Assembly (NCBI GenBank): GCA_964437265.1 | Contig: CAYTGY010000001.1 | Coordinates: forward strand, 1-40,375 | DNA length: 40,375 bases | Reading direction: 5' to 3' | Origin: an uncultured Spirochaetaceae bacterium | GTDB taxonomy: Bacteria; Spirochaetota; Spirochaetia; DSM-27196; SLST01 | In this document: in pieces, positions 1 through 40,375 of the stretch | How positions within the stretch are numbered: the stretch's first letter is position 1 | How the letters are laid out: the number at the start of each line of letters is the position of its first letter | The notes under the pieces: generated by a model | Databases searched by the model: none | The model's input: the letters and a program-made list of their open reading frames with translations, nothing else | Told to the model about the DNA's origin: nothing | Program-made: the position numbers and the translations under genes

Positions 1-1
1 C

Positions 2-1237
2 GATGGCAGCTACCTGCCGAAGCGCGGACGCAGAGACGGCGCCAATGTCGCGGTCGCCCATCGGGAAAACACACCGGCCGGCGAGTTGTGGGAGCTCCCC
101 GTGGCAACCCGACGGGTGCTCCTCTCACGGGTCCCCATCTCAGGGGGCAACTATCTCCGTCAGCTCCCCTCCGGTCTCATGCACCGCTACTTCCGGAGCT
201 GGCAGGAACGGACCGACTCGCCCTTTGTCCTCTATTTTCACCCCTGGGAACTCGATACCGAGCAGCCCGTGATCAGCGCCGTGGGAGTGCGTGAACGGCT
301 CCTTCAGTACCGGAATTTGGGGAAGATGCGTGAGCTTCTTCCGCGCTACCTGGAGTTGGGAAAATGGACGAGCGTCCGCGACTACCTGGACCTCCCCACC
401 AAGGAGCCATGCGCGAATCGTGCTCCGGCGATCATCACCACCGCGCACGGCCCCGGCGATGGCGATCAGAATGACGCCGAACCAGTCTCGGTGGTGATCC
501 CTTGCTACAATGAGGAAGACGCCCTTCCATACTTGGAGAAGGCGCTAGGCGAGCTCTCGGCGGCTGCACGTGGACGTTACCGGTTCCAGTACGTTTTTGT
601 AGACGATTGCAGCAAGGACAGCACTCGGACCGACCTCCAGGCCCGCTTTGGCGGCCGGTCGGACTGCAAGTTGGAGTTTCACGAACGCAATAAGGGAGTG
701 GCAGGGGCGATTATGACCGGCATCCGGGCAGCGGACAACGCAATTGTCTGCTCTATGGACGCCGATTGCTCCTACGATCCGCTCGAACTACTGTCGATGA
801 TTCCAGAGCTCGACGACGGCGTGGACATGGTCACCGCCTCGCCCTATCACCCTGACGGCTTCGTCCTCGGTGTTCCGGGCTGGCGACTGATGCTCTCCAA
901 GACGCTGTCGCGAATGTACCATCTTCTCCTGCGCCACAAGTTCTGGACCTACACTTCGTGTTTCCGCGTCTATCGCCGCGACCGTGTTGCGCCAATCCAG
1001 GTCGATCTGGGCGATTTCCGCGGGATTGTCGAGCTACTCGCCAAACTAGATATGACCGGTGGTACTATCAAAGAGCATCCGGCCACTCTGCAGAGCCGGA
1101 TCTTTGGGTACTCGAAGATGAAGACAATAAAGACCATCTGGGGGCATCTGAGGCTGTTGTGGCGGTTGATGAGGGAGCGGGGAAAAGGCGGTGATGGAAA
1201 AGCCGATGATGGCACCTATGTCACAACATCGCTCTGA
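2..1237 (+). CDS. Fusion protein: C-terminal part of an XrtA-type polysaccharide deacetylase (DUF3473-like) joined to a family-2 glycosyltransferase; 5'-truncated by the window edge
   Basis: The reading frame starting at nt 2 is open from the window start, so the TTG at 86 in the ORF track is not the real start. The N-terminal part ...ELPVATRRVL..GGNYLRQLP...FVLYFHPWELDTEQP...YRNLGKM matches the DUF3473 tail of PEP-CTERM-locus deacetylases. After a Gly/Asp/Pro linker comes a GT2 core: VSVVIPCYNEEDALP, FVDDCSKDST, MDADCSYDP. There is no stop codon between the two modules. Confidence 0.8.
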   Translation, partial: DGSYLPKRGRRDGANVAVAHRENTPAGELWELPVATRRVLLSRVPISGGNYLRQLPSGLMHRYFRSWQERTDSPFVLYFHPWELDTEQPVISAVGVRERLLQYRNLGKMRELLPRYLELGKWTSVRDYLDLPTKEPCANRAPAIITTAHGPGDGDQNDAEPVSVVIPCYNEEDALPYLEKALGELSAAARGRYRFQYVFVDDCSKDSTRTDLQARFGGRSDCKLEFHERNKGVAGAIMTGIRAADNAIVCSMDADCSYDPLELLSMIPELDDGVDMVTASPYHPDGFVLGVPGWRLMLSKTLSRMYHLLLRHKFWTYTSCFRVYRRDRVAPIQVDLGDFRGIVELLAKLDMTGGTIKEHPATLQSRIFGYSKMKTIKTIWGHLRLLWRLMRERGKGGDGKADDGTYVTTSL

Positions 1238-2450
1238 TTCTTCTCTCTTGTCGACTTTGCCAATCGGTCAACTTGCGACCGAGAGTCTCATGCGGCTGAT
1301 ATCATACGTCAAGGGGGAGGATTTCGTTGGTTGGGATCCGTACGACGGCTTGAACAGCCGTGTGCTCCGAATCGCTTGGCCGCTCAACAAGAACCCGCTT
1401 CTTCGACTCGCTTGGATACAGTTCTTCAAGCGTAGTCCGATCAACCTGCGTCGCCTGTTCCTGGTACCGAAGGGAACGAACCCAAAGGCAGTTGCCCTCT
1501 TTGTCAGTGGCTATACCGACCTCTTCCGCATGACGTCGGACGAGCAGTATCTTGACACGGCGAAGGAACTCGCAGAGCGGCTCCTATCGAACAGATCGCC
1601 CGGCTTCGCGAACGCCTGTTGGGGTTACAATTTTGATTGGCAGGCCAAGAGCGGCTTCAAAGCAGCCTACGTCCCAACCGGCGTTGTGACCTCGTTTGGT
1701 GGGTATGGGCTGCTTGACCTCTACGATATCACCAGGTCGGATCAGTACCTGGACGCCGGCATTTCGGCGGCACGATTCATGGTGGAGGACCTCAACCGAA
1801 CAGAGGATTCCACGGGCACGTGCTTCTCGTACTCACCGAACGATCAGAGTCAGGTATACAACGCCAGTCTTCTCGTGTCACGTCTTCTTTCGCGAGTGTA
1901 CTCATACACTAGCGAAGACAATCTCGCGAACCTGGCACGCGCATCTGTCGCATATTGCTGTGCTCGCCAATCCGAGAACGGTTCTTGGGTTTACAGCCCA
2001 GAGTCCCACCATCAGTGGGTCGATAGCTTTCATACAGGATTCAATTTAGAGTGTGTATGCGAGTACGCGAAGCACACAGGGGACTCGGGCTTTGCAGAGA
2101 ACCTCACGCGCGGCCTTCAGTACTACTTGGACACCTTTTTCACTCCAGAGGGAATGGCGAAGTACTACAATGACACGATCTTTCCAGTCGATGTGCACGC
2201 CGTGGCACAGCTCTTTGTGACTCTCAGATCCACTGGTTTACTGGAGGAGCACGAGAGCGTCGTGTCACGCGTCTTGCTGTGGACCGTTGCTAACATGCAG
2301 GATGAGAGCGGCTACTTCTACTATCAGCACCGCCATCGTCGAACGAATCGAATACCGTACATGCGGTGGTCGCAGGCGTGGATGTTTTACGGCTTGAGTA
2401 GGCTGCTCAGGGCGAGGGCTGAAGGACCCTCCGGAGTTGGAACTCGTTGA
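1191..2450 (+). CDS. Uncharacterised soluble polysaccharide-locus protein, probably an (alpha/alpha)-toroid fold
   Basis: 419-aa ORF with coding-like composition. Motifs include GWDPYDGLNS, ACWGYNFDWQ and FHTGFNLE, with repeated helix-rich segments. I do not recognise the family with certainty. The start is ambiguous (GTG 1191, ATG 1194, ATG 1206-1218) and overlaps the upstream stop. Confidence 0.7.
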   Translation: MMEKPMMAPMSQHRSDSSLLSTLPIGQLATESLMRLISYVKGEDFVGWDPYDGLNSRVLRIAWPLNKNPLLRLAWIQFFKRSPINLRRLFLVPKGTNPKAVALFVSGYTDLFRMTSDEQYLDTAKELAERLLSNRSPGFANACWGYNFDWQAKSGFKAAYVPTGVVTSFGGYGLLDLYDITRSDQYLDAGISAARFMVEDLNRTEDSTGTCFSYSPNDQSQVYNASLLVSRLLSRVYSYTSEDNLANLARASVAYCCARQSENGSWVYSPESHHQWVDSFHTGFNLECVCEYAKHTGDSGFAENLTRGLQYYLDTFFTPEGMAKYYNDTIFPVDVHAVAQLFVTLRSTGLLEEHESVVSRVLLWTVANMQDESGYFYYQHRHRRTNRIPYMRWSQAWMFYGLSRLLRARAEGPSGVGTR

Positions 2451-3681
2451 CCCGTCATCGGTGAATCGGGTTATTGCGCGAGCGCAAACTGCGCACGGTA
2501 GCGTGGCTGTACTGACAGCCTCAAGGCGGAGACGAGTGTCCAGATCGGAGAGACCGTGCGGTTTCACGGACCGGAGCCGAAGTGAGCTGCGACGGGTTCT
2601 GCTCGTGAACCAGGGCACCGTCCCGCACTATCGTGTGCCGGTCTACAATCACCTTCATAAGTACCTTCGTGGCTATGGGTTCGAGTTCATTGTCACGGCT
2701 GAAGGTGTTCAGGCGGGATCACCCGACTCCGTGCGATTCCCCTACATTGAGGCTACGCAAACTCTGGCAAGGCTGCTTAGCGGAATTGACCGGGCTTCGG
2801 TCGACGCAGTCATACTCTGGGTAAACCTGAAGAACGGTTTTCTCTTCCCTCTGATCCTGATTACCCGATGTTTGCTGCGCAAGCCGGTCCTGTACTGGGG
2901 TCATGGCGGTGATCTTGAGGATCCAAACTCACGTGTGAAAAACGCTCTCTATGCGATTCAGCACAAGCTCAGTGATGCGATCGTGCTGTACGCTGAGCAT
3001 CTACGTGACGTTCTCCCTGATAGCGTACGACACAAGGCGTTCTCTGCCACGAACACGCTATCCGTGCCAAGTGAACGCCCATCGAGTTCCGTCGTGCGTC
3101 GGTGCATGCAGGACTTTGGAGTAACGACTCGACGAAACATCATTTTCGTGGGTCGGGTAGAACGTAGGAAGCGGCCGATGGATCTGATCCAGGCGTTTCG
3201 AAGGATCGACAGGCAAGACCTCGGCCTGGTGGTTGTGGGCCCCGACCCTGATGGCATTCTCGACGGTGTCGCGGACGACCGCATTGTCATCACCGGGCCC
3301 GTGTATGGGGTAGCGAAAGAGGCGCTACTGCACGGGGCCGACGTGTTCTGCATTCCCGGGCATGTCGGACTTGGGATCGTCGATGCGTTCTGGGCTGGCC
3401 TGCCCCTCGTGACAGAAAACGTTCCGCACGCACCCGAGGTCGGTTTTCTCAAGGACGGCGAAAACGGCTTCATGGTGCCAGAAGGTGATACTGCCGCGCT
3501 TGCAGATCGCCTTGAGCTATTGGCGTTCGACGAAACCCTCCTGAACCAGTTTTCCGAGGCAGCACGGAGGGAGATAGCGACCAACGGCACAATCGATCGG
3601 ATGGCCGAGGGCTTCAGAGATGCCCTGCAGTACTCATTCCGCCATCGCTATCGCTCTCATCGAGAACGGAGCAAGACGTGA
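2437..3681 (+). CDS. GT-B fold glycosyltransferase (GT4 / Glycos_transf_1 type)
   Basis: C-terminal signature FVGRVERRKRPMDLIQAF...VVVGPDPDG...ITGPVYGVAKEALLHGADVFCIPGHVGLGIVDAFWAGLPLVT...ENGFMV, which includes the EX7E-type region. The first ~35-50 residues are Arg-rich and non-homologous, so the true start may be GTG 2536 (GGAG 4 nt upstream) rather than TTG 2437. Confidence 0.8.
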   Translation: MELVDPSSVNRVIARAQTAHGSVAVLTASRRRRVSRSERPCGFTDRSRSELRRVLLVNQGTVPHYRVPVYNHLHKYLRGYGFEFIVTAEGVQAGSPDSVRFPYIEATQTLARLLSGIDRASVDAVILWVNLKNGFLFPLILITRCLLRKPVLYWGHGGDLEDPNSRVKNALYAIQHKLSDAIVLYAEHLRDVLPDSVRHKAFSATNTLSVPSERPSSSVVRRCMQDFGVTTRRNIIFVGRVERRKRPMDLIQAFRRIDRQDLGLVVVGPDPDGILDGVADDRIVITGPVYGVAKEALLHGADVFCIPGHVGLGIVDAFWAGLPLVTENVPHAPEVGFLKDGENGFMVPEGDTAALADRLELLAFDETLLNQFSEAARREIATNGTIDRMAEGFRDALQYSFRHRYRSHRERSKT

Positions 3682-5042
3682 GCCCGCAGATTGCAAGGAT
3701 AGGCGTCTGGGCCTTCATCGTTGTGCTGTTCGTGATCGAATACCGTCGGGCTGATTCTCGAGCATCATTGGCGACCTGGGTTCCTACACTTTGGATGGGA
3801 GTGGCAGGTTCTCGCACGCTTTCCCAATGGTTGGACCCGGAATTAGTCGCCAATGGCTCTTCGGAGGGAACGCCGCTGGACCGGTTGTTCTTCTTTGGAT
3901 TGATCCTGCTCGGGATTCTGATCCTGATTGACCGCCGATTCAGCATTTCGGACTTTGCAAAGCGGAACCGCTGGTTGGTGCTGTATTTCTTGTTTGCCGC
4001 CGCGAGTATACTCTGGTCGTGGTATCCGGTTGACTCGGCGAAGCGACTGATCAAGAGCGTTGGCAATCTTGTCATGGCACTCCTGATCCTGACTGAGGAG
4101 TCGCCACGCGACTCTTTGGTGGCAGTGATACGCAGATTGGGGATGGTTCTTGTCCCGCTTTCGTGGCTGTACGTCAAGTACTTCCCCGACCTCGGACGCC
4201 AGTACCACATGGGTCAACCACTCATGAGGGGTGTTGCCCTCCAGAAAAACGGATTGGGCCAACTCTGCATGATCGTTGGGATAGTAGCGGCGTGGCAGTG
4301 GATTCTCAACACGCGTGGAGTGAGTGGAGCGCAGCGCAGCGGAAATGTGCTCTACGGCGCAGTAGTGGTTCCAGTGCTCGGATGGCTCTTGTTGAGGTCC
4401 GACAGTGCAACATCGCTGATGGGGCTCGGACTAGCCTGTGGACTGCTCGCCCTAGGACGCATCGGCGCGGTGGCGCGGCAGCCGTCCAAGTTGGTCAGCA
4501 TCGGCCTGATTCTGGGCGGCGCCGTGATTCTCGCGGAGGGGCTTTTCCACCTGAGTTCCGTGCTAATCGTGAACGTGCTCGGACGAGATCTTGAGCTCAC
4601 CGGTCGCGTTGATGTGTGGGCCACCCTCATAGGCTTGGCCAGGCGCCCGGTCATCGGTGCCGGCTACGAGAGCTTCTGGCTTACCTCGAATCCCATAACT
4701 GAGACATTCGGTCTGAACCAAGCCCACAATGGGTACCTGGAAACCTACCTGAATCTTGGCTTGGTCGGATTAGGCCTGCTTGTGCTTTCGATAGGGTCGG
4801 CAATCGTCAAGAACATACGGTCTGCATCACTTGACTTCGCCTTCTCTTACCTGCGTTTGACGCTCGTGATTGTGATCATATTCTACAATCTGACGGAGGC
4901 GATGTACCACGGTGTCAACAACCTCTGGGTGCTGTTCCTGGTCAGTGCAATCACAGTAGAGACGAGTGATATGCCGATCCCGGCGCTGGATGGGCCAGAC
5001 AGGTCGTCCGATTTCGTCGCAGATTCGGGCATAGCGCGATAA
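3678..5042 (+). CDS. wzy: O-antigen polymerase / O-antigen-ligase family membrane protein (Wzy-like)
   Basis: Polytopic membrane protein of about 10-12 hydrophobic segments. It has the Wzy_C-type loop ...GAGYESFWLTSNPITETFGLNQAHNGYLETYLNLGLVGLGLL. The GTG start overlaps the upstream TGA (GTGA). Confidence 0.8.
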   Translation: MSPQIARIGVWAFIVVLFVIEYRRADSRASLATWVPTLWMGVAGSRTLSQWLDPELVANGSSEGTPLDRLFFFGLILLGILILIDRRFSISDFAKRNRWLVLYFLFAAASILWSWYPVDSAKRLIKSVGNLVMALLILTEESPRDSLVAVIRRLGMVLVPLSWLYVKYFPDLGRQYHMGQPLMRGVALQKNGLGQLCMIVGIVAAWQWILNTRGVSGAQRSGNVLYGAVVVPVLGWLLLRSDSATSLMGLGLACGLLALGRIGAVARQPSKLVSIGLILGGAVILAEGLFHLSSVLIVNVLGRDLELTGRVDVWATLIGLARRPVIGAGYESFWLTSNPITETFGLNQAHNGYLETYLNLGLVGLGLLVLSIGSAIVKNIRSASLDFAFSYLRLTLVIVIIFYNLTEAMYHGVNNLWVLFLVSAITVETSDMPIPALDGPDRSSDFVADSGIAR

Positions 5043-5096
5043 AATCGAAGTTGAGACAGCCGGGACGGGATGACATGTCCCCAAGGAGGCAGAGAC

Positions 5097-6830
5097 GTGC
5101 TGCAAAACGCGTACAGACAACGGGCCGGTCGTGTTTCGATTATGGCCATGTTGTTCTGCTCATTTTGGTTCATACAACCCCTTCACCCGGAGGTGATCCC
5201 GCAGGAACGCCGGGTCGACTGGCTCGGCAGTGTAGGGGTTGAAGGCGGGATTCCCTACAGATCGACCGTCCACGCAAACGTCCTGGAATCGCCGTACAAT
5301 GCGGCTGGTGACGGCGTGGCTGATGATACAGCGGCGCTTCAAGCAGCGATTGATGACTGCCCACCGGGAGAAGTCGTGTGGATCCCCTCGGGGACCTATC
5401 GGATCACGGACCGCCTGAGGATGAAGTCTGGCGTTACGGTGCGTGGCGCGGGCATCGGCGAGACCCTAATCAAGGGGGACGATAGCTTCACAGGACCGTA
5501 TCTCGTCGGTTTTGAGGCGGAGGGGCTATGGTTCGACGGAGTGCTTGAGGCCGCCAGAAACGTTGCCGGGGCCGCGGCAAAGGGTGCTTCTCAAATACCC
5601 GTGTCGGGGAGTGGCTGGTCAGTTGGGGACGTCGTCCTCATCGATATCGCCGAGGATCCTCCCTTTTCGACGAATGACGGTACCGGCGGAACCTGCACGT
5701 GGTGCGGTGAGGAGAGCGGCGATCGACCAGCAGGCCAAGTTGTTGAGATCAGCGCGGTGCAGGCCGACTCAATCGACATCGCCATACCGCTGTACTTTGA
5801 CCTAGACGCCTCGCTATCTCCGCGTGTGTCTCGGTTACGCCCGGAGTGGATAATTGCTGAGGCCGGACTCGAAGACCTTTCATTGGACAACAGCGAGAGT
5901 CACAACCCGGCGCAGTACAACTACGGAATTCTGTACATGATGAGTTCGCGCGACAGTTGGGTGAGCAATGTCGAACTGGTCACAACGCTGAAGACCGGAC
6001 TAAAGATGACTTACAGCTATCGGAACACGATCAGGGGGTGCGTCATACGCAATAGCCACGCCTACACCTCCGATGCGGGCTACGGTCTCTACTTCACCTA
6101 TGGAGTGTCTGCGTCTGCGATTGAGAACAACATTTTCCACGATCTGACCGTAGGAGTGATCTTCAATGGTCCAGTATCGGGAAACGTGGTTGCCTACAAC
6201 TACATGACCGACATGAAGTCCGACACTTTCCCGACTTCGGTGCGAAACGGGATTATCGCGCACGGGGCGCACCCAATAATGAACCTGTTCGAAGGCAACT
6301 TTCTCGACGGACCGGGGATCAGCTGTGATTTTTACTGGGGTACTTCTAGCCACAATACCTTTCTCAGGAACCGAGTTGCCATCGATCCGACAAAGACAAC
6401 GGGTGCTGCGAACGTGTCTATCTGGAAGGGGCAGACCTACTACAATCTTGTGGGTAACGTTTTCGGCAGTGATGGGTACGAGTCTGTGTATGAGAGCACG
6501 AATTTGTACGGCGCTCCCATGATCTACAATCTCGACTTCACGAACATCGGATCAGAAGATGGCCAGACCGCCGCCACCATCCTCCGGCATGGCAACTATG
6601 ATTCAGTCAATGGCGGTATCGTGTGGGACCCGGCGATTCCCGATCAGGATGTGCCACCATCATACTACCTGAGCGAACGACCGAACTGGTGGGGAGGTCT
6701 GGATTGGCCTGCTGTCGGCCCCGGTCATCCGTCGATGTACTCAGACATCCCGGCAAAGTACCGTTTCGAGAATCCCGAGCACACCGGTGCAGTGGCTCCG
6801 CCGTCGAGACTGAGGATACAAAGCCCGTAG
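5097..6830 (+). CDS. Secreted right-handed beta-helix protein (pectate-lyase-superfamily fold); glycan depolymerase or polymer-level epimerase candidate
   Basis: N-terminal motif YNAAGDGVADDTAALQAAIDDCPPGEVVWIPSGTYRI is typical of Pectate_lyase_3-type beta-helix proteins. Downstream there are repeated short beta-rung segments. I prefer GTG 5097 because AAGGAGG (5083-5089) lies 7 nt upstream. The N-terminus RQRAGRVSIMAMLFCSFWFI looks like a signal peptide. The ORF track begins at ATG 5070. Confidence 0.75.
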   Translation: MLQNAYRQRAGRVSIMAMLFCSFWFIQPLHPEVIPQERRVDWLGSVGVEGGIPYRSTVHANVLESPYNAAGDGVADDTAALQAAIDDCPPGEVVWIPSGTYRITDRLRMKSGVTVRGAGIGETLIKGDDSFTGPYLVGFEAEGLWFDGVLEAARNVAGAAAKGASQIPVSGSGWSVGDVVLIDIAEDPPFSTNDGTGGTCTWCGEESGDRPAGQVVEISAVQADSIDIAIPLYFDLDASLSPRVSRLRPEWIIAEAGLEDLSLDNSESHNPAQYNYGILYMMSSRDSWVSNVELVTTLKTGLKMTYSYRNTIRGCVIRNSHAYTSDAGYGLYFTYGVSASAIENNIFHDLTVGVIFNGPVSGNVVAYNYMTDMKSDTFPTSVRNGIIAHGAHPIMNLFEGNFLDGPGISCDFYWGTSSHNTFLRNRVAIDPTKTTGAANVSIWKGQTYYNLVGNVFGSDGYESVYESTNLYGAPMIYNLDFTNIGSEDGQTAATILRHGNYDSVNGGIVWDPAIPDQDVPPSYYLSERPNWWGGLDWPAVGPGHPSMYSDIPAKYRFENPEHTGAVAPPSRLRIQSP

Positions 6831-6902
6831 GTCGAACGCAGCACTTCGCTTTGAGCATGGAACCACACGCACGAATATGCCTTATCAAGAGAGTACAAAA
6901 GT

Positions 6903-8723
6903 ATGCCTGGACTAGCAGGGGCTGTTCGACTTTCCGGACGACTACCGCTGGAAGACTTGGTATCCACAATGGGCCGCACGCTGCAGCACGAGCCCTTCTA
7001 CACTTCTGGGGCTCACGTTGATGACACTCTCGGCGTCGGGGTTGCGTGGTCAGTCATCTCCGGCGGATTCGACGACTGCCTCCCGATCAGGGGTAACAAC
7101 AGTCAGACACTGTTGTTCTTCGTAGGCGAGGATTACCGTGATCGGGCCGAGATAGCCGGCTTCAGCGAATTGGGTGAGAGAAAGGGCGCCGAGTACTTGG
7201 CGTGCCTCTTTGATCGGAACGGATTGGCGGCGATCCCGCAGTTGAACGGCCGGTTCGCCGGCGTGTATATCGACAAAACGAACCAGAGCGTCGCGTTATT
7301 CACTGATCGATACGGCCTGGGACGGATCTATGTGTGTGAACGCGAGGGGGTGCTGTTCTTCTCAACCGAAGCCAAGGCGATCCTACAAGTTGATTCGGCT
7401 ACACGCAGTTTCGACCCTCAGGGCTTGGCGGACTTCTTCGCTGTAGGATGCACACTTGACAATCGTTCCCTGTTTAATGGCATCTCTGTGTTTCCAGCGG
7501 CTTCTGTGTGGGTGGTTACGGACGAGACGGTCCGGAAGCGTCGTTACTGGGATCCACAGGAACGACTTGCACTGCCGAAGCTTGCCGACGATCGGTACTA
7601 CGCTCAGCTCAAAGAAACGTGGAAGCGCGTCCTGCCGATGTATCTCCGCGCCGACGACCGCATCGCCCTTTCGTTGACGGGCGGGAAGGACAGTCGGATG
7701 ATTATGGCGTGGCTTGACGCCCGGCCCGACTCAGTCCCCTGTTACACCTTCGCGAGCCGGTTTCGGGATACTGAAGACGTTACGTTAGCGCGGAGGATCT
7801 CAGGGCTGTGTGAGCAACCTCACTCAACTATCGAGGTCGGTGATGAGTTTCTTTCCCACTTCGCAGAGCTCGCCTCTCGCACTGTCTATCTGACTGACGG
7901 CGTAATGGATGTGAGCGGGGCGCCGGACCTCTATGTGAACTCCATCGCTAGGGAGATTGCTCCGATCCGCCTAACTGGCAACTATGGGCAGGAGGTGCTT
8001 CGGGCTGATATTGCTTTCAAGCCGCTGCCGCTCTCGCAGTCGGTTTTCGGCGGCGGTGTCTCAGCCCTCATGGCCGCTTCCGTTGCGAGGTACGCTGAGT
8101 TACGCAGATCCGATCCCCTGCTGTTCATCCTTTCGGTTCAGCTTCCCTGGCATCACTACTCGCGCCTCTCGCTTGAGTTGTCGCAACTGAGCGTGAGGTC
8201 GCCATACATCGACAACGCGGTTGTTGATCATGTGCTACGGGCGTCGCCGAAGATGGTGTCGGATGTAGAGCTCCAGCTTCGTGTCATCCGCGATGGATAC
8301 CCAAGACTGGTCGATATCCAAACCGACCGAGGTCTTGGCGGCAAAAAGTCTGCCGCGATGGCAGCCCTCTCAAATGCCTACCGCGAGTTCACGTTCAAGG
8401 CAGAGTACGCATACGATTACGGGATGCCCAACTGGATGGTCAGACTGGATAAGTCTCTCGCGTTCTTGCACCTTGAGCGCCTCTTCTTGGGACGGCACAA
8501 GTTCTACCACTTCAGGACATGGTACCGTGGGCCGCTTGCCCCTACGGTGCGTCAGGTCCTTCTGGATCCAGCCGCGTCGCGAAGACCCTACCTCAATCGA
8601 GCGGAAGTAGAGCGAATAGTCGAGGAGCATGTGGCTGGGCGGGCCAATCATACGCTGGAAATCCACCGACTTCTGACCACGGAGATCATCGAGCGGCGAC
8701 TGCTGTCACTACACGAGGTGTGA
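6903..8723 (+). CDS. Asparagine-synthetase-family (AsnB-like) PP-loop amidotransferase paralogue lacking the N-terminal nucleophile Cys
   Basis: The GATase-7-like N-domain begins MPGLAG instead of MCGI(A/C)G. The synthetase domain keeps the PP-loop SLTGGKDSRM. An in-frame stop at 6852-6854 excludes a longer N-terminus. Confidence 0.85.
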   Translation: MPGLAGAVRLSGRLPLEDLVSTMGRTLQHEPFYTSGAHVDDTLGVGVAWSVISGGFDDCLPIRGNNSQTLLFFVGEDYRDRAEIAGFSELGERKGAEYLACLFDRNGLAAIPQLNGRFAGVYIDKTNQSVALFTDRYGLGRIYVCEREGVLFFSTEAKAILQVDSATRSFDPQGLADFFAVGCTLDNRSLFNGISVFPAASVWVVTDETVRKRRYWDPQERLALPKLADDRYYAQLKETWKRVLPMYLRADDRIALSLTGGKDSRMIMAWLDARPDSVPCYTFASRFRDTEDVTLARRISGLCEQPHSTIEVGDEFLSHFAELASRTVYLTDGVMDVSGAPDLYVNSIAREIAPIRLTGNYGQEVLRADIAFKPLPLSQSVFGGGVSALMAASVARYAELRRSDPLLFILSVQLPWHHYSRLSLELSQLSVRSPYIDNAVVDHVLRASPKMVSDVELQLRVIRDGYPRLVDIQTDRGLGGKKSAAMAALSNAYREFTFKAEYAYDYGMPNWMVRLDKSLAFLHLERLFLGRHKFYHFRTWYRGPLAPTVRQVLLDPAASRRPYLNRAEVERIVEEHVAGRANHTLEIHRLLTTEIIERRLLSLHEV

Positions 8724-8832
8724 AACGGCGAATCTCCTGGATCTCCCTTCGCGCGACGGTAGGTCGCGGCCATTTGGATCGAACCGGACAGCTGGCGAAG
8801 CATCCATTCGGTGAACGCCGAGGACGTGGAAA

Positions 8833-9720
8833 GTGACCCCTCACATTAGCGCATGCGTTTGCACCTACAAGAGGCCCGAGCTACTGGACAAGCTGCTCCG
8901 CTCACTGGACGCGCAGCGAACTGAAGGTGAGTTCACGTATTCAATCGTGGTGTCAGACAATGACATCACGCGTTCGGGCGAGTCGGCCGTGATTGGACAT
9001 CGACAACGAAGCCGGATTCCGGTCGAGTATCTTGTGGAACCGCGCGCGAATATTGCGCACAACCGAAACAGGGCCGTCTCCGCAGCAAGAGGCGACTTCG
9101 TTGCGTTTGTCGACGATGACGAGTTCGCCGAACCCGACTGGCTTCTGAGTCTCGTGCGCATCTATCGTGATTATTCGTGTGACGGGGTTCTTGGCCCCGT
9201 GGTGCCACACTTCGAGAACACTGCGCCTCGGTGGGTCACCGACGGGGGGTTCTTCCAAAGACCAACGCATCACGACGGCTTCGAGATTGGGTTGTCCGAG
9301 GCTCGAACGGGGAACGTTCTCTTCCACCGGTCAGTCTTTGCAGGAGTACGAAGGCCATTCAACCCTCGATTCGGTACCGGATCGGAGGATGTTGATTTCT
9401 TTAGCCGGCTGATGGCGGAGGGGCGACGATTCGTCTGGAGCAGTCGCGCGGTCGTCCACGAGCTAGTGCCCAGCGTTCGGATGGGCAGACTGTACCTCAT
9501 AAGACTGGCCCTGCTTCGCGGCGGCAATGCCTACAAACGCACCGCCGGACGGCTGCGGAGAACTGCGAGATCGCTCGTCGCTGTACCAGCCTACGTCCCG
9601 CTGCTCGCAGTACTGCTTCTCGTCAGCTATAACCGACACCTGAGATTGCTCATCAGTCTCTGTGATCATCTTGGCGCGCTGGCCGCCGTGTTCGGAATAT
9701 CGATCAGAAGCCGTCGATAG
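8833..9720 (+). CDS. Family-2 glycosyltransferase with C-terminal transmembrane helices (polyprenyl-phosphate glycosyltransferase-like: ArnC/GtrB/DPM1 architecture)
   Basis: Motifs ISACVCTYKRPELL, VVSDNDITRSG and FVAFVDDDEFAEPDWL (the DXD motif). The C-terminus has hydrophobic helices SLVAVPAYVPLLAVLLLV and LLISLCDHLGALAAVFGI. GTG start with GAGGA 8 nt upstream. Confidence 0.8.
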   Translation: MTPHISACVCTYKRPELLDKLLRSLDAQRTEGEFTYSIVVSDNDITRSGESAVIGHRQRSRIPVEYLVEPRANIAHNRNRAVSAARGDFVAFVDDDEFAEPDWLLSLVRIYRDYSCDGVLGPVVPHFENTAPRWVTDGGFFQRPTHHDGFEIGLSEARTGNVLFHRSVFAGVRRPFNPRFGTGSEDVDFFSRLMAEGRRFVWSSRAVVHELVPSVRMGRLYLIRLALLRGGNAYKRTAGRLRRTARSLVAVPAYVPLLAVLLLVSYNRHLRLLISLCDHLGALAAVFGISIRSRR

Positions 9721-9747
9721 GTCTGATCGGACGTCGTAGGAGAACGG

Positions 9748-10626
9748 ATGGTACCAGAGACAACAACAACAGGCAGATTCCTCAGAACTGCGAGACTTCT
9801 AAATGAGTATTACGAGACCCCAACGGATCCGGCTGCCATCATCGAAGAACTGACGTCTCGTCGCCCCAGACCGGCAATGCTGTCATTCTTGTCTGACGTC
9901 GAGGATTGTCACAGGCTTCCATATCGGTATGAGATCGACAGCATCGCGGTTCTCCCGATCGACACGTACGAGCGTTGGTGGAAGAAGCAGATCAATGCCA
10001 AGACTCGCAACATGGTTCGCAAAGCGCAAAAATCCAATGTCGAAGTGAAGAGTGTACGCTTCAGCGACGATTTGGCAGCACAGATCAAGGCCATCTACGA
10101 TGAGTCGCCCACTCGGCAAGGAAAGAAGTTCAGCCACTACGGCAAACCAGTCGGTCAGGTGAAGGCCGAGAACGCGACTTTTTCGCAATCCAGCGACTAC
10201 CTAGGGGCCTTCTGGGACGGCAAGATGATCGGTTATGCGAAGCTTGTGCACGGCGCGAGGAAGTCGAGCTTGATGCAGATCGTCTCAATGGTTGGTCAGC
10301 GCGACAAGGCCCCAACCAACGCACTTGTCGCGCATGCGGTGAGAATCTGTGCTGAGCGCCAGTGTCGGTACCTCCATTACGGCGTTTGGAGTCGACGGGG
10401 TCTGGGTGGCTTCAAGAAGCACAACGGCTTCAAGCGGTACAACCTGGTCCGGTACTACGTCCCGCTCACGGCTCTTGGATACATCACGATCGCTCTGGGC
10501 CTTCACAAGCGGATATCGACGCGCATCCCCGGGCCTGTTCAGGACCGTCTCGTCGTACTACGCGATCGTCTCAATGCGGTCCGCCGCTTGCTTCGGCGCC
10601 GACGCACACAAGCCACTAGTTCGTAG
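9748..10626 (+). CDS. FemAB-family / GNAT-fold (Acetyltransf_6-like) protein; candidate aminoacyl-tRNA-dependent transferase
   Basis: The segment TYERWWKKQINAKTRNMVRKAQKSNVEVKSV resembles the ...sktRnqiRKAeKsGvev... segment of FemX/FemAB proteins. Further matches are a GNAT-like core (GAFWDGKMIGYAKLV...) and the C-terminal GGFKKHNGFKRY. AGGAG lies 5 nt before the ATG. The family call is by eye only. Confidence 0.6.
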   Translation: MVPETTTTGRFLRTARLLNEYYETPTDPAAIIEELTSRRPRPAMLSFLSDVEDCHRLPYRYEIDSIAVLPIDTYERWWKKQINAKTRNMVRKAQKSNVEVKSVRFSDDLAAQIKAIYDESPTRQGKKFSHYGKPVGQVKAENATFSQSSDYLGAFWDGKMIGYAKLVHGARKSSLMQIVSMVGQRDKAPTNALVAHAVRICAERQCRYLHYGVWSRRGLGGFKKHNGFKRYNLVRYYVPLTALGYITIALGLHKRISTRIPGPVQDRLVVLRDRLNAVRRLLRRRRTQATSS

Positions 10627-10657
10627 CTTCTCGGATATAAGTCGCAGACCGGAGACC

Positions 10658-10686
10658 TTGCGTCACTCCGAGCATCGTCGTAGCTT
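10658..10686 (+). promoter_or_regulatory. Candidate sigma70-type promoter for the tRNA-like gene (TTGCGT-17 nt-TAGCTT)
   Basis: TTGCGT at 10658-10663, a 17-nt spacer, then TAGCTT at 10681-10686. This would place a transcription start about 3-5 nt before the mature 5' end at 10697. It is a pattern match only. Confidence 0.25.
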
Positions 10687-10696
10687 ATTCAGCATT

Positions 10697-10767
10697 GGGG
10701 CCGTAGCCCAATCGGTAGGGCGTCACGGATTTCCGTGAAGGTGGGAGTTCGAATCTTCCCGGCTCCA
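10697..10767 (+). tRNA. tRNA-like gene: tRNA-Ala-type acceptor stem (G3:U70, A73) with canonical D and T arms but a non-canonical anticodon arm; anticodon undeterminable and no encoded CCA
   Basis: Hand fold as follows. Acceptor GGGGCCG (10697-10703) pairs with CGGCTCC (10760-10766), giving a G3(10699):T70(10764) wobble, and the discriminator is A at 10767. U8 and A9 are present. D stem GCCC/GGGC with loop AATCGGTA (A14, G18G19 and A21 present). T stem GGGAG/CTTCC with loop TTCGAAT. The segment between the D and T arms is 2 nt too short for a normal tRNA. It folds as TCACGG-ATTT-CCGTGA, a 6-bp stem with a tetraloop, or alternatively 5 bp with a 6-nt loop. No 5-bp stem with a 7-nt loop and U33 can be drawn. 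Confidence 0.75.
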
Positions 10768-10807
10768 TCGTCCCAACTTGTCCAAGCTTCGCTCGATTGA
10801 AACTGTC

Positions 10808-11872
10808 ATGACTGTGTGGATAGACCTTGCCAACGCACCCCACGTCCCCTTCTTCGCCCCAATCGTAGCCGAGTTGGAGAGACGCCGGCACACCTGCGTA
10901 ATCACCGCGCGGGACTTCAATCACACGGTGGAACTTGCCCGTCTTACCGGTCTTTCGGTTGTGCGTGTAGGAGCGCATGGTGGTCGAAAGGACGTTGCGA
11001 AGCTCGCGAATCTTCCTGTTCGCGTACGGCAGTTGCTGAATGCCGTCGGCGGTGACAAGCCGTCTGTCGCGGTTAGCCACAACTCGTACACTCAGACGCT
11101 CGCCGCCAGGATCAGTCGAATCCCCGTCGTCACAATAATGGACTACGAGGGACAACCAGCGAACCACATCGCGTTTCGGGCGGCGAACCGTGTCGTTGTG
11201 CCGGAAAGCTTCCCAAGAACAGATCTCCGGAGGTTTGGAGCTCGCGAGAACAAGACGGTGCGGTACCCCGGTTTCAAGGAGCAAGTGTACCTGGACTCAT
11301 TCGAGCCATCGGACGACGGGCTTCTGAGGATTCTGGAGGAGATCGATCCCCCCCACGGATGGGACCTCAATGCGGGCCTGCTCGTTACGGTTCGCACGCC
11401 AGCGACGATCGCGGCGTATCATCACTTCCACAATCCGCTGTTCGATTCGCTGCTGGAACGGCTGTCCACGATGCCTGGCGTCTTGAACGTGCTCCTCTGC
11501 CGCACCGAGGAGCAGGAACGAGCCTATCGAGGTCGCTTCTCCTCCATCCGTATCCCGGCCAACCAACTCGACGGCAAAGACCTTGTATATCACTCCGATT
11601 ACGTCTTCAGCGCGGGCGGTACGATGAACCGAGAGGCTGCAATCGTAGGTACACCGGCGTACACGCTCTTTGCCGGCAAGCTTCCAGCCATAGACGCCGA
11701 GCTGATTCGTTTGGGAAGACTTCGTCAGCTTCGCACCGTAGCAGACGTGAAACAGCTTGAACTGAGCAAGACACCGAAGCTGCCAACGCTGCGGAACCCA
11801 GGCTTGATCGCGTTTTTCGCTGATCAGATCGAGTTGCTCGCAAAACGTGGCCATCGTTCCATCACGACATGA
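10808..11872 (+). CDS. DUF354-family protein (GT-B/epimerase-like fold, function unknown), paralogue 1
   Basis: Starts MTVWIDLANAPHVPFFAPIV, nearly identical to the start of the next gene, and carries the shared C-terminal motif GGTMNREAA. I prefer ATG 10808 over TTG 10778 by analogy with the paralogue. Confidence 0.75.
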   Translation: MTVWIDLANAPHVPFFAPIVAELERRRHTCVITARDFNHTVELARLTGLSVVRVGAHGGRKDVAKLANLPVRVRQLLNAVGGDKPSVAVSHNSYTQTLAARISRIPVVTIMDYEGQPANHIAFRAANRVVVPESFPRTDLRRFGARENKTVRYPGFKEQVYLDSFEPSDDGLLRILEEIDPPHGWDLNAGLLVTVRTPATIAAYHHFHNPLFDSLLERLSTMPGVLNVLLCRTEEQERAYRGRFSSIRIPANQLDGKDLVYHSDYVFSAGGTMNREAAIVGTPAYTLFAGKLPAIDAELIRLGRLRQLRTVADVKQLELSKTPKLPTLRNPGLIAFFADQIELLAKRGHRSITT

Positions 11873-12951
11873 CCGTTTGGATTGACACTGACAATGCACC
11901 GCACGCTTTGCTGATGGCTCCGATAGTTCGAGCGTTGGAGCGCCGTGGAAATCGCGTTGTCGTCACAGCGCGCCTGCACGGGCCACTCGTGGAAATGCTT
12001 GAGGCACAAGGAATTTCTCCGGCTATCTGTGGCGCTTACCCTGGCAAGCGTCTCGTCTCGAAGGTAGTACACGTAATGCGCCGCGCCATCTGCCTCTCTC
12101 GGTTCCTGCGAAAGGAGAGACCAGCTGTTGGATTGTCCCACGGGACGCGTGCGGCGATGATCGCTGCACGACTCACGCAAACCCCTTTCGTTACGATGCT
12201 GGACTACGAGCACTCTAACATGCCGGCGAGGATCGTGAACTGGTCCGCCGCCATCCTCGTCCCGCGCGTGGCAGACCGGAGTGAGTTGGTTGGTCTCGGT
12301 TACCTGCCAGAGCTCGTTGCCACCTATGACGGGCTGAAGGAAGAGCTCTATGTATACGGCGCCGCGATTGATCAAGAGAAGCCAAGCATCTGGCAGCGTG
12401 AAGACGCGATACATGTTCTGCTTCGGCCGCCCGCTGACACCGCGCACTACTTCCGTGCGGAGTCCACTGTTGTCTTTCGGAGGATACTCGACCGGCTATC
12501 TGCCGCACGCGAAGCTGTGGAGTGCGTCGTTGTGCCGCGCAGCGCAAAACAATCGGCCGAGCTCCAATCAGTCATCTCGAGATCGGGGTCGGACTCTATT
12601 CGCGTCCTGAATCACGTCGTTGATGGGCCGACGACTATTCGGTCGGCTGACCTAGTGATTGGCGGCGGAGGTACCATGAATCGGGAGGCCGCCTGCATCG
12701 GCGTACCCGCCTTTAGCACGTATGCGGGTCGTTGGGGAGGCGTTGATCGGTACCTCGAGCAGATCGGACGACTCACCAATCTGGTTGACGACACCCAACC
12801 GTCAAAGCTCATGCTTCGCAAGCAACATCAGCTGGACCCGCTCGGATCTGTGACCAAGTCGGCAAAGCTACTCCGCGAGATCTGCGACCTCATCGAGCGT
12901 GCGGGGGTCTCCGAGGCGCAGCACAAGGTTCATTCAAGAAGGAAGATATGA
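11869..12951 (+). CDS. DUF354-family protein, paralogue 2 (tandem duplicate)
   Basis: Starts MTVWIDTDNAPHALLMAPIV and has ...GGGGTMNREAACIGVPA. It is collinear with the upstream gene at roughly 30% identity by eye. ATGA start/stop overlap. Confidence 0.75.
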   Translation: MTVWIDTDNAPHALLMAPIVRALERRGNRVVVTARLHGPLVEMLEAQGISPAICGAYPGKRLVSKVVHVMRRAICLSRFLRKERPAVGLSHGTRAAMIAARLTQTPFVTMLDYEHSNMPARIVNWSAAILVPRVADRSELVGLGYLPELVATYDGLKEELYVYGAAIDQEKPSIWQREDAIHVLLRPPADTAHYFRAESTVVFRRILDRLSAAREAVECVVVPRSAKQSAELQSVISRSGSDSIRVLNHVVDGPTTIRSADLVIGGGGTMNREAACIGVPAFSTYAGRWGGVDRYLEQIGRLTNLVDDTQPSKLMLRKQHQLDPLGSVTKSAKLLREICDLIERAGVSEAQHKVHSRRKI

Positions 12952-14072
12952 AGATAATCCATGTTGTCGGGGCCAGGCCGAATTTCATGAAGCTTGCCCC
13001 GGTCCATCGGGCGCTTTCCCAGTTCGAAGGTATTGACCAACGCATTGTTCATACAGGACAGCACTATGACCGGGCGATGTCAGAGCTCTTCTTTGAGCAG
13101 CTCGGCATTCCCGAACCAGACAAGAACCTCGGAGTTGGTTCAGCCGACCACGCGACGCAGACCGCACGCATCATTGAAAAGATGGGACTCGTACTCAGAG
13201 ACGACGCGCCGGAATCCGTGATTGTGTACGGCGACGTGAACTCAACAGTCGCTGCAGCTCTCGTGGCGACGAAACTCGGAATCCACGTGACTCACGTCGA
13301 AGCGGGTCTGCGATCCGGGGACTTCACGATGCCGGAGGAGATCAACCGACGGGTTACCGACTCGATCTCCAATCTCCTGCTTGCCCCATCAGTAGATGCA
13401 TGTCAGAACCTCGCCCGCGAGGGTGTGCCCGACCGATCGGTTGCTCTCGTCGGAAACGTGATGATCGATACGCTCGTATTCGTTCTCCCTCAGGCTGACA
13501 GCGCGTGGTCCGCCGTGTCGGAGGCGCATGATGTCGACCATAAGAAGTACTGCCTGGTTACGATTCACCGGGCAAGCAACACCGACAATCCCGATCAGTT
13601 GAGGAGAATCTGTCGAGCACTCGAAAGTATCGCCGACCGGATCCCGGTAGTATTCCCCGTACACCCGCGAACCCGGTCCCGTCTGAACGAAATAGGCTAC
13701 ATGCAGAAGGATCAGAGCCGAGTAATACTAGCCGATCCGTTAGGTTACCTGGAGTTCTTGGCTCTCCAGAAGCACGCGGCGGCAATCGTGACGGATTCAG
13801 GTGGAGTTCAGGAAGAATCCACATACCTCCGTGTTCCCTGCCTGACCCTCAGGGCGAACACCGAAAGGCCCGTGACGATTTCGAGTGGGACAAACCAAAT
13901 AGTCGGAACCGAACCCGAAATCCTAGTGGAACGGATTGGGGCGGTTCTCGCTACTCCGCAGGTCGTTCGCGAACACCCGATTCGGTGGGACGGATTGGCC
14001 GGGCAACGCGCAGCTGAAGCAATACTAGCGGATTTCCCGGGTCTCAATACGCGGACGCAGGCACCGGCATAG
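12948..14072 (+). CDS. wecB: UDP-N-acetylglucosamine 2-epimerase family enzyme (non-hydrolysing, WecB/WbpI type)
   Basis: MKIIHVVGARPNFMKLAPV...HTGQHYDRAMSELFFEQLGIPEPDKNLGVGS..HATQTA, ...VEAGLRS.. and ...TDSGGVQEE. Epimerase_2 signatures run the full length. GAAGGAAG lies upstream, with an ATGA overlap. Confidence 0.9.
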   Translation: MKIIHVVGARPNFMKLAPVHRALSQFEGIDQRIVHTGQHYDRAMSELFFEQLGIPEPDKNLGVGSADHATQTARIIEKMGLVLRDDAPESVIVYGDVNSTVAAALVATKLGIHVTHVEAGLRSGDFTMPEEINRRVTDSISNLLLAPSVDACQNLAREGVPDRSVALVGNVMIDTLVFVLPQADSAWSAVSEAHDVDHKKYCLVTIHRASNTDNPDQLRRICRALESIADRIPVVFPVHPRTRSRLNEIGYMQKDQSRVILADPLGYLEFLALQKHAAAIVTDSGGVQEESTYLRVPCLTLRANTERPVTISSGTNQIVGTEPEILVERIGAVLATPQVVREHPIRWDGLAGQRAAEAILADFPGLNTRTQAPA

Positions 14073-14075
14073 ACA

Positions 14076-14104
14076 GTCCGGGCGGAGCATATTGCCGGGC
14101 TTTT
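14076..14104 (+). terminator. Weak hairpin plus T-tract (possible leaky terminator or attenuator) in the wecB-dehydrogenase gap
   Basis: GTCCGG (14076-14081) pairs with CCGGGC (14095-14100) around a 13-nt loop, followed by TTTT (14101-14104). The stem is short and the loop large, so the call is weak. Confidence 0.2.
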
Positions 14105-14146
14105 GGAACCTCGTCACGCAGCAGCAAACCAAAAAGGAGCGTTCAC

Positions 14147-15484
14147 GTGAGTCAGACAGCTACAAGCGGGTCGACTGTCGCTGACGAGTTGATCAGCCGG
14201 TTCCGCAATCGCGAGGCGACGGTCGGTATCGTGGGTCTCGGCTACGTTGGTCTTCCGCTCGCGTTCTCTGCAGTGCGCCACGGCTTTTCCGTAGTGGGAT
14301 TCGACATCGATGGCAGCAAGGTTGATAAGCTGCGAAACGGCATATCCTATCTGTCGCACGTCGATGCCGCTCCGTTGGCCGAGGGGCTTTCGGAGAATCG
14401 CTTTGACGCCACGACACAGTTCCAGCGTATCCGGGACGTTGACGCGGTCCTCATTTGTGTTCCAACGCCACTCGGTTTGCATCGCGAGCCCGACACGTCT
14501 TACATCGAGTCGACGGTTTCGTCAATCGTTCCGTTTCTCAAGCGTGGGCAGCTTGTCAGCCTCGAGAGCAGCACGTATCCTTCTACGACGCGGACACTCG
14601 TCGCCCAGCCAATTGAGGAGTCCGGGCTCGTCGTAGGTGAGGATGTGTTTGTGGTGTACTCCCCCGAACGTGAAGATCCAGGAAACGCATCGTTTGCGGT
14701 GTCTCAGATACCGAAACTGCTCGGAGGCGTTTCTCCGCGTTGCAATGTGGTCGGTGAGGCCCTCTATAGCAATCTTGTCAGCCGCGTTGTGCCGACGAGA
14801 ACGCTTGAAGTAGCTGAGATGGCGAAACTGCTCGAGAACATCTACCGCGCCGTCAATATTGGACTTGTGAACGAGATGAAGATGGTCGCGGACAAACTCG
14901 GAGTCAGCATCTGGGAGGTAATCGATGCAGCCTCAACCAAGCCTTTCGGATTCACGCCGTTTTATCCCGGACCGGGTCTCGGCGGGCACTGTATCCCAAT
15001 CGATCCGTTCTACCTGACCTGGAAGGCACGCGAGGTTGGCGTTAATACGCGGTTCATCGAACTCGCGGGAGAGATAAACAGCTCGATGCCGGCGTGGGTC
15101 GTGTCAAAAATCAGTGCGGGATTGAACCGTGCGGGGATTGCCGTTGGCCGAGCTCGTGTTCTCATACTCGGCGTCGCCTATAAGAAAAATATCGACGATA
15201 TGCGGGAGTCGCCCGCAATCGAAATCATCGAGCAGCTCAGTGCGCTGGGCGCCAGCGTCGAGTACTCTGATCCTCATGTACCGAGCCTTCCCCCTATGAG
15301 GAGGCACACTTTGGAGATGGAGAGCGTGCCGCTCACACCTTCCCGGCTTGAGGAGTACGATTGCGTGGTTGTCGCGACGGATCACGACGAGTTCGACTAT
15401 GATCTCGTACTCGATTGTGCTCGCCTGATCGTGGACACGCGTGGTCGGTACCGCCAGGAGTGCGACCACGTCGTGGGCGCCTGA
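14147..15484 (+). CDS. wbpA: UDP-N-acetyl-D-hexosamine 6-dehydrogenase (WbpA/TviB/WbpO type nucleotide-sugar dehydrogenase)
   Basis: Rossmann motif VGIVGLGYVGLPLA, which is the WbpA/TviB flavour rather than the WecC GLGYIGLP flavour. Catalytic region GPGLGGHCIPIDP. The C-terminal UDP-binding domain VAYKKNIDDMRESPA is present. GTG start with AAGGAG 7 nt upstream. Confidence 0.85.
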   Translation: MSQTATSGSTVADELISRFRNREATVGIVGLGYVGLPLAFSAVRHGFSVVGFDIDGSKVDKLRNGISYLSHVDAAPLAEGLSENRFDATTQFQRIRDVDAVLICVPTPLGLHREPDTSYIESTVSSIVPFLKRGQLVSLESSTYPSTTRTLVAQPIEESGLVVGEDVFVVYSPEREDPGNASFAVSQIPKLLGGVSPRCNVVGEALYSNLVSRVVPTRTLEVAEMAKLLENIYRAVNIGLVNEMKMVADKLGVSIWEVIDAASTKPFGFTPFYPGPGLGGHCIPIDPFYLTWKAREVGVNTRFIELAGEINSSMPAWVVSKISAGLNRAGIAVGRARVLILGVAYKKNIDDMRESPAIEIIEQLSALGASVEYSDPHVPSLPPMRRHTLEMESVPLTPSRLEEYDCVVVATDHDEFDYDLVLDCARLIVDTRGRYRQECDHVVGA

Positions 15485-15532
15485 TCTCTTGCGGTACAGG
15501 ACGCAAGTGATGCTCATGTCGAGGGATTTCGA

Positions 15533-17104
15533 TTGGCCAACCTAGACAGGAATGCCCCAACCGAACCCTCTCCGTCTCTCGGGGAAGACAACGCACAGCT
15601 TCGTCGCAACGCGGTACGAGGCGCCGGTGCCAGCGTAGGCTCTGAAATCGTAGCGTTTGCTAGTCATCTTGTCGGGGTCCTCGTCCTTGGCAGACTCCTC
15701 GATCCACGCGATTTCGGTGCAGTTGCAATGGTGTCGACGTTGTACCTGCTGCTGATGAACTTCGGGATCAACGGGTTTACCGAGTATATCATCCAGAAGA
15801 GAGACGTAACGAGCCAGGATTTGGACGGCCTTTTCTGGCTTCATCTGCCGATCGCGCTTCTCCTTTCGAGTCTCCTGATGGCGCTCGCCCCGGTGCTGTC
15901 CCGTTTTTACGACGAGCCGATCGTTGCACCGGTGGCACGCGTGATGTCAGTAGGCATACCGATCCAGATGCTGGCCACCCAGCCGTTGGCGATCCTCAAG
16001 CGCGAAATGAGGTTCGGCCGAGTTGCCGCATTGCGCGTTGCCAGTGGTATCCTCAGTGTGACGTTCGCTATCGCGTGTGCCATTGCTGGGTTTGGCGTCT
16101 GGGCCATAGTTGTTCGGCAGCTCAGCGAGATCGCTGTAATGGCCGTCGGGGCCATCATCGTGGCAAAGTGGCGGCCCGGTGGGCCCCGACACTGGAAAGC
16201 GGCAACCCACGGCCTGAAGTATGCATTAAGCGTATACGGTACATTTCTCCTCAACTATCTCTCACGAAATCTCGACAAGATCCTTTTGGGACGGTTCCAC
16301 GGCGGGGAAGTGCTCGGGAACTACGATAGGGCGTACCACCTTGCATCGATGCCAGCCGCCCAGCTCGTCATCCCATTGCACGGGGTCGGACTATCGTCGC
16401 TGAGTCGATTGAGAGAGCAGCCTGATCAGTTCGCGCGGTTTTACAGTCGTGCTTTGTCAGCACTGGCCTTGCTGGGCGTGTGGGCGTCTGTGGTTCTGAG
16501 CGTGTCGGGGAAGGACATTGTCATCCTTCTACTCGGCGAGAAATGGGCCCTCGCGGGGAATGTCGTCCAGGCGTTTGGGCTGGGCATCGCCCCAACGATA
16601 CTGAACCAGACCCTCATGTGGCTGCATCTGTCTCTTGGGAAGCCTGAGCGCTGGTTTCGCTGGAACCTCATCTCGGTTTCTCTGATCGCTGTTGGTCTTC
16701 TCGTCGCCGCGCCCTTGGGGCCCATCACTGTGGCTTATGCATACGTGGTACTCAACTACGTGCTCTTCCCCTTTGCGGTTGCGTATGCTGGAAAGCCGAT
16801 TGACCTTCACGTTCGCGAAGTTGTGGGACCCGTACTTCCTTACTTCTTAGCAGGAGCCGCTGCGTACGGTGCGACGGCACTAGCAAGGGCCAACCTACTG
16901 ACGGTGATCCCCATCTACTCATCCGCTATCGGGCGTCTATTGCTAGAGATCCCCATTGCGACCGTGGCCTGCCTTGCTTTCATTGTCCTGTTTCACCGCA
17001 GTTTTTCACCGTTGACGGCGATGGTCCACGCGGCCAAGATCATGCTCGAGAGACGAACGCGGCGCGGTCCGATTGATCCTCGCTCGCACACGGAAGAGGA
17101 CTAA
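15533..17104 (+). CDS. wzx: Wzx-type polysaccharide/oligosaccharide flippase (MOP superfamily)
   Basis: 523 aa with about 12-14 TM segments. The N-terminal pattern NAVRGAGASVGSEIVAFASHLVGVLVLGRLLDPRDFG is typical of Polysacc_synt flippases. TTG start with GAGGGA 6 nt upstream. Confidence 0.8.
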   Translation: MANLDRNAPTEPSPSLGEDNAQLRRNAVRGAGASVGSEIVAFASHLVGVLVLGRLLDPRDFGAVAMVSTLYLLLMNFGINGFTEYIIQKRDVTSQDLDGLFWLHLPIALLLSSLLMALAPVLSRFYDEPIVAPVARVMSVGIPIQMLATQPLAILKREMRFGRVAALRVASGILSVTFAIACAIAGFGVWAIVVRQLSEIAVMAVGAIIVAKWRPGGPRHWKAATHGLKYALSVYGTFLLNYLSRNLDKILLGRFHGGEVLGNYDRAYHLASMPAAQLVIPLHGVGLSSLSRLREQPDQFARFYSRALSALALLGVWASVVLSVSGKDIVILLLGEKWALAGNVVQAFGLGIAPTILNQTLMWLHLSLGKPERWFRWNLISVSLIAVGLLVAAPLGPITVAYAYVVLNYVLFPFAVAYAGKPIDLHVREVVGPVLPYFLAGAAAYGATALARANLLTVIPIYSSAIGRLLLEIPIATVACLAFIVLFHRSFSPLTAMVHAAKIMLERRTRRGPIDPRSHTEED

Positions 17105-17105
17105 C

Positions 17106-18110
17106 GTGAGCAAGCTTGTCTCGATACTCGTTCCGGCGTACAACGCGCAGAAGTGGATTGGTTGTGCTCTTGAGTCTGCTCTTGCACAGACATGGCCGAA
17201 CATCGAAATCGTCGTCGTGGACGACGGTTCGTCAGACAGCACTGTCGGCGTGGCTCGAAAGTACCAGAGTTCATCGGTGGTTATTGAGACCATACCGCAC
17301 GCCGGGGCAAGCGCGGCGCGTAACCGCGCGTTGCATTTGGCGCAGGGCGACTACATACAGTGGCTGGACGCGGACGACTACCTGTACCCGGACAAGGTCG
17401 AGGTACAGATGCACGCTGTCCGAGAAGGAGCCCCACCGTCCACGCTACACTCCGGGGCTTGGAGCTCTTACTACTGGTGCCGAAGTGAGGCTTCGTTTCA
17501 ACCGTCCGGTCTGTGGCAGGATCTCTCTCCCGTCGAGTGGCTATATCGGAAGGTGTGCCACAATCTCTGGATGGCACCCGAAGTCTGGCTTGTTAGCCGC
17601 GAACTGAGTGAGGCGGCCGGCAGCTGGGATGAGTCCTTGACGCTTGACGACGACGGAGATTATTTCAGCCGAGTAGTCGCACATGCGTCGCACATCAGAT
17701 TCCACCCGCGTGCACGGTGCCTTCACCGAATCGGTGTGCCCGATAGTATCAGCTCAAGCGCGGCGCTCGATCGAAACAAGCTCAAATCGCAGCTGACGTC
17801 ACTGCGCCGGTACGTGGCCCTCTTGACCAGTATTGAGGATTCTCAGCGGTCTCGGGACGCCTGTATCAACATGCTCGGTCGGTGGCGCACGATCTTCGTT
17901 GAGCATGCCCCGGAACTCGTTGTCGAGCTTGACACGGAAGCCGCCAAGCTTGGCCGTTGTCTAGAGGTGGAGCCCCGGCGATTCGTCTTTCGAGTGGCTT
18001 CTTGGCTCTTTGGCAACACGCTGGTCAGTTGCTTGCGTGGGCGATATCGCAGGACCAGAGCGCTTCTCTATCGGGGATTGTCCAGACTACGATGTCTCGG
18101 TCGGCGATAG
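17106..18110 (+). CDS. Family-2 glycosyltransferase
   Basis: VSILVPAYNAQKWIGCALESALAQTWPNIEIVVVDDGSSDST...WLDADDYLYPDKV. GTG 17106 has GAGGA 5-6 nt upstream and avoids the 32-nt overlap implied by the ORF-track start at 17073. Confidence 0.85.
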   Translation: MSKLVSILVPAYNAQKWIGCALESALAQTWPNIEIVVVDDGSSDSTVGVARKYQSSSVVIETIPHAGASAARNRALHLAQGDYIQWLDADDYLYPDKVEVQMHAVREGAPPSTLHSGAWSSYYWCRSEASFQPSGLWQDLSPVEWLYRKVCHNLWMAPEVWLVSRELSEAAGSWDESLTLDDDGDYFSRVVAHASHIRFHPRARCLHRIGVPDSISSSAALDRNKLKSQLTSLRRYVALLTSIEDSQRSRDACINMLGRWRTIFVEHAPELVVELDTEAAKLGRCLEVEPRRFVFRVASWLFGNTLVSCLRGRYRRTRALLYRGLSRLRCLGRR

Positions 18111-18121
18111 GTCGGGTAGAC

Positions 18122-19051
18122 ATGGGCCGCAGTATCTCCATAACAGTTGCAGTGTGTACTCACAACAACGCAGCGGTGCTCGAGCGTATGCTCAAGCACC
18201 TTTCTCGTGCTTGCGCGCTTGACGCTGGCACTCACGATGTTCTCGTTGTAGCAAACGCCTGTGCCGATTCAACTGTGACTGTCGCAAAGAGGATCTCCCC
18301 CCTTTTTGGCGGGAGACTTCGCGTTGTTTCCGAGGAAGCGGTCGGCCTGAGCAACGCTAGAAATCGAGCACTGGTTGAGTCGACCAGCGACTCCGTTGCC
18401 TATCTCGACGACGATGTTATCGTTGATGAGCGGTGGCTTGTAGAGGTGCGCTTAGCGTTTGAGGAGTACTCGGCAAATGTGGTCGGTGGCCGAAGCTACC
18501 TATTGTGGCCCTCTCCCAGCGGGCAACCCGCGTGGCTCGGCGATCGGCTGCTCTACCTTCTTTCGAGACTAGACCACGGCGATCAGCCAATAGCCGGGCG
18601 AGATGTCGAGCTCTACGGTCTGAACTTCGCTGTGGATCGCAGGGCGGCGTTATCGGTCGGTGGATTCTCTGCCCACATGGGGCGTCGCGGTGGACTGCTC
18701 TTATCTGGTGAGGAAAAGGCGTTGCAGGCGAGGGTTGCCGAACTCGGCAAGCCCGTTGTCTACTGGCCCCGTGCGATCGTCGGACACATAGTGCCAGTCG
18801 AGCGAACCAAGCCCGGCTGGTTCTTCCGCCGATCGATCTGGGGAGGGGTTTCCGACGAACGATATGCCCCGGGCACGCGGGGCATCCGTGGCCTGACAAG
18901 AGCAGCGTTCCGCTTCGTGCGGGCAGCAACTCGGGCTTTCGCACTACTGGTCGCTGGAGACACTCAGGAAGCAATGTACAAAGCCTGCGGTGCCATGTTC
19001 CGTGTTGGCACTATGTTGGAGGTTTCTGGGATCGCCCGCCTCTTTGGGTGA
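18122..19051 (+). CDS. Family-2 glycosyltransferase
   Basis: MGRSISITVAVCTHNNAAVLERML...VLVVANACADST...AYLDDDVIVDERWL. The start could also be ATG 18092. The ORF-track start at 17957 lies inside the upstream gene. Confidence 0.8.
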   Translation: MGRSISITVAVCTHNNAAVLERMLKHLSRACALDAGTHDVLVVANACADSTVTVAKRISPLFGGRLRVVSEEAVGLSNARNRALVESTSDSVAYLDDDVIVDERWLVEVRLAFEEYSANVVGGRSYLLWPSPSGQPAWLGDRLLYLLSRLDHGDQPIAGRDVELYGLNFAVDRRAALSVGGFSAHMGRRGGLLLSGEEKALQARVAELGKPVVYWPRAIVGHIVPVERTKPGWFFRRSIWGGVSDERYAPGTRGIRGLTRAAFRFVRAATRAFALLVAGDTQEAMYKACGAMFRVGTMLEVSGIARLFG

Positions 19052-20619
19052 ATTTCGCCGTTGTGTTTACCGTATCGAACCCGCACATGCGCGGGCATGA
19101 CCCAAGACTACCCAGCGCCGACGTAGCGCGTTCCTCACTGCAGAGCTCTGTGACACACGTCTCTCTGAGCGCTTTCCTGGCTGCCGCCGTCTTCCTCTCG
19201 CTTGTCCTCAACATCTGGGTCGACGAGGCCTACAGTCTTGTGACGACCGACAGCGGGCTCGGAAAGGCGTTGCAGACGTGGGAGTTCCAGCGCCAGGCGC
19301 CGCTCTATTTCTGGCTCCTTTCAGTTGTTCGGCTGATAGGTTCCAGCATCTTCGTTGCGCGGACCTTGTCTATTGCAGCGGTTGCGGCTTTCTTGCTCGC
19401 CGCCGGGAGACTGGCACGTCACGTTGGTTCTCCGTCGCTGGGGCTAATGGCGATTCCGGTGTTCGCGGCGCATCCTTATGCCATGTGGGCCGCTACGGAG
19501 ATTCGCGTCTACGGACTCGCGCTCTTCGTGTGTGGCTTGCTCTTGCTGCTTGAGGAGCGCAGCATTGCCGAACCGTCCGAACGGCCAATTGTAGTCGCGG
19601 CCGTTACCGGGCTTCTGTGGGCTGTGGCGCTGTACACGCACTACTACCTTGCGTTTGTACTTGTGGGGATAGTCGTTGCGGGAATCACGACCCGGGGCTG
19701 GAGGAGCCTACGGGATCTCGGTCTGAAGTCAGTCGTGGCGCTGGTAGCGTTTGTCCCGCTTGCGATTACGGTCGTTGGGCAGGTGACCGCGGCGTCGTCG
19801 GATATGGCCAGACCGGGCGTGGTGTCGGCCGCGTCGGCCGTCTACGGTTATATTAAGGCGTATCTGTTCCCATGGGTCAACCTTGTGGGCGAGACCGTAG
19901 GTTTTATCATTGGTGTTGTTGCAGTCGCCGGCGTCTTCGCGTGGGTTGTCGCCCGGCGAGATAGAGTACGGCCGCGACACCTCCGGCTCTGGATCACTCT
20001 TGGCGTGACTGCTGCCTTGTACGTTGCGGCGGCAGCCGTCGTCGGCCTTGAGGCGGTCAAGCAGCGCCACGCGTACCCGCTGCTGTTGCTGGTCGTTCTA
20101 TCGGCGCTTACGTTGGCTGAACTCGTGCGGGATGAGAATCGACGACGTGTTGTCGGCCATGTTCTTGGCGTGATTCTCTTTTTGAGTTTTCTGTTCACTA
20201 CAGTCCACGACAATGCCCAGCTTGCCAAGATCGGAGACTACAAGCGAGTCGCCGCCTACATAGAAGCTCACGAGGTGCCGAACGAACCCATCGTGTTGTT
20301 CAACGCCGAGGCGATTCTACCGTTCGAGCACTACTATGCCGGGCCGAATGTACTGCTCGCCATTCCGTCCTACCCGAGCCTTGAGACCTTCGATCCAACG
20401 ACCTTCGTGATCGAGAGTGAGGACGACGTGGAGTCCGCATTTGCGTCTCTCGGAGACGACCATAGCTCCATCTGGCTTGCTGACAACCTAATCAGCGGAT
20501 GGGCCGGAATCGACTACGACCGACAGCACCTGGACGAGTATCTCGCGAGCAGGTACGTGCCGGTTGAGTCGACAGACTTCTACGAAGCACGTGTGACGCG
20601 CTACGAGCGCAATCAGTAG
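19048..20619 (+). CDS. GT-C fold membrane glycosyltransferase (GT39/GT83-like: ArnT/PMT family)
   Basis: About 11 TM helices followed by a soluble C-terminal domain of about 130 aa. The first periplasmic loop carries WVDEAYS, a DE-x-Y motif typical of ArnT/PMT_2 enzymes. GTGA overlap with the upstream stop; ATG 19087 is an alternative start. Confidence 0.7.
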   Translation: MNFAVVFTVSNPHMRGHDPRLPSADVARSSLQSSVTHVSLSAFLAAAVFLSLVLNIWVDEAYSLVTTDSGLGKALQTWEFQRQAPLYFWLLSVVRLIGSSIFVARTLSIAAVAAFLLAAGRLARHVGSPSLGLMAIPVFAAHPYAMWAATEIRVYGLALFVCGLLLLLEERSIAEPSERPIVVAAVTGLLWAVALYTHYYLAFVLVGIVVAGITTRGWRSLRDLGLKSVVALVAFVPLAITVVGQVTAASSDMARPGVVSAASAVYGYIKAYLFPWVNLVGETVGFIIGVVAVAGVFAWVVARRDRVRPRHLRLWITLGVTAALYVAAAAVVGLEAVKQRHAYPLLLLVVLSALTLAELVRDENRRRVVGHVLGVILFLSFLFTTVHDNAQLAKIGDYKRVAAYIEAHEVPNEPIVLFNAEAILPFEHYYAGPNVLLAIPSYPSLETFDPTTFVIESEDDVESAFASLGDDHSSIWLADNLISGWAGIDYDRQHLDEYLASRYVPVESTDFYEARVTRYERNQ

Positions 20620-20639
20620 ACTCCGCCTATGGACGATCA

Positions 20640-21605
20640 ATGACCCCTTCACTCCTCGCTACCTACTACCTCCTCCGCCCTCTGATCCCGCGATCACTGC
20701 AACTCGCGGTGCGGCGAACAGTCGCTCGGCGGGTATACGTGCAAGAGCGTGCGTGGTGGCCCGTGCCGGCTCTGCGTCGGGCCACGTCGCTGTTGGCGTC
20801 ACCGTGGCCTGAGCCGGCCAGGTTCGCCTTTGCCATTCGTCACGATGTGGAGACGTCTGCGGGGCTGTCCAAGTGCGAGTCACTCAAGGCCATCGACATC
20901 GAGATGGGCATCAGATCGTCATTCAACTTCTGCCCGGAGAGGTACCGAGTGCCTAACGAACTACGTGAGGGACTCGCGTCGGACGGCTTCGAGGTTGGGC
21001 TCCACGGGCTGCGACACGACGGGCTTCTCTACATGAACAAACGCATCTTCCGCCGACGCGCAAAGCGCATGCGTCGGTACCTCGCGGAGTGGAGTGCGAG
21101 CGGCTTCTACTCACCCTCGTCACACCACAGGCTCGATTGGCTTCACGATCTGCCGATTGAGTACGACTCTTCAACCTTTGACACCGACCCATTCGAGCCG
21201 GAGAACGATGGGATCGGGCTGGTCTCGCCATTCATCGTCAACGGCAATGATGACGGGCACTCGTACGTAGAATTGCCCTACACGATGCCCCAAGACTTCA
21301 CGCTATTCGTGATGCTCGAGCTAAGCTCGATCGACCTGTGGAAGCGGAAGCTCGACTGGATCGCCGAGAGCGGCGGCCTCGCGTTTGTCGTGGTGCATCC
21401 GGACTACCTGCAATTCGGCGGGGCGGACGATCCTCGCTTTGGCTACCCGATCGAGAGGTACCGCGAACTCGTCGAGTACGTACACAGCGCGTATGGGCGG
21501 AGTTGTTGGCATGCCACCCCCCGTGAGATCGCACAGTATTGGAGCAGCCAAACCTACGGCTCGGGAGATAGTGGTGGGGAAACCCGCGCGACCGAAACTG
21601 CATGA
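20640..21605 (+). CDS. Polysaccharide-deacetylase-like (CE4-related) protein
   Basis: FAIRHDVETSAGL...SSFNF...GFEVGLHGLRHDG...VVVHPDY carries His/Asp-rich motifs arranged as in divergent NodB-fold deacetylases. The assignment is tentative. Confidence 0.5.
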   Translation: MTPSLLATYYLLRPLIPRSLQLAVRRTVARRVYVQERAWWPVPALRRATSLLASPWPEPARFAFAIRHDVETSAGLSKCESLKAIDIEMGIRSSFNFCPERYRVPNELREGLASDGFEVGLHGLRHDGLLYMNKRIFRRRAKRMRRYLAEWSASGFYSPSSHHRLDWLHDLPIEYDSSTFDTDPFEPENDGIGLVSPFIVNGNDDGHSYVELPYTMPQDFTLFVMLELSSIDLWKRKLDWIAESGGLAFVVVHPDYLQFGGADDPRFGYPIERYRELVEYVHSAYGRSCWHATPREIAQYWSSQTYGSGDSGGETRATETA

Positions 21606-22119
21606 GCGCCCGCTCCGAGGGCTCCGCAACCGCCTCCTTCAGCAAATTGCGAGGAATGCACCGGGAGGCCGATCGCTCAGGGTGTGGCTTCACCGACTTC
21701 GTGGTGTTCGGCTCGGTCAGGACGGCTTCATCGGTCTCGACGTGGTGATCGAGACGTCGTTTCCGGAGCTTGTGTCGATCGGCGATCGGGTGATTCTCGG
21801 AATGCGATCACTCATCGTGGCCCACTTTGACGGTGATGTGGCGGCTCACGGGCTTCCCGACCGTCCTACGGTGCGCCTCGAAGACGAGGTGTTCGTCGGT
21901 CCGGGCGTCATCATCATGCCCAATGTGACAATCGGCACCGGTTCCGTAATAGCGGCCGGAAGCGTGGTAACTCGATCAGTCCCGCCGCGGCGCTTCGTCC
22001 AGGGGAATCCCGCCAAAGTGGTCGGCGTATGCAAGAAGCCCCTGAGTCCCTCGACCTCTACGTGGGAGTTCCTCGGTGGACTTGAGAGCAACCGCCCACA
22101 GAAGGAGGCGGACACCTGA
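21574..22119 (+). CDS. Left-handed beta-helix (hexapeptide-repeat) O-acetyltransferase (WbbJ/Mac-like)
   Basis: VRLGQDGFIGLDVVIET..VSIGDRVILGMRSLI...VRLEDEVFVGPGVIIMPNVTIGTGSVIAAGSVVTRSVPPRRFVQGNPAKVV. The start is uncertain: GTG 21574 has GGGAG 6 nt upstream. The ORF-track start at 21385 is deep inside the previous gene. Confidence 0.75.
   Translation: MGKPARPKLHERPLRGLRNRLLQQIARNAPGGRSLRVWLHRLRGVRLGQDGFIGLDVVIETSFPELVSIGDRVILGMRSLIVAHFDGDVAAHGLPDRPTVRLEDEVFVGPGVIIMPNVTIGTGSVIAAGSVVTRSVPPRRFVQGNPAKVVGVCKKPLSPSTSTWEFLGGLESNRPQKEADT
22101..22108 (+). promoter_or_regulatory. Shine-Dalgarno sequence (GAAGGAGG) serving a CTG initiation codon at 22116
   Basis: GAAGGAGG lies at 22101-22108, followed by the 7-nt spacer CGGACAC and then CTG at 22116-22118. 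The same spacing is seen at other genes in the window, for example 5097 and 14147. Confidence 0.6.
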
Positions 22120-23234
22120 AACTCATCACCCTGATCGGTACTCGTCCCGAAATCATCAAAATGTCTCCCCTTCTTCCGCGTTTTGATGAGAGGTTTGATC
22201 ACCTGCTGGTCCACTCCGGCCAGCACTATTCGGCGAACATGGACGCGATTTTCTTCGACCAGCTTCATCTACGCGCACCCGACTTCACACTGGATGCTGG
22301 GTCGCGCCCTCCCGGCGAGCAGACGGCCACAATCATGATCCGGTTCGAAGAAGTGCTCATGCAAGAGAAGCCGGACATGGTCGTCGTGCAGGGCGATACA
22401 AACACGGCCCTGGCTGGGGCTCTTGCCTCCGCCAAGCATCGTCAAGACGGCGTTCGCCTTGCCCACGTGGAGGCGGGGATGCGCTCGTTCCTGCCGATGC
22501 AGCCCGAGGAACTCAATCGGAAGTTGATCGATCAGATGAGCGACTTGCTCTTTGTGCCTGAGGAACGTGACCGACAAAACGCGCTCCGCGAAGGGATAGG
22601 CGACGAGCGGATCGTGGTCGCGGGAAACACCGTGAGCGAGAGTTGCCTGCGCGCACGATCGCTGCCTGGCGGTGCGGAGATTCTTGCCCAGCTCGGCGTT
22701 GACTCGGGCCGGTACGTTCTGGCCACCTTTCATCGACAGGAAACGGTCGACACCGCTGAGTCGCTGGCCAGCGTTTGCCGCTCGCTGGTGGAACTCTCCG
22801 GGCGTATTCCAGTCGTTGTCCCGCTCCACCCTCGGCCGGGCAAGATGATCCTGGCGCAGGGCGTGGAGTTCAACTCGCCCGGGCTATCGATCATCGAGCC
22901 GGTGGGCTACACCGAGATGATCGCGCTACTGGACAACTGCCGGTTTCTCGTCACCGACTCAGGCGGTCTTCAAGAAGAGGCGGCGGTCCTCGGCGTCTCA
23001 GCAATCGTATTGCGGGAACGGACCGAGCACACAGCCTATGTCGATTCGGGGCTTCACAGATTGGTGGGGACCGATGCACGCCGCTTCCGGGAGGCTGTAG
23101 AGGCGCTCGTTGACCACTCGCAGAAGCCGGTTCGTAAGCCTCATCCACGTACGAAAGACGTGCACAGCAGTGACATCATCGTCCAGTCGATCGCGCGGCG
23201 TGGGGCCACTGCCGTGAGAATGGAACTCTCCTAG
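22116..23234 (+). CDS. Second UDP-N-acetylglucosamine 2-epimerase-family enzyme (WbpI-like candidate), CTG start
   Basis: The ORF track starts at ATG 22161 (MSPLLPRF...). The 15 in-frame codons upstream encode (L)KLITLIGTRPEIIK, the conserved first beta-alpha unit of Epimerase_2 (compare KIIHVVGARPNFMK in the copy at 12948). The frame is closed by TGA at 22083, and the only start-like codon is CTG 22116. Downstream motifs are HSGQHY, VEAGMRS and TDSGGLQEE. Confidence 0.8.
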   Translation: MKLITLIGTRPEIIKMSPLLPRFDERFDHLLVHSGQHYSANMDAIFFDQLHLRAPDFTLDAGSRPPGEQTATIMIRFEEVLMQEKPDMVVVQGDTNTALAGALASAKHRQDGVRLAHVEAGMRSFLPMQPEELNRKLIDQMSDLLFVPEERDRQNALREGIGDERIVVAGNTVSESCLRARSLPGGAEILAQLGVDSGRYVLATFHRQETVDTAESLASVCRSLVELSGRIPVVVPLHPRPGKMILAQGVEFNSPGLSIIEPVGYTEMIALLDNCRFLVTDSGGLQEEAAVLGVSAIVLRERTEHTAYVDSGLHRLVGTDARRFREAVEALVDHSQKPVRKPHPRTKDVHSSDIIVQSIARRGATAVRMELS

Positions 23235-23242
23235 GACTAGCC

Positions 23243-24595
23243 ATGAAGATAGCGCTTGTAAATACCCCAGCCCATCAGGTCGCAGAGGCGCACGATCTCC
23301 CGAAGTACCCCCATCTTGGGCTGTCGTACTTGGCGGGCGCCGCAATCGCTGTGGGTCACAAAGCAACGGTAATCGACGCCAAGCTGGAACGGCTCACCGT
23401 GGCCGATGTCGCCCGGCGAATCGAGACTGATGGTTATGATGCCGTTGGCATATCGGCGATGACGCACGATATCGTCACAGCGGCGAAGCTTGCGGAGGCA
23501 GTCAAGCGCGAGGACAAGAGTGTGCCGGTGATCGTAGGCGGCGTCCATGTGACAGCGCTGCCGTCGGAGACGCTCACTGAGTTTGGGGCATTCGATTACG
23601 GGGTACATGGGGAAGGTGAGAGACCCTTGTGTGAGCTCCTCGACGCACTTGACTCAGACTTCCCAGTCGACACGATCAGCAGTGTGGCATGGCGAAGCGG
23701 TGGCAACGTTCTTGTCAACAACCGCGCCGAGTACGTGATCGACATCGACTCTTTTCCGTCACCTGAGTTTGCCGACTATCCGGGTGCCGCCGAGTATCAC
23801 GTTCTCACATCTCGCGGCTGCCCGTACGACTGTGTATTCTGCATGTCACCGTACGGACGCGATCGCGTACGGTTTCACGCGATAGAACGGGTGATCGAGG
23901 ACTTGAAATCGGTCTCTACCCACGGGCCACGCTTGATCAAGTTTAACGATGAGAATCTCGCATTCAAGAAGGAACGAGCGATCGCTCTTATGAACGCGAT
24001 CGTTGAAGCCGGTCTTCACCGCATTCCAAAGGTCGCGAGTCTCCGCGTCGATCATGTTGATCGAGATCTGCTCACGGCTATGAAATCGGCTGGGTTCACC
24101 TACGTTGACTACGGAATCGAGAGCGGCGACGCCGCCGTGCTCAAAGCGACCAAGAAGCGGATCACGATGGAACAGGCCGAAGCCGCGATCCGACTGACAA
24201 AGGAAGTCGGCATCAAAGTCGGTGCGAACTACATCATCGGTCATCCCGGGGAGACGGCCAAACGGACGATCGACTGGGCTGTGAAACTCAATGCCGACGT
24301 CAATGCTTTCGGTATCATGGTTCCGTACCCCGCCACCGAGGTCGCGCGCATGGCCAAGGCCGGAGAGGGCGGGTACCGGTTGATCGCAAGCAGTTGGGAC
24401 GACTATAACAAGCAGATTGGGAACGCGTTGGAGATGGAGACGCTTTCACGAGCCCAGATGGAACGACTTCAGCTCAAAGGCTACCTCAGTGTGCTCACGA
24501 GGAATCTCCGGCTTTTTGGCCTCCTCAGCTTCGTCTGGCAGAATCGCCGGGCAGGGTTCTCATTCGTGAAGAAAGCACTCGGAATCGGCACATGA
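23243..24595 (+). CDS. B12-binding-domain radical SAM enzyme (class B rSAM)
   Basis: N-terminal cobalamin-binding-like Rossmann domain (KIALVNTP...DAVGISAMTHD...VIVGGVHVTALP) followed by the radical-SAM cluster motif SRGCPYDCVFC (CxxxCxxC). Confidence 0.85.
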   Translation: MKIALVNTPAHQVAEAHDLPKYPHLGLSYLAGAAIAVGHKATVIDAKLERLTVADVARRIETDGYDAVGISAMTHDIVTAAKLAEAVKREDKSVPVIVGGVHVTALPSETLTEFGAFDYGVHGEGERPLCELLDALDSDFPVDTISSVAWRSGGNVLVNNRAEYVIDIDSFPSPEFADYPGAAEYHVLTSRGCPYDCVFCMSPYGRDRVRFHAIERVIEDLKSVSTHGPRLIKFNDENLAFKKERAIALMNAIVEAGLHRIPKVASLRVDHVDRDLLTAMKSAGFTYVDYGIESGDAAVLKATKKRITMEQAEAAIRLTKEVGIKVGANYIIGHPGETAKRTIDWAVKLNADVNAFGIMVPYPATEVARMAKAGEGGYRLIASSWDDYNKQIGNALEMETLSRAQMERLQLKGYLSVLTRNLRLFGLLSFVWQNRRAGFSFVKKALGIGT

Positions 24596-26856
24596 CTACT
24601 GGCAAGTTCGCAACCCCCATGCGGGAGCGCCTTGAGTCGATCGACGTCATTCGCGGAATAGGCATCCTTTGGATAGTTCTGGTCCACGTAACCGAGCGGC
24701 TGATCCCGTACGGATCCTACTTCGCTAATCCAGCCACAGGCTGGCCCCCATTTGCAGAACGGGTTGTCCAGATGCGCCCGTTGCCGATCGGCGGTATCGA
24801 CGGTGTTCTCGTCAATGCACTTCGCTACGTTGGTTGGCTTGGTGACCAGGGCGTTCAGATCCTGCTCGTCGTGAGTGGCTTTGTGCTCACAGTCTCTGTG
24901 ATGGGATCTGCGGATGCCGCGAGTCGGGGCTCATTCCTCCGTCGTCGCATCGGCCGGATACTCCCCCAGTGGGTCGTCGTTCACGTCGCAGCCATGCTCC
25001 TCGCGCTGTTCACCAGCACCGGCATGAGTCCTTTTGACTGGCGTACCTGGGCGAGCCTCTTTGGACTTCGGTTCATTCCGGCGGTGATGTACGACTTCTC
25101 ACCGGCCTGGTGGTACTTTGGTCTCCTGATCCAGCTCTACCTGATCTTCCCGTACCTTGGGCGTCTTCTACGGAAGGTCCGTCCGGTCGTCTTTGCTGGA
25201 GCTATCATCGGTGGATCGGTGATTGTGCGGCTTGTCGGTCTCTACACATTCGATGGTCTCCTGGATTGGTGGTCCCGCGGCGCCGTTTTTGTGACGCGCC
25301 TACCCGAGTTCGCCTTCGGCATGCTCCTCGCCTACTGGTACACGAGAGATCGCCAGGGCTTCCTTCGCACGATTCGTCGCCCGGTCGTGGTTGTCGGTGC
25401 CGTGGTCGCTTACCTTGCCGGGGTCGCCGCCTCGTTCACCTTGGCCGGCATGAGTGTCGCGTTCTTGCTTACAGGCGGCGGCTTTGTCGTCGTCGCGCTC
25501 GCGGTCACGCCGTCCTCGTTCCAGCGCCGGTTTGGTCCGCTGAGATGGGCGGGCGAACACGCCTATCCGATCTACCTCGTGCATCACCCCATCATAATCG
25601 TTGCGGTCGGAGCGACCGCCGTGACCATCGGCGCGGCGGCGTCCTACGCCATCACCGCAGGGCTTTTTGTGGCGACGATCGTGGCCGCCATCGCACTCGA
25701 AAAGGGAACCGTCTGGATCGTTGGGGTCCTCAGACGTTGGCAAAGCGACCACGGCCCCATTGGCGTCGTTGCGCGATTTGTCGCCATCATTGCCACCGTA
25801 GCCGTGATCGGCTACGGGACGGAGCTTGTGGTTCGGGCGTTTGCCCCGCAAGAGGTGTACGGGTGGGGCGAACGCCCCTCGCTACAGAGTGACGAGACAT
25901 TCGGCGTGAAGCTCATTCCGAACCAGTCGACTCGACTGAGGTGGAGCGGATACGACTACACCCTAGACGCGAACGATCTGGGGTTCAGCGGCCCTCTCTA
26001 CCCGGAGGCACGCCGCCCCGAGTCGCTCCGGGTGATGGTCACGGGCGATGCCTTCTCGAGTGCAGAGGGCGTGGACACCTACGAAGCATGGCCGCGTCTG
26101 ATGGAGACACTCCTGGGGGAGTCAACGGGGCACGAGTGTGAGGTTCTGAACTTCTCAATCTCAGGCTTTAGTCCGAATCAGTTCGCTGCGGTTGTCGAGG
26201 AGTTTGCACCGACATACAACCCCGATGTGGTCGTCGTTGAGTTCTTTGTCAACGAGTTTCAGGAAGTCCGTGACAGCAATGCGGACTTTGCCAACCGAGT
26301 CGGGTTTGGCACCCCCCCTCCGTTTGGGTTGCGCTCCTTCTTGACCATGGCTCACTTCCAGATGGTCGCACGAGAACTGATGCTGAGCCGTGTTTGGGAG
26401 TTGCTCCGGGGGACCATGCATTGGCGAGGCCACGGCCTTGGTAACTACTTCTCAATAGCACGCGAGAACGAATCATTTATGCGGGACAGCGTCCCTCTCA
26501 TCCGCGATCGCATGGAGTCCATCTCAGAGGTATGCCGGCGCACCGCGTCGGAACTGGTCGTGGTCCTCGTCCCGGCATCGGTCCAAGTCGCACACCACGA
26601 GGACCTGCGCTACCTGCCTCGCACCATTGACCTTTCGGACGAGTCAAAGTGGGACCTGGACCAGCCCCAACGCATGACGATCGAGATCCTGGACGACCTT
26701 GGGATCGACTACATCGATCTGCGAGAACCCCTTCGTGCGGCAGCGGACGGTAGGCCCTATCACCCAACGAACATGCATTGGACCGAGTTTGGGCATGAGG
26801 TTGTGGCGGAGCATGTCGCTGCAGAGATCCAGAAGCGATACCTGACCCGAGAGTAG
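24592..26856 (+). CDS. Membrane acyltransferase-3 (OafA/OatA-like) fused to a periplasmic SGNH/GDSL-type domain
   Basis: The N-terminus IDVIRGIGILWIVLVHV plus about 10 TM helices indicates Acyl_transf_3. The C-terminal soluble domain has VMVTGDAFSS (a GDS block) and ...HPTNMHWTEFGH (a DxxH-like block). ATGA overlap with the rSAM gene. Confidence 0.8.
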   Translation: MTTGKFATPMRERLESIDVIRGIGILWIVLVHVTERLIPYGSYFANPATGWPPFAERVVQMRPLPIGGIDGVLVNALRYVGWLGDQGVQILLVVSGFVLTVSVMGSADAASRGSFLRRRIGRILPQWVVVHVAAMLLALFTSTGMSPFDWRTWASLFGLRFIPAVMYDFSPAWWYFGLLIQLYLIFPYLGRLLRKVRPVVFAGAIIGGSVIVRLVGLYTFDGLLDWWSRGAVFVTRLPEFAFGMLLAYWYTRDRQGFLRTIRRPVVVVGAVVAYLAGVAASFTLAGMSVAFLLTGGGFVVVALAVTPSSFQRRFGPLRWAGEHAYPIYLVHHPIIIVAVGATAVTIGAAASYAITAGLFVATIVAAIALEKGTVWIVGVLRRWQSDHGPIGVVARFVAIIATVAVIGYGTELVVRAFAPQEVYGWGERPSLQSDETFGVKLIPNQSTRLRWSGYDYTLDANDLGFSGPLYPEARRPESLRVMVTGDAFSSAEGVDTYEAWPRLMETLLGESTGHECEVLNFSISGFSPNQFAAVVEEFAPTYNPDVVVVEFFVNEFQEVRDSNADFANRVGFGTPPPFGLRSFLTMAHFQMVARELMLSRVWELLRGTMHWRGHGLGNYFSIARENESFMRDSVPLIRDRMESISEVCRRTASELVVVLVPASVQVAHHEDLRYLPRTIDLSDESKWDLDQPQRMTIEILDDLGIDYIDLREPLRAAADGRPYHPTNMHWTEFGHEVVAEHVAAEIQKRYLTRE

Positions 26857-26862
26857 CCCCGA

Positions 26863-28203
26863 ATGAACCACACCACCGCTGTCGTTGGAGGCGGCATGAC
26901 AGGCATCGCCGCCGCTCTGGATTTCGCCGAGCGAGGTCACAAGGTCACCCTCTTCGAGGCTCGGGACCATCTGGGGGGACTCTCGGACACGTACAGCTGG
27001 AACGGCGTGACGTGGGACAGGTTCTACCATGTGGTGCTCTCTACAGACGAGCTCTTGGTGGAGCTGATCAGGCAGCTTGGCCTGGAGAACGAACTCTACT
27101 GGCGGGAGACCAAAAGCGGCTTCTACGGCGACGGGAAGCTCGTGTCTATGTCCTCAATCGGAGATTTCATCAGGTTTCCCTTCCTCTCCCTCTGGCAGAA
27201 GTTTAGGCTGGGAGTTGGAATTCTCTCGAGTACCGGAATCAAGGATGCGGACAAGCTGGACCGGGTCTATGTGCGCGAGTGGCTCATCCGCGTCTTTGGG
27301 CGACGGGTGTATGAGAAGATCTGGGACCCACTCTTGCGGAGCAAGCTCGGGGAGGCACGGCATCAGACCTCCGCTGCCTTCATCTGGGCAACAATCAAGC
27401 GGCTCTACGGAGCCCGGAGTGGAGAGGCCAAAACGGAGAAGATGGGGCACGTCCACGGCGGCTACCGCGTGGTTCTCGCTGCTGTTGAGCGAGAGCTAGC
27501 AGCTCGCGGAGTGGACGTTCGCACCGGGGAGCCGGTTGAGACGATCATGAGCGACGGTGGGGGCCCCAGCATCAACACCGCGAGTGGCAAGGGTGAGTTC
27601 GACTCGGTCCTGCTCACGGTTCCGGTCGGCGAGATCATGCGCCTGACCGAGCCCGCACGCAGTCACCTGGACGATCGACACGAGTACTGGAGCAAGCTCT
27701 CGTCGGTGCAGTATCTAAGGGTTTGCTGTCTCATGATCGTGCTCAATCAAGGTCTTTCGCCCTACTACGTGATCAACCTCTTGGATACCAGCATGCCCTT
27801 CACCGGAATAGTCGAGGCGTCCAATGTGGCGGCGCCTGAGGATATGCGCGGCAAGCACATCGTGTACCTACCCAAGTACGTGACCGCCGACGATCCCATT
27901 CACGGTGAGTCGGACCAGGCGATCACGGGGCGCTTCATTTCAGCGCTCCGCCGAGTCTTCCCAGAATTGGATGACGCGTCGATTCTGCACACAAAGCTCT
28001 TCCGCGAGACCTATGTCCAGCCGCTACAAGAGGTGAACCGACTCGAGAACCACGTGGAGTTCGCCACGCCTATTCCCGGGGTGTATGTCGCCAACTCTGC
28101 TATGCTTTACAACACGACGTTGAACAACAACGCTGCTATCACGCTGGCCGGTGATGCGGTAGCTGCAATGACGAGCGGTGAGACGCCGGCAATCGATGGC
28201 TGA
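26863..28203 (+). CDS. FAD/NAD(P)-dependent oxidoreductase (amine-oxidase / phytoene-desaturase-like fold)
   Basis: Dinucleotide-binding motif AVVGGGMTGIAAALDFAERGHKVTLFEARDHLGG. The length and C-terminal FAD-closing segment are consistent with this fold. The substrate is unknown. Confidence 0.75.
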   Translation: MNHTTAVVGGGMTGIAAALDFAERGHKVTLFEARDHLGGLSDTYSWNGVTWDRFYHVVLSTDELLVELIRQLGLENELYWRETKSGFYGDGKLVSMSSIGDFIRFPFLSLWQKFRLGVGILSSTGIKDADKLDRVYVREWLIRVFGRRVYEKIWDPLLRSKLGEARHQTSAAFIWATIKRLYGARSGEAKTEKMGHVHGGYRVVLAAVERELAARGVDVRTGEPVETIMSDGGGPSINTASGKGEFDSVLLTVPVGEIMRLTEPARSHLDDRHEYWSKLSSVQYLRVCCLMIVLNQGLSPYYVINLLDTSMPFTGIVEASNVAAPEDMRGKHIVYLPKYVTADDPIHGESDQAITGRFISALRRVFPELDDASILHTKLFRETYVQPLQEVNRLENHVEFATPIPGVYVANSAMLYNTTLNNNAAITLAGDAVAAMTSGETPAIDG

Positions 28204-28843
28204 GCAAGATCGAATCAGTGTTCAAATCCATCCCACCGCGGAGGTCGATCCTGGTGCGGAACTCGGGCACGGCTGCCGGGTTTGGAATCAGGCGCACGTG
28301 CGTAGCGGCGTGCGGATCGGTCCCGAGTCGACGATCGGCAAGAACGTGTATGTGGACACGGATGTGACCATTGGTTCTCGGTGCAAAATTCAGAACAACG
28401 TATCGATCTACGATGGGGTGACCGTTGATGACGGTGTGTTCGTCGGTCCGCATGTCTGCTTCACCAACGACCGCGTTCCTCGGGCGATCAACCCGGACGG
28501 CTCGCTGAAGCGACCGGGCGATTGGCAGATAAGCCGGACGCTGGTGCGCTATGGCGCATCCATTGGGGCGCACTCGGTAGTTCTGCCGGGACTCACGGTG
28601 GGAGCGTTCGCACTGGTCGCCGCCGGCAGTGTGGTCACGCGGGACGTCCCCGATCATGGATTGGTGATGGGCTCGCCGGCGCGGCTGGTCGGCTACGTCT
28701 GTTTCTGCGGCGCTCGGCTGCCAGGGTCGGGACCTCGCGACTGCCGTGCAGCCGGAGCAACCTCCGTCACCTGTGCGTCGTGCGGCCGCGTGGTCCGCCT
28801 TCGAGCGTCAATAGGTTCGCAAGTGGGAGATGCGCGTGGTTGA
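28196..28843 (+). CDS. wbpD: UDP-2-acetamido-3-amino-2,3-dideoxy-glucuronate N-acetyltransferase-like LbH enzyme (WbpD/WlbB type)
   Basis: IHPTAEVDPGAELGHGCRVWNQAHVRSGVRIG...KIQNNVSIYDGVTVDDGVFVGPHVCFTND..PRA...TLVRYGASIGAHSVVLPGLTVGAFALVAAGSVVTRDVPDHGLVMGSPARLVG aligns along its length with the WlbB/WbpD pattern. ATG 28196 gives an 8-nt overlap with the upstream gene. Confidence 0.75.
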   Translation: MAEQDRISVQIHPTAEVDPGAELGHGCRVWNQAHVRSGVRIGPESTIGKNVYVDTDVTIGSRCKIQNNVSIYDGVTVDDGVFVGPHVCFTNDRVPRAINPDGSLKRPGDWQISRTLVRYGASIGAHSVVLPGLTVGAFALVAAGSVVTRDVPDHGLVMGSPARLVGYVCFCGARLPGSGPRDCRAAGATSVTCASCGRVVRLRASIGSQVGDARG

Positions 28844-29975
28844 AACGCAGATCCCTTTTGTCGATCTGAAGACGCAATACGCGTCGTACCAGGCGGAGTT
28901 GGACGACGCCATTATGCGTGTCGTGAAATCATGCCGGTTCATTCAGGGCGGCGAAGTGGAAGCTCTGGAGCAAGAACTTGCCGCGTTCTCCGGCGCGGCG
29001 CATTGTGTTAGTTGCGCGAGCGGCACTGACGCGCTGTTGCTGGCACTGATGGCGTTGGATATTGGTCCGGGAGATGAAGTCATCACGACTCCGTTCAGCT
29101 TCTTTGCCACCGCGGAGGCGATCTCTCTGGTTGGCGCCACTCCTGTCTTTGTGGATATCCAACCGGAGACATACAACATCGATCCCACCAAGATCGAGTC
29201 CGCAATAACCCACCATACCCGCGGGGTCCTTCCTGTGGGGATCTTCGGTCAGCCGGCTGACATGGATGCGATCAATCAGATCGCCGTTTCGCACGCTATT
29301 GCCGTGATTGAGGATGCAGCCCAGAGTTTCGGTGCTCGATACCACCACCGGCGCAGCGGAACACTCGCGCAAGTGGGTTGCACGAGCTTCTTCCCTGCAA
29401 AGCCCCTTGGGTGCTTTGGCGACGGAGGGGCCGTGTTCACGGAAGATGATGAGCTGGGCAACCGGATTCGGCAGTTGATGAATCACGGACAGACCGCGCG
29501 TTACGAGCATGGACGGATTGGTCTGAACGCGCGGCTAGACGCAATCCAAGCCGCAGTGCTGCGCGTGAAGCTGAGGCACTATGCCGATGAACTCGTGGCG
29601 CGCGAGCGAATAGCCCAGCGCTACACCCAGGCACTCCGTACGGTTGCGGGCATACGGACACCCACCATAGCGCCTGGTATGAGTAGTTCCTTCGCCCAAT
29701 ACACCATCGTGGTCCAAGATCGCGATCAGCTTGTCGCCGCATTGACGTCAGACGGCGTGCCGACGGCCATTCACTATCCGGCACCGCTGTATTCCCAGCC
29801 AGTGTACCGTTTGGGAAGGCGGCCATCCCGGACGGTACCCGCCGCCGGATGCGAGGTTGCCGAATCCGTTTGCGGGCGGGTTATGAGTATTCCATTTGGT
29901 CCGTTCTTGGCGACGGATCATCAGGACCGAATCATCGATGCAGTGCTTCGGTTTCTCGAGGAGCGTCCACAATGA
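28836..29975 (+). CDS. wbpE: DegT/DnrJ/EryC1/StrS-family PLP aminotransferase (WbpE/WlbC-like)
   Basis: IPFVDLKTQY...GGEVEALEQELAAF...CASGTDALLLAL...VITTPFSFFATAEAI...IEDAAQSFGA...SFFPAKPLGCFGDGG, which contains the Schiff-base Lys. I prefer GTG 28836 because GGGAG lies 6 nt upstream, whereas ATG 28830 abuts the SD. Confidence 0.85.
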   Translation: MVETQIPFVDLKTQYASYQAELDDAIMRVVKSCRFIQGGEVEALEQELAAFSGAAHCVSCASGTDALLLALMALDIGPGDEVITTPFSFFATAEAISLVGATPVFVDIQPETYNIDPTKIESAITHHTRGVLPVGIFGQPADMDAINQIAVSHAIAVIEDAAQSFGARYHHRRSGTLAQVGCTSFFPAKPLGCFGDGGAVFTEDDELGNRIRQLMNHGQTARYEHGRIGLNARLDAIQAAVLRVKLRHYADELVARERIAQRYTQALRTVAGIRTPTIAPGMSSSFAQYTIVVQDRDQLVAALTSDGVPTAIHYPAPLYSQPVYRLGRRPSRTVPAAGCEVAESVCGRVMSIPFGPFLATDHQDRIIDAVLRFLEERPQ

Positions 29976-30901
29976 GAGTCGGAGTGATCGGGCTAGGGTC
30001 CATGGGGCAGAATCACTACCGTGTCCTCAACTCTATCCCGTTCATTGAGGCGGTCGTGGTTGCGGATCCCAGAGAAGACGTGCTGCCGGAAGAACATGCG
30101 TACACATCGACATCGCGCATGCTTGAGACGGAGAAACTGGATGCGGTCATTGTTGCGGTGCCCACTACCGCTCACCTGGATGTGGCCGTAAGCGTCCTCG
30201 AGCGAGGTATCCCGATGCTTCTTGAGAAGCCGGTTGCTTCCACGCTAGAAGAGGCGAATGTGATTCGGCAACGGGTGGAAACCTCGCGGATTCCCGTTGC
30301 CGTGGGGCATGTGGAGCGTTTCAATCCTGTGGTCCGGAGCCTGATGAGTGAACTTGCAGGCAAAAGGATCTATAGCATTACCATTACCCGAATCGGTCCG
30401 TTTCCTCCTCGGATTGCAGACGTCGGAGTCTTGGTTGATCTCTCCGTACACGACATAGATCTGGTACACTGGTTGACCAGACACGTTCCGGTAGCCGAGG
30501 CGCGAATCTTCAAGTCGGTGAAAGGCGCAGGCTCTCATGAGGACAACGCAGTTGTCACACTTCGGCTTGAGAATGACGTGGTAGCCTCCATAGTCACGAA
30601 CTGGTTGACGCCGTTCAAGCGCCGGACAATAGAGGTGGCCACCGATCAGGCATTCTACCAGGCCGATCTCATGTCTCAAGAACTCACCGAGTACTCAGCA
30701 TACCAGGATAACAACTCCTACTTGGTACGTAACTGCACGGTTACCAAGGGTGAGCCGTTGCGGAAGGAACTGGAAGCGTTTCTGCGGTTTGTACAAACCG
30801 GCGAGCGTGACGGTTTGGCGGACGTGGAGGAGGGACTCGTCCCGCTTCGCATTATCAGCCGTGCCCGGGGGGTATCTGCGGTGAGCTGTTCGGCACCTTG
30901 A
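29972..30901 (+). CDS. wbpB: Gfo/Idh/MocA-family NAD-dependent oxidoreductase (WbpB/WlbA-like)
   Basis: MRVGVIGLGSMGQNHYRVL...EKPVASTLEEA...VGHVERFNP. ATG 29972 has GAGGAG 8 nt upstream and an ATGA overlap with the aminotransferase. The ORF-track start at 29849 lies inside the upstream gene. Confidence 0.8.
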   Translation: MRVGVIGLGSMGQNHYRVLNSIPFIEAVVVADPREDVLPEEHAYTSTSRMLETEKLDAVIVAVPTTAHLDVAVSVLERGIPMLLEKPVASTLEEANVIRQRVETSRIPVAVGHVERFNPVVRSLMSELAGKRIYSITITRIGPFPPRIADVGVLVDLSVHDIDLVHWLTRHVPVAEARIFKSVKGAGSHEDNAVVTLRLENDVVASIVTNWLTPFKRRTIEVATDQAFYQADLMSQELTEYSAYQDNNSYLVRNCTVTKGEPLRKELEAFLRFVQTGERDGLADVEEGLVPLRIISRARGVSAVSCSAP

Positions 30902-30917
30902 TTGAACAGAGTGCTCT

Positions 30918-31328
30918 ATGAACCAAGCATCAAACGAACCGGTTAGGGTTGATCATTACTTAGCGTTAGGTACTTCGATACTGCTAAACACTGCTGCATT
31001 GTTGCTTATTCGTCTGGTTGTGGCGCAGATCAGGAAGAGTCATGACCAGCTGGATGCACTGCTGATCTTGGGAGCACTCCAGTCGCCGGTGTTTTGGGCC
31101 GGGGTGGCTAGCTTTGTGGGTGGTATCTACTTCTGGATGGTATCTCTGCGCGCGCTTGATCTGAGCCTGGCCTATCCAACGTCGGCACTCTCTTACGTGG
31201 CGATAGCGGTTCTCTCCCGCCTCTGGTTCGGCGAGGAACTATCCGTCTGGCGGGTCGTCGGCATCACCGCCATTGTCTTGGGCGTGGCCGCACTGTACTG
31301 GCATCCAAAGCAAAGCGGGTCGGCATGA
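30918..31328 (+). CDS. Small DMT/SMR-like membrane protein (ArnE/ArnF-like flippase subunit)
   Basis: 136 aa with 4 predicted TM helices. C-terminal pattern LSLAYPTSALSYVAIAVLSRLWFGEELSVWRVVGITAIVLGV. Confidence 0.65.
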   Translation: MNQASNEPVRVDHYLALGTSILLNTAALLLIRLVVAQIRKSHDQLDALLILGALQSPVFWAGVASFVGGIYFWMVSLRALDLSLAYPTSALSYVAIAVLSRLWFGEELSVWRVVGITAIVLGVAALYWHPKQSGSA

Positions 31329-31696
31329 TCTATTACGCGGCGCTTTTCGCCAGTGTGATCCTAAACGCCGTGAGTCTTGTCCTCCTCAAGCGATACGCTC
31401 ACCTATCGGCTCCTCTTCCTGCCGAGTCCGGTGAATCGAGTGGAGTTTGGGCCATGGTGGTGCGTCTCGTATCGAGTCCGGCGATCATCACCAGCGTCGT
31501 CTGCTACGGATTCGCCGCGGTTTTCTGGATGATCGCCCTCTTCCGCGTGGACCTCACTGTGGCATATCCAACAGTAGGTCTCACCTATGTATTCGTAGCC
31601 CTTGTGGCCCCAAAGCTCTTCAGTGAAGAGATGGGCGCCTATCGCTGGGTTGGAATCTCTCTTATAGTCGGCGGAGTAGTCATAATGCACGTCTGA
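31325..31696 (+). CDS. Small DMT/SMR-like membrane protein (second ArnE/ArnF-like subunit)
   Basis: 123 aa with 4 TM helices. LTVAYPTVGLTYVFVALVAPKLFSEEMGAYRWVGISLIVGGV is paralogous to the previous gene. ATGA overlap. Confidence 0.65.
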   Translation: MIYYAALFASVILNAVSLVLLKRYAHLSAPLPAESGESSGVWAMVVRLVSSPAIITSVVCYGFAAVFWMIALFRVDLTVAYPTVGLTYVFVALVAPKLFSEEMGAYRWVGISLIVGGVVIMHV

Positions 31697-31707
31697 TAGG
31701 GAAAGAC

Positions 31708-32043
31708 ATGGACAACACAGGTCAGTCAATGCAAGAAAGCCACGTGACAACGGATCCGGAAGATGCAAACCTTACAGCCAAGGTGGCCGAGATCATTTGC
31801 ACATTCGTGGTGGACACGTTTCTCTTTGGAGAGGAAGATGGATTACTCTCTCCCGACGGTTCGTTCTTGGAGACCGGGATTATCGACTCAACCGGCATGC
31901 TCGAACTCGTTAGCTTCATTGAGGTGCGATTCGGGATCGCTGTGGAAGACGAGGAGATGCTTCCGTCAAACCTAGACTCGCTGAATCGGGTGAGCGCCTA
32001 CGTGGTCAGAAAGCTCCATTCGGAGCCCCAAGGCTCCGCGTAG
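31708..32043 (+). CDS. Acyl/aminoacyl carrier protein (DltC-like flavour)
   Basis: About 80-aa four-helix core with the phosphopantetheine site ...ETGIIDSTGMLELVSFIE... (Ser in the DS motif). It resembles the D-alanyl-carrier pattern GLLDSMGTV.LL. The start is ATG 31708 or ATG 31729. Confidence 0.8.
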   Translation: MDNTGQSMQESHVTTDPEDANLTAKVAEIICTFVVDTFLFGEEDGLLSPDGSFLETGIIDSTGMLELVSFIEVRFGIAVEDEEMLPSNLDSLNRVSAYVVRKLHSEPQGSA

Positions 32044-32052
32044 CCATAATCC

Positions 32053-34038
32053 ATGTGTGGGATTTGTGGGGCAATAGACTCGCGGAGATCAGTACCGGTC
32101 GATGAGGCCACCGTAGACTCCATGCTTGCTGCACTCGGTTCTCGAGGGCCGGACGCGTACGGGGTGTTCTACGACACCGGTGTCTTCCTGGGCCACACGC
32201 GACTGAGCATCATAGACCCAGAAGGTGGAGCTCAGCCGCTATCCCTTGACGGTGGCCGCTACTGGATTGTGTTCAATGGTGAGATCTACAACTATGTCGA
32301 GCTCAAGCGCGAGCTGGTTGGGCTGGGCTACTCGTTTCGAACAGAGAGCGACACGGAAGTCCTGCTCGCAGCCCTCGTTCACTGGCAGACGGCGTATGTT
32401 GAGCACCTGAACGGTCAGTGGGCGTTTGCCGCATGGGACCGGGCAAAGCGTGAGCTTACCCTTGGACGAGATCCGCACGGGATCCGGCCGCTCTACTACA
32501 CGTACGCCGCGGGCGTGTTCCGTTTTGCTTCTACCATCCGAACGCTGTTCTGTGACTACCGTGTCCCGCGGAGCTTGGATAGTGCCGGGGTTGCTGAGCA
32601 TCTGACGTTCTGGGGACCTGTCAATGCGTCGACCGCATTTGAGGGGGTCTACCAACTACCCCCGGGAAGCACTGCGACCATACCCCTCAACGGGTCCGTT
32701 GCCATCCGCCCCGAATGGGCCCCATCATTTCCTGCTGCCGGCGATCCGCCTCGGATAGATGAGCACGAGGCCACCTACTGGCTGGAGGCGCGGCTCGTTG
32801 ATTCCGTTCGGCTGAGGTTCGAGCGCAGTGATGTTCCGGTGGGTGTGTACCTCTCCGGAGGCTTGGACTCCTCTACTATCGCGATTATTCTGTCCGCTCT
32901 TGGGAAGCGCTTTACGGCGTACTCGTTGGGTTTCACAACCAACGAGTATGACGAGAGCGACTATCAAGATGAGCTCGCTCAGGCGCTGGGGATTACCGTT
33001 GACCGTGTCATGGTTTCGCCATCTGACGTTGGCGAAGCGTTTGCTGAATCGGTTCTTCTAGCCGAGCAACCACTGGTCCGCACCGCACCTGCGCCGCTTC
33101 TGCTGCTAGCTCAGCGGGTTCGAGAATCCGGATTGCGTGCAGTCTTGACCGGAGAAGGCGCCGATGAGTTGTTTGGTGGGTATGATCTCTTCCGGGAGCA
33201 CCTACTTCGGTCAGGTGCTGCTGGGATTTCCACTGAAGGCGCAGATGCCGCGAGGTCCCTGTACAGTTGGCAGCAGCGCTCGCCCATGCGGGGCTCCGGT
33301 CTATCTCAGTGGTTTCTCTCCTCGCACGAGCATCGCTCGTCGAGTTTTGGCTCTCACATCGGGCGCTGGAGAACGGGCGCGTCCATCGCCCGCTTTCTTG
33401 AGCCCCACCTGCAGCCCCCGGGGATGGAACAGCTTAAGCGGAAGCTCCTCGCAACACTTCCGGAGGCGTATCACCACTGGGGACCGCTAGAGCAGGCTCA
33501 GTACCTAGAGCTGGCACTTCGACTGCCCGGCTACATCCTCTCCGCCCAGTCGGACCGGCAGATGATGGGGCGCTCAGTTGAGGGGCGATTCCCGTTCTTG
33601 GACCCCACCGTGGCCGCCTTCGCCTTGTCGCTACCATCGGACCTCAAGATTCGCGGCATGACCGAGAAGCACCTGCTCAAGCGTGTTTTCGGGCCACAGC
33701 TTCCACCTCGGATTGCCGCCCGGTCCAAGCAACCGTACCGCGCGCCGGATGCGCCGGCCTTTCTGGCGGCCGGTCGCCTAGGCTGGTTTGAGGAGCTACT
33801 GCACGCAGATGCGCTGCGGGTGTCCGGCGTGCTTCGTCCCGCAATGGTTGGGCGCCTAATCGCGAAGGCCCGCGCATGCAACGGAGAAAGCATGAGCATG
33901 GCTGACAACATGCGAGTAGTGGCGGTCGCCTCTATCGCGCTATTGCAGCACCACTTTGTGGATTCATTCGAGCGGCCCTCCGCGTCTCCAACTCGCCCAC
34001 GAGTACTTAGGATGACGGCAGCGTATGATGGTTCATGA
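32053..34038 (+). CDS. asnB: Asparagine synthetase (glutamine-hydrolysing) family amidotransferase with intact Ntn Cys
   Basis: MCGICGAI... (Cys2), HTRLSIID, NGEIYNY, the PP-loop VGVYLSGGLDSSTIA, and ...LTGEGADELFGGY. Confidence 0.9.
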   Translation: MCGICGAIDSRRSVPVDEATVDSMLAALGSRGPDAYGVFYDTGVFLGHTRLSIIDPEGGAQPLSLDGGRYWIVFNGEIYNYVELKRELVGLGYSFRTESDTEVLLAALVHWQTAYVEHLNGQWAFAAWDRAKRELTLGRDPHGIRPLYYTYAAGVFRFASTIRTLFCDYRVPRSLDSAGVAEHLTFWGPVNASTAFEGVYQLPPGSTATIPLNGSVAIRPEWAPSFPAAGDPPRIDEHEATYWLEARLVDSVRLRFERSDVPVGVYLSGGLDSSTIAIILSALGKRFTAYSLGFTTNEYDESDYQDELAQALGITVDRVMVSPSDVGEAFAESVLLAEQPLVRTAPAPLLLLAQRVRESGLRAVLTGEGADELFGGYDLFREHLLRSGAAGISTEGADAARSLYSWQQRSPMRGSGLSQWFLSSHEHRSSSFGSHIGRWRTGASIARFLEPHLQPPGMEQLKRKLLATLPEAYHHWGPLEQAQYLELALRLPGYILSAQSDRQMMGRSVEGRFPFLDPTVAAFALSLPSDLKIRGMTEKHLLKRVFGPQLPPRIAARSKQPYRAPDAPAFLAAGRLGWFEELLHADALRVSGVLRPAMVGRLIAKARACNGESMSMADNMRVVAVASIALLQHHFVDSFERPSASPTRPRVLRMTAAYDGS

Positions 34039-35584
34039 CCTGCTCTTGATCGCGGCACAGTACGCCCCCGACAGACGTCTACTCTTGCACGAAGACGGAT
34101 GGCTGACGTACGGGATGCTCACGCAACGGGCTCAGGCGTTGGCGGGGTTTCTTGTGGGACAGGTAGGACTGAAGCGCGGTGATCGCATCCTCATTCTCCA
34201 GCGAAACAGCGCAGAGGCTCTGGTGTCGTTATTCGGATGTCTCATCGCCGGAGGAATCGCCGTTCCGGGCAGCGTAGCTGCCAAACCGCCTGAACTCCGT
34301 CACTACGCTCGTGATGCCGAGCCCGGCGTTGTCATTGGGGAATCGGCTCTCCTTGCAGCCTACAGACGGGCAACGGACGGCCAGTGGGGCGGCTGGCTGA
34401 TACCCACCGATTCTTCCCGAGCTGTCAATGAACCGCTTCCCGGCCCCGATCTGGCTCGGACCGTGCCGTTGGATGTTGCGTTGCATCATAGTGCTGTTGT
34501 ATCGCCCGTCGGCATCGACATCGATCCCGCAGTAGTCATGTACACTTCGGGGAGCACTGCAAAGCCGAAGGGCGTTGTCTTGACGCATCTTAACTTGGTG
34601 AGCAATGCGCGGTCGGTAGTGGAGTACCTACAGTTGGAGTCGTCCGATCGAGTGATGCTGGTTCTGCCGCTGCACTACATCTATGGTCTGTCGGTTCTTC
34701 TTACCCATGTTATGGTAGGTGGTTCTGTAGTGGTCGACAACCGCATCATGTATCCGAACCTGGTGTTGCAGTCGATGGCGGCAGCAGAGGTGACGGGACT
34801 CTCTGGTGTTCCGTCCACGTTTGCACTGCTCTTGGGTCGCTCCACGGTTCGGGATATGCAGTTTCCTGCTCTCCGCTATGTTACACAGGCCGGGGGGCAC
34901 ATGCCGGTAGCTCAACAGAGAGCGGTAGCAACGACCTTCTCCCCGGCACGACTTTTCGTAATGTACGGGGCCACTGAAGCCGGGCCGCGACTGACCTATA
35001 TGCCTCCTGAGGATCTTGACGGGAGATGGGGCTCTATTGGCAAGCCGGTGCCAAATGTGGAAGTTCTTGTGGCGGACCAAGACGGGCGACGGTTGCCGCA
35101 GGGAGAGCATGGCGAACTCGTGGCTCGCGGAAGCAACATCATGTTCGGTTACTGGCAAGATCGCCAGGCAACTAGACGCGTACTGAGAGGAGGGCTCTAC
35201 TTCACCGGCGATTTGGGCTACGCCGACGCGGAAGGGTATCTGTATATCACCGGGCGGACGAGCGATATGATCAAGATAAAGGGGTTCCGCGTGAGTGCCG
35301 GGGAGATCGAGGAGGCTTTGTGTCACGAACCTGAGGTAGCCGAGGCGGCAGTCGTCGGTGTCCCGGACAAGCGAACGGGCGAAGCTGCCGTCGCATTTGT
35401 AGTCGCTGCGGACGGCCGGTGTGTTGATACGGCCGCCCTGCTTCGACGCCTGTCGGAATCTCTTTCCGCCCACAAGATTCCGTCACGCGTTGTGTTGCTG
35501 AATGCGTTACCACTGGGGTCATCGGGAAAGGTTGACCGCAGGCAGCTCCGTTCCCACGTTGCTCAGGATCAATCTACGGCATGA
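34025..35584 (+). CDS. AMP-forming adenylating enzyme (acyl-CoA ligase / carrier-protein ligase superfamily)
   Basis: Core motifs MYTSGSTAKPKGVVLTH, YGATEAG, YFTGDLGYADAEGYLYITGRTSDMIKIKGFRV and SSGKVDRRQL (the A10 Lys). Confidence 0.9.
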   Translation: MMVHDLLLIAAQYAPDRRLLLHEDGWLTYGMLTQRAQALAGFLVGQVGLKRGDRILILQRNSAEALVSLFGCLIAGGIAVPGSVAAKPPELRHYARDAEPGVVIGESALLAAYRRATDGQWGGWLIPTDSSRAVNEPLPGPDLARTVPLDVALHHSAVVSPVGIDIDPAVVMYTSGSTAKPKGVVLTHLNLVSNARSVVEYLQLESSDRVMLVLPLHYIYGLSVLLTHVMVGGSVVVDNRIMYPNLVLQSMAAAEVTGLSGVPSTFALLLGRSTVRDMQFPALRYVTQAGGHMPVAQQRAVATTFSPARLFVMYGATEAGPRLTYMPPEDLDGRWGSIGKPVPNVEVLVADQDGRRLPQGEHGELVARGSNIMFGYWQDRQATRRVLRGGLYFTGDLGYADAEGYLYITGRTSDMIKIKGFRVSAGEIEEALCHEPEVAEAAVVGVPDKRTGEAAVAFVVAADGRCVDTAALLRRLSESLSAHKIPSRVVLLNALPLGSSGKVDRRQLRSHVAQDQSTA

Positions 35585-36558
35585 GCATATTGGATCAACT
35601 CTCGATCGACTGCAAGAACGAAGTCGACCGGATCGCGATCGCCCTTCGGACTACCCTCCGTACGTCTCACCGGCAAGGTGCGGTTCTGGGGATTTCCGGT
35701 GGAGTGGACAGCAGCGTTTGTCTTGCGCTTGCCGCCCGGGCGGTTGGTCCCGCCCGGGTGTTGGGGTTGATCATGCCGGACCGCGAGTCCGCTTTTCATT
35801 CGGCAGTCTTGGCACAGACCGTTGCTGCGGGCTTCGGCGTGAGGACAGACACCATCGATATCACGGAAACACTGTGCTCGCTTGGTGCATACTCAGCTCG
35901 AGACGCCGCCATACGATCCGCGTTTCCCGACTATGCGGACGGCTGGGCCGCTAAGGTCGTGATGCCGTCGCTCGAACGCGGTCCGCGGATGAGCTACTTC
36001 GAGCTTGTCGTCTCCGACGGTCGCGGTCGTGCAAGGCAGAAGCGCCTCTCTGCGGAGCAGTACCTCGCGATCCTGGCGGCGACAAACTACAAGCAGCGTG
36101 TTCGAAAGATGATCGAGTACTACCACGCGGACCGTCTCAACTACGGCGTGATTGGTACTCCCAATCGCCTCGAGTTCGACCTGGGCTTTTTTGTCAAGCA
36201 AGGTGACGGTGTGGCTGACATCAAGCCGATCGCGCACCTGTACAAGACTCAGGTTTATCAACTTGCCGAGTACCTTGGTGTTCCACAGGAAGTCCGATCT
36301 CGGCAGCCGACTACGGACACGTATTCCATGCCGCAGTCCCAGGAGGAGTTCTTCTTCTCGCTCCCCTATTCACAGATGGATGCTTGCCTGTTCGCAAAGG
36401 ATCATGGCATGACAGCGGCGGAGGTAGCAAAGAGTATCCAACTGGAACCTACGCATATCGATCGGGTGTTTGCCGACATCGACCAGAAGCGACGTGCTAC
36501 CAAGCATCTCCATGCTACCGCGGTCGTCATAGACCAATGTAGAGGGGCATCGGTATGA
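35581..36558 (+). CDS. NAD-synthetase-family (NadE-like) PP-loop ATP-pyrophosphatase paralogue
   Basis: PP-loop VLGISGGVDSSV, then ...TNYKQRVRKM..., ...IGTPNRLEFDLGFFVKQGDGVADIKPIAHLYKTQVYQLAEYLGVP. The NAD_synthase pattern is present over the full length. ATGA overlap with the ligase. Confidence 0.8.
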   Translation: MSILDQLSIDCKNEVDRIAIALRTTLRTSHRQGAVLGISGGVDSSVCLALAARAVGPARVLGLIMPDRESAFHSAVLAQTVAAGFGVRTDTIDITETLCSLGAYSARDAAIRSAFPDYADGWAAKVVMPSLERGPRMSYFELVVSDGRGRARQKRLSAEQYLAILAATNYKQRVRKMIEYYHADRLNYGVIGTPNRLEFDLGFFVKQGDGVADIKPIAHLYKTQVYQLAEYLGVPQEVRSRQPTTDTYSMPQSQEEFFFSLPYSQMDACLFAKDHGMTAAEVAKSIQLEPTHIDRVFADIDQKRRATKHLHATAVVIDQCRGASV

Positions 36559-37049
36559 CACAACACGTGGATCCCGATCAAACGGCAATCCAGGACGTTC
36601 TTCAGGCGGTGCTTTTTCGCGCGACAGAATGCGCCATCAACTCTTCCAGCGATGTCCTGGGCATTGGGACCGACATCGTGGAGATTTCTCGTATTTGGCA
36701 AGATAAGGTCAAGTGGGGCGACCGATTCCTGACACGGGTTTTCACGCAGCGGGAGATCACCTACTGCAATGGAAAACACTCGCCGGCGCACCACTTCGCC
36801 GGAAAGCTGGCGATCAAGGAGGCCACCTACAAGGCGTTGCGACTACGCTGGAAGAGTGCATTCTCGTGGACATGGATTGAAGTCCTCAACGACGACTGGG
36901 GAGTTCCGGTGGTACGTTTTCGAGGTGATCTTGAGACCCTTGCACGCAGCAAACGAGGCCAGGCCTTGAACGTGAGCGTCTCTCACGCGGGCGACTTTGC
37001 AGTTGCAGTGGCGGTTTTGGCCCTTGACGGTCGCGAACACCGAACCTAA
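36555..37049 (+). CDS. acpS: Holo-[acyl-carrier-protein] synthase (AcpS-type 4'-phosphopantetheinyl transferase) with an N-terminal extension of about 30 aa
   Basis: GIGTDIVEISRI...FLTRVFTQREITYC...FAGKLAIKEATYKAL...WIEVLNDDWGVPVV...VSVSHAGDFAVAVAVL. GAGGGG lies 7 nt upstream, with an ATGA overlap. Confidence 0.85.
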   Translation: MTQHVDPDQTAIQDVLQAVLFRATECAINSSSDVLGIGTDIVEISRIWQDKVKWGDRFLTRVFTQREITYCNGKHSPAHHFAGKLAIKEATYKALRLRWKSAFSWTWIEVLNDDWGVPVVRFRGDLETLARSKRGQALNVSVSHAGDFAVAVAVLALDGREHRT

Positions 37050-37082
37050 TGTGGCTGCGGAAACCCTGAGCTAAGGAATGAA

Positions 37083-37856
37083 ATGAAACGTACAGCAAGA
37101 TCTTCGCGCATCCTTGCCCTGCTGATTGCGCTGACCATGGTTGTGGTCGCACAGGTTCTGGTTGCACAGACGGGCGAGCTGGAGCCGCGCACAAACACGG
37201 TCTACGTGGGAGGCAATCTTGGTATTGAGCCGGGAACCGCGCTCGGTGTGGCCGCGGGTACCGGCATGACCGTCGCTGGGGTCTTGGACATCGGCTTCAA
37301 CTACGGACTGCGCCGTCCCCAGGGCGATGCTCCGGAGGAGCAAACGGCAATCGGCCTAACGTATGCGGTGACTGCGCTAAAACAGGGCACCGCGTTCCCG
37401 CTCTCCGCCCAGGTGTACGGCGACTACTCGTTTCGAACCGCGAGTTCTCAGGTGCTCAGCGACGCTCGGCTCCAGAAGGAGGGGTTCGGGTACTCACTCG
37501 GCATCCTCCTGGCTCGTGACTTCAGGCTCTTCGGGCCCGTGGAGCTCCGAGTTGCCGGGTTAGCGGAGTGGCGGCTCAGTCGCTACGTGACCAAACTCAC
37601 CTTCACCTACGTTCCGCCGGACGCTGATGCGCCGGAAGACCCGGACGCAGCCGAACCGCCGGTTGACTACACCGAGTACCCGCTCACCACCCGAGTGACC
37701 CGGCTGCAGTCTGGTGGGTATGCCGGGCTAAGCGTTGCGATTGGTCAGGGCGCGGGGGTTTCTGCGGGCTGTGCACTACTATGGGACACCGACCTGAATC
37801 TTCTGGTCCGGCCGGAGCTGGAAGTGGCCGTCCACGGGCGAACGGAGCGGCAGTGA
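37083..37856 (+). CDS. Putative outer-membrane beta-barrel protein (signal peptide plus alternating-hydrophobicity strands)
   Basis: Signal peptide MKRTARSSRILALLIALTMVVVAQVLVAQ. Many Gly/Tyr-rich amphipathic strands are present (VYVGGNLGI, GLTYAVTAL, AQVYGDYSF, GYSLGILLA, GGYAGLSVAI). It sits directly before the Wzz/Wza export genes. I do not recognise the family. Confidence 0.55.
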   Translation: MKRTARSSRILALLIALTMVVVAQVLVAQTGELEPRTNTVYVGGNLGIEPGTALGVAAGTGMTVAGVLDIGFNYGLRRPQGDAPEEQTAIGLTYAVTALKQGTAFPLSAQVYGDYSFRTASSQVLSDARLQKEGFGYSLGILLARDFRLFGPVELRVAGLAEWRLSRYVTKLTFTYVPPDADAPEDPDAAEPPVDYTEYPLTTRVTRLQSGGYAGLSVAIGQGAGVSAGCALLWDTDLNLLVRPELEVAVHGRTERQ

Positions 37857-39157
37857 TGCCTGACACCCCGCGCCCGTCGCAGCAGCCCGGCCGGTCGCCG
37901 GAGTCGCAGTTACCGCAGCCCGCACCACCCCGTGCTCGCGCTTCCGCAAGTGCAGCTCCGGGCGAACGGACCCTCCTTGAGGGGCTGCTCCACTACTTCT
38001 CCATCCTGTGGCAGTACAGGGGCCTTATCATCGGCGTCACCGCGCTGTCGGCCGTCGGGGTTGTCGGGTTCTCCATCCTCTCTTTGGTCATGGAACCGGA
38101 ACGAAGTCCGCTGCCAAACGTGTATCGTGCGTCCGCCACTCTCATTCTGCAGGAGGGTGGCGATCAGGGTCTTTCTTCGTCCATGCTGTCGGCATTGGGG
38201 ATGGATCTCCCCGGCGGGGGAGGGGGCATGAACTATGGGGATATCGCCATAGAGGTACTTAACAGCCGCGTGTTTACGGACCGCATTGTTGAAGCAAACA
38301 ATCTCATTGAATACTACGAGATTGACAAAAAGCCGCGAACCAATTCTCGAGAGGCGGTTCAGGTGCACAGCACCTACACCTTCAACGATCGCAGCGGGAT
38401 CCTCACGATCGCCTATGCAGACATCGATCCAGAGTTTGCGGCCCAAGTAGCCGACAGCATTGTGGAAGAGCTGCAGCGCTACTTTGCCAACCGCGGTGGA
38501 ACCGATCGTTTGCAAGAGCTGACAACCATGGAAGAGAAGCTCGAGGAGGTGGAGGGCAACATCACCGCCCTCCAGGCGGAAATCGAAGAGTTTCAGCGCC
38601 GCCACGGCGTGCTCCAGATAGAAGAGCTTGCCCAGCAGCAGTCGCAAATGCTGGCTGAGTTCCGCGGGCAACTCCTGCAACTGGACCTTCAGATCAAAAA
38701 CCAGGCAGAGATGTCGCGGATCGAGAACGACCCGGCCCTGGAGCAGCTACAGTTGCAGCGGCGCAACACGGCGGAGCTCATCTGGCAGATTGAGAACGGC
38801 TATACCGGAGGCAATGAGGTGCTGCCGGCCCGTTCCCAACTGCCCAATCTGGCGGCGCGGCTGGCACGCATGCGGACCGACCTAGAGATCCAGTCTCGAA
38901 TCTATGAGGCGTTGACCGAGCAGTATGAGGTTGCCAAGCTCACCGCGGAAACACAGCCGCTATTCTCCGTCCTGGAGCCGGTTGAGGTACCGGAAGAGAA
39001 AGCCGGTCCCAGCCGGGCGCAGTTGAGCATTACGGTGACGTTAGGCGGGTTTGCCGCGAGCGTTGTCATTGCGTTCCTCATCAACCTTATCCGCAACATA
39101 GCTAATGATCCGGAGAAGCGCCGGATCCTGCAACAGGAAGCAACCGGAGAATCATGA
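37856..39157 (+). CDS. Polysaccharide co-polymerase / chain-length determinant (Wzz/GumC-type, no kinase domain)
   Basis: Pro-rich N-terminal tail, then TM1 (LIIGVTALSAVGVVGFSIL), then a long coiled-coil periplasmic region (EEKLEEVEGNITALQAEIEEFQRRHG...), then a C-terminal TM (VTLGGFAASVVIAFLINLI). ATG 37856 overlaps the upstream TGA. The ORF-track start at 37781 lies inside the upstream gene. Confidence 0.8.
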   Translation: MPDTPRPSQQPGRSPESQLPQPAPPRARASASAAPGERTLLEGLLHYFSILWQYRGLIIGVTALSAVGVVGFSILSLVMEPERSPLPNVYRASATLILQEGGDQGLSSSMLSALGMDLPGGGGGMNYGDIAIEVLNSRVFTDRIVEANNLIEYYEIDKKPRTNSREAVQVHSTYTFNDRSGILTIAYADIDPEFAAQVADSIVEELQRYFANRGGTDRLQELTTMEEKLEEVEGNITALQAEIEEFQRRHGVLQIEELAQQQSQMLAEFRGQLLQLDLQIKNQAEMSRIENDPALEQLQLQRRNTAELIWQIENGYTGGNEVLPARSQLPNLAARLARMRTDLEIQSRIYEALTEQYEVAKLTAETQPLFSVLEPVEVPEEKAGPSRAQLSITVTLGGFAASVVIAFLINLIRNIANDPEKRRILQQEATGES

Positions 39158-40375
39158 GAATTGAAATGAAACGTCTTGCGGCCGCACTGACACTCCTTGT
39201 CTCCGCCTCCATAGTGCTCTTCGGCCAGGCGCTTCCGGGTGTTGAGGGGATTGGCGCGGATGAGCCTGGCGCGCCCACAGCTGCACCAGGGCCGGCGGTT
39301 GACGAACGCCTGCAGCTTGCCATCTCAACCGCCGACTATCCGGTAACCCCGGGTGATGTCTACACCCTGACCTTTACCCAGGGCATTGACACGGTGGTGA
39401 GCGAGGTCTTGGTGGAGAGCGACTATACGGTGAATCTTGGCGTTCTTGGCCGGATCAACACCCGTGGGCTGACCATGACGGACTTCAAGCGGCGCGTGAT
39501 TGCCACCGTGGAAGACGCGTATCCGCGGACTATCGCCTCACTCAACATCACCCAGGTCGGTCTCTTTGAGGTGCCGGTCTCCGGAGCGATCTCGCGCGCA
39601 CAGCGCGTGACCGCCTGGGGGCTCTCGCGACTCAGCGAGGTGGTTGTGGACTACGCGGCCCCCTACACGTCGCTGCGAGAGGTGACCGTAGTCTCTCGCG
39701 ACGGTGTTCGCGACACATACGACCTGTTCATGGCAATTGATCAGGGTGAGCTTGACCAGGATCCGTATGTGAAGCCCGGCGACTCGGTGAAATTGCAGCG
39801 CCGCGAGTTCGTGGTTGAAGTACGAGGTGAGGTGAACGAACCAGGATCGTTCGAGCTTCTCGACGGCGAGGGACTTCCGGCTTTGGAGCAATTCTTCCAA
39901 GGCTACCGGCCTGACGCGGACCTTCGTCGCCTGATCGTAGAACGAAGGCGCGGGGACACGTTCGAGCAGATCAGCATCGGTTCCTACGAGCTTGCATCCG
40001 AGTTCGTGTTCCGCGATGGAGATCTGCTCATGGTTCCGGCTCGCATTGCGCCTCGTCCCGTGGTTTTTGTTGAAGGCGCTGTAGACCTCCAGATGGACAT
40101 TGAGCTTGAGGCTGACGAGGACTCGAGGCTTCCGGTGTACAACCGCATCACACGCGAGCTCAATGCCGGGGACACCCTCTACAGTCTGCTCTTGGATATA
40201 CAGGATCAGATCTCACCCTTTGCTCGTCTGGAGGGCGGGTACATCATCCGGCGTGGAGAAGATGAGCCAATCCGCGTCAACATGCGGGATATCGCCTACC
40301 AGTCACTGAGTGAGACGGATATTCCACTTCAGGCGTTTGACCGACGGTTTGATAAATTTCAGGCTCCGGGATGGC
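39154..40375 (+). CDS. Outer-membrane polysaccharide export protein (Wza/OPX family, Poly_export plus SLBB-like repeats); 3'-truncated by the window edge
   Basis: This gene is not in the ORF track because no stop is reached. I translated the frame of ATG 39154 by hand and it stays open to 40375. Signal peptide MRIEMKRLAAALTLLVSASIVLFGQA, then YPVTPGDVYTLTF (the Poly_export PGD motif), then repeated SLBB-like units (VSGAISRAQRV, VKPGDSVKL, VEVRGEVNEPGSFEL, RDGDLLMVP). ATGA overlap with the co-polymerase. Confidence 0.8.
   Translation, partial: MRIEMKRLAAALTLLVSASIVLFGQALPGVEGIGADEPGAPTAAPGPAVDERLQLAISTADYPVTPGDVYTLTFTQGIDTVVSEVLVESDYTVNLGVLGRINTRGLTMTDFKRRVIATVEDAYPRTIASLNITQVGLFEVPVSGAISRAQRVTAWGLSRLSEVVVDYAAPYTSLREVTVVSRDGVRDTYDLFMAIDQGELDQDPYVKPGDSVKLQRREFVVEVRGEVNEPGSFELLDGEGLPALEQFFQGYRPDADLRRLIVERRRGDTFEQISIGSYELASEFVFRDGDLLMVPARIAPRPVVFVEGAVDLQMDIELEADEDSRLPVYNRITRELNAGDTLYSLLLDIQDQISPFARLEGGYIIRRGEDEPIRVNMRDIAYQSLSETDIPLQAFDRRFDKFQAPGW

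Follow-up and report, generated by a model that had tools for sequence, protein, structure and literature searches.

Staphylococcus keeps non-proteogenic tRNA-Gly species for the Fem enzymes FmhB, FemA and FemB, and these tRNAs carry T-stem features that lower the affinity for EF-Tu, including A51-U63 (PMC7826273). FemX recognises only the acceptor arm of its RNA, chiefly G2-C71 (PMC2655667). Orf11 aminoacylates an amino sugar from Gly-tRNA, and Sba18/Sbb17 are a precedent for Fem-like acylation of a sugar amine from aminoacyl-tRNA (PMC12945691).

The window, that is, the whole stretch of 40,375 nucleotides from an uncultured Spirochaetaceae bacterium that was analysed, contains an anticodon-less tRNA-Ala-like gene (10697..10767, + strand) behind a gene for a presumed aminoacyl transferase (9748..10626, +), both within a large polysaccharide cluster. 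Sequence comparison and a structure model make it probable that this element is a dedicated, ribosome-excluded aminoacyl-carrier RNA derived from tRNA-Ala and used for glycan aminoacylation. It would then resemble the staphylococcal system, in which extra tRNA genes are charged by the housekeeping synthetase and channelled to Fem-family transferases. However, the staphylococcal tRNA-Gly has a normal anticodon arm, is readable as tRNA-Gly, serves peptidoglycan and is encoded outside the transferase operon, whereas the element has its anticodon arm functionally deleted, shows Ala (or Ser) identity, adjoins the transferase gene and belongs to a polysaccharide cluster in Gram-negative phyla. The FemX of Weissella viridescens also takes alanine from an RNA with a tRNA-Ala acceptor arm and shares the fold (Foldseek E about 3e-9), but it uses the cell's normal tRNA-Ala and UDP-MurNAc-pentapeptide as acceptor, and its sequence identity with the window protein, which is below the Pfam FemAB threshold, is about 14%. 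Sba18/Sbb17 are the best structural matches (9wqy, 9wqx, 9wqw), although they belong to Streptomyces secondary metabolism and use normal tRNA-Gly; to our knowledge, they have no private RNA.

Other comparisons are more distant. The tRNA-like domain of tmRNA likewise lacks an anticodon, undergoes tRNA-type processing and receives alanine via G3:U70, but tmRNA is far larger, with an mRNA-like frame, pseudoknots and no normal D arm, and acts on the ribosome with SmpB, whereas in the element the D arm is complete and the hairpin is simple. A tmRNA was rejected here, as none was reported by ARAGORN or Rfam and the element is a complete cloverleaf of 71 nt. The pair formed by the PEP-CTERM/XrtA FemAB (TIGR03019) and its amidotransferase (TIGR03108) likewise combines a Fem-like and an AsnB-like protein in exopolysaccharide loci. 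These two families are the sole NCBIfam signals of the corresponding window proteins, yet the scores are far below the cut-offs (18.2 bits vs 260.35 and 112 vs 817, respectively), and we know of no tRNA-like partner described for that system. Allo-tRNAs of Acidobacteria and tRNA-Other of Bacillus cereus are also non-canonical, tRNA-shaped and of uncertain or non-translational function, in some cases from the same phyla (PMC5389517, PMC7609411). In allo-tRNAs, by contrast, the acceptor/T branch is of the 8/4 or 9/3 type and the anticodon loop is genuine (PMC5389517), and none of these RNAs has been reported to be Fem-linked or to lack an anticodon loop. In the openly accessible literature searched, anticodon-less tRNA-like genes with linkage to Fem-like genes were not described, the sole match for 'anticodon-less tRNA' being a nuclease cleavage product.

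The tRNA-like gene and its relatives

The element falls 2 nt short of the standard class-I length, and CCA is not encoded. Direct reading of the + strand gives an acceptor stem (10697-10703/10760-10766, GGGGCCG/CGGCUCC), U8, a D arm (10706-10721) with G18G19 in the D loop AAUCGGUA, a variable loop of 4 nt, a T arm (10743-10759) with the T loop UUCGAAU, and the discriminator A73 (10767). The sole ARAGORN gene call in the whole window was made at 10696-10769(+), as 'tRNA-???' with a 2-nt 'anticodon'. Rfam RF00005 aligned end to end with 10697-10767(+) at 55.4 bits (E=2e-9, model positions 1-71), above the gathering score of 29, and our own covariance model R1 scored the element at 87.9 bits. In RNAfold, both the MFE and the centroid structure were a perfect cloverleaf (-33.6 kcal/mol, z=-3.0 vs shuffles). 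The 7-bp acceptor stem, the G18G19 D arm and the GUUCRA T arm of RF00005 tRNAs are all present, and every structural claim made for the element in the preliminary description holds.

The place of the anticodon arm is taken by a hairpin (10723..10738, +; UCACGG-AUUU-CCGUGA) with a 6-bp stem and a tetraloop, or with 5 bp and a 6-nt loop. A decoding adaptor has a 5-bp anticodon stem and a 7-nt loop with U33 and a 3-nt anticodon; here the loop has 4 nt (or 6 nt), and RF00005 aligned only 6 nt where the 7-nt anticodon loop should be. ARAGORN and Infernal/RF00005 thus detected a tRNA fold with a non-canonical anticodon arm, in agreement with the earlier proposal that this arm does not decode. Since an RNA-pattern scan of viral contigs gave 0 matches, the element is no phage tRNA.

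Of the synthetases, AlaRS and SerRS are the ones that charge their RNAs without regard to the anticodon. The G3:U70 wobble pair, the major AlaRS identity element, is formed in the window by 10699 with 10764 (+) and is accompanied by the auxiliary elements G2:C71, G4:C69 and A73, which are invariant across the family. The identity set that had been read from the single sequence was therefore recovered in the relatives as well. G20, a minor determinant for the E. coli AlaRS, is missing, with U at position 20 in the window and mostly C in relatives; this absence was counted against alanine donation.

The family of the element comprises 49 distinct sequences from genomes and metagenomes, mostly of Verrucomicrobiota. 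All of them (49/49) have G3:U70 and A73, and pairs 1:72, 2:71, 4:69 and 5:68 never change either, while pair 6:67 occurs as six pair types (AU, GC, UA, CG, GU and UG). In the alignment, the share of paired cells is 96.2%, vs 41-55% with the partners slid. The hairpin is present in all relatives, with a stem of 3-8 bp and a loop of 4-6 nt, and compensatory changes were found at 4/5 of its model stem pairs. Its loops are often UUCG or GNRA (GCAA) tetraloops, which are thermostable, and GUNAAA loops also occur. A canonical anticodon arm was found in 0/49 relatives, and the ordinary 7-nt anticodon loop occurs in no relative; L029/L112 alone can be drawn with a 7-nt loop, in a drawing without U33 and with an arm 7 nt too long. 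According to the alignment, purifying selection acts exactly on the AlaRS identity set, and it maintains the hairpin, not an anticodon. The element is thus conserved and not a decayed remnant, and the compensatory changes sought in related genomes, with G3:U70 fixed while nearby pairs and the hairpin covary, were found. An integration-site remnant was rejected because of the same two flanking genes across phyla and the covariation.

For the T stem, criteria of weak EF-Tu binding, which concern its first three pairs, were taken from the staphylococcal work (PMC7826273). Pair 51:63 is A:U in 46/49 sequences, a likeness to the A51-U63 of the staphylococcal tRNA-Gly, and G:U in the window. Pair 52:62 is unpaired in 16/49, and a bulged nucleotide is present in the T-stem 3' strand in 9/49. 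The first two pairs, 49:65 and 50:64, are mostly G:C, which was counted against the donor model, in which weak EF-Tu binding is only a possible feature.

The adjoining Fem-like gene

The open reading frame at 9748..10626 (+) encodes a Fem/MprF-like tandem-GNAT protein of 292 aa, presumed to be an aminoacyl transferase from its fold and homologues. No Pfam match was obtained at E<=0.1, including PF02388 at its curated threshold, and the NCBIfam signal (TIGR03019, pepcterm_femAB) is the sub-threshold one given above. Among its 2606 homologues, those sampled matched PF02388 weakly in 28/34 cases (best E=5.7e-4) and PF13480 in 25/34. The motifs KTRNMVRKAxK and GxFKKHxxF are conserved in the family, as are KxRNxxRxAxKxGV and (R)FK, which it has in common with Fem proteins. 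A PDB sequence search with the family profile gave a weak GNAT match and spurious thermonuclease matches, and an exact look-up of the window transferase on other contigs returned no match.

The AlphaFold (AF2) model of the protein (pLDDT 92, pTM 0.85) had as best PDB matches in Foldseek Sba18/Sbb17 bound to amino-sugar substrate, FemX of W. viridescens, MprF and FemA. Matches to 9wqy, 7z6a, 4ii9, 9goe, 5vrv and 1lrz had a probability of 1.00 and E values from 1e-9 to 1e-6, with moderate TM-scores of 0.5-0.6, and the modelled tandem GNAT is superimposable on FemX, MprF or Sba18, as in the FemABX/MprF superfamily. Since the acetyl-CoA tandem GNATs VipF and 3frm were also matched, the fold alone does not settle the use of aminoacyl-tRNA vs CoA. 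The FemAB/GNAT-fold neighbour of the preliminary description therefore stood as regards fold and homologues, from which its Fem-like nature is predicted, and did not stand as regards Pfam (no match) and NCBIfam (sub-threshold).

The spacer between the transferase stop and the tRNA-like gene (10627..10696, +) measures 70 nt, and about 40 nt separate the RNA from the ATG at 10809, as originally noted. Linkage was determined in two directions. In the forward set, i.e., the best 80 genome loci encoding a homologue of the window transferase, the element was found in 15/80, and in 12 of these 15 it occupies the gap behind the gene. About 53/80 of the loci lacked any tRNA-like gene within 3 kb; a private RNA is therefore not essential to the enzyme family. 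In the reverse set of 46 anticodon-less metagenomic copies found by DNA pattern alone, 32/46 directly adjoin a Fem-like gene: 30/46 directly follow a member of the window transferase's protein family, and 2/46 follow a different, bona fide FemAB (PF02388 at 33-37 bits, gathering score 24). In 3 further copies, a Fem-like gene was found within 3-8 kb. The predicted co-occurrence of the RNA with FemAB-family genes was thus observed as physical linkage in both search directions, and the carriers of the pair are dozens of unrelated soil and freshwater bacteria.

From structure, identity-set conservation, covariation, gene linkage and fold, we infer processing, charging, exclusion from translation, transfer and acceptor as follows. 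The RNA would be co-transcribed with the transferase gene in the polysaccharide operon and excised by ordinary tRNA-processing enzymes, with CCA added afterwards in the window's case. Housekeeping AlaRS would load alanine via G3:U70, A73 and G2:C71. Having no anticodon loop, the RNA would be unable to decode on the ribosome, and the irregular T stem may further weaken EF-Tu binding; the alanine would be reserved for the adjacent Fem/MprF-like tandem-GNAT enzyme. This enzyme would move it to the amino group of a sugar or of a lipid-linked repeat-unit intermediate, and a Cys-less AsnB-like enzyme would probably add a second, ATP-dependent amide bond to the same product. An amino-sugar acceptor is plausible; the cluster includes genes for a 2,3-diamino uronic acid route and deacetylase-type domains that could expose an amine. 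Conservation, linkage, fold and a Ser-like parallel give computational support to the postulated pairing of a Fem-type transferase with a dedicated, non-decoding Ala-tRNA-like donor, and every comparative test suggested at that time and run here favours it.

Partner genes, operon layout and alternative roles

The Cys-less asparagine-synthetase-like protein (6903..8723, +; 606 aa, N-terminus MPGLAG; Pfam Asn_synthase and GATase_7), a conserved partner of the transferase, is probably an ATP-dependent carboxylate-amine ligase. MPG stands in place of MCG in 76/85 of the AsnB-like orthologues, and since the glutaminase cysteine is lacking, another amine nucleophile must be used. A family-2 glycosyltransferase (8833..9720, +; Pfam) is encoded between the AsnB-like and Fem-like genes, with a homologue in 38/80 related genome loci. 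By analogy with tRNA-dependent amino-acid transformations, the RNA could serve as a scaffold on which the amino acid is elaborated while esterified, e.g., by AsnB-like N-acylation with an activated carboxylate such as a uronic acid, and then delivered by the Fem-like enzyme. The need for another nucleophile would suit such a role, as would the AsnB-like orthologue that directly follows the Fem-like gene in 68/80 genome loci, a tighter association than that of the RNA, which in relatives usually lies exactly between the two genes. However, a scaffold is unlikely, as most Fem-like/AsnB-like pairs have no private RNA, two genes separate the AsnB-like gene from the RNA in the window, and we know of no precedent for an AsnB-like enzyme acting on aminoacyl-tRNA.

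Regarding operon layout, the element is always intergenic and co-directional, and it often adjoins or overlaps the upstream CDS. In relatives, the gap between the transferase CDS and the element is 0-14 nt, or the two overlap, which implies co-transcription and processing. A promoter of its own, proposed as TTGCGT-17-TAGCTT, had to be abandoned: it matches the sigma-70 consensus at 6/12 positions, is absent from the scan output and would have no room in relatives. The promoter/terminator scan around the element found no consensus promoter, and no terminator in the 70-nt spacer. The tRNA-like sequence of about 27 relatives contains the stop codon of the transferase gene, so that RNase P cleavage would leave a non-stop mRNA, which is awkward for an RNA that is cut out and used. 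In the boldest version of the carrier model, the RNA would stay on the transferase mRNA and accept its amino acid in cis, as viral 3' tRNA-like structures do.

The intergenic, co-directional position without promoter or terminator nearby would equally be expected if the tRNA shape only recruited RNase P/Z or protected a 3' end, and tRNA-like punctuation is known in organelles. Nevertheless, RNase P and Z require neither G3:U70 nor A73, which are invariant while other pairs vary. Punctuation, moreover, would not be confined to a single enzyme family and would not switch from Ala-type to Ser-type identity along the protein tree, so a role limited to processing or stability is quite unlikely. The RNase P/Z punctuation considered in the preliminary description is retained as the probable maturation route, since co-transcription and processing are implied, and not as a competing function.

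A regulatory mimic, which by binding AlaRS, the transferase or another factor would act as a decoy or sense alanine or charged-tRNA status and in this way tune polysaccharide synthesis with no donation, would also need conserved identity elements to bind AlaRS, and such mimics exist, e.g., T-box ligands and tRNA-Other (PMC5389517). It is very unlikely here, as Rfam and the promoter/terminator scan gave no leader, attenuator or riboswitch-like partner structure, the location after the transferase CDS is more in keeping with a product than with a regulator, and the Fem-like fold argues for catalysis on the RNA 3' end. That the neighbour is an ordinary acyl-CoA-dependent tandem GNAT, with the tRNA-like linkage having another cause, would agree with the missing Fem match at curated thresholds, with GNAT as the only PDB sequence match and with the acetyl-CoA enzymes among the fold matches. 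It is made highly improbable by the top fold matches, which are aminoacyl-tRNA-dependent enzymes, by the weak PF02388 signal of most sampled homologues, by the conserved Fem-common motifs and by the presence of the RNA beside true PF02388 FemAB proteins. Finally, a decayed tRNA-Ala pseudogene or an assembly error, which one window alone could not exclude and which the degenerate look of one related Ser-like copy would favour, is refuted by the 49 conserved sequences, which come from independent assemblies and show compensatory changes and tetraloops under selection.

Ser-like and Thr counterparts

In Acidobacteriaceae, an anticodon-less class-II tRNA-Ser-like gene (GGAGAGG...CCUCUCC-G73, long variable arm) was found beside a sister subclade of the window transferase's family, and the RNA type, Ala-like or Ser-like, tracks the protein tree. 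Since AlaRS and SerRS do not read the anticodon, a parallel Ser-like family is predicted by the donor hypothesis only. Two other Fem-linked tRNAs have Thr identity, which depends on the anticodon, and both retain theirs. The Ser-like elements were found by ARAGORN, by the Ala-like model at low score and then by a dedicated model, R2, and were not detected by Rfam at the gathering threshold.

It may well be that at least three phyla have repeatedly turned tRNA genes into operon-embedded aminoacyl-carrier RNAs feeding Fem-like enzymes, reduced to the parts required by the synthetase and the processing enzymes, with the anticodon dropped where the synthetase permits it (Ala and Ser) and kept where it does not (Thr), and that these Fem-like enzymes, together with the Cys-less AsnB-like ligase, build amino-acid or peptide-like bridges on surface polysaccharides. 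If alanine donation is true, the element would be the first natural cellular tRNA descendant with a replaced anticodon arm kept solely as a non-ribosomal amino-acid carrier. The partition of aminoacyl-tRNA between translation and other pathways would become directly testable, and here it would be hard-wired into the RNA. The loss of the anticodon only in anticodon-independent identities would be a natural experiment on identity rules. The locus also points to unrecognised amino-acid decorations or cross-links in exopolysaccharides of Verrucomicrobiota and Acidobacteriota, abundant soil and freshwater phyla, and compact orthogonal acyl-carrier RNAs would be on offer for synthetic biology.

Such genes are called 'undetermined' or miscalled by tRNA annotators. 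ARAGORN gave one Ala-like copy as tRNA-Arg and two Ser-like copies as tRNA-Leu, and the Ser-like copy L049 looks degenerate.

The tRNA-like gene and its Ala-like relatives

The only tRNA-type gene of the window was called by ARAGORN at 10696-10769(+) as 'tRNA-???' with a two-base anticodon. The Rfam tRNA model aligned end to end with 10697-10767(+) at 55.4 bits (gathering score 29, E = 2e-9), with only six bases at the seven-base anticodon-loop position, and RNAfold gave a perfect cloverleaf as both the minimum free energy and the centroid structure (-33.6 kcal/mol, z = -3.0). The acceptor stem, read directly from the (+) strand, is GGGGCCG/CGGCUCC, with G3:U70 (10699:10764), G2:C71, G4:C69 and the discriminator A73 (10767); U8, the D loop AAUCGGUA and the T loop UUCGAAU are present. 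The anticodon arm is replaced by the hairpin UCACGG-AUUU-CCGUGA (10723-10738). The RNA is 71 nt long, the arm and the variable loop each being one base short, and CCA is not encoded. The structure given in the preliminary description is correct.

Relatives were searched with an alignment of 34 homologues of the Fem-like protein, the presumed aminoacyl transferase encoded upstream of the RNA. A scan of one genome per species gave at least 563 loci, and the best 80 were retrieved for study (L001-L080; metagenome copies also carry L-numbers). Among these best 80 of at least 563 loci, ARAGORN found 'tRNA-???' genes directly 3' of the homologue in many Verrucomicrobiota loci, all reading GGGGCNG-UA-GCUC-AAUUGGCA-GAGC-[hairpin]-AGAU-GGAAG-UUCGANC-CUUCC-CNGCUCC-A. 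The covariance model R1, built from 12 of these genes, matched the window and 15 of the same 80 loci. For the reverse test, a metagenome collection was scanned with a DNA pattern made of the 5' half and the T arm only; the anticodon region was left open (12-36 nt), so that normal tRNAs were able to match. The 51 matches were 46 anticodon-less Ala-like genes and five ordinary tRNAs, namely two tRNA-Ala(UGC) and three tRNA-Trp. Since the two true tRNA-Ala are near-identical to the Ala-like family except in the anticodon arm, the family is derived from tRNA-Ala.

Pooling yielded 62 Ala-like sequences, 49 of them distinct. The preliminary description had pointed to related genomes for conservation of the element, linkage to Fem-like genes and compensatory changes that preserve G3:U70 and the hairpin, and all of these were found. 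Pairs 1:72, 2:71, 4:69 and 5:68 and A73 are unchanged throughout the 49 distinct sequences, and G3:U70 is G:U in 49/49, with no 'repair' to G:C or A:U. Pair 6:67 takes six forms (AU 27, GC 7, UA 6, CG 5, GU 2, UG 2), and double changes occur in four of the five modelled hairpin pairs. Paired cells reached 96.2%, against 41-55% with slid partners, and none of 500 shuffles attained the observed covariation score. The hairpin has a stem of 3 to 8 bp and a loop of 4-6 nt, in many cases a UUCG or GCAA tetraloop or a GUNAAA hexaloop. A 7-nt loop can be drawn in one sequence type only (L029/L112), which lacks U33 and has an arm 7 nt too long. This pattern of conservation and covariation argues for selection on a hairpin that folds stably, on the elbow formed by G18G19 and the T loop and, with great strictness, on the AlaRS identity set, and not on an anticodon.

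Pairs 49:65, 50:64 and 51:63 set the EF-Tu affinity of the tRNA body, and the staphylococcal cell-wall tRNA-Gly species carry weak EF-Tu combinations, including A51-U63 (PMC7826273). In the Ala-like family, 51:63 is A:U in 46 of the 49 sequences (G:U in the window). Position 52:62 is unpaired in 16/49, and in 9/49 the 3' strand of the T stem carries an additional nucleotide. These irregularities lie on the face of the RNA contacted by EF-Tu and may reflect selection that disfavours its binding or no longer maintains it; pairs 49:65 and 50:64, mostly G:C, speak against a firm reading.

Some individual loci deserve mention. The extra T-stem nucleotide, probably bulged, is seen in L003, L004, L007, L066, L083, L103, L115, L128, L106 and L120, and L002/L025 have mismatches at both 51:63 and 52:62. 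L086 (57-2155) contains about nine canonical tRNA genes, including a normal tRNA-Ala(UGC) that differs little from the Ala-like family except in the anticodon arm. L007 (CAZBIC010000089.1) is titled 'uncultured Bifidobacterium sp.', and its locus is almost identical to those of the Verrucomicrobia L066 and L004; the label is probably wrong.

The Fem-like protein and its linkage to the RNA

The Fem-like protein (292 aa, ORF 9748-10626) has 2606 homologues, none above 53% identity. Its sole family signal was a sub-threshold NCBIfam match to PEP-CTERM-associated FemAB, at 18 bits against a cut-off of 260. An AlphaFold2 model from the 34-sequence alignment (pLDDT 92, pTM 0.85) was compared with the PDB by Foldseek. 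Ranked highest, with E about 1e-9 and TM up to 0.60, were Sbb17/Sba18, peptide synthases that depend on aminoacyl-tRNA; one of the matched structures holds the amino-sugar substrate streptothrisamine. Other first-ranked matches were W. viridescens FemX, including its peptidyl-RNA complexes, MprF-type aminoacyl-phosphatidylglycerol synthases and FemA. Acyl-CoA tandem GNATs (VipF, 3frm) also matched, so the fold alone is not decisive. The sequences point the same way as the fold: among the 34 homologues, PF02388 was matched weakly by 28 and PF13480 by 25. In alignment, the invariant KTRNMVRKAxK helix of the window family falls on the KHRNVIRNALKKGV motif of the L045 protein, a true FemAB, and the invariant GxFKKHxxF is similar to the RFK..FGG motif that aligns the L045 FemAB with Sba18. 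The protein is placed by its predicted fold in the Fem/MprF-like superfamily and not in Pfam FemAB. The neighbour's earlier assignment to the FemAB family stands in that broader sense, with the fold and the weak PF02388 matches of the homologues in its favour; the window ORF itself has no Pfam match.

Thirty of the 46 metagenomic RNA copies lie directly 3' of a homologue and share its orientation. In two others (L090, L127) the gene immediately before the RNA encodes a different protein with PF02388 (33-37 bits, threshold 24) and PF13480; in two the homologue is 2.6-2.9 kb upstream, and in two more this arrangement is cut off where the contig stops. For one copy a paralogue lies 7 kb away, five are at contig edges, and four are accompanied by other polysaccharide genes only (YdjC-type deacetylase, hexapeptide acyltransferase, methyltransferase, UDP-sugar dehydrogenase). 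Among the best 80 of at least 563 genome loci, about two-thirds have no private RNA within 3 kb. The gene order of L045 is FemAB (PF02388), RNA, window-family gene and AsnB-like gene. Because bona fide FemAB shares such clusters, in some of them a single RNA is flanked by genes for two distinct enzymes of Fem type. A FemAB with PF02388 above threshold was observed directly upstream of the Ala-like RNA at L045 1693-2742, L127 645-1700, L090 417-1580 and L014 1091-1960.

Measured from the stop codon of the transferase gene, the RNA begins 0-14 nt downstream in 17 loci and 68-70 nt downstream in two, the window included; about 27 loci have the stop within the RNA itself. The embedded stop is the UAG of U8-A9-G10 in 16 loci and a UAG at RNA positions 30-32 in six. 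RNA starts that abut or overlap the transferase CDS point to co-transcription as the rule, and not to a promoter of the RNA's own. The promoter formerly proposed for the window RNA (TTGCGT-17-TAGCTT) is not supported: it has 6/12 consensus matches, the consensus scan found no promoter or terminator near the RNA, and the RNA of relatives abuts or overlaps the CDS. With the stop codon embedded, RNase P cleavage at G1 would yield a non-stop mRNA. The arrangement may mean that translation is coupled to processing, or that the tRNA-like 3' end is charged without having been processed. In L003, checked by eye, the ORF spans 2983-3864 and the RNA starts at 3855 (overlap 3855-3864); the Fem-like CDS also runs into the tRNA-like gene in L004, L007, L010, L066, L083, L103, L115 and others.

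Ser-like and Thr tRNA genes beside homologues

Low-scoring R1 matches directly upstream of the homologue in Acidobacteriaceae were class-II tRNA-like genes. Their acceptor stem is GGAGAGG/CCUCUCC and their discriminator G73; the D stem has 3 bp, the variable arm has 5 bp and a GNRA loop, and the 'anticodon' arm is a stem of 6-8 bp closed by 4 or 8 nt, with no anticodon loop. A long variable arm, G73 and G2:C71 are hallmarks of tRNA-Ser identity, and by sequence these genes bear them. All members have one extra nucleotide in the T-stem 3' strand, which a bulge after position 63 fits in every case. A dedicated covariance model, R2, found 14 Ser-like RNAs in the best 80 of at least 563 genome loci. 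Ser-like genes lie next to homologues of the Fem-like protein, mostly just upstream in Acidobacteriaceae, at L044 2779-2865, L053 859-943, L054 2855-2942, L057 2829-2913, L060 2829-2913, L065 2554-2638, L070 2860-2947, L071 2825-2909, L075 2830-2914, L035 2771-2857, L013 5836-5928, L017 5889-5981 and L014 4269-4360; a further copy is L049 2727-2812. None was called by Rfam at threshold, and ARAGORN mislabels two as tRNA-Leu. The L035 copy has the acceptor GGGGAGG/CCUCUCC, that is, G3:U70 together with G73, which might make it a substrate for AlaRS as well as for SerRS. In the L049 copy the 3' half of the acceptor stem has lost its pairing with the 5' half, and the copy is apparently decayed.

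When 105 homologues were arranged in a neighbour-joining tree, every Ala-like locus, the window included, fell in one clade, and the Ser-like loci fell in a subclade of the other. Two Limisphaerales loci, L013 and L017, carry both RNAs. By established identity rules neither AlaRS nor SerRS uses the anticodon, so it can go without loss of charging. ThrRS does read the anticodon as an identity element, and two Fem-linked tRNA-Thr (UGU/CGU) genes (L014 2719-2790, L123 11654-11725) keep a normal anticodon loop, with a one-nucleotide T-stem bulge and a D loop lacking G18G19. These genes fit the same picture, with the anticodon kept where the synthetase needs it, and may represent another, third type of dedicated donor.

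The AsnB-like partner, the polysaccharide cluster and the proposed pathway

An AsnB-like orthologue lies directly downstream of the Fem-like gene in 68 of the best 80 of at least 563 genome loci (at about 3900-5800 in most), and the RNA, where present, usually sits in the gap between them. The window order is AsnB-like (6903-8723, 606 aa), GT2, Fem-like and RNA. MCG is the glutaminase nucleophile motif; because the N-terminus is MPG instead, in the 6903-8723 protein and in 76 of 85 AsnB-like orthologues, the glutaminase of this type is predicted to be dead. The second window AsnB (32053-34038) starts MCGICG. By analogy with other members of the AsnB family that lack the cysteine, the Cys-less protein is probably an ATP-dependent carboxylate-amine ligase.

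The whole window is a single long co-directional polysaccharide cluster. Besides glycosyltransferases and the two AsnB-like genes, it encodes Wzy (3678-5042), Wzx (15533-17104), two UDP-GlcNAc 2-epimerases, a UDP-GlcNAc/ManNAc-type dehydrogenase (14147-15484), a GFO/IDH/MocA oxidoreductase (29849-30901), a DegT aminotransferase (28830-29975), a hexapeptide acyltransferase (28178-28843), a B12-radical-SAM enzyme, an acyltransferase-3/SGNH protein and an AMP-ligase. The sizeable ORFs 19048-20619, 20640-21605 and 37781-39157 had no Pfam match. The oxidoreductase, aminotransferase and acyltransferase are gene types of the 2,3-diamino uronic acid route, so the earlier remark on an amino uronic acid pathway was reasonable; their presence does not in itself prove the acceptor.

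In the pathway that we infer, the RNA would be co-transcribed with the polysaccharide operon genes and excised by RNase P, followed by 3' processing with CCA addition. AlaRS would alanylate it, and the alanyl-RNA would take no part in decoding. The Fem-like enzyme would then move alanine onto an amino group, either of a sugar or of an intermediate linked to lipid, and the AsnB-like ligase would form a second amide bond. The observed basis of this scheme is the structure, its conservation, the gene linkage and the fold, from which the biochemical steps are deduced. Two findings are difficult for it: the roughly two-thirds of loci with no private RNA within 3 kb, and the non-stop mRNA expected wherever the RNA contains the transferase stop codon. 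Fem enzymes served by non-proteogenic tRNAs are a known principle from staphylococci. New with respect to it are the functional loss of the anticodon arm, the existence of Ala and Ser versions, the embedding of the RNA in polysaccharide operons of Verrucomicrobiota/Acidobacteriota and the AsnB-like partner. Full-text searches of mainly openly accessible literature, and the reviews consulted on non-canonical tRNAs and aminoacyl-tRNA-dependent enzymes, gave no mention of anticodon-less tRNA-like RNAs of this kind.

YdjC-type or polysaccharide-deacetylase-type domains recur near the RNA (L013 644-1387, L087 2148-2882, L091 1077-1838), among them a DUF3473 domain at 86-1237 of the window. Such enzymes could unmask the sugar amine destined for aminoacylation.

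Follow-up and report, generated by a model that had tools for sequence, protein, structure and literature searches.

The locus between positions 31708 and 37049 of the 40,375-nt stretch of DNA analysed here (the window, in what follows) raises the question of why a carrier protein, two amidotransferases, an adenylating ligase and a phosphopantetheinyl transferase should be encoded side by side within a polysaccharide cluster. The reading that we favour, with a probability of about 60%, is that the five genes constitute one expression unit, which supplies the surrounding polysaccharide pathway with an amidated acyl group assembled on a dedicated carrier. Judged by sequence, four of them are the window's copy of a conserved cassette, with the Sinorhizobium meliloti pSymB operon as type example; a known four-gene cassette here gains an AcpS and sits inside a sugar-polymer cluster.

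Reading of the ORFs confirmed the five of this locus on the plus strand, encoding the carrier protein ACP (31708-32043, 111 aa), an AsnB-type protein (32053-34038, 661 aa, N-terminus MCGICG), the ligase (34025-35584, 519 aa), a NadE-like protein (35581-36558, 325 aa) and AcpS (36555-37049, 164 aa). As read directly in the DNA, the TAG of the ACP gene is followed by 9 nt and the ATG of AsnB, the AsnB and ligase ORFs share a 14-nt overlap, and both the ligase/NadE-like and the NadE-like/AcpS junctions are 4-nt overlaps of the form ATGA; only 11 nt lie between the end of the preceding ArnE-like gene and the start of the ACP gene. A metagenome gene caller places the AsnB start 23 codons downstream of 32053, but the MCGI start at 32053 is preferred because the later one would lose the catalytic Cys2. 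ORFs, profile matches and junctions thus bear out the five tightly packed genes and the family assignments given in an earlier note on this DNA, whose interpretation is upheld in part: the genes and the donor logic stand, whereas the novelty, a general need for a private phosphopantetheinyl transferase and the analogy with Dlt systems do not.

The carrier scores 20.1 bits against PP-binding, slightly below the cutoff of 20.8. Its phosphopantetheine site, Ser61, lies inside GIIDSTGMLELV; D60, S61, G63, E66, D81, N88, S91 and K102 are invariant among 15 aligned orthologues, and PSNLDS is a second family motif. In the PDB it matches type-II PCPs best (2my5, PigG), the best named NCBIfam match is the ornithine-lipid ACP model NF052616 (44 and 57 bits, cutoff 130), and the DltC models give 17 bits (cutoffs 52-68). 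These features identify the predicted protein, an orthologue of S. meliloti SMb20651 (44% identity), as a dedicated type-II carrier, and its unusually high cross-phylum conservation is consistent with several protein partners.

In the profile search the ligase shows AMP-binding (253 bits) and AMP-binding_C (66 bits) domains, and its core motifs are intact, the A10 Lys included (YTSGSTAKPKG, YGATE, TGD, GRTSDMIKIKG and SSGK). Its best specific model is TIGR03098, that of the XrtA/PEP-CTERM ligase (377 bits, cutoff 592), and its best PDB match an NRPS A domain; it is 34% identical to S. meliloti SMb20650 and 49-52% to the ligases of the closest relatives of this locus, L175, L176 and L177. The 519-aa ORF encodes an ANL-superfamily adenylating ligase with a putative carrier-loading role. 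Cassette ligases form a 'type A', which includes SMb20650 and has an FDYG motif whose Asp aligns with the alpha-amino-binding Asp of A domains, and a 'type B', that of the window, with Ile and no Asp; Ile219 aligns with the Asp of LgrA FSFD, which binds the alpha-amino group in amino-acid activators. All 31 of 31 cassette ligases have Arg322, which lies four residues past the TE of motif A5 and, by homology and the literature on A domains and 4CL, would be a specificity-code position lining the pocket. The Ile at the Asp position and the family-invariant Arg in the putative pocket suggest that the substrate is a non-amino acid with an anionic group.

The AsnB-type protein can be assigned to the glutamine-dependent AsnB-family amidotransferases from its profile scores (Asn_synthase 249 bits, GATase_7 144 bits, TIGR01536 428 bits with a cutoff of 267) and its intact catalytic features, namely the Cys2 nucleophile and an SGGLDSS PP-loop. 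It scores 324 bits against TIGR03108, the XrtA/PEP-CTERM amidotransferase model (cutoff 817), and is 33-46% identical to the cassette AsnBs of 29 loci. A second AsnB-like gene is found in the window at 6903-8723 and could serve the polymer.

The NadE-like protein, of the PRK00876 type and 43-56% identical across at least 12 phyla, shares with NadE (for example 2e18 and 1nsy) the fold (best PDB match 2e18, 26% identity, TM 0.82 normalised to target), the SGGxDSS PP-loop (here an intact SGGVDSS) and the GFFxKxGDG and PxxxLxK core motifs, and scores 169 bits against NAD_synthase, 449 against NF002048 (cutoff 313) and 149 against TIGR00552 (cutoff 63.65). It differs from NadE in that identity is just 20-26%, in a three-stranded sheet added around residues 121-155, and in not reaching the NadE equivalog models NF010587 and NF001979 in the profile search; for the E. 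coli-type equivalog models of AsnB and of NadE together, the window proteins gave 256, 173 and 102 bits against cutoffs of 499, 255 and 250. Genes of the window type are, moreover, plasmid-borne in 116 records and linked to ACP, ligase and AsnB, whereas canonical loci are not so linked. S. meliloti can do without pSymB once engA and tRNA-Arg are placed on the chromosome and a toxin-antitoxin locus of pSymB is deleted; the pSymB-cured strain grows on minimal medium (PMC4207669). The plasmid records and the dispensable replicon indicate that, at the family level, the NadE-like gene is not a housekeeping gene. The protein, a NadE-fold PP-loop ATP-pyrophosphatase, would be the NH3-dependent amidotransferase of the cassette and not a housekeeping NAD synthetase, although it may have true NAD synthetase activity, as most NadE core motifs are kept and TIGR00552 is passed.

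A survey of 38 NadE-like loci from at least 12 phyla, among which gene order is shuffled, rendered a ligase within 10 kb in 32, an ACP in 29 and an AsnB in 27, as against 0 of 46 control loci of canonical NadE with a homologue of any of the three within 10 kb. Searches starting from the ACP found at least one partner in 72 of 80 metagenome loci and, in the 23 loci of at least 6 kb, 17 ligases, 15 AsnBs and 15 NadE-like genes. Among the ligase-first relatives, L175, L176 and L177 have AsnB-ligase-NadE-AcpS as in the window; the ACP gene is present in L175 and L177, and the L176 sequence begins inside AsnB. Linkage of these genes is far beyond chance, and ACP, AsnB, ligase and NadE-like gene form a widespread cassette whose conservation spans at least 12 phyla. 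The earlier note had proposed a neighbourhood survey for co-occurrence of all five genes, which is wide for the four without AcpS; its description of the architecture as distinct does not hold in the sense of new, the S. meliloti copy having been published in 2009 (Ramos-Vega et al., Microbiology 155:257, PMID 19118366). Some loci have ACP-ligase-NadE without AsnB, and others ACP-ligase without either amidotransferase, so that the two amidotransferases need not share one intermediate; the tightest partner of ACP and ligase is the NadE-like gene, even in loci lacking AsnB. Stand-alone operons of the four genes, with no sugar genes, occur for example on pSymB of S. meliloti and on plasmids of Mesorhizobium and Nitratireductor, and sugar-nucleotide genes are absent beside the cassette on pSymB, on the Nitratireductor plasmid (where Tn7-like genes are adjacent) and in the Planctomycetota locus L004.

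The product of the fifth gene is predicted to be an AcpS-type 4'-phosphopantetheinyl transferase (ACPS 55.7 bits; TIGR00516 79 bits, cutoff 59.8), extended by about 33 aa at the N-terminus. Its gene directly follows the NadE-like gene in L175, L176 and L177 and is also near the cassette in L014, L021 and L022; overall it is rare, accompanying the cassette in 3 of the other 37 NadE-like loci and in none of the 80 found from the ACP, and its nearest homologues (43-46% identity) sit in housekeeping-type contexts. We read the AcpS as an addition that has become fixed in the sub-lineage to which the window belongs. As a stable part of the unit it holds in the three nearest relatives, but the private transferase stressed in the earlier note is no general requirement: the majority of cassettes have none, and in S. 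meliloti the orthologous carrier is primed by that species' AcpS (PMC7232532).

Directly upstream of the cassette, the plus strand encodes two small membrane proteins, ArnF-like (30918-31328) and ArnE-like (31325-31696), which are context and not core and are a candidate flippase for a lipid-linked sugar; the position that the earlier note gave this pair is kept in L175, and the pair is missing from the other 37 NadE-like loci. They are preceded by a syntenic sugar-tailoring block (26896-30901, plus strand), with a flavin amine-oxidase-like protein first, that includes an LbH acyltransferase (28196-28843), a DegT aminotransferase (28836-29975) and a GFO/IDH/MocA oxidoreductase (29972-30901). 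L175 has LbH-DegT-GFO-epimerase-ArnF-ArnE upstream of the cassette in the order of the window, and among the 38 loci LbH genes are near the cassette in 7 and DegT in 5. The LbH protein scores 102 bits against the NeuD/PglB sugar acetyltransferase model, 70 against LpxD and 61 against LpxA. This block would make and N-acylate an amino sugar, possibly the acceptor of the group borne by the carrier. The downstream pair (37083-39157, plus strand), a 257-aa ORF with no family match and a signal-peptide-like N-terminus and a chain-length-determinant-like gene, is also found 3' of AcpS in L175 and L176. With homologues of UDP-GlcNAc dehydrogenase, oxidoreductase, aminotransferase, LbH and 2-epimerase, the sugar genes of the window appear to fit a 2,3-diamino-uronic acid pathway. 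Glycan genes occur in 21 of the 38 NadE-like loci, and no one transferase accompanies the cassette everywhere: LbH, GNAT-like and SGNH-like genes are each found in some loci only, the GNAT-like one adjoining the cassette in alpha-proteobacteria. NPPY methyltransferases of the HemK/PrmC family, members of which methylate the amide nitrogen of glutamine, recur next to the cassette and by analogy hint that the product may be a primary carboxamide. The window has no PLP decarboxylase, in agreement with the earlier note.

Under the reading that we favour, AcpS would place phosphopantetheine onto Ser61, as seen with S. meliloti AcpS and the orthologous carrier, and the ligase would adenylate a carboxylic acid and form a thioester on the carrier, acylation having been seen in E. 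coli with the S. meliloti pair. The acid would not be an alpha-amino acid and, given the invariant Arg at the putative pocket position, would probably have a second anionic group. The AsnB-type enzyme, with nitrogen from glutamine, and the NadE-type enzyme, with nitrogen from ammonia, would each adenylate a free carboxyl or carbonyl group to give an amide, on the tethered group or on the molecule receiving it. An acyltransferase, for which the adjacent LbH enzyme is the best candidate, would then move the group to the amino sugar of the neighbouring oxidoreductase and aminotransferase, and the acylated sugar would enter the exported polymer. That ligase and carrier act as a thio-templated donor, as already proposed, has been demonstrated for the S. 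meliloti orthologues (PMC7232532).

It could also be the case that the ligase is a long-chain acyl-ACP synthetase and the cassette the source of a fatty-acyl donor used in making a lipid or a lipid-anchored glycan, such as an N-acylated amino sugar or amino-lipid-like product, with the amidotransferases modifying the head group and not the tethered chain. We regard this as unlikely but as deserving serious attention: the S. meliloti carrier is reportedly acylated with C12:0 or C18:0 in E. coli, the carrier's best named match is the ornithine-lipid ACP, the LbH protein matches LpxD and LpxA, users of acyl-ACP, and a GNAT-like gene adjoins the alpha-proteobacterial cassettes. Acylation of the S. 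meliloti carrier upon SMb20650 co-expression points the same way, but in two hosts SMb20650 fails to take the place of FadD (PMC7232532), and acylation in E. coli may reflect promiscuity. For an aliphatic substrate an invariant Arg322 in the putative pocket is surprising, the ACP is far under the NF052616 cutoff and the LbH protein scores higher on NeuD/PglB; fatty-acid acylation would in turn count against amidation on the carrier, as fatty acids have no spare carboxylate for an amidotransferase. Loading of an amino acid for a cell-surface polymer, the DltA/DltC analogy of the earlier note, is very improbable. The carrier does resemble type-II PCPs and DltC in its DS(T/M)G motif, the best PDB match of the ligase is an NRPS A domain, type A ligases have the FDYG Asp, and SMb20650 itself is slightly under the TIGR01733 cutoff (289 against 317 bits); the window ligase, however, is of type B, with Ile at that position, the DltC scores are low, and neither the window nor L014 and L021 yielded an MBOAT/DltB or a DltD.

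Closer to the proposal of the earlier note, AsnB could make a uronamide, as WbpS does, and the NadE-like enzyme another amide or amidine on the sugar, with ligase and ACP supplying an acyl group and the genes co-located merely through decorating the same polymer. Uronamide and acetamidino groups of glycans are known to be formed by AsnB-type (WbpS) and PP-loop (WbpG/PseA) enzymes, and the putative 2,3-diamino-uronic acid genes of the window and the glycan genes in 21 of 38 loci would suit such tailoring. It is nevertheless rather doubtful: the four genes keep together, in shuffled order, where sugar-nucleotide genes are absent, and this recurrence as stand-alone operons weakens decoration of a diacetamido-uronic acid; the NadE-like gene stays the tightest partner without AsnB, and the polymer could be served by the gene at 6903-8723. 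Hardly credible is a chance gathering of a genuine asparagine synthetase, NAD synthetase and holo-ACP synthase beside an acyl-CoA ligase, in spite of the PGAP naming, the scores above cutoff for TIGR01536, NF002048 and TIGR00516 and the housekeeping-type contexts of the nearest AcpS homologues, in view of the linkage (27-32 of 38 loci against 0 of 46 controls), the 116 plasmid records, the dispensability of pSymB (PMC4207669) and the equivalog models not reached.

Among known systems, the closest is asnB-smb20651-smb20650-nadE1 on pSymB of S. meliloti, an operon treated in PMC7232532 and PMC5686131, with the same four adjacent families (identity to the window: carrier 44%, NadE-like 52%, AsnB 38%, ligase 34%), the same invariant carrier motif and the same best NCBIfam matches. 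There, smb20650 is cotranscribed with smb20651, the SMb20651 holo form is made with S. meliloti AcpS, acylated SMb20651 appears upon SMb20650 co-expression in E. coli, and SMb20650 does not replace FadD in two hosts (PMC7232532). The window differs in the AcpS gene overlapping the NadE-like one, in gene order (ACP-AsnB instead of AsnB-ACP), in ligase type (type B, HYIYG, instead of type A, AFDYG) and in setting, a 40-kb polysaccharide cluster after an ArnE/F-like pair, whereas the copy in S. meliloti is free-standing, close to minCDE. The XrtA/PEP-CTERM set (ligase TIGR03098, PLP decarboxylase TIGR03099, ACP, amidotransferase TIGR03108) likewise combines ligase, ACP and AsnB-type amidotransferase in an EPS locus, and the kinship previously noted is confirmed in that its models are the closest specific curated ones for ligase and AsnB, those of S. 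meliloti included; but the window scores are well under the cutoffs (377 against 592 and 324 against 817 bits), the window has no decarboxylase and no exosortase was seen in it, and the NadE-like enzyme is outside that set. Weak matches to an XrtA-type deacetylase and chain-length determinant also occur in the window. DltA/DltC are similar in having a free-standing adenylating enzyme and a small DS(T/M)G carrier for a cell-envelope polymer, but the window ligase lacks the alpha-amino-binding Asp and Dlt has no counterparts of the two amidotransferases. Dedicated ACP and ligase genes are found in the O-antigen cluster of Vibrio cholerae O1 (the RfbK/RfbL tetronate genes), LpxA and LpxD are LbH transferases accepting acyl-ACP, and OxyD is an AsnB homologue amidating a thioester-bound dicarboxylate to give a malonamyl starter unit. 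We know of no NadE-fold enzyme in these three systems, which resemble the window in their carrier-dependent acyl and amidation logic and are likened to it by that logic, not by sequence.

The carrier-protein cassette is of a known but functionally unsolved kind, which is very widespread and systematically mis-named. In the window, five ORFs on the + strand encode the ACP (31708-32043), AsnB (32053-34038), the ligase (34025-35584), the NadE-like protein (35581-36558) and AcpS (36555-37049). They lie exactly where the earlier note had placed them, and every one of its family assignments was upheld by profile searches. At the DNA level 9 nt separate the first two genes, the next junction is an overlap of 14 nt and the last two are ATGA overlaps; the ACP gene starts 11 nt past the end of the ArnE-like gene. 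Judged from sequence, the catalytic signatures are intact in all the cassette enzymes. AsnB scores 428 bits with TIGR01536 and begins with MCGICG, so that Cys2 is present, while the ligase contains AMP-binding and AMP-binding_C domains with the complete set of core motifs. The ACP is weak in Pfam (20.1 bits, cutoff 20.8) and becomes unambiguous after alignment with its orthologues, in which Ser61 of GIIDSTG is invariant.

The window consists of a single long + strand polysaccharide cluster, with the cassette close to its 3' end. The cluster includes glycosyltransferases, Wzy- and Wzx-like proteins, a UDP-GlcNAc dehydrogenase, two 2-epimerases, an oxidoreductase/aminotransferase/LbH set, an OafA-SGNH protein, a B12/radical-SAM enzyme and a chain-length determinant. 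Several of its genes (all +) deserve mention in their own right. A second AsnB-like protein of 606 aa (6903-8723) starts with MPGLAG and hence is without the Cys2 glutaminase nucleophile, its top match being TIGR03108 with 112 bits only; a likewise degenerate AsnB-like gene is found beside the cassette in another of the loci compared, L021 (3624-5492). Tandem DUF354 paralogues of 364 and 360 aa occupy 10778-12951 and are followed by a UDP-GlcNAc 2-epimerase homologue. The B12-binding radical-SAM enzyme (23243-24595), directly upstream of the OafA-SGNH gene, is probably of the methyltransferase type, its top NCBIfam matches (135-154 bits) being all far under cutoff. A flavin amine-oxidase-like ORF (26896-28203), which matches the 'hypothetical protein' equivalog NF005560 with 428 bits (cutoff 252), overlaps the start of the LbH acyltransferase gene (28196-28843); in the related contig L175 gene calling gives a single product of 639 aa for both, perhaps through a frameshift artefact. 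At the 5' end (86-1237), an ArnC-like GT2 is apparently fused to the C-terminal part of a polysaccharide deacetylase of the XrtA type (DUF3473); this fusion, together with DegT and the ArnE/F-like pair, gives the cluster an Arn-like flavour, perhaps with an undecaprenyl-phosphate amino-sugar side branch.

Conservation of the cassette was approached from three independent sampling starts, namely the NadE-like protein, the carrier motif in metagenomes, and the ligase. In a database search with the NadE-like protein, the top 120 clusters show identities of 52-60% and spread over many phyla. A scan of one genome per species rendered 34 true members of the NadE-like family (43-55% identity) as well as 46 canonical NadE loci that served as a control, and the window proteins were mapped on the six-frame ORFs of 38 NadE-like loci. 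Within 10 kb of the NadE-like gene, the ligase was found in 32 of these 38 loci, the ACP in 29 and AsnB in 27, against none of the three near canonical NadE in the 46 control loci. The order of the genes varies (AsnB-ACP-ligase-NadE, NadE-AsnB-ACP-ligase, ligase-NadE-AsnB-ACP, and others), and because it is shuffled in this way, the linkage appears to be functional rather than historical. With regard to the carrier motif, 589 of 600 among the matches listed (at least 600) encode relatives; at least one partner was detected in 72 of the 80 loci retained, even with contigs that mostly measure 1-4 kb, and the 23 loci of at least 6 kb contain the ligase in 17 cases, AsnB in 15 and the NadE-like gene in 15.

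The ligase led to the closest relatives of the window, at 49-52% identity, on contigs L175, L176 and L177. All three present AsnB-ligase-NadE-AcpS in the order of the window, with an ACP gene in L175 and L177; the L176 contig starts inside AsnB. The two genes downstream of the window cassette are also carried by L175 and L176. One of them (37083-37856, +), kept immediately 3' of the cassette AcpS in both, is a 257-aa ORF that matches no family and whose N-terminus resembles a signal peptide. Upstream, L175 retains the LbH-DegT-GFO/IDH/MocA-epimerase-ArnF-ArnE block. A 706-aa protein with AMP-binding and NAD_synthase domains in L175 (P0207, 8001-10121) was considered as a ligase-NadE fusion and rejected as an assembly frameshift artefact, since its final ~90 residues are out of frame and the contig is full of split genes.

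Since partners were recovered from all three sampling starts, the adjacency that the earlier note proposed to survey is indeed kept in relatives. The four-gene core is shared by no fewer than 12 phyla (Pseudomonadota, Actinomycetota, Spirochaetota, Planctomycetota, Fibrobacterota, Verrucomicrobiota, Nitrospirota, Acidobacteriota, Myxococcota, Ignavibacteriota, Chloroflexota and Bacteroidota), and the five-gene form including AcpS is conserved within the window's own sub-lineage.

A protein search of plasmid records located the NadE-like gene in 116 plasmids, including 76 Sinorhizobium pSymB replicons, other hosts including Mesorhizobium, Azospirillum, Shinella and Nitratireductor. In a plasmid of Nitratireductor rhodophyticola (L089, 1292-4667), a stand-alone GNAT-like-AsnB-ACP-ligase-NadE operon directly adjoins Tn7-like transposition genes (Mu transposase C-terminal, TniB, TniQ), which suggests horizontal movement of the cassette.

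The NadE-like protein is the most conserved member of the cassette and the tightest partner of the ACP plus ligase. It bears the PP-loop SGGVDSS and scores above the cutoffs of NF002048 (449 bits, cutoff 313) and TIGR00552 (149 bits, cutoff 63.65), and below those of the NadE equivalogs NF010587 (173 bits, cutoff 255) and NF001979 (102 bits, cutoff 250). Its AF2 model (pLDDT 84.8) adopts the NadE fold, with a TM of 0.82 to 2e18 and an identity of 20-26% only, and predicts that a sheet of three strands is inserted around residues 121-155; a fold search with this model gave NadE structures only, with no hint to the role of the sheet. In the database and plasmid records examined, the family to which it belongs (PRK00876-type) is named NAD synthase. 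The essential genes of pSymB are engA and tRNA-Arg only (PMC4207669). That the gene might be a housekeeping NAD synthetase merely residing in the cluster, a possibility considered in the earlier note, is thus contradicted at the family level by the 116 plasmid copies, the dispensable content of pSymB and the absence of linkage in the 46 controls. In structure the protein is a homologue of NadE; the behaviour of its family in genomes contradicts a housekeeping role.

AcpS matches PF01648 (55.7 bits, cutoff 25) and TIGR00516 (79 bits, cutoff 59.8), and its start overlaps the stop codon of the NadE-like gene. An N-terminal extension of ~33 aa and a KHxPxxHFAG motif are common to the window protein and the L176 and L177 copies. 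The gene occupies the same position in L175, L176 and L177, and it is near the cassette in three further loci (L014, L021, L022). Otherwise it is rare, being found in 3 of the 37 other NadE-like loci and in none of the 80 loci sampled through the ACP. Its presence beside the cassette in several lineages is nevertheless above chance, as ~0.25 loci would be expected in 38 and none was found among the 46 controls. The nearest database homologues of the window AcpS (43-46% identity) are in ordinary, housekeeping contexts, and a specialised subfamily was discarded because pairwise identities of 34-43% fail to separate cassette-linked copies from those in housekeeping contexts.

Regarding the substrate of the ligase, Ile219 aligns, in a HMMER alignment of the A domain, with the alpha-amino-binding Asp of LgrA FSFD, and therefore an alpha-amino acid is an unlikely substrate for the window enzyme. 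Two types of cassette ligase can be distinguished at motif A4: type B, with (H/Y)Yx(Y/F)G and no Asp, which includes the window, and type A, with AFDYG, which includes S. meliloti and has the Asp typical of amino-acid activators. This split suggests that different acids may be loaded in different lineages. An Arg located four residues past the TE of motif A5 (R322 in the window) is invariant in all 31 aligned cassette ligases. From the homologous positions, code residues 330/331 of A domains and the pocket residues of 4CL, we take it to line the acyl pocket, and its conservation suggests that the substrate may bear a second anionic group, which is what a tethered intermediate would need as a substrate of carboxylate-adenylating amidotransferases.

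Several named systems were weighed as possible identities of the cassette. The likeness to Dlt drawn in the earlier note did not survive: the carrier scores far below the DltC models (NF003464, 17.5 bits, cutoff 68; TIGR01688, 16.7 bits, cutoff 52.35), the ligase has no A4 Asp, and neither MBOAT/DltB nor DltD is encoded in the window. ORFs of 491 and 527 aa beside the ligase-AcpS sub-operons of L014 and L021, considered as DltB/MBOAT or DltD, were an unknown protein and a Wzx-type flippase. The likeness to XrtA/PEP-CTERM loci holds in part. These provide the nearest curated relatives of the ligase and AsnB, but the equivalog cutoffs are not reached by either the ligase (TIGR03098, 376.6 bits vs 592.35) or AsnB (TIGR03108, 323.8 bits vs 816.9, in an alignment confined to the N-terminal 384 residues). 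Neither a PLP-dependent decarboxylase (TIGR03099) nor an exosortase appeared among the 34 window genes on the + strand that were scanned with Pfam, within 40 kb, and the absence of the decarboxylase beside the ligase was as anticipated from the sequence. The OlsH/OlsI ornithine-lipid pathway was also rejected, as its ACP model is the best named match but far below cutoff, and that pathway uses a GH3-like enzyme. With the nearest named models (XrtA ligase, OlsH/I ACP) so far under their cutoffs, the ligase and ACP fall outside the characterised lipid A and fatty-acid pathways.

We tentatively propose, with a probability of about 0.3, that the PRK00876-type 'NAD(+) synthase' family is not an NAD synthetase but marks, as its signature enzyme, a so far unrecognised pathway of amidation on the carrier. 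The ligase would load a dedicated carrier with an acid having a second anionic group, and the glutamine-dependent and ammonia-dependent PP-loop enzymes would act on the carrier-presented acid, yielding an acyl group of a new kind that bears an amide, diamide, amidine or nitrile. A HemK-type enzyme would N-methylate this group in some lineages, and in no fewer than 12 phyla it would be attached to polysaccharides or lipids. The main counter-evidence is that the S. meliloti carrier is reportedly fatty-acylated in E. coli (in work of Ramos-Vega, 2009), as a lipid reading of the cassette would have it; we consider that reading unlikely. The LbH-DegT-oxidoreductase block lies immediately upstream of the cassette genes in the window and in L175, and for these two the most economical reading would be N-acylation of a newly made amino sugar by the carrier-borne group. 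The carrier is strikingly conserved across phyla in two motifs, and this sequence conservation is consistent with docking to several enzymes.

The candidate transferases vary by lineage, with LbH in 7 loci, a family of SGNH-like proteins of ~285 aa in 11 loci, and GNAT-like proteins in alpha-proteobacteria. The SGNH-like family (consensus FGHQSVG ... DGGHLN), for which there is no Pfam or NCBIfam model, adjoins the cassette ligase in its 11 loci from different phyla, among them L005 (14096-15256), L014 (2606-3463), L021 (16264-17106), L119, L122, L127, L156, L158 and L163, which makes it a candidate for the transferase or esterase that would act on the group bound to the carrier. HemK/PrmC-family NPPY methyltransferases (TIGR00536, 158 bits, above cutoff) also recur adjacent to the cassette, in L090 (12127-12852), L005 (13164-14099), L002 (13009-13746), L127, L155 and L158, and form a subgroup of closely similar sequences (IDMCCGSGNLA...VCNPPYIS). 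Those members of the family that have been characterised methylate the side-chain amide nitrogen of glutamine. By analogy, these neighbours hint that the product could carry a primary carboxamide, and the methyltransferases may N-methylate an amide in it. The SGNH-like, GNAT-like and HemK-like genes were rejected as parts of the window system, where no homologue of any of them is present.

The closest known system is found in S. meliloti 1021, whose pSymB carries, in this order, genes for an AsnB of 645 aa, an ACP of 88 aa (SMb20651, Q92TY4), a ligase of 515 aa (SMb20650, CAC49758) and a NadE of 334 aa; we take these to be the operon asnB-smb20651-smb20650-nadE1 of Ramos-Vega et al. 2009. Identity to the window proteins is 44% for the ACP, 38% for AsnB, 34% for the ligase and 52% for the NadE-like protein, and the pattern of best NCBIfam matches is identical in both sets. 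The window carrier has the GIIDSTG...PENLDS-type motifs and the Ser site of SMb20651, and eight columns, including D60 and S61, are invariant in 15 orthologues. TIGR03098 is the top model for both ligases (377 bits in the window, 458 bits in S. meliloti), which have in common the invariant motif MYGxTE...R...PP(E/D). AsnB of the window is a glutamine-dependent homologue with Cys2, and its NadE-like protein is, as NadE1, of the PRK00876 type. Every sequence-level defining feature is therefore present, which places the window cassette in the SMb20651-type operon family.

Passages of PMC7232532 state that smb20650 is cotranscribed on pSymB with the ACP gene smb20651, that the holo-carrier was obtained using S. 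meliloti AcpS, that co-expression of SMb20650 rendered acylated carrier in E. coli (citing Ramos-Vega 2009), and that SMb20650 is no substitute for FadD in S. meliloti or E. coli. The orthologous carrier has thus been shown, with the S. meliloti proteins, to be a genuine ACP whose acylation requires the ligase. A passage of PMC5686131 calls for more investigation of the function of SMb20651, and literature searches on PRK00876, on the four-enzyme combination with polysaccharide or O-antigen, and on nadE1 in Sinorhizobium rendered nothing useful.

The S. meliloti carrier was characterised 17 years ago and the product of the cassette is still missing, in spite of a four-gene core that is very common (at least 8000 clusters in the NadE-like search, at least 600 matches in the ACP motif scan), extends over at least 12 phyla and includes model rhizobia. 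Once solved, its chemistry would correct a large annotation error and, probably, bring to light a glycan or lipid substituent that is new. The window differs from the S. meliloti operon in its integrated AcpS, in its type B ligase, which has no A4 Asp, and in its location behind an amino-sugar block and an ArnE/F-like pair, within an export-competent glycan cluster. Whereas the stand-alone rhizobial operon offered no acceptor hypothesis, a concrete and testable one is provided by the window and its relatives L175-L177, where the cassette has a PPTase of its own and follows immediately on a flippase-like pair and a block that forms an amino sugar.
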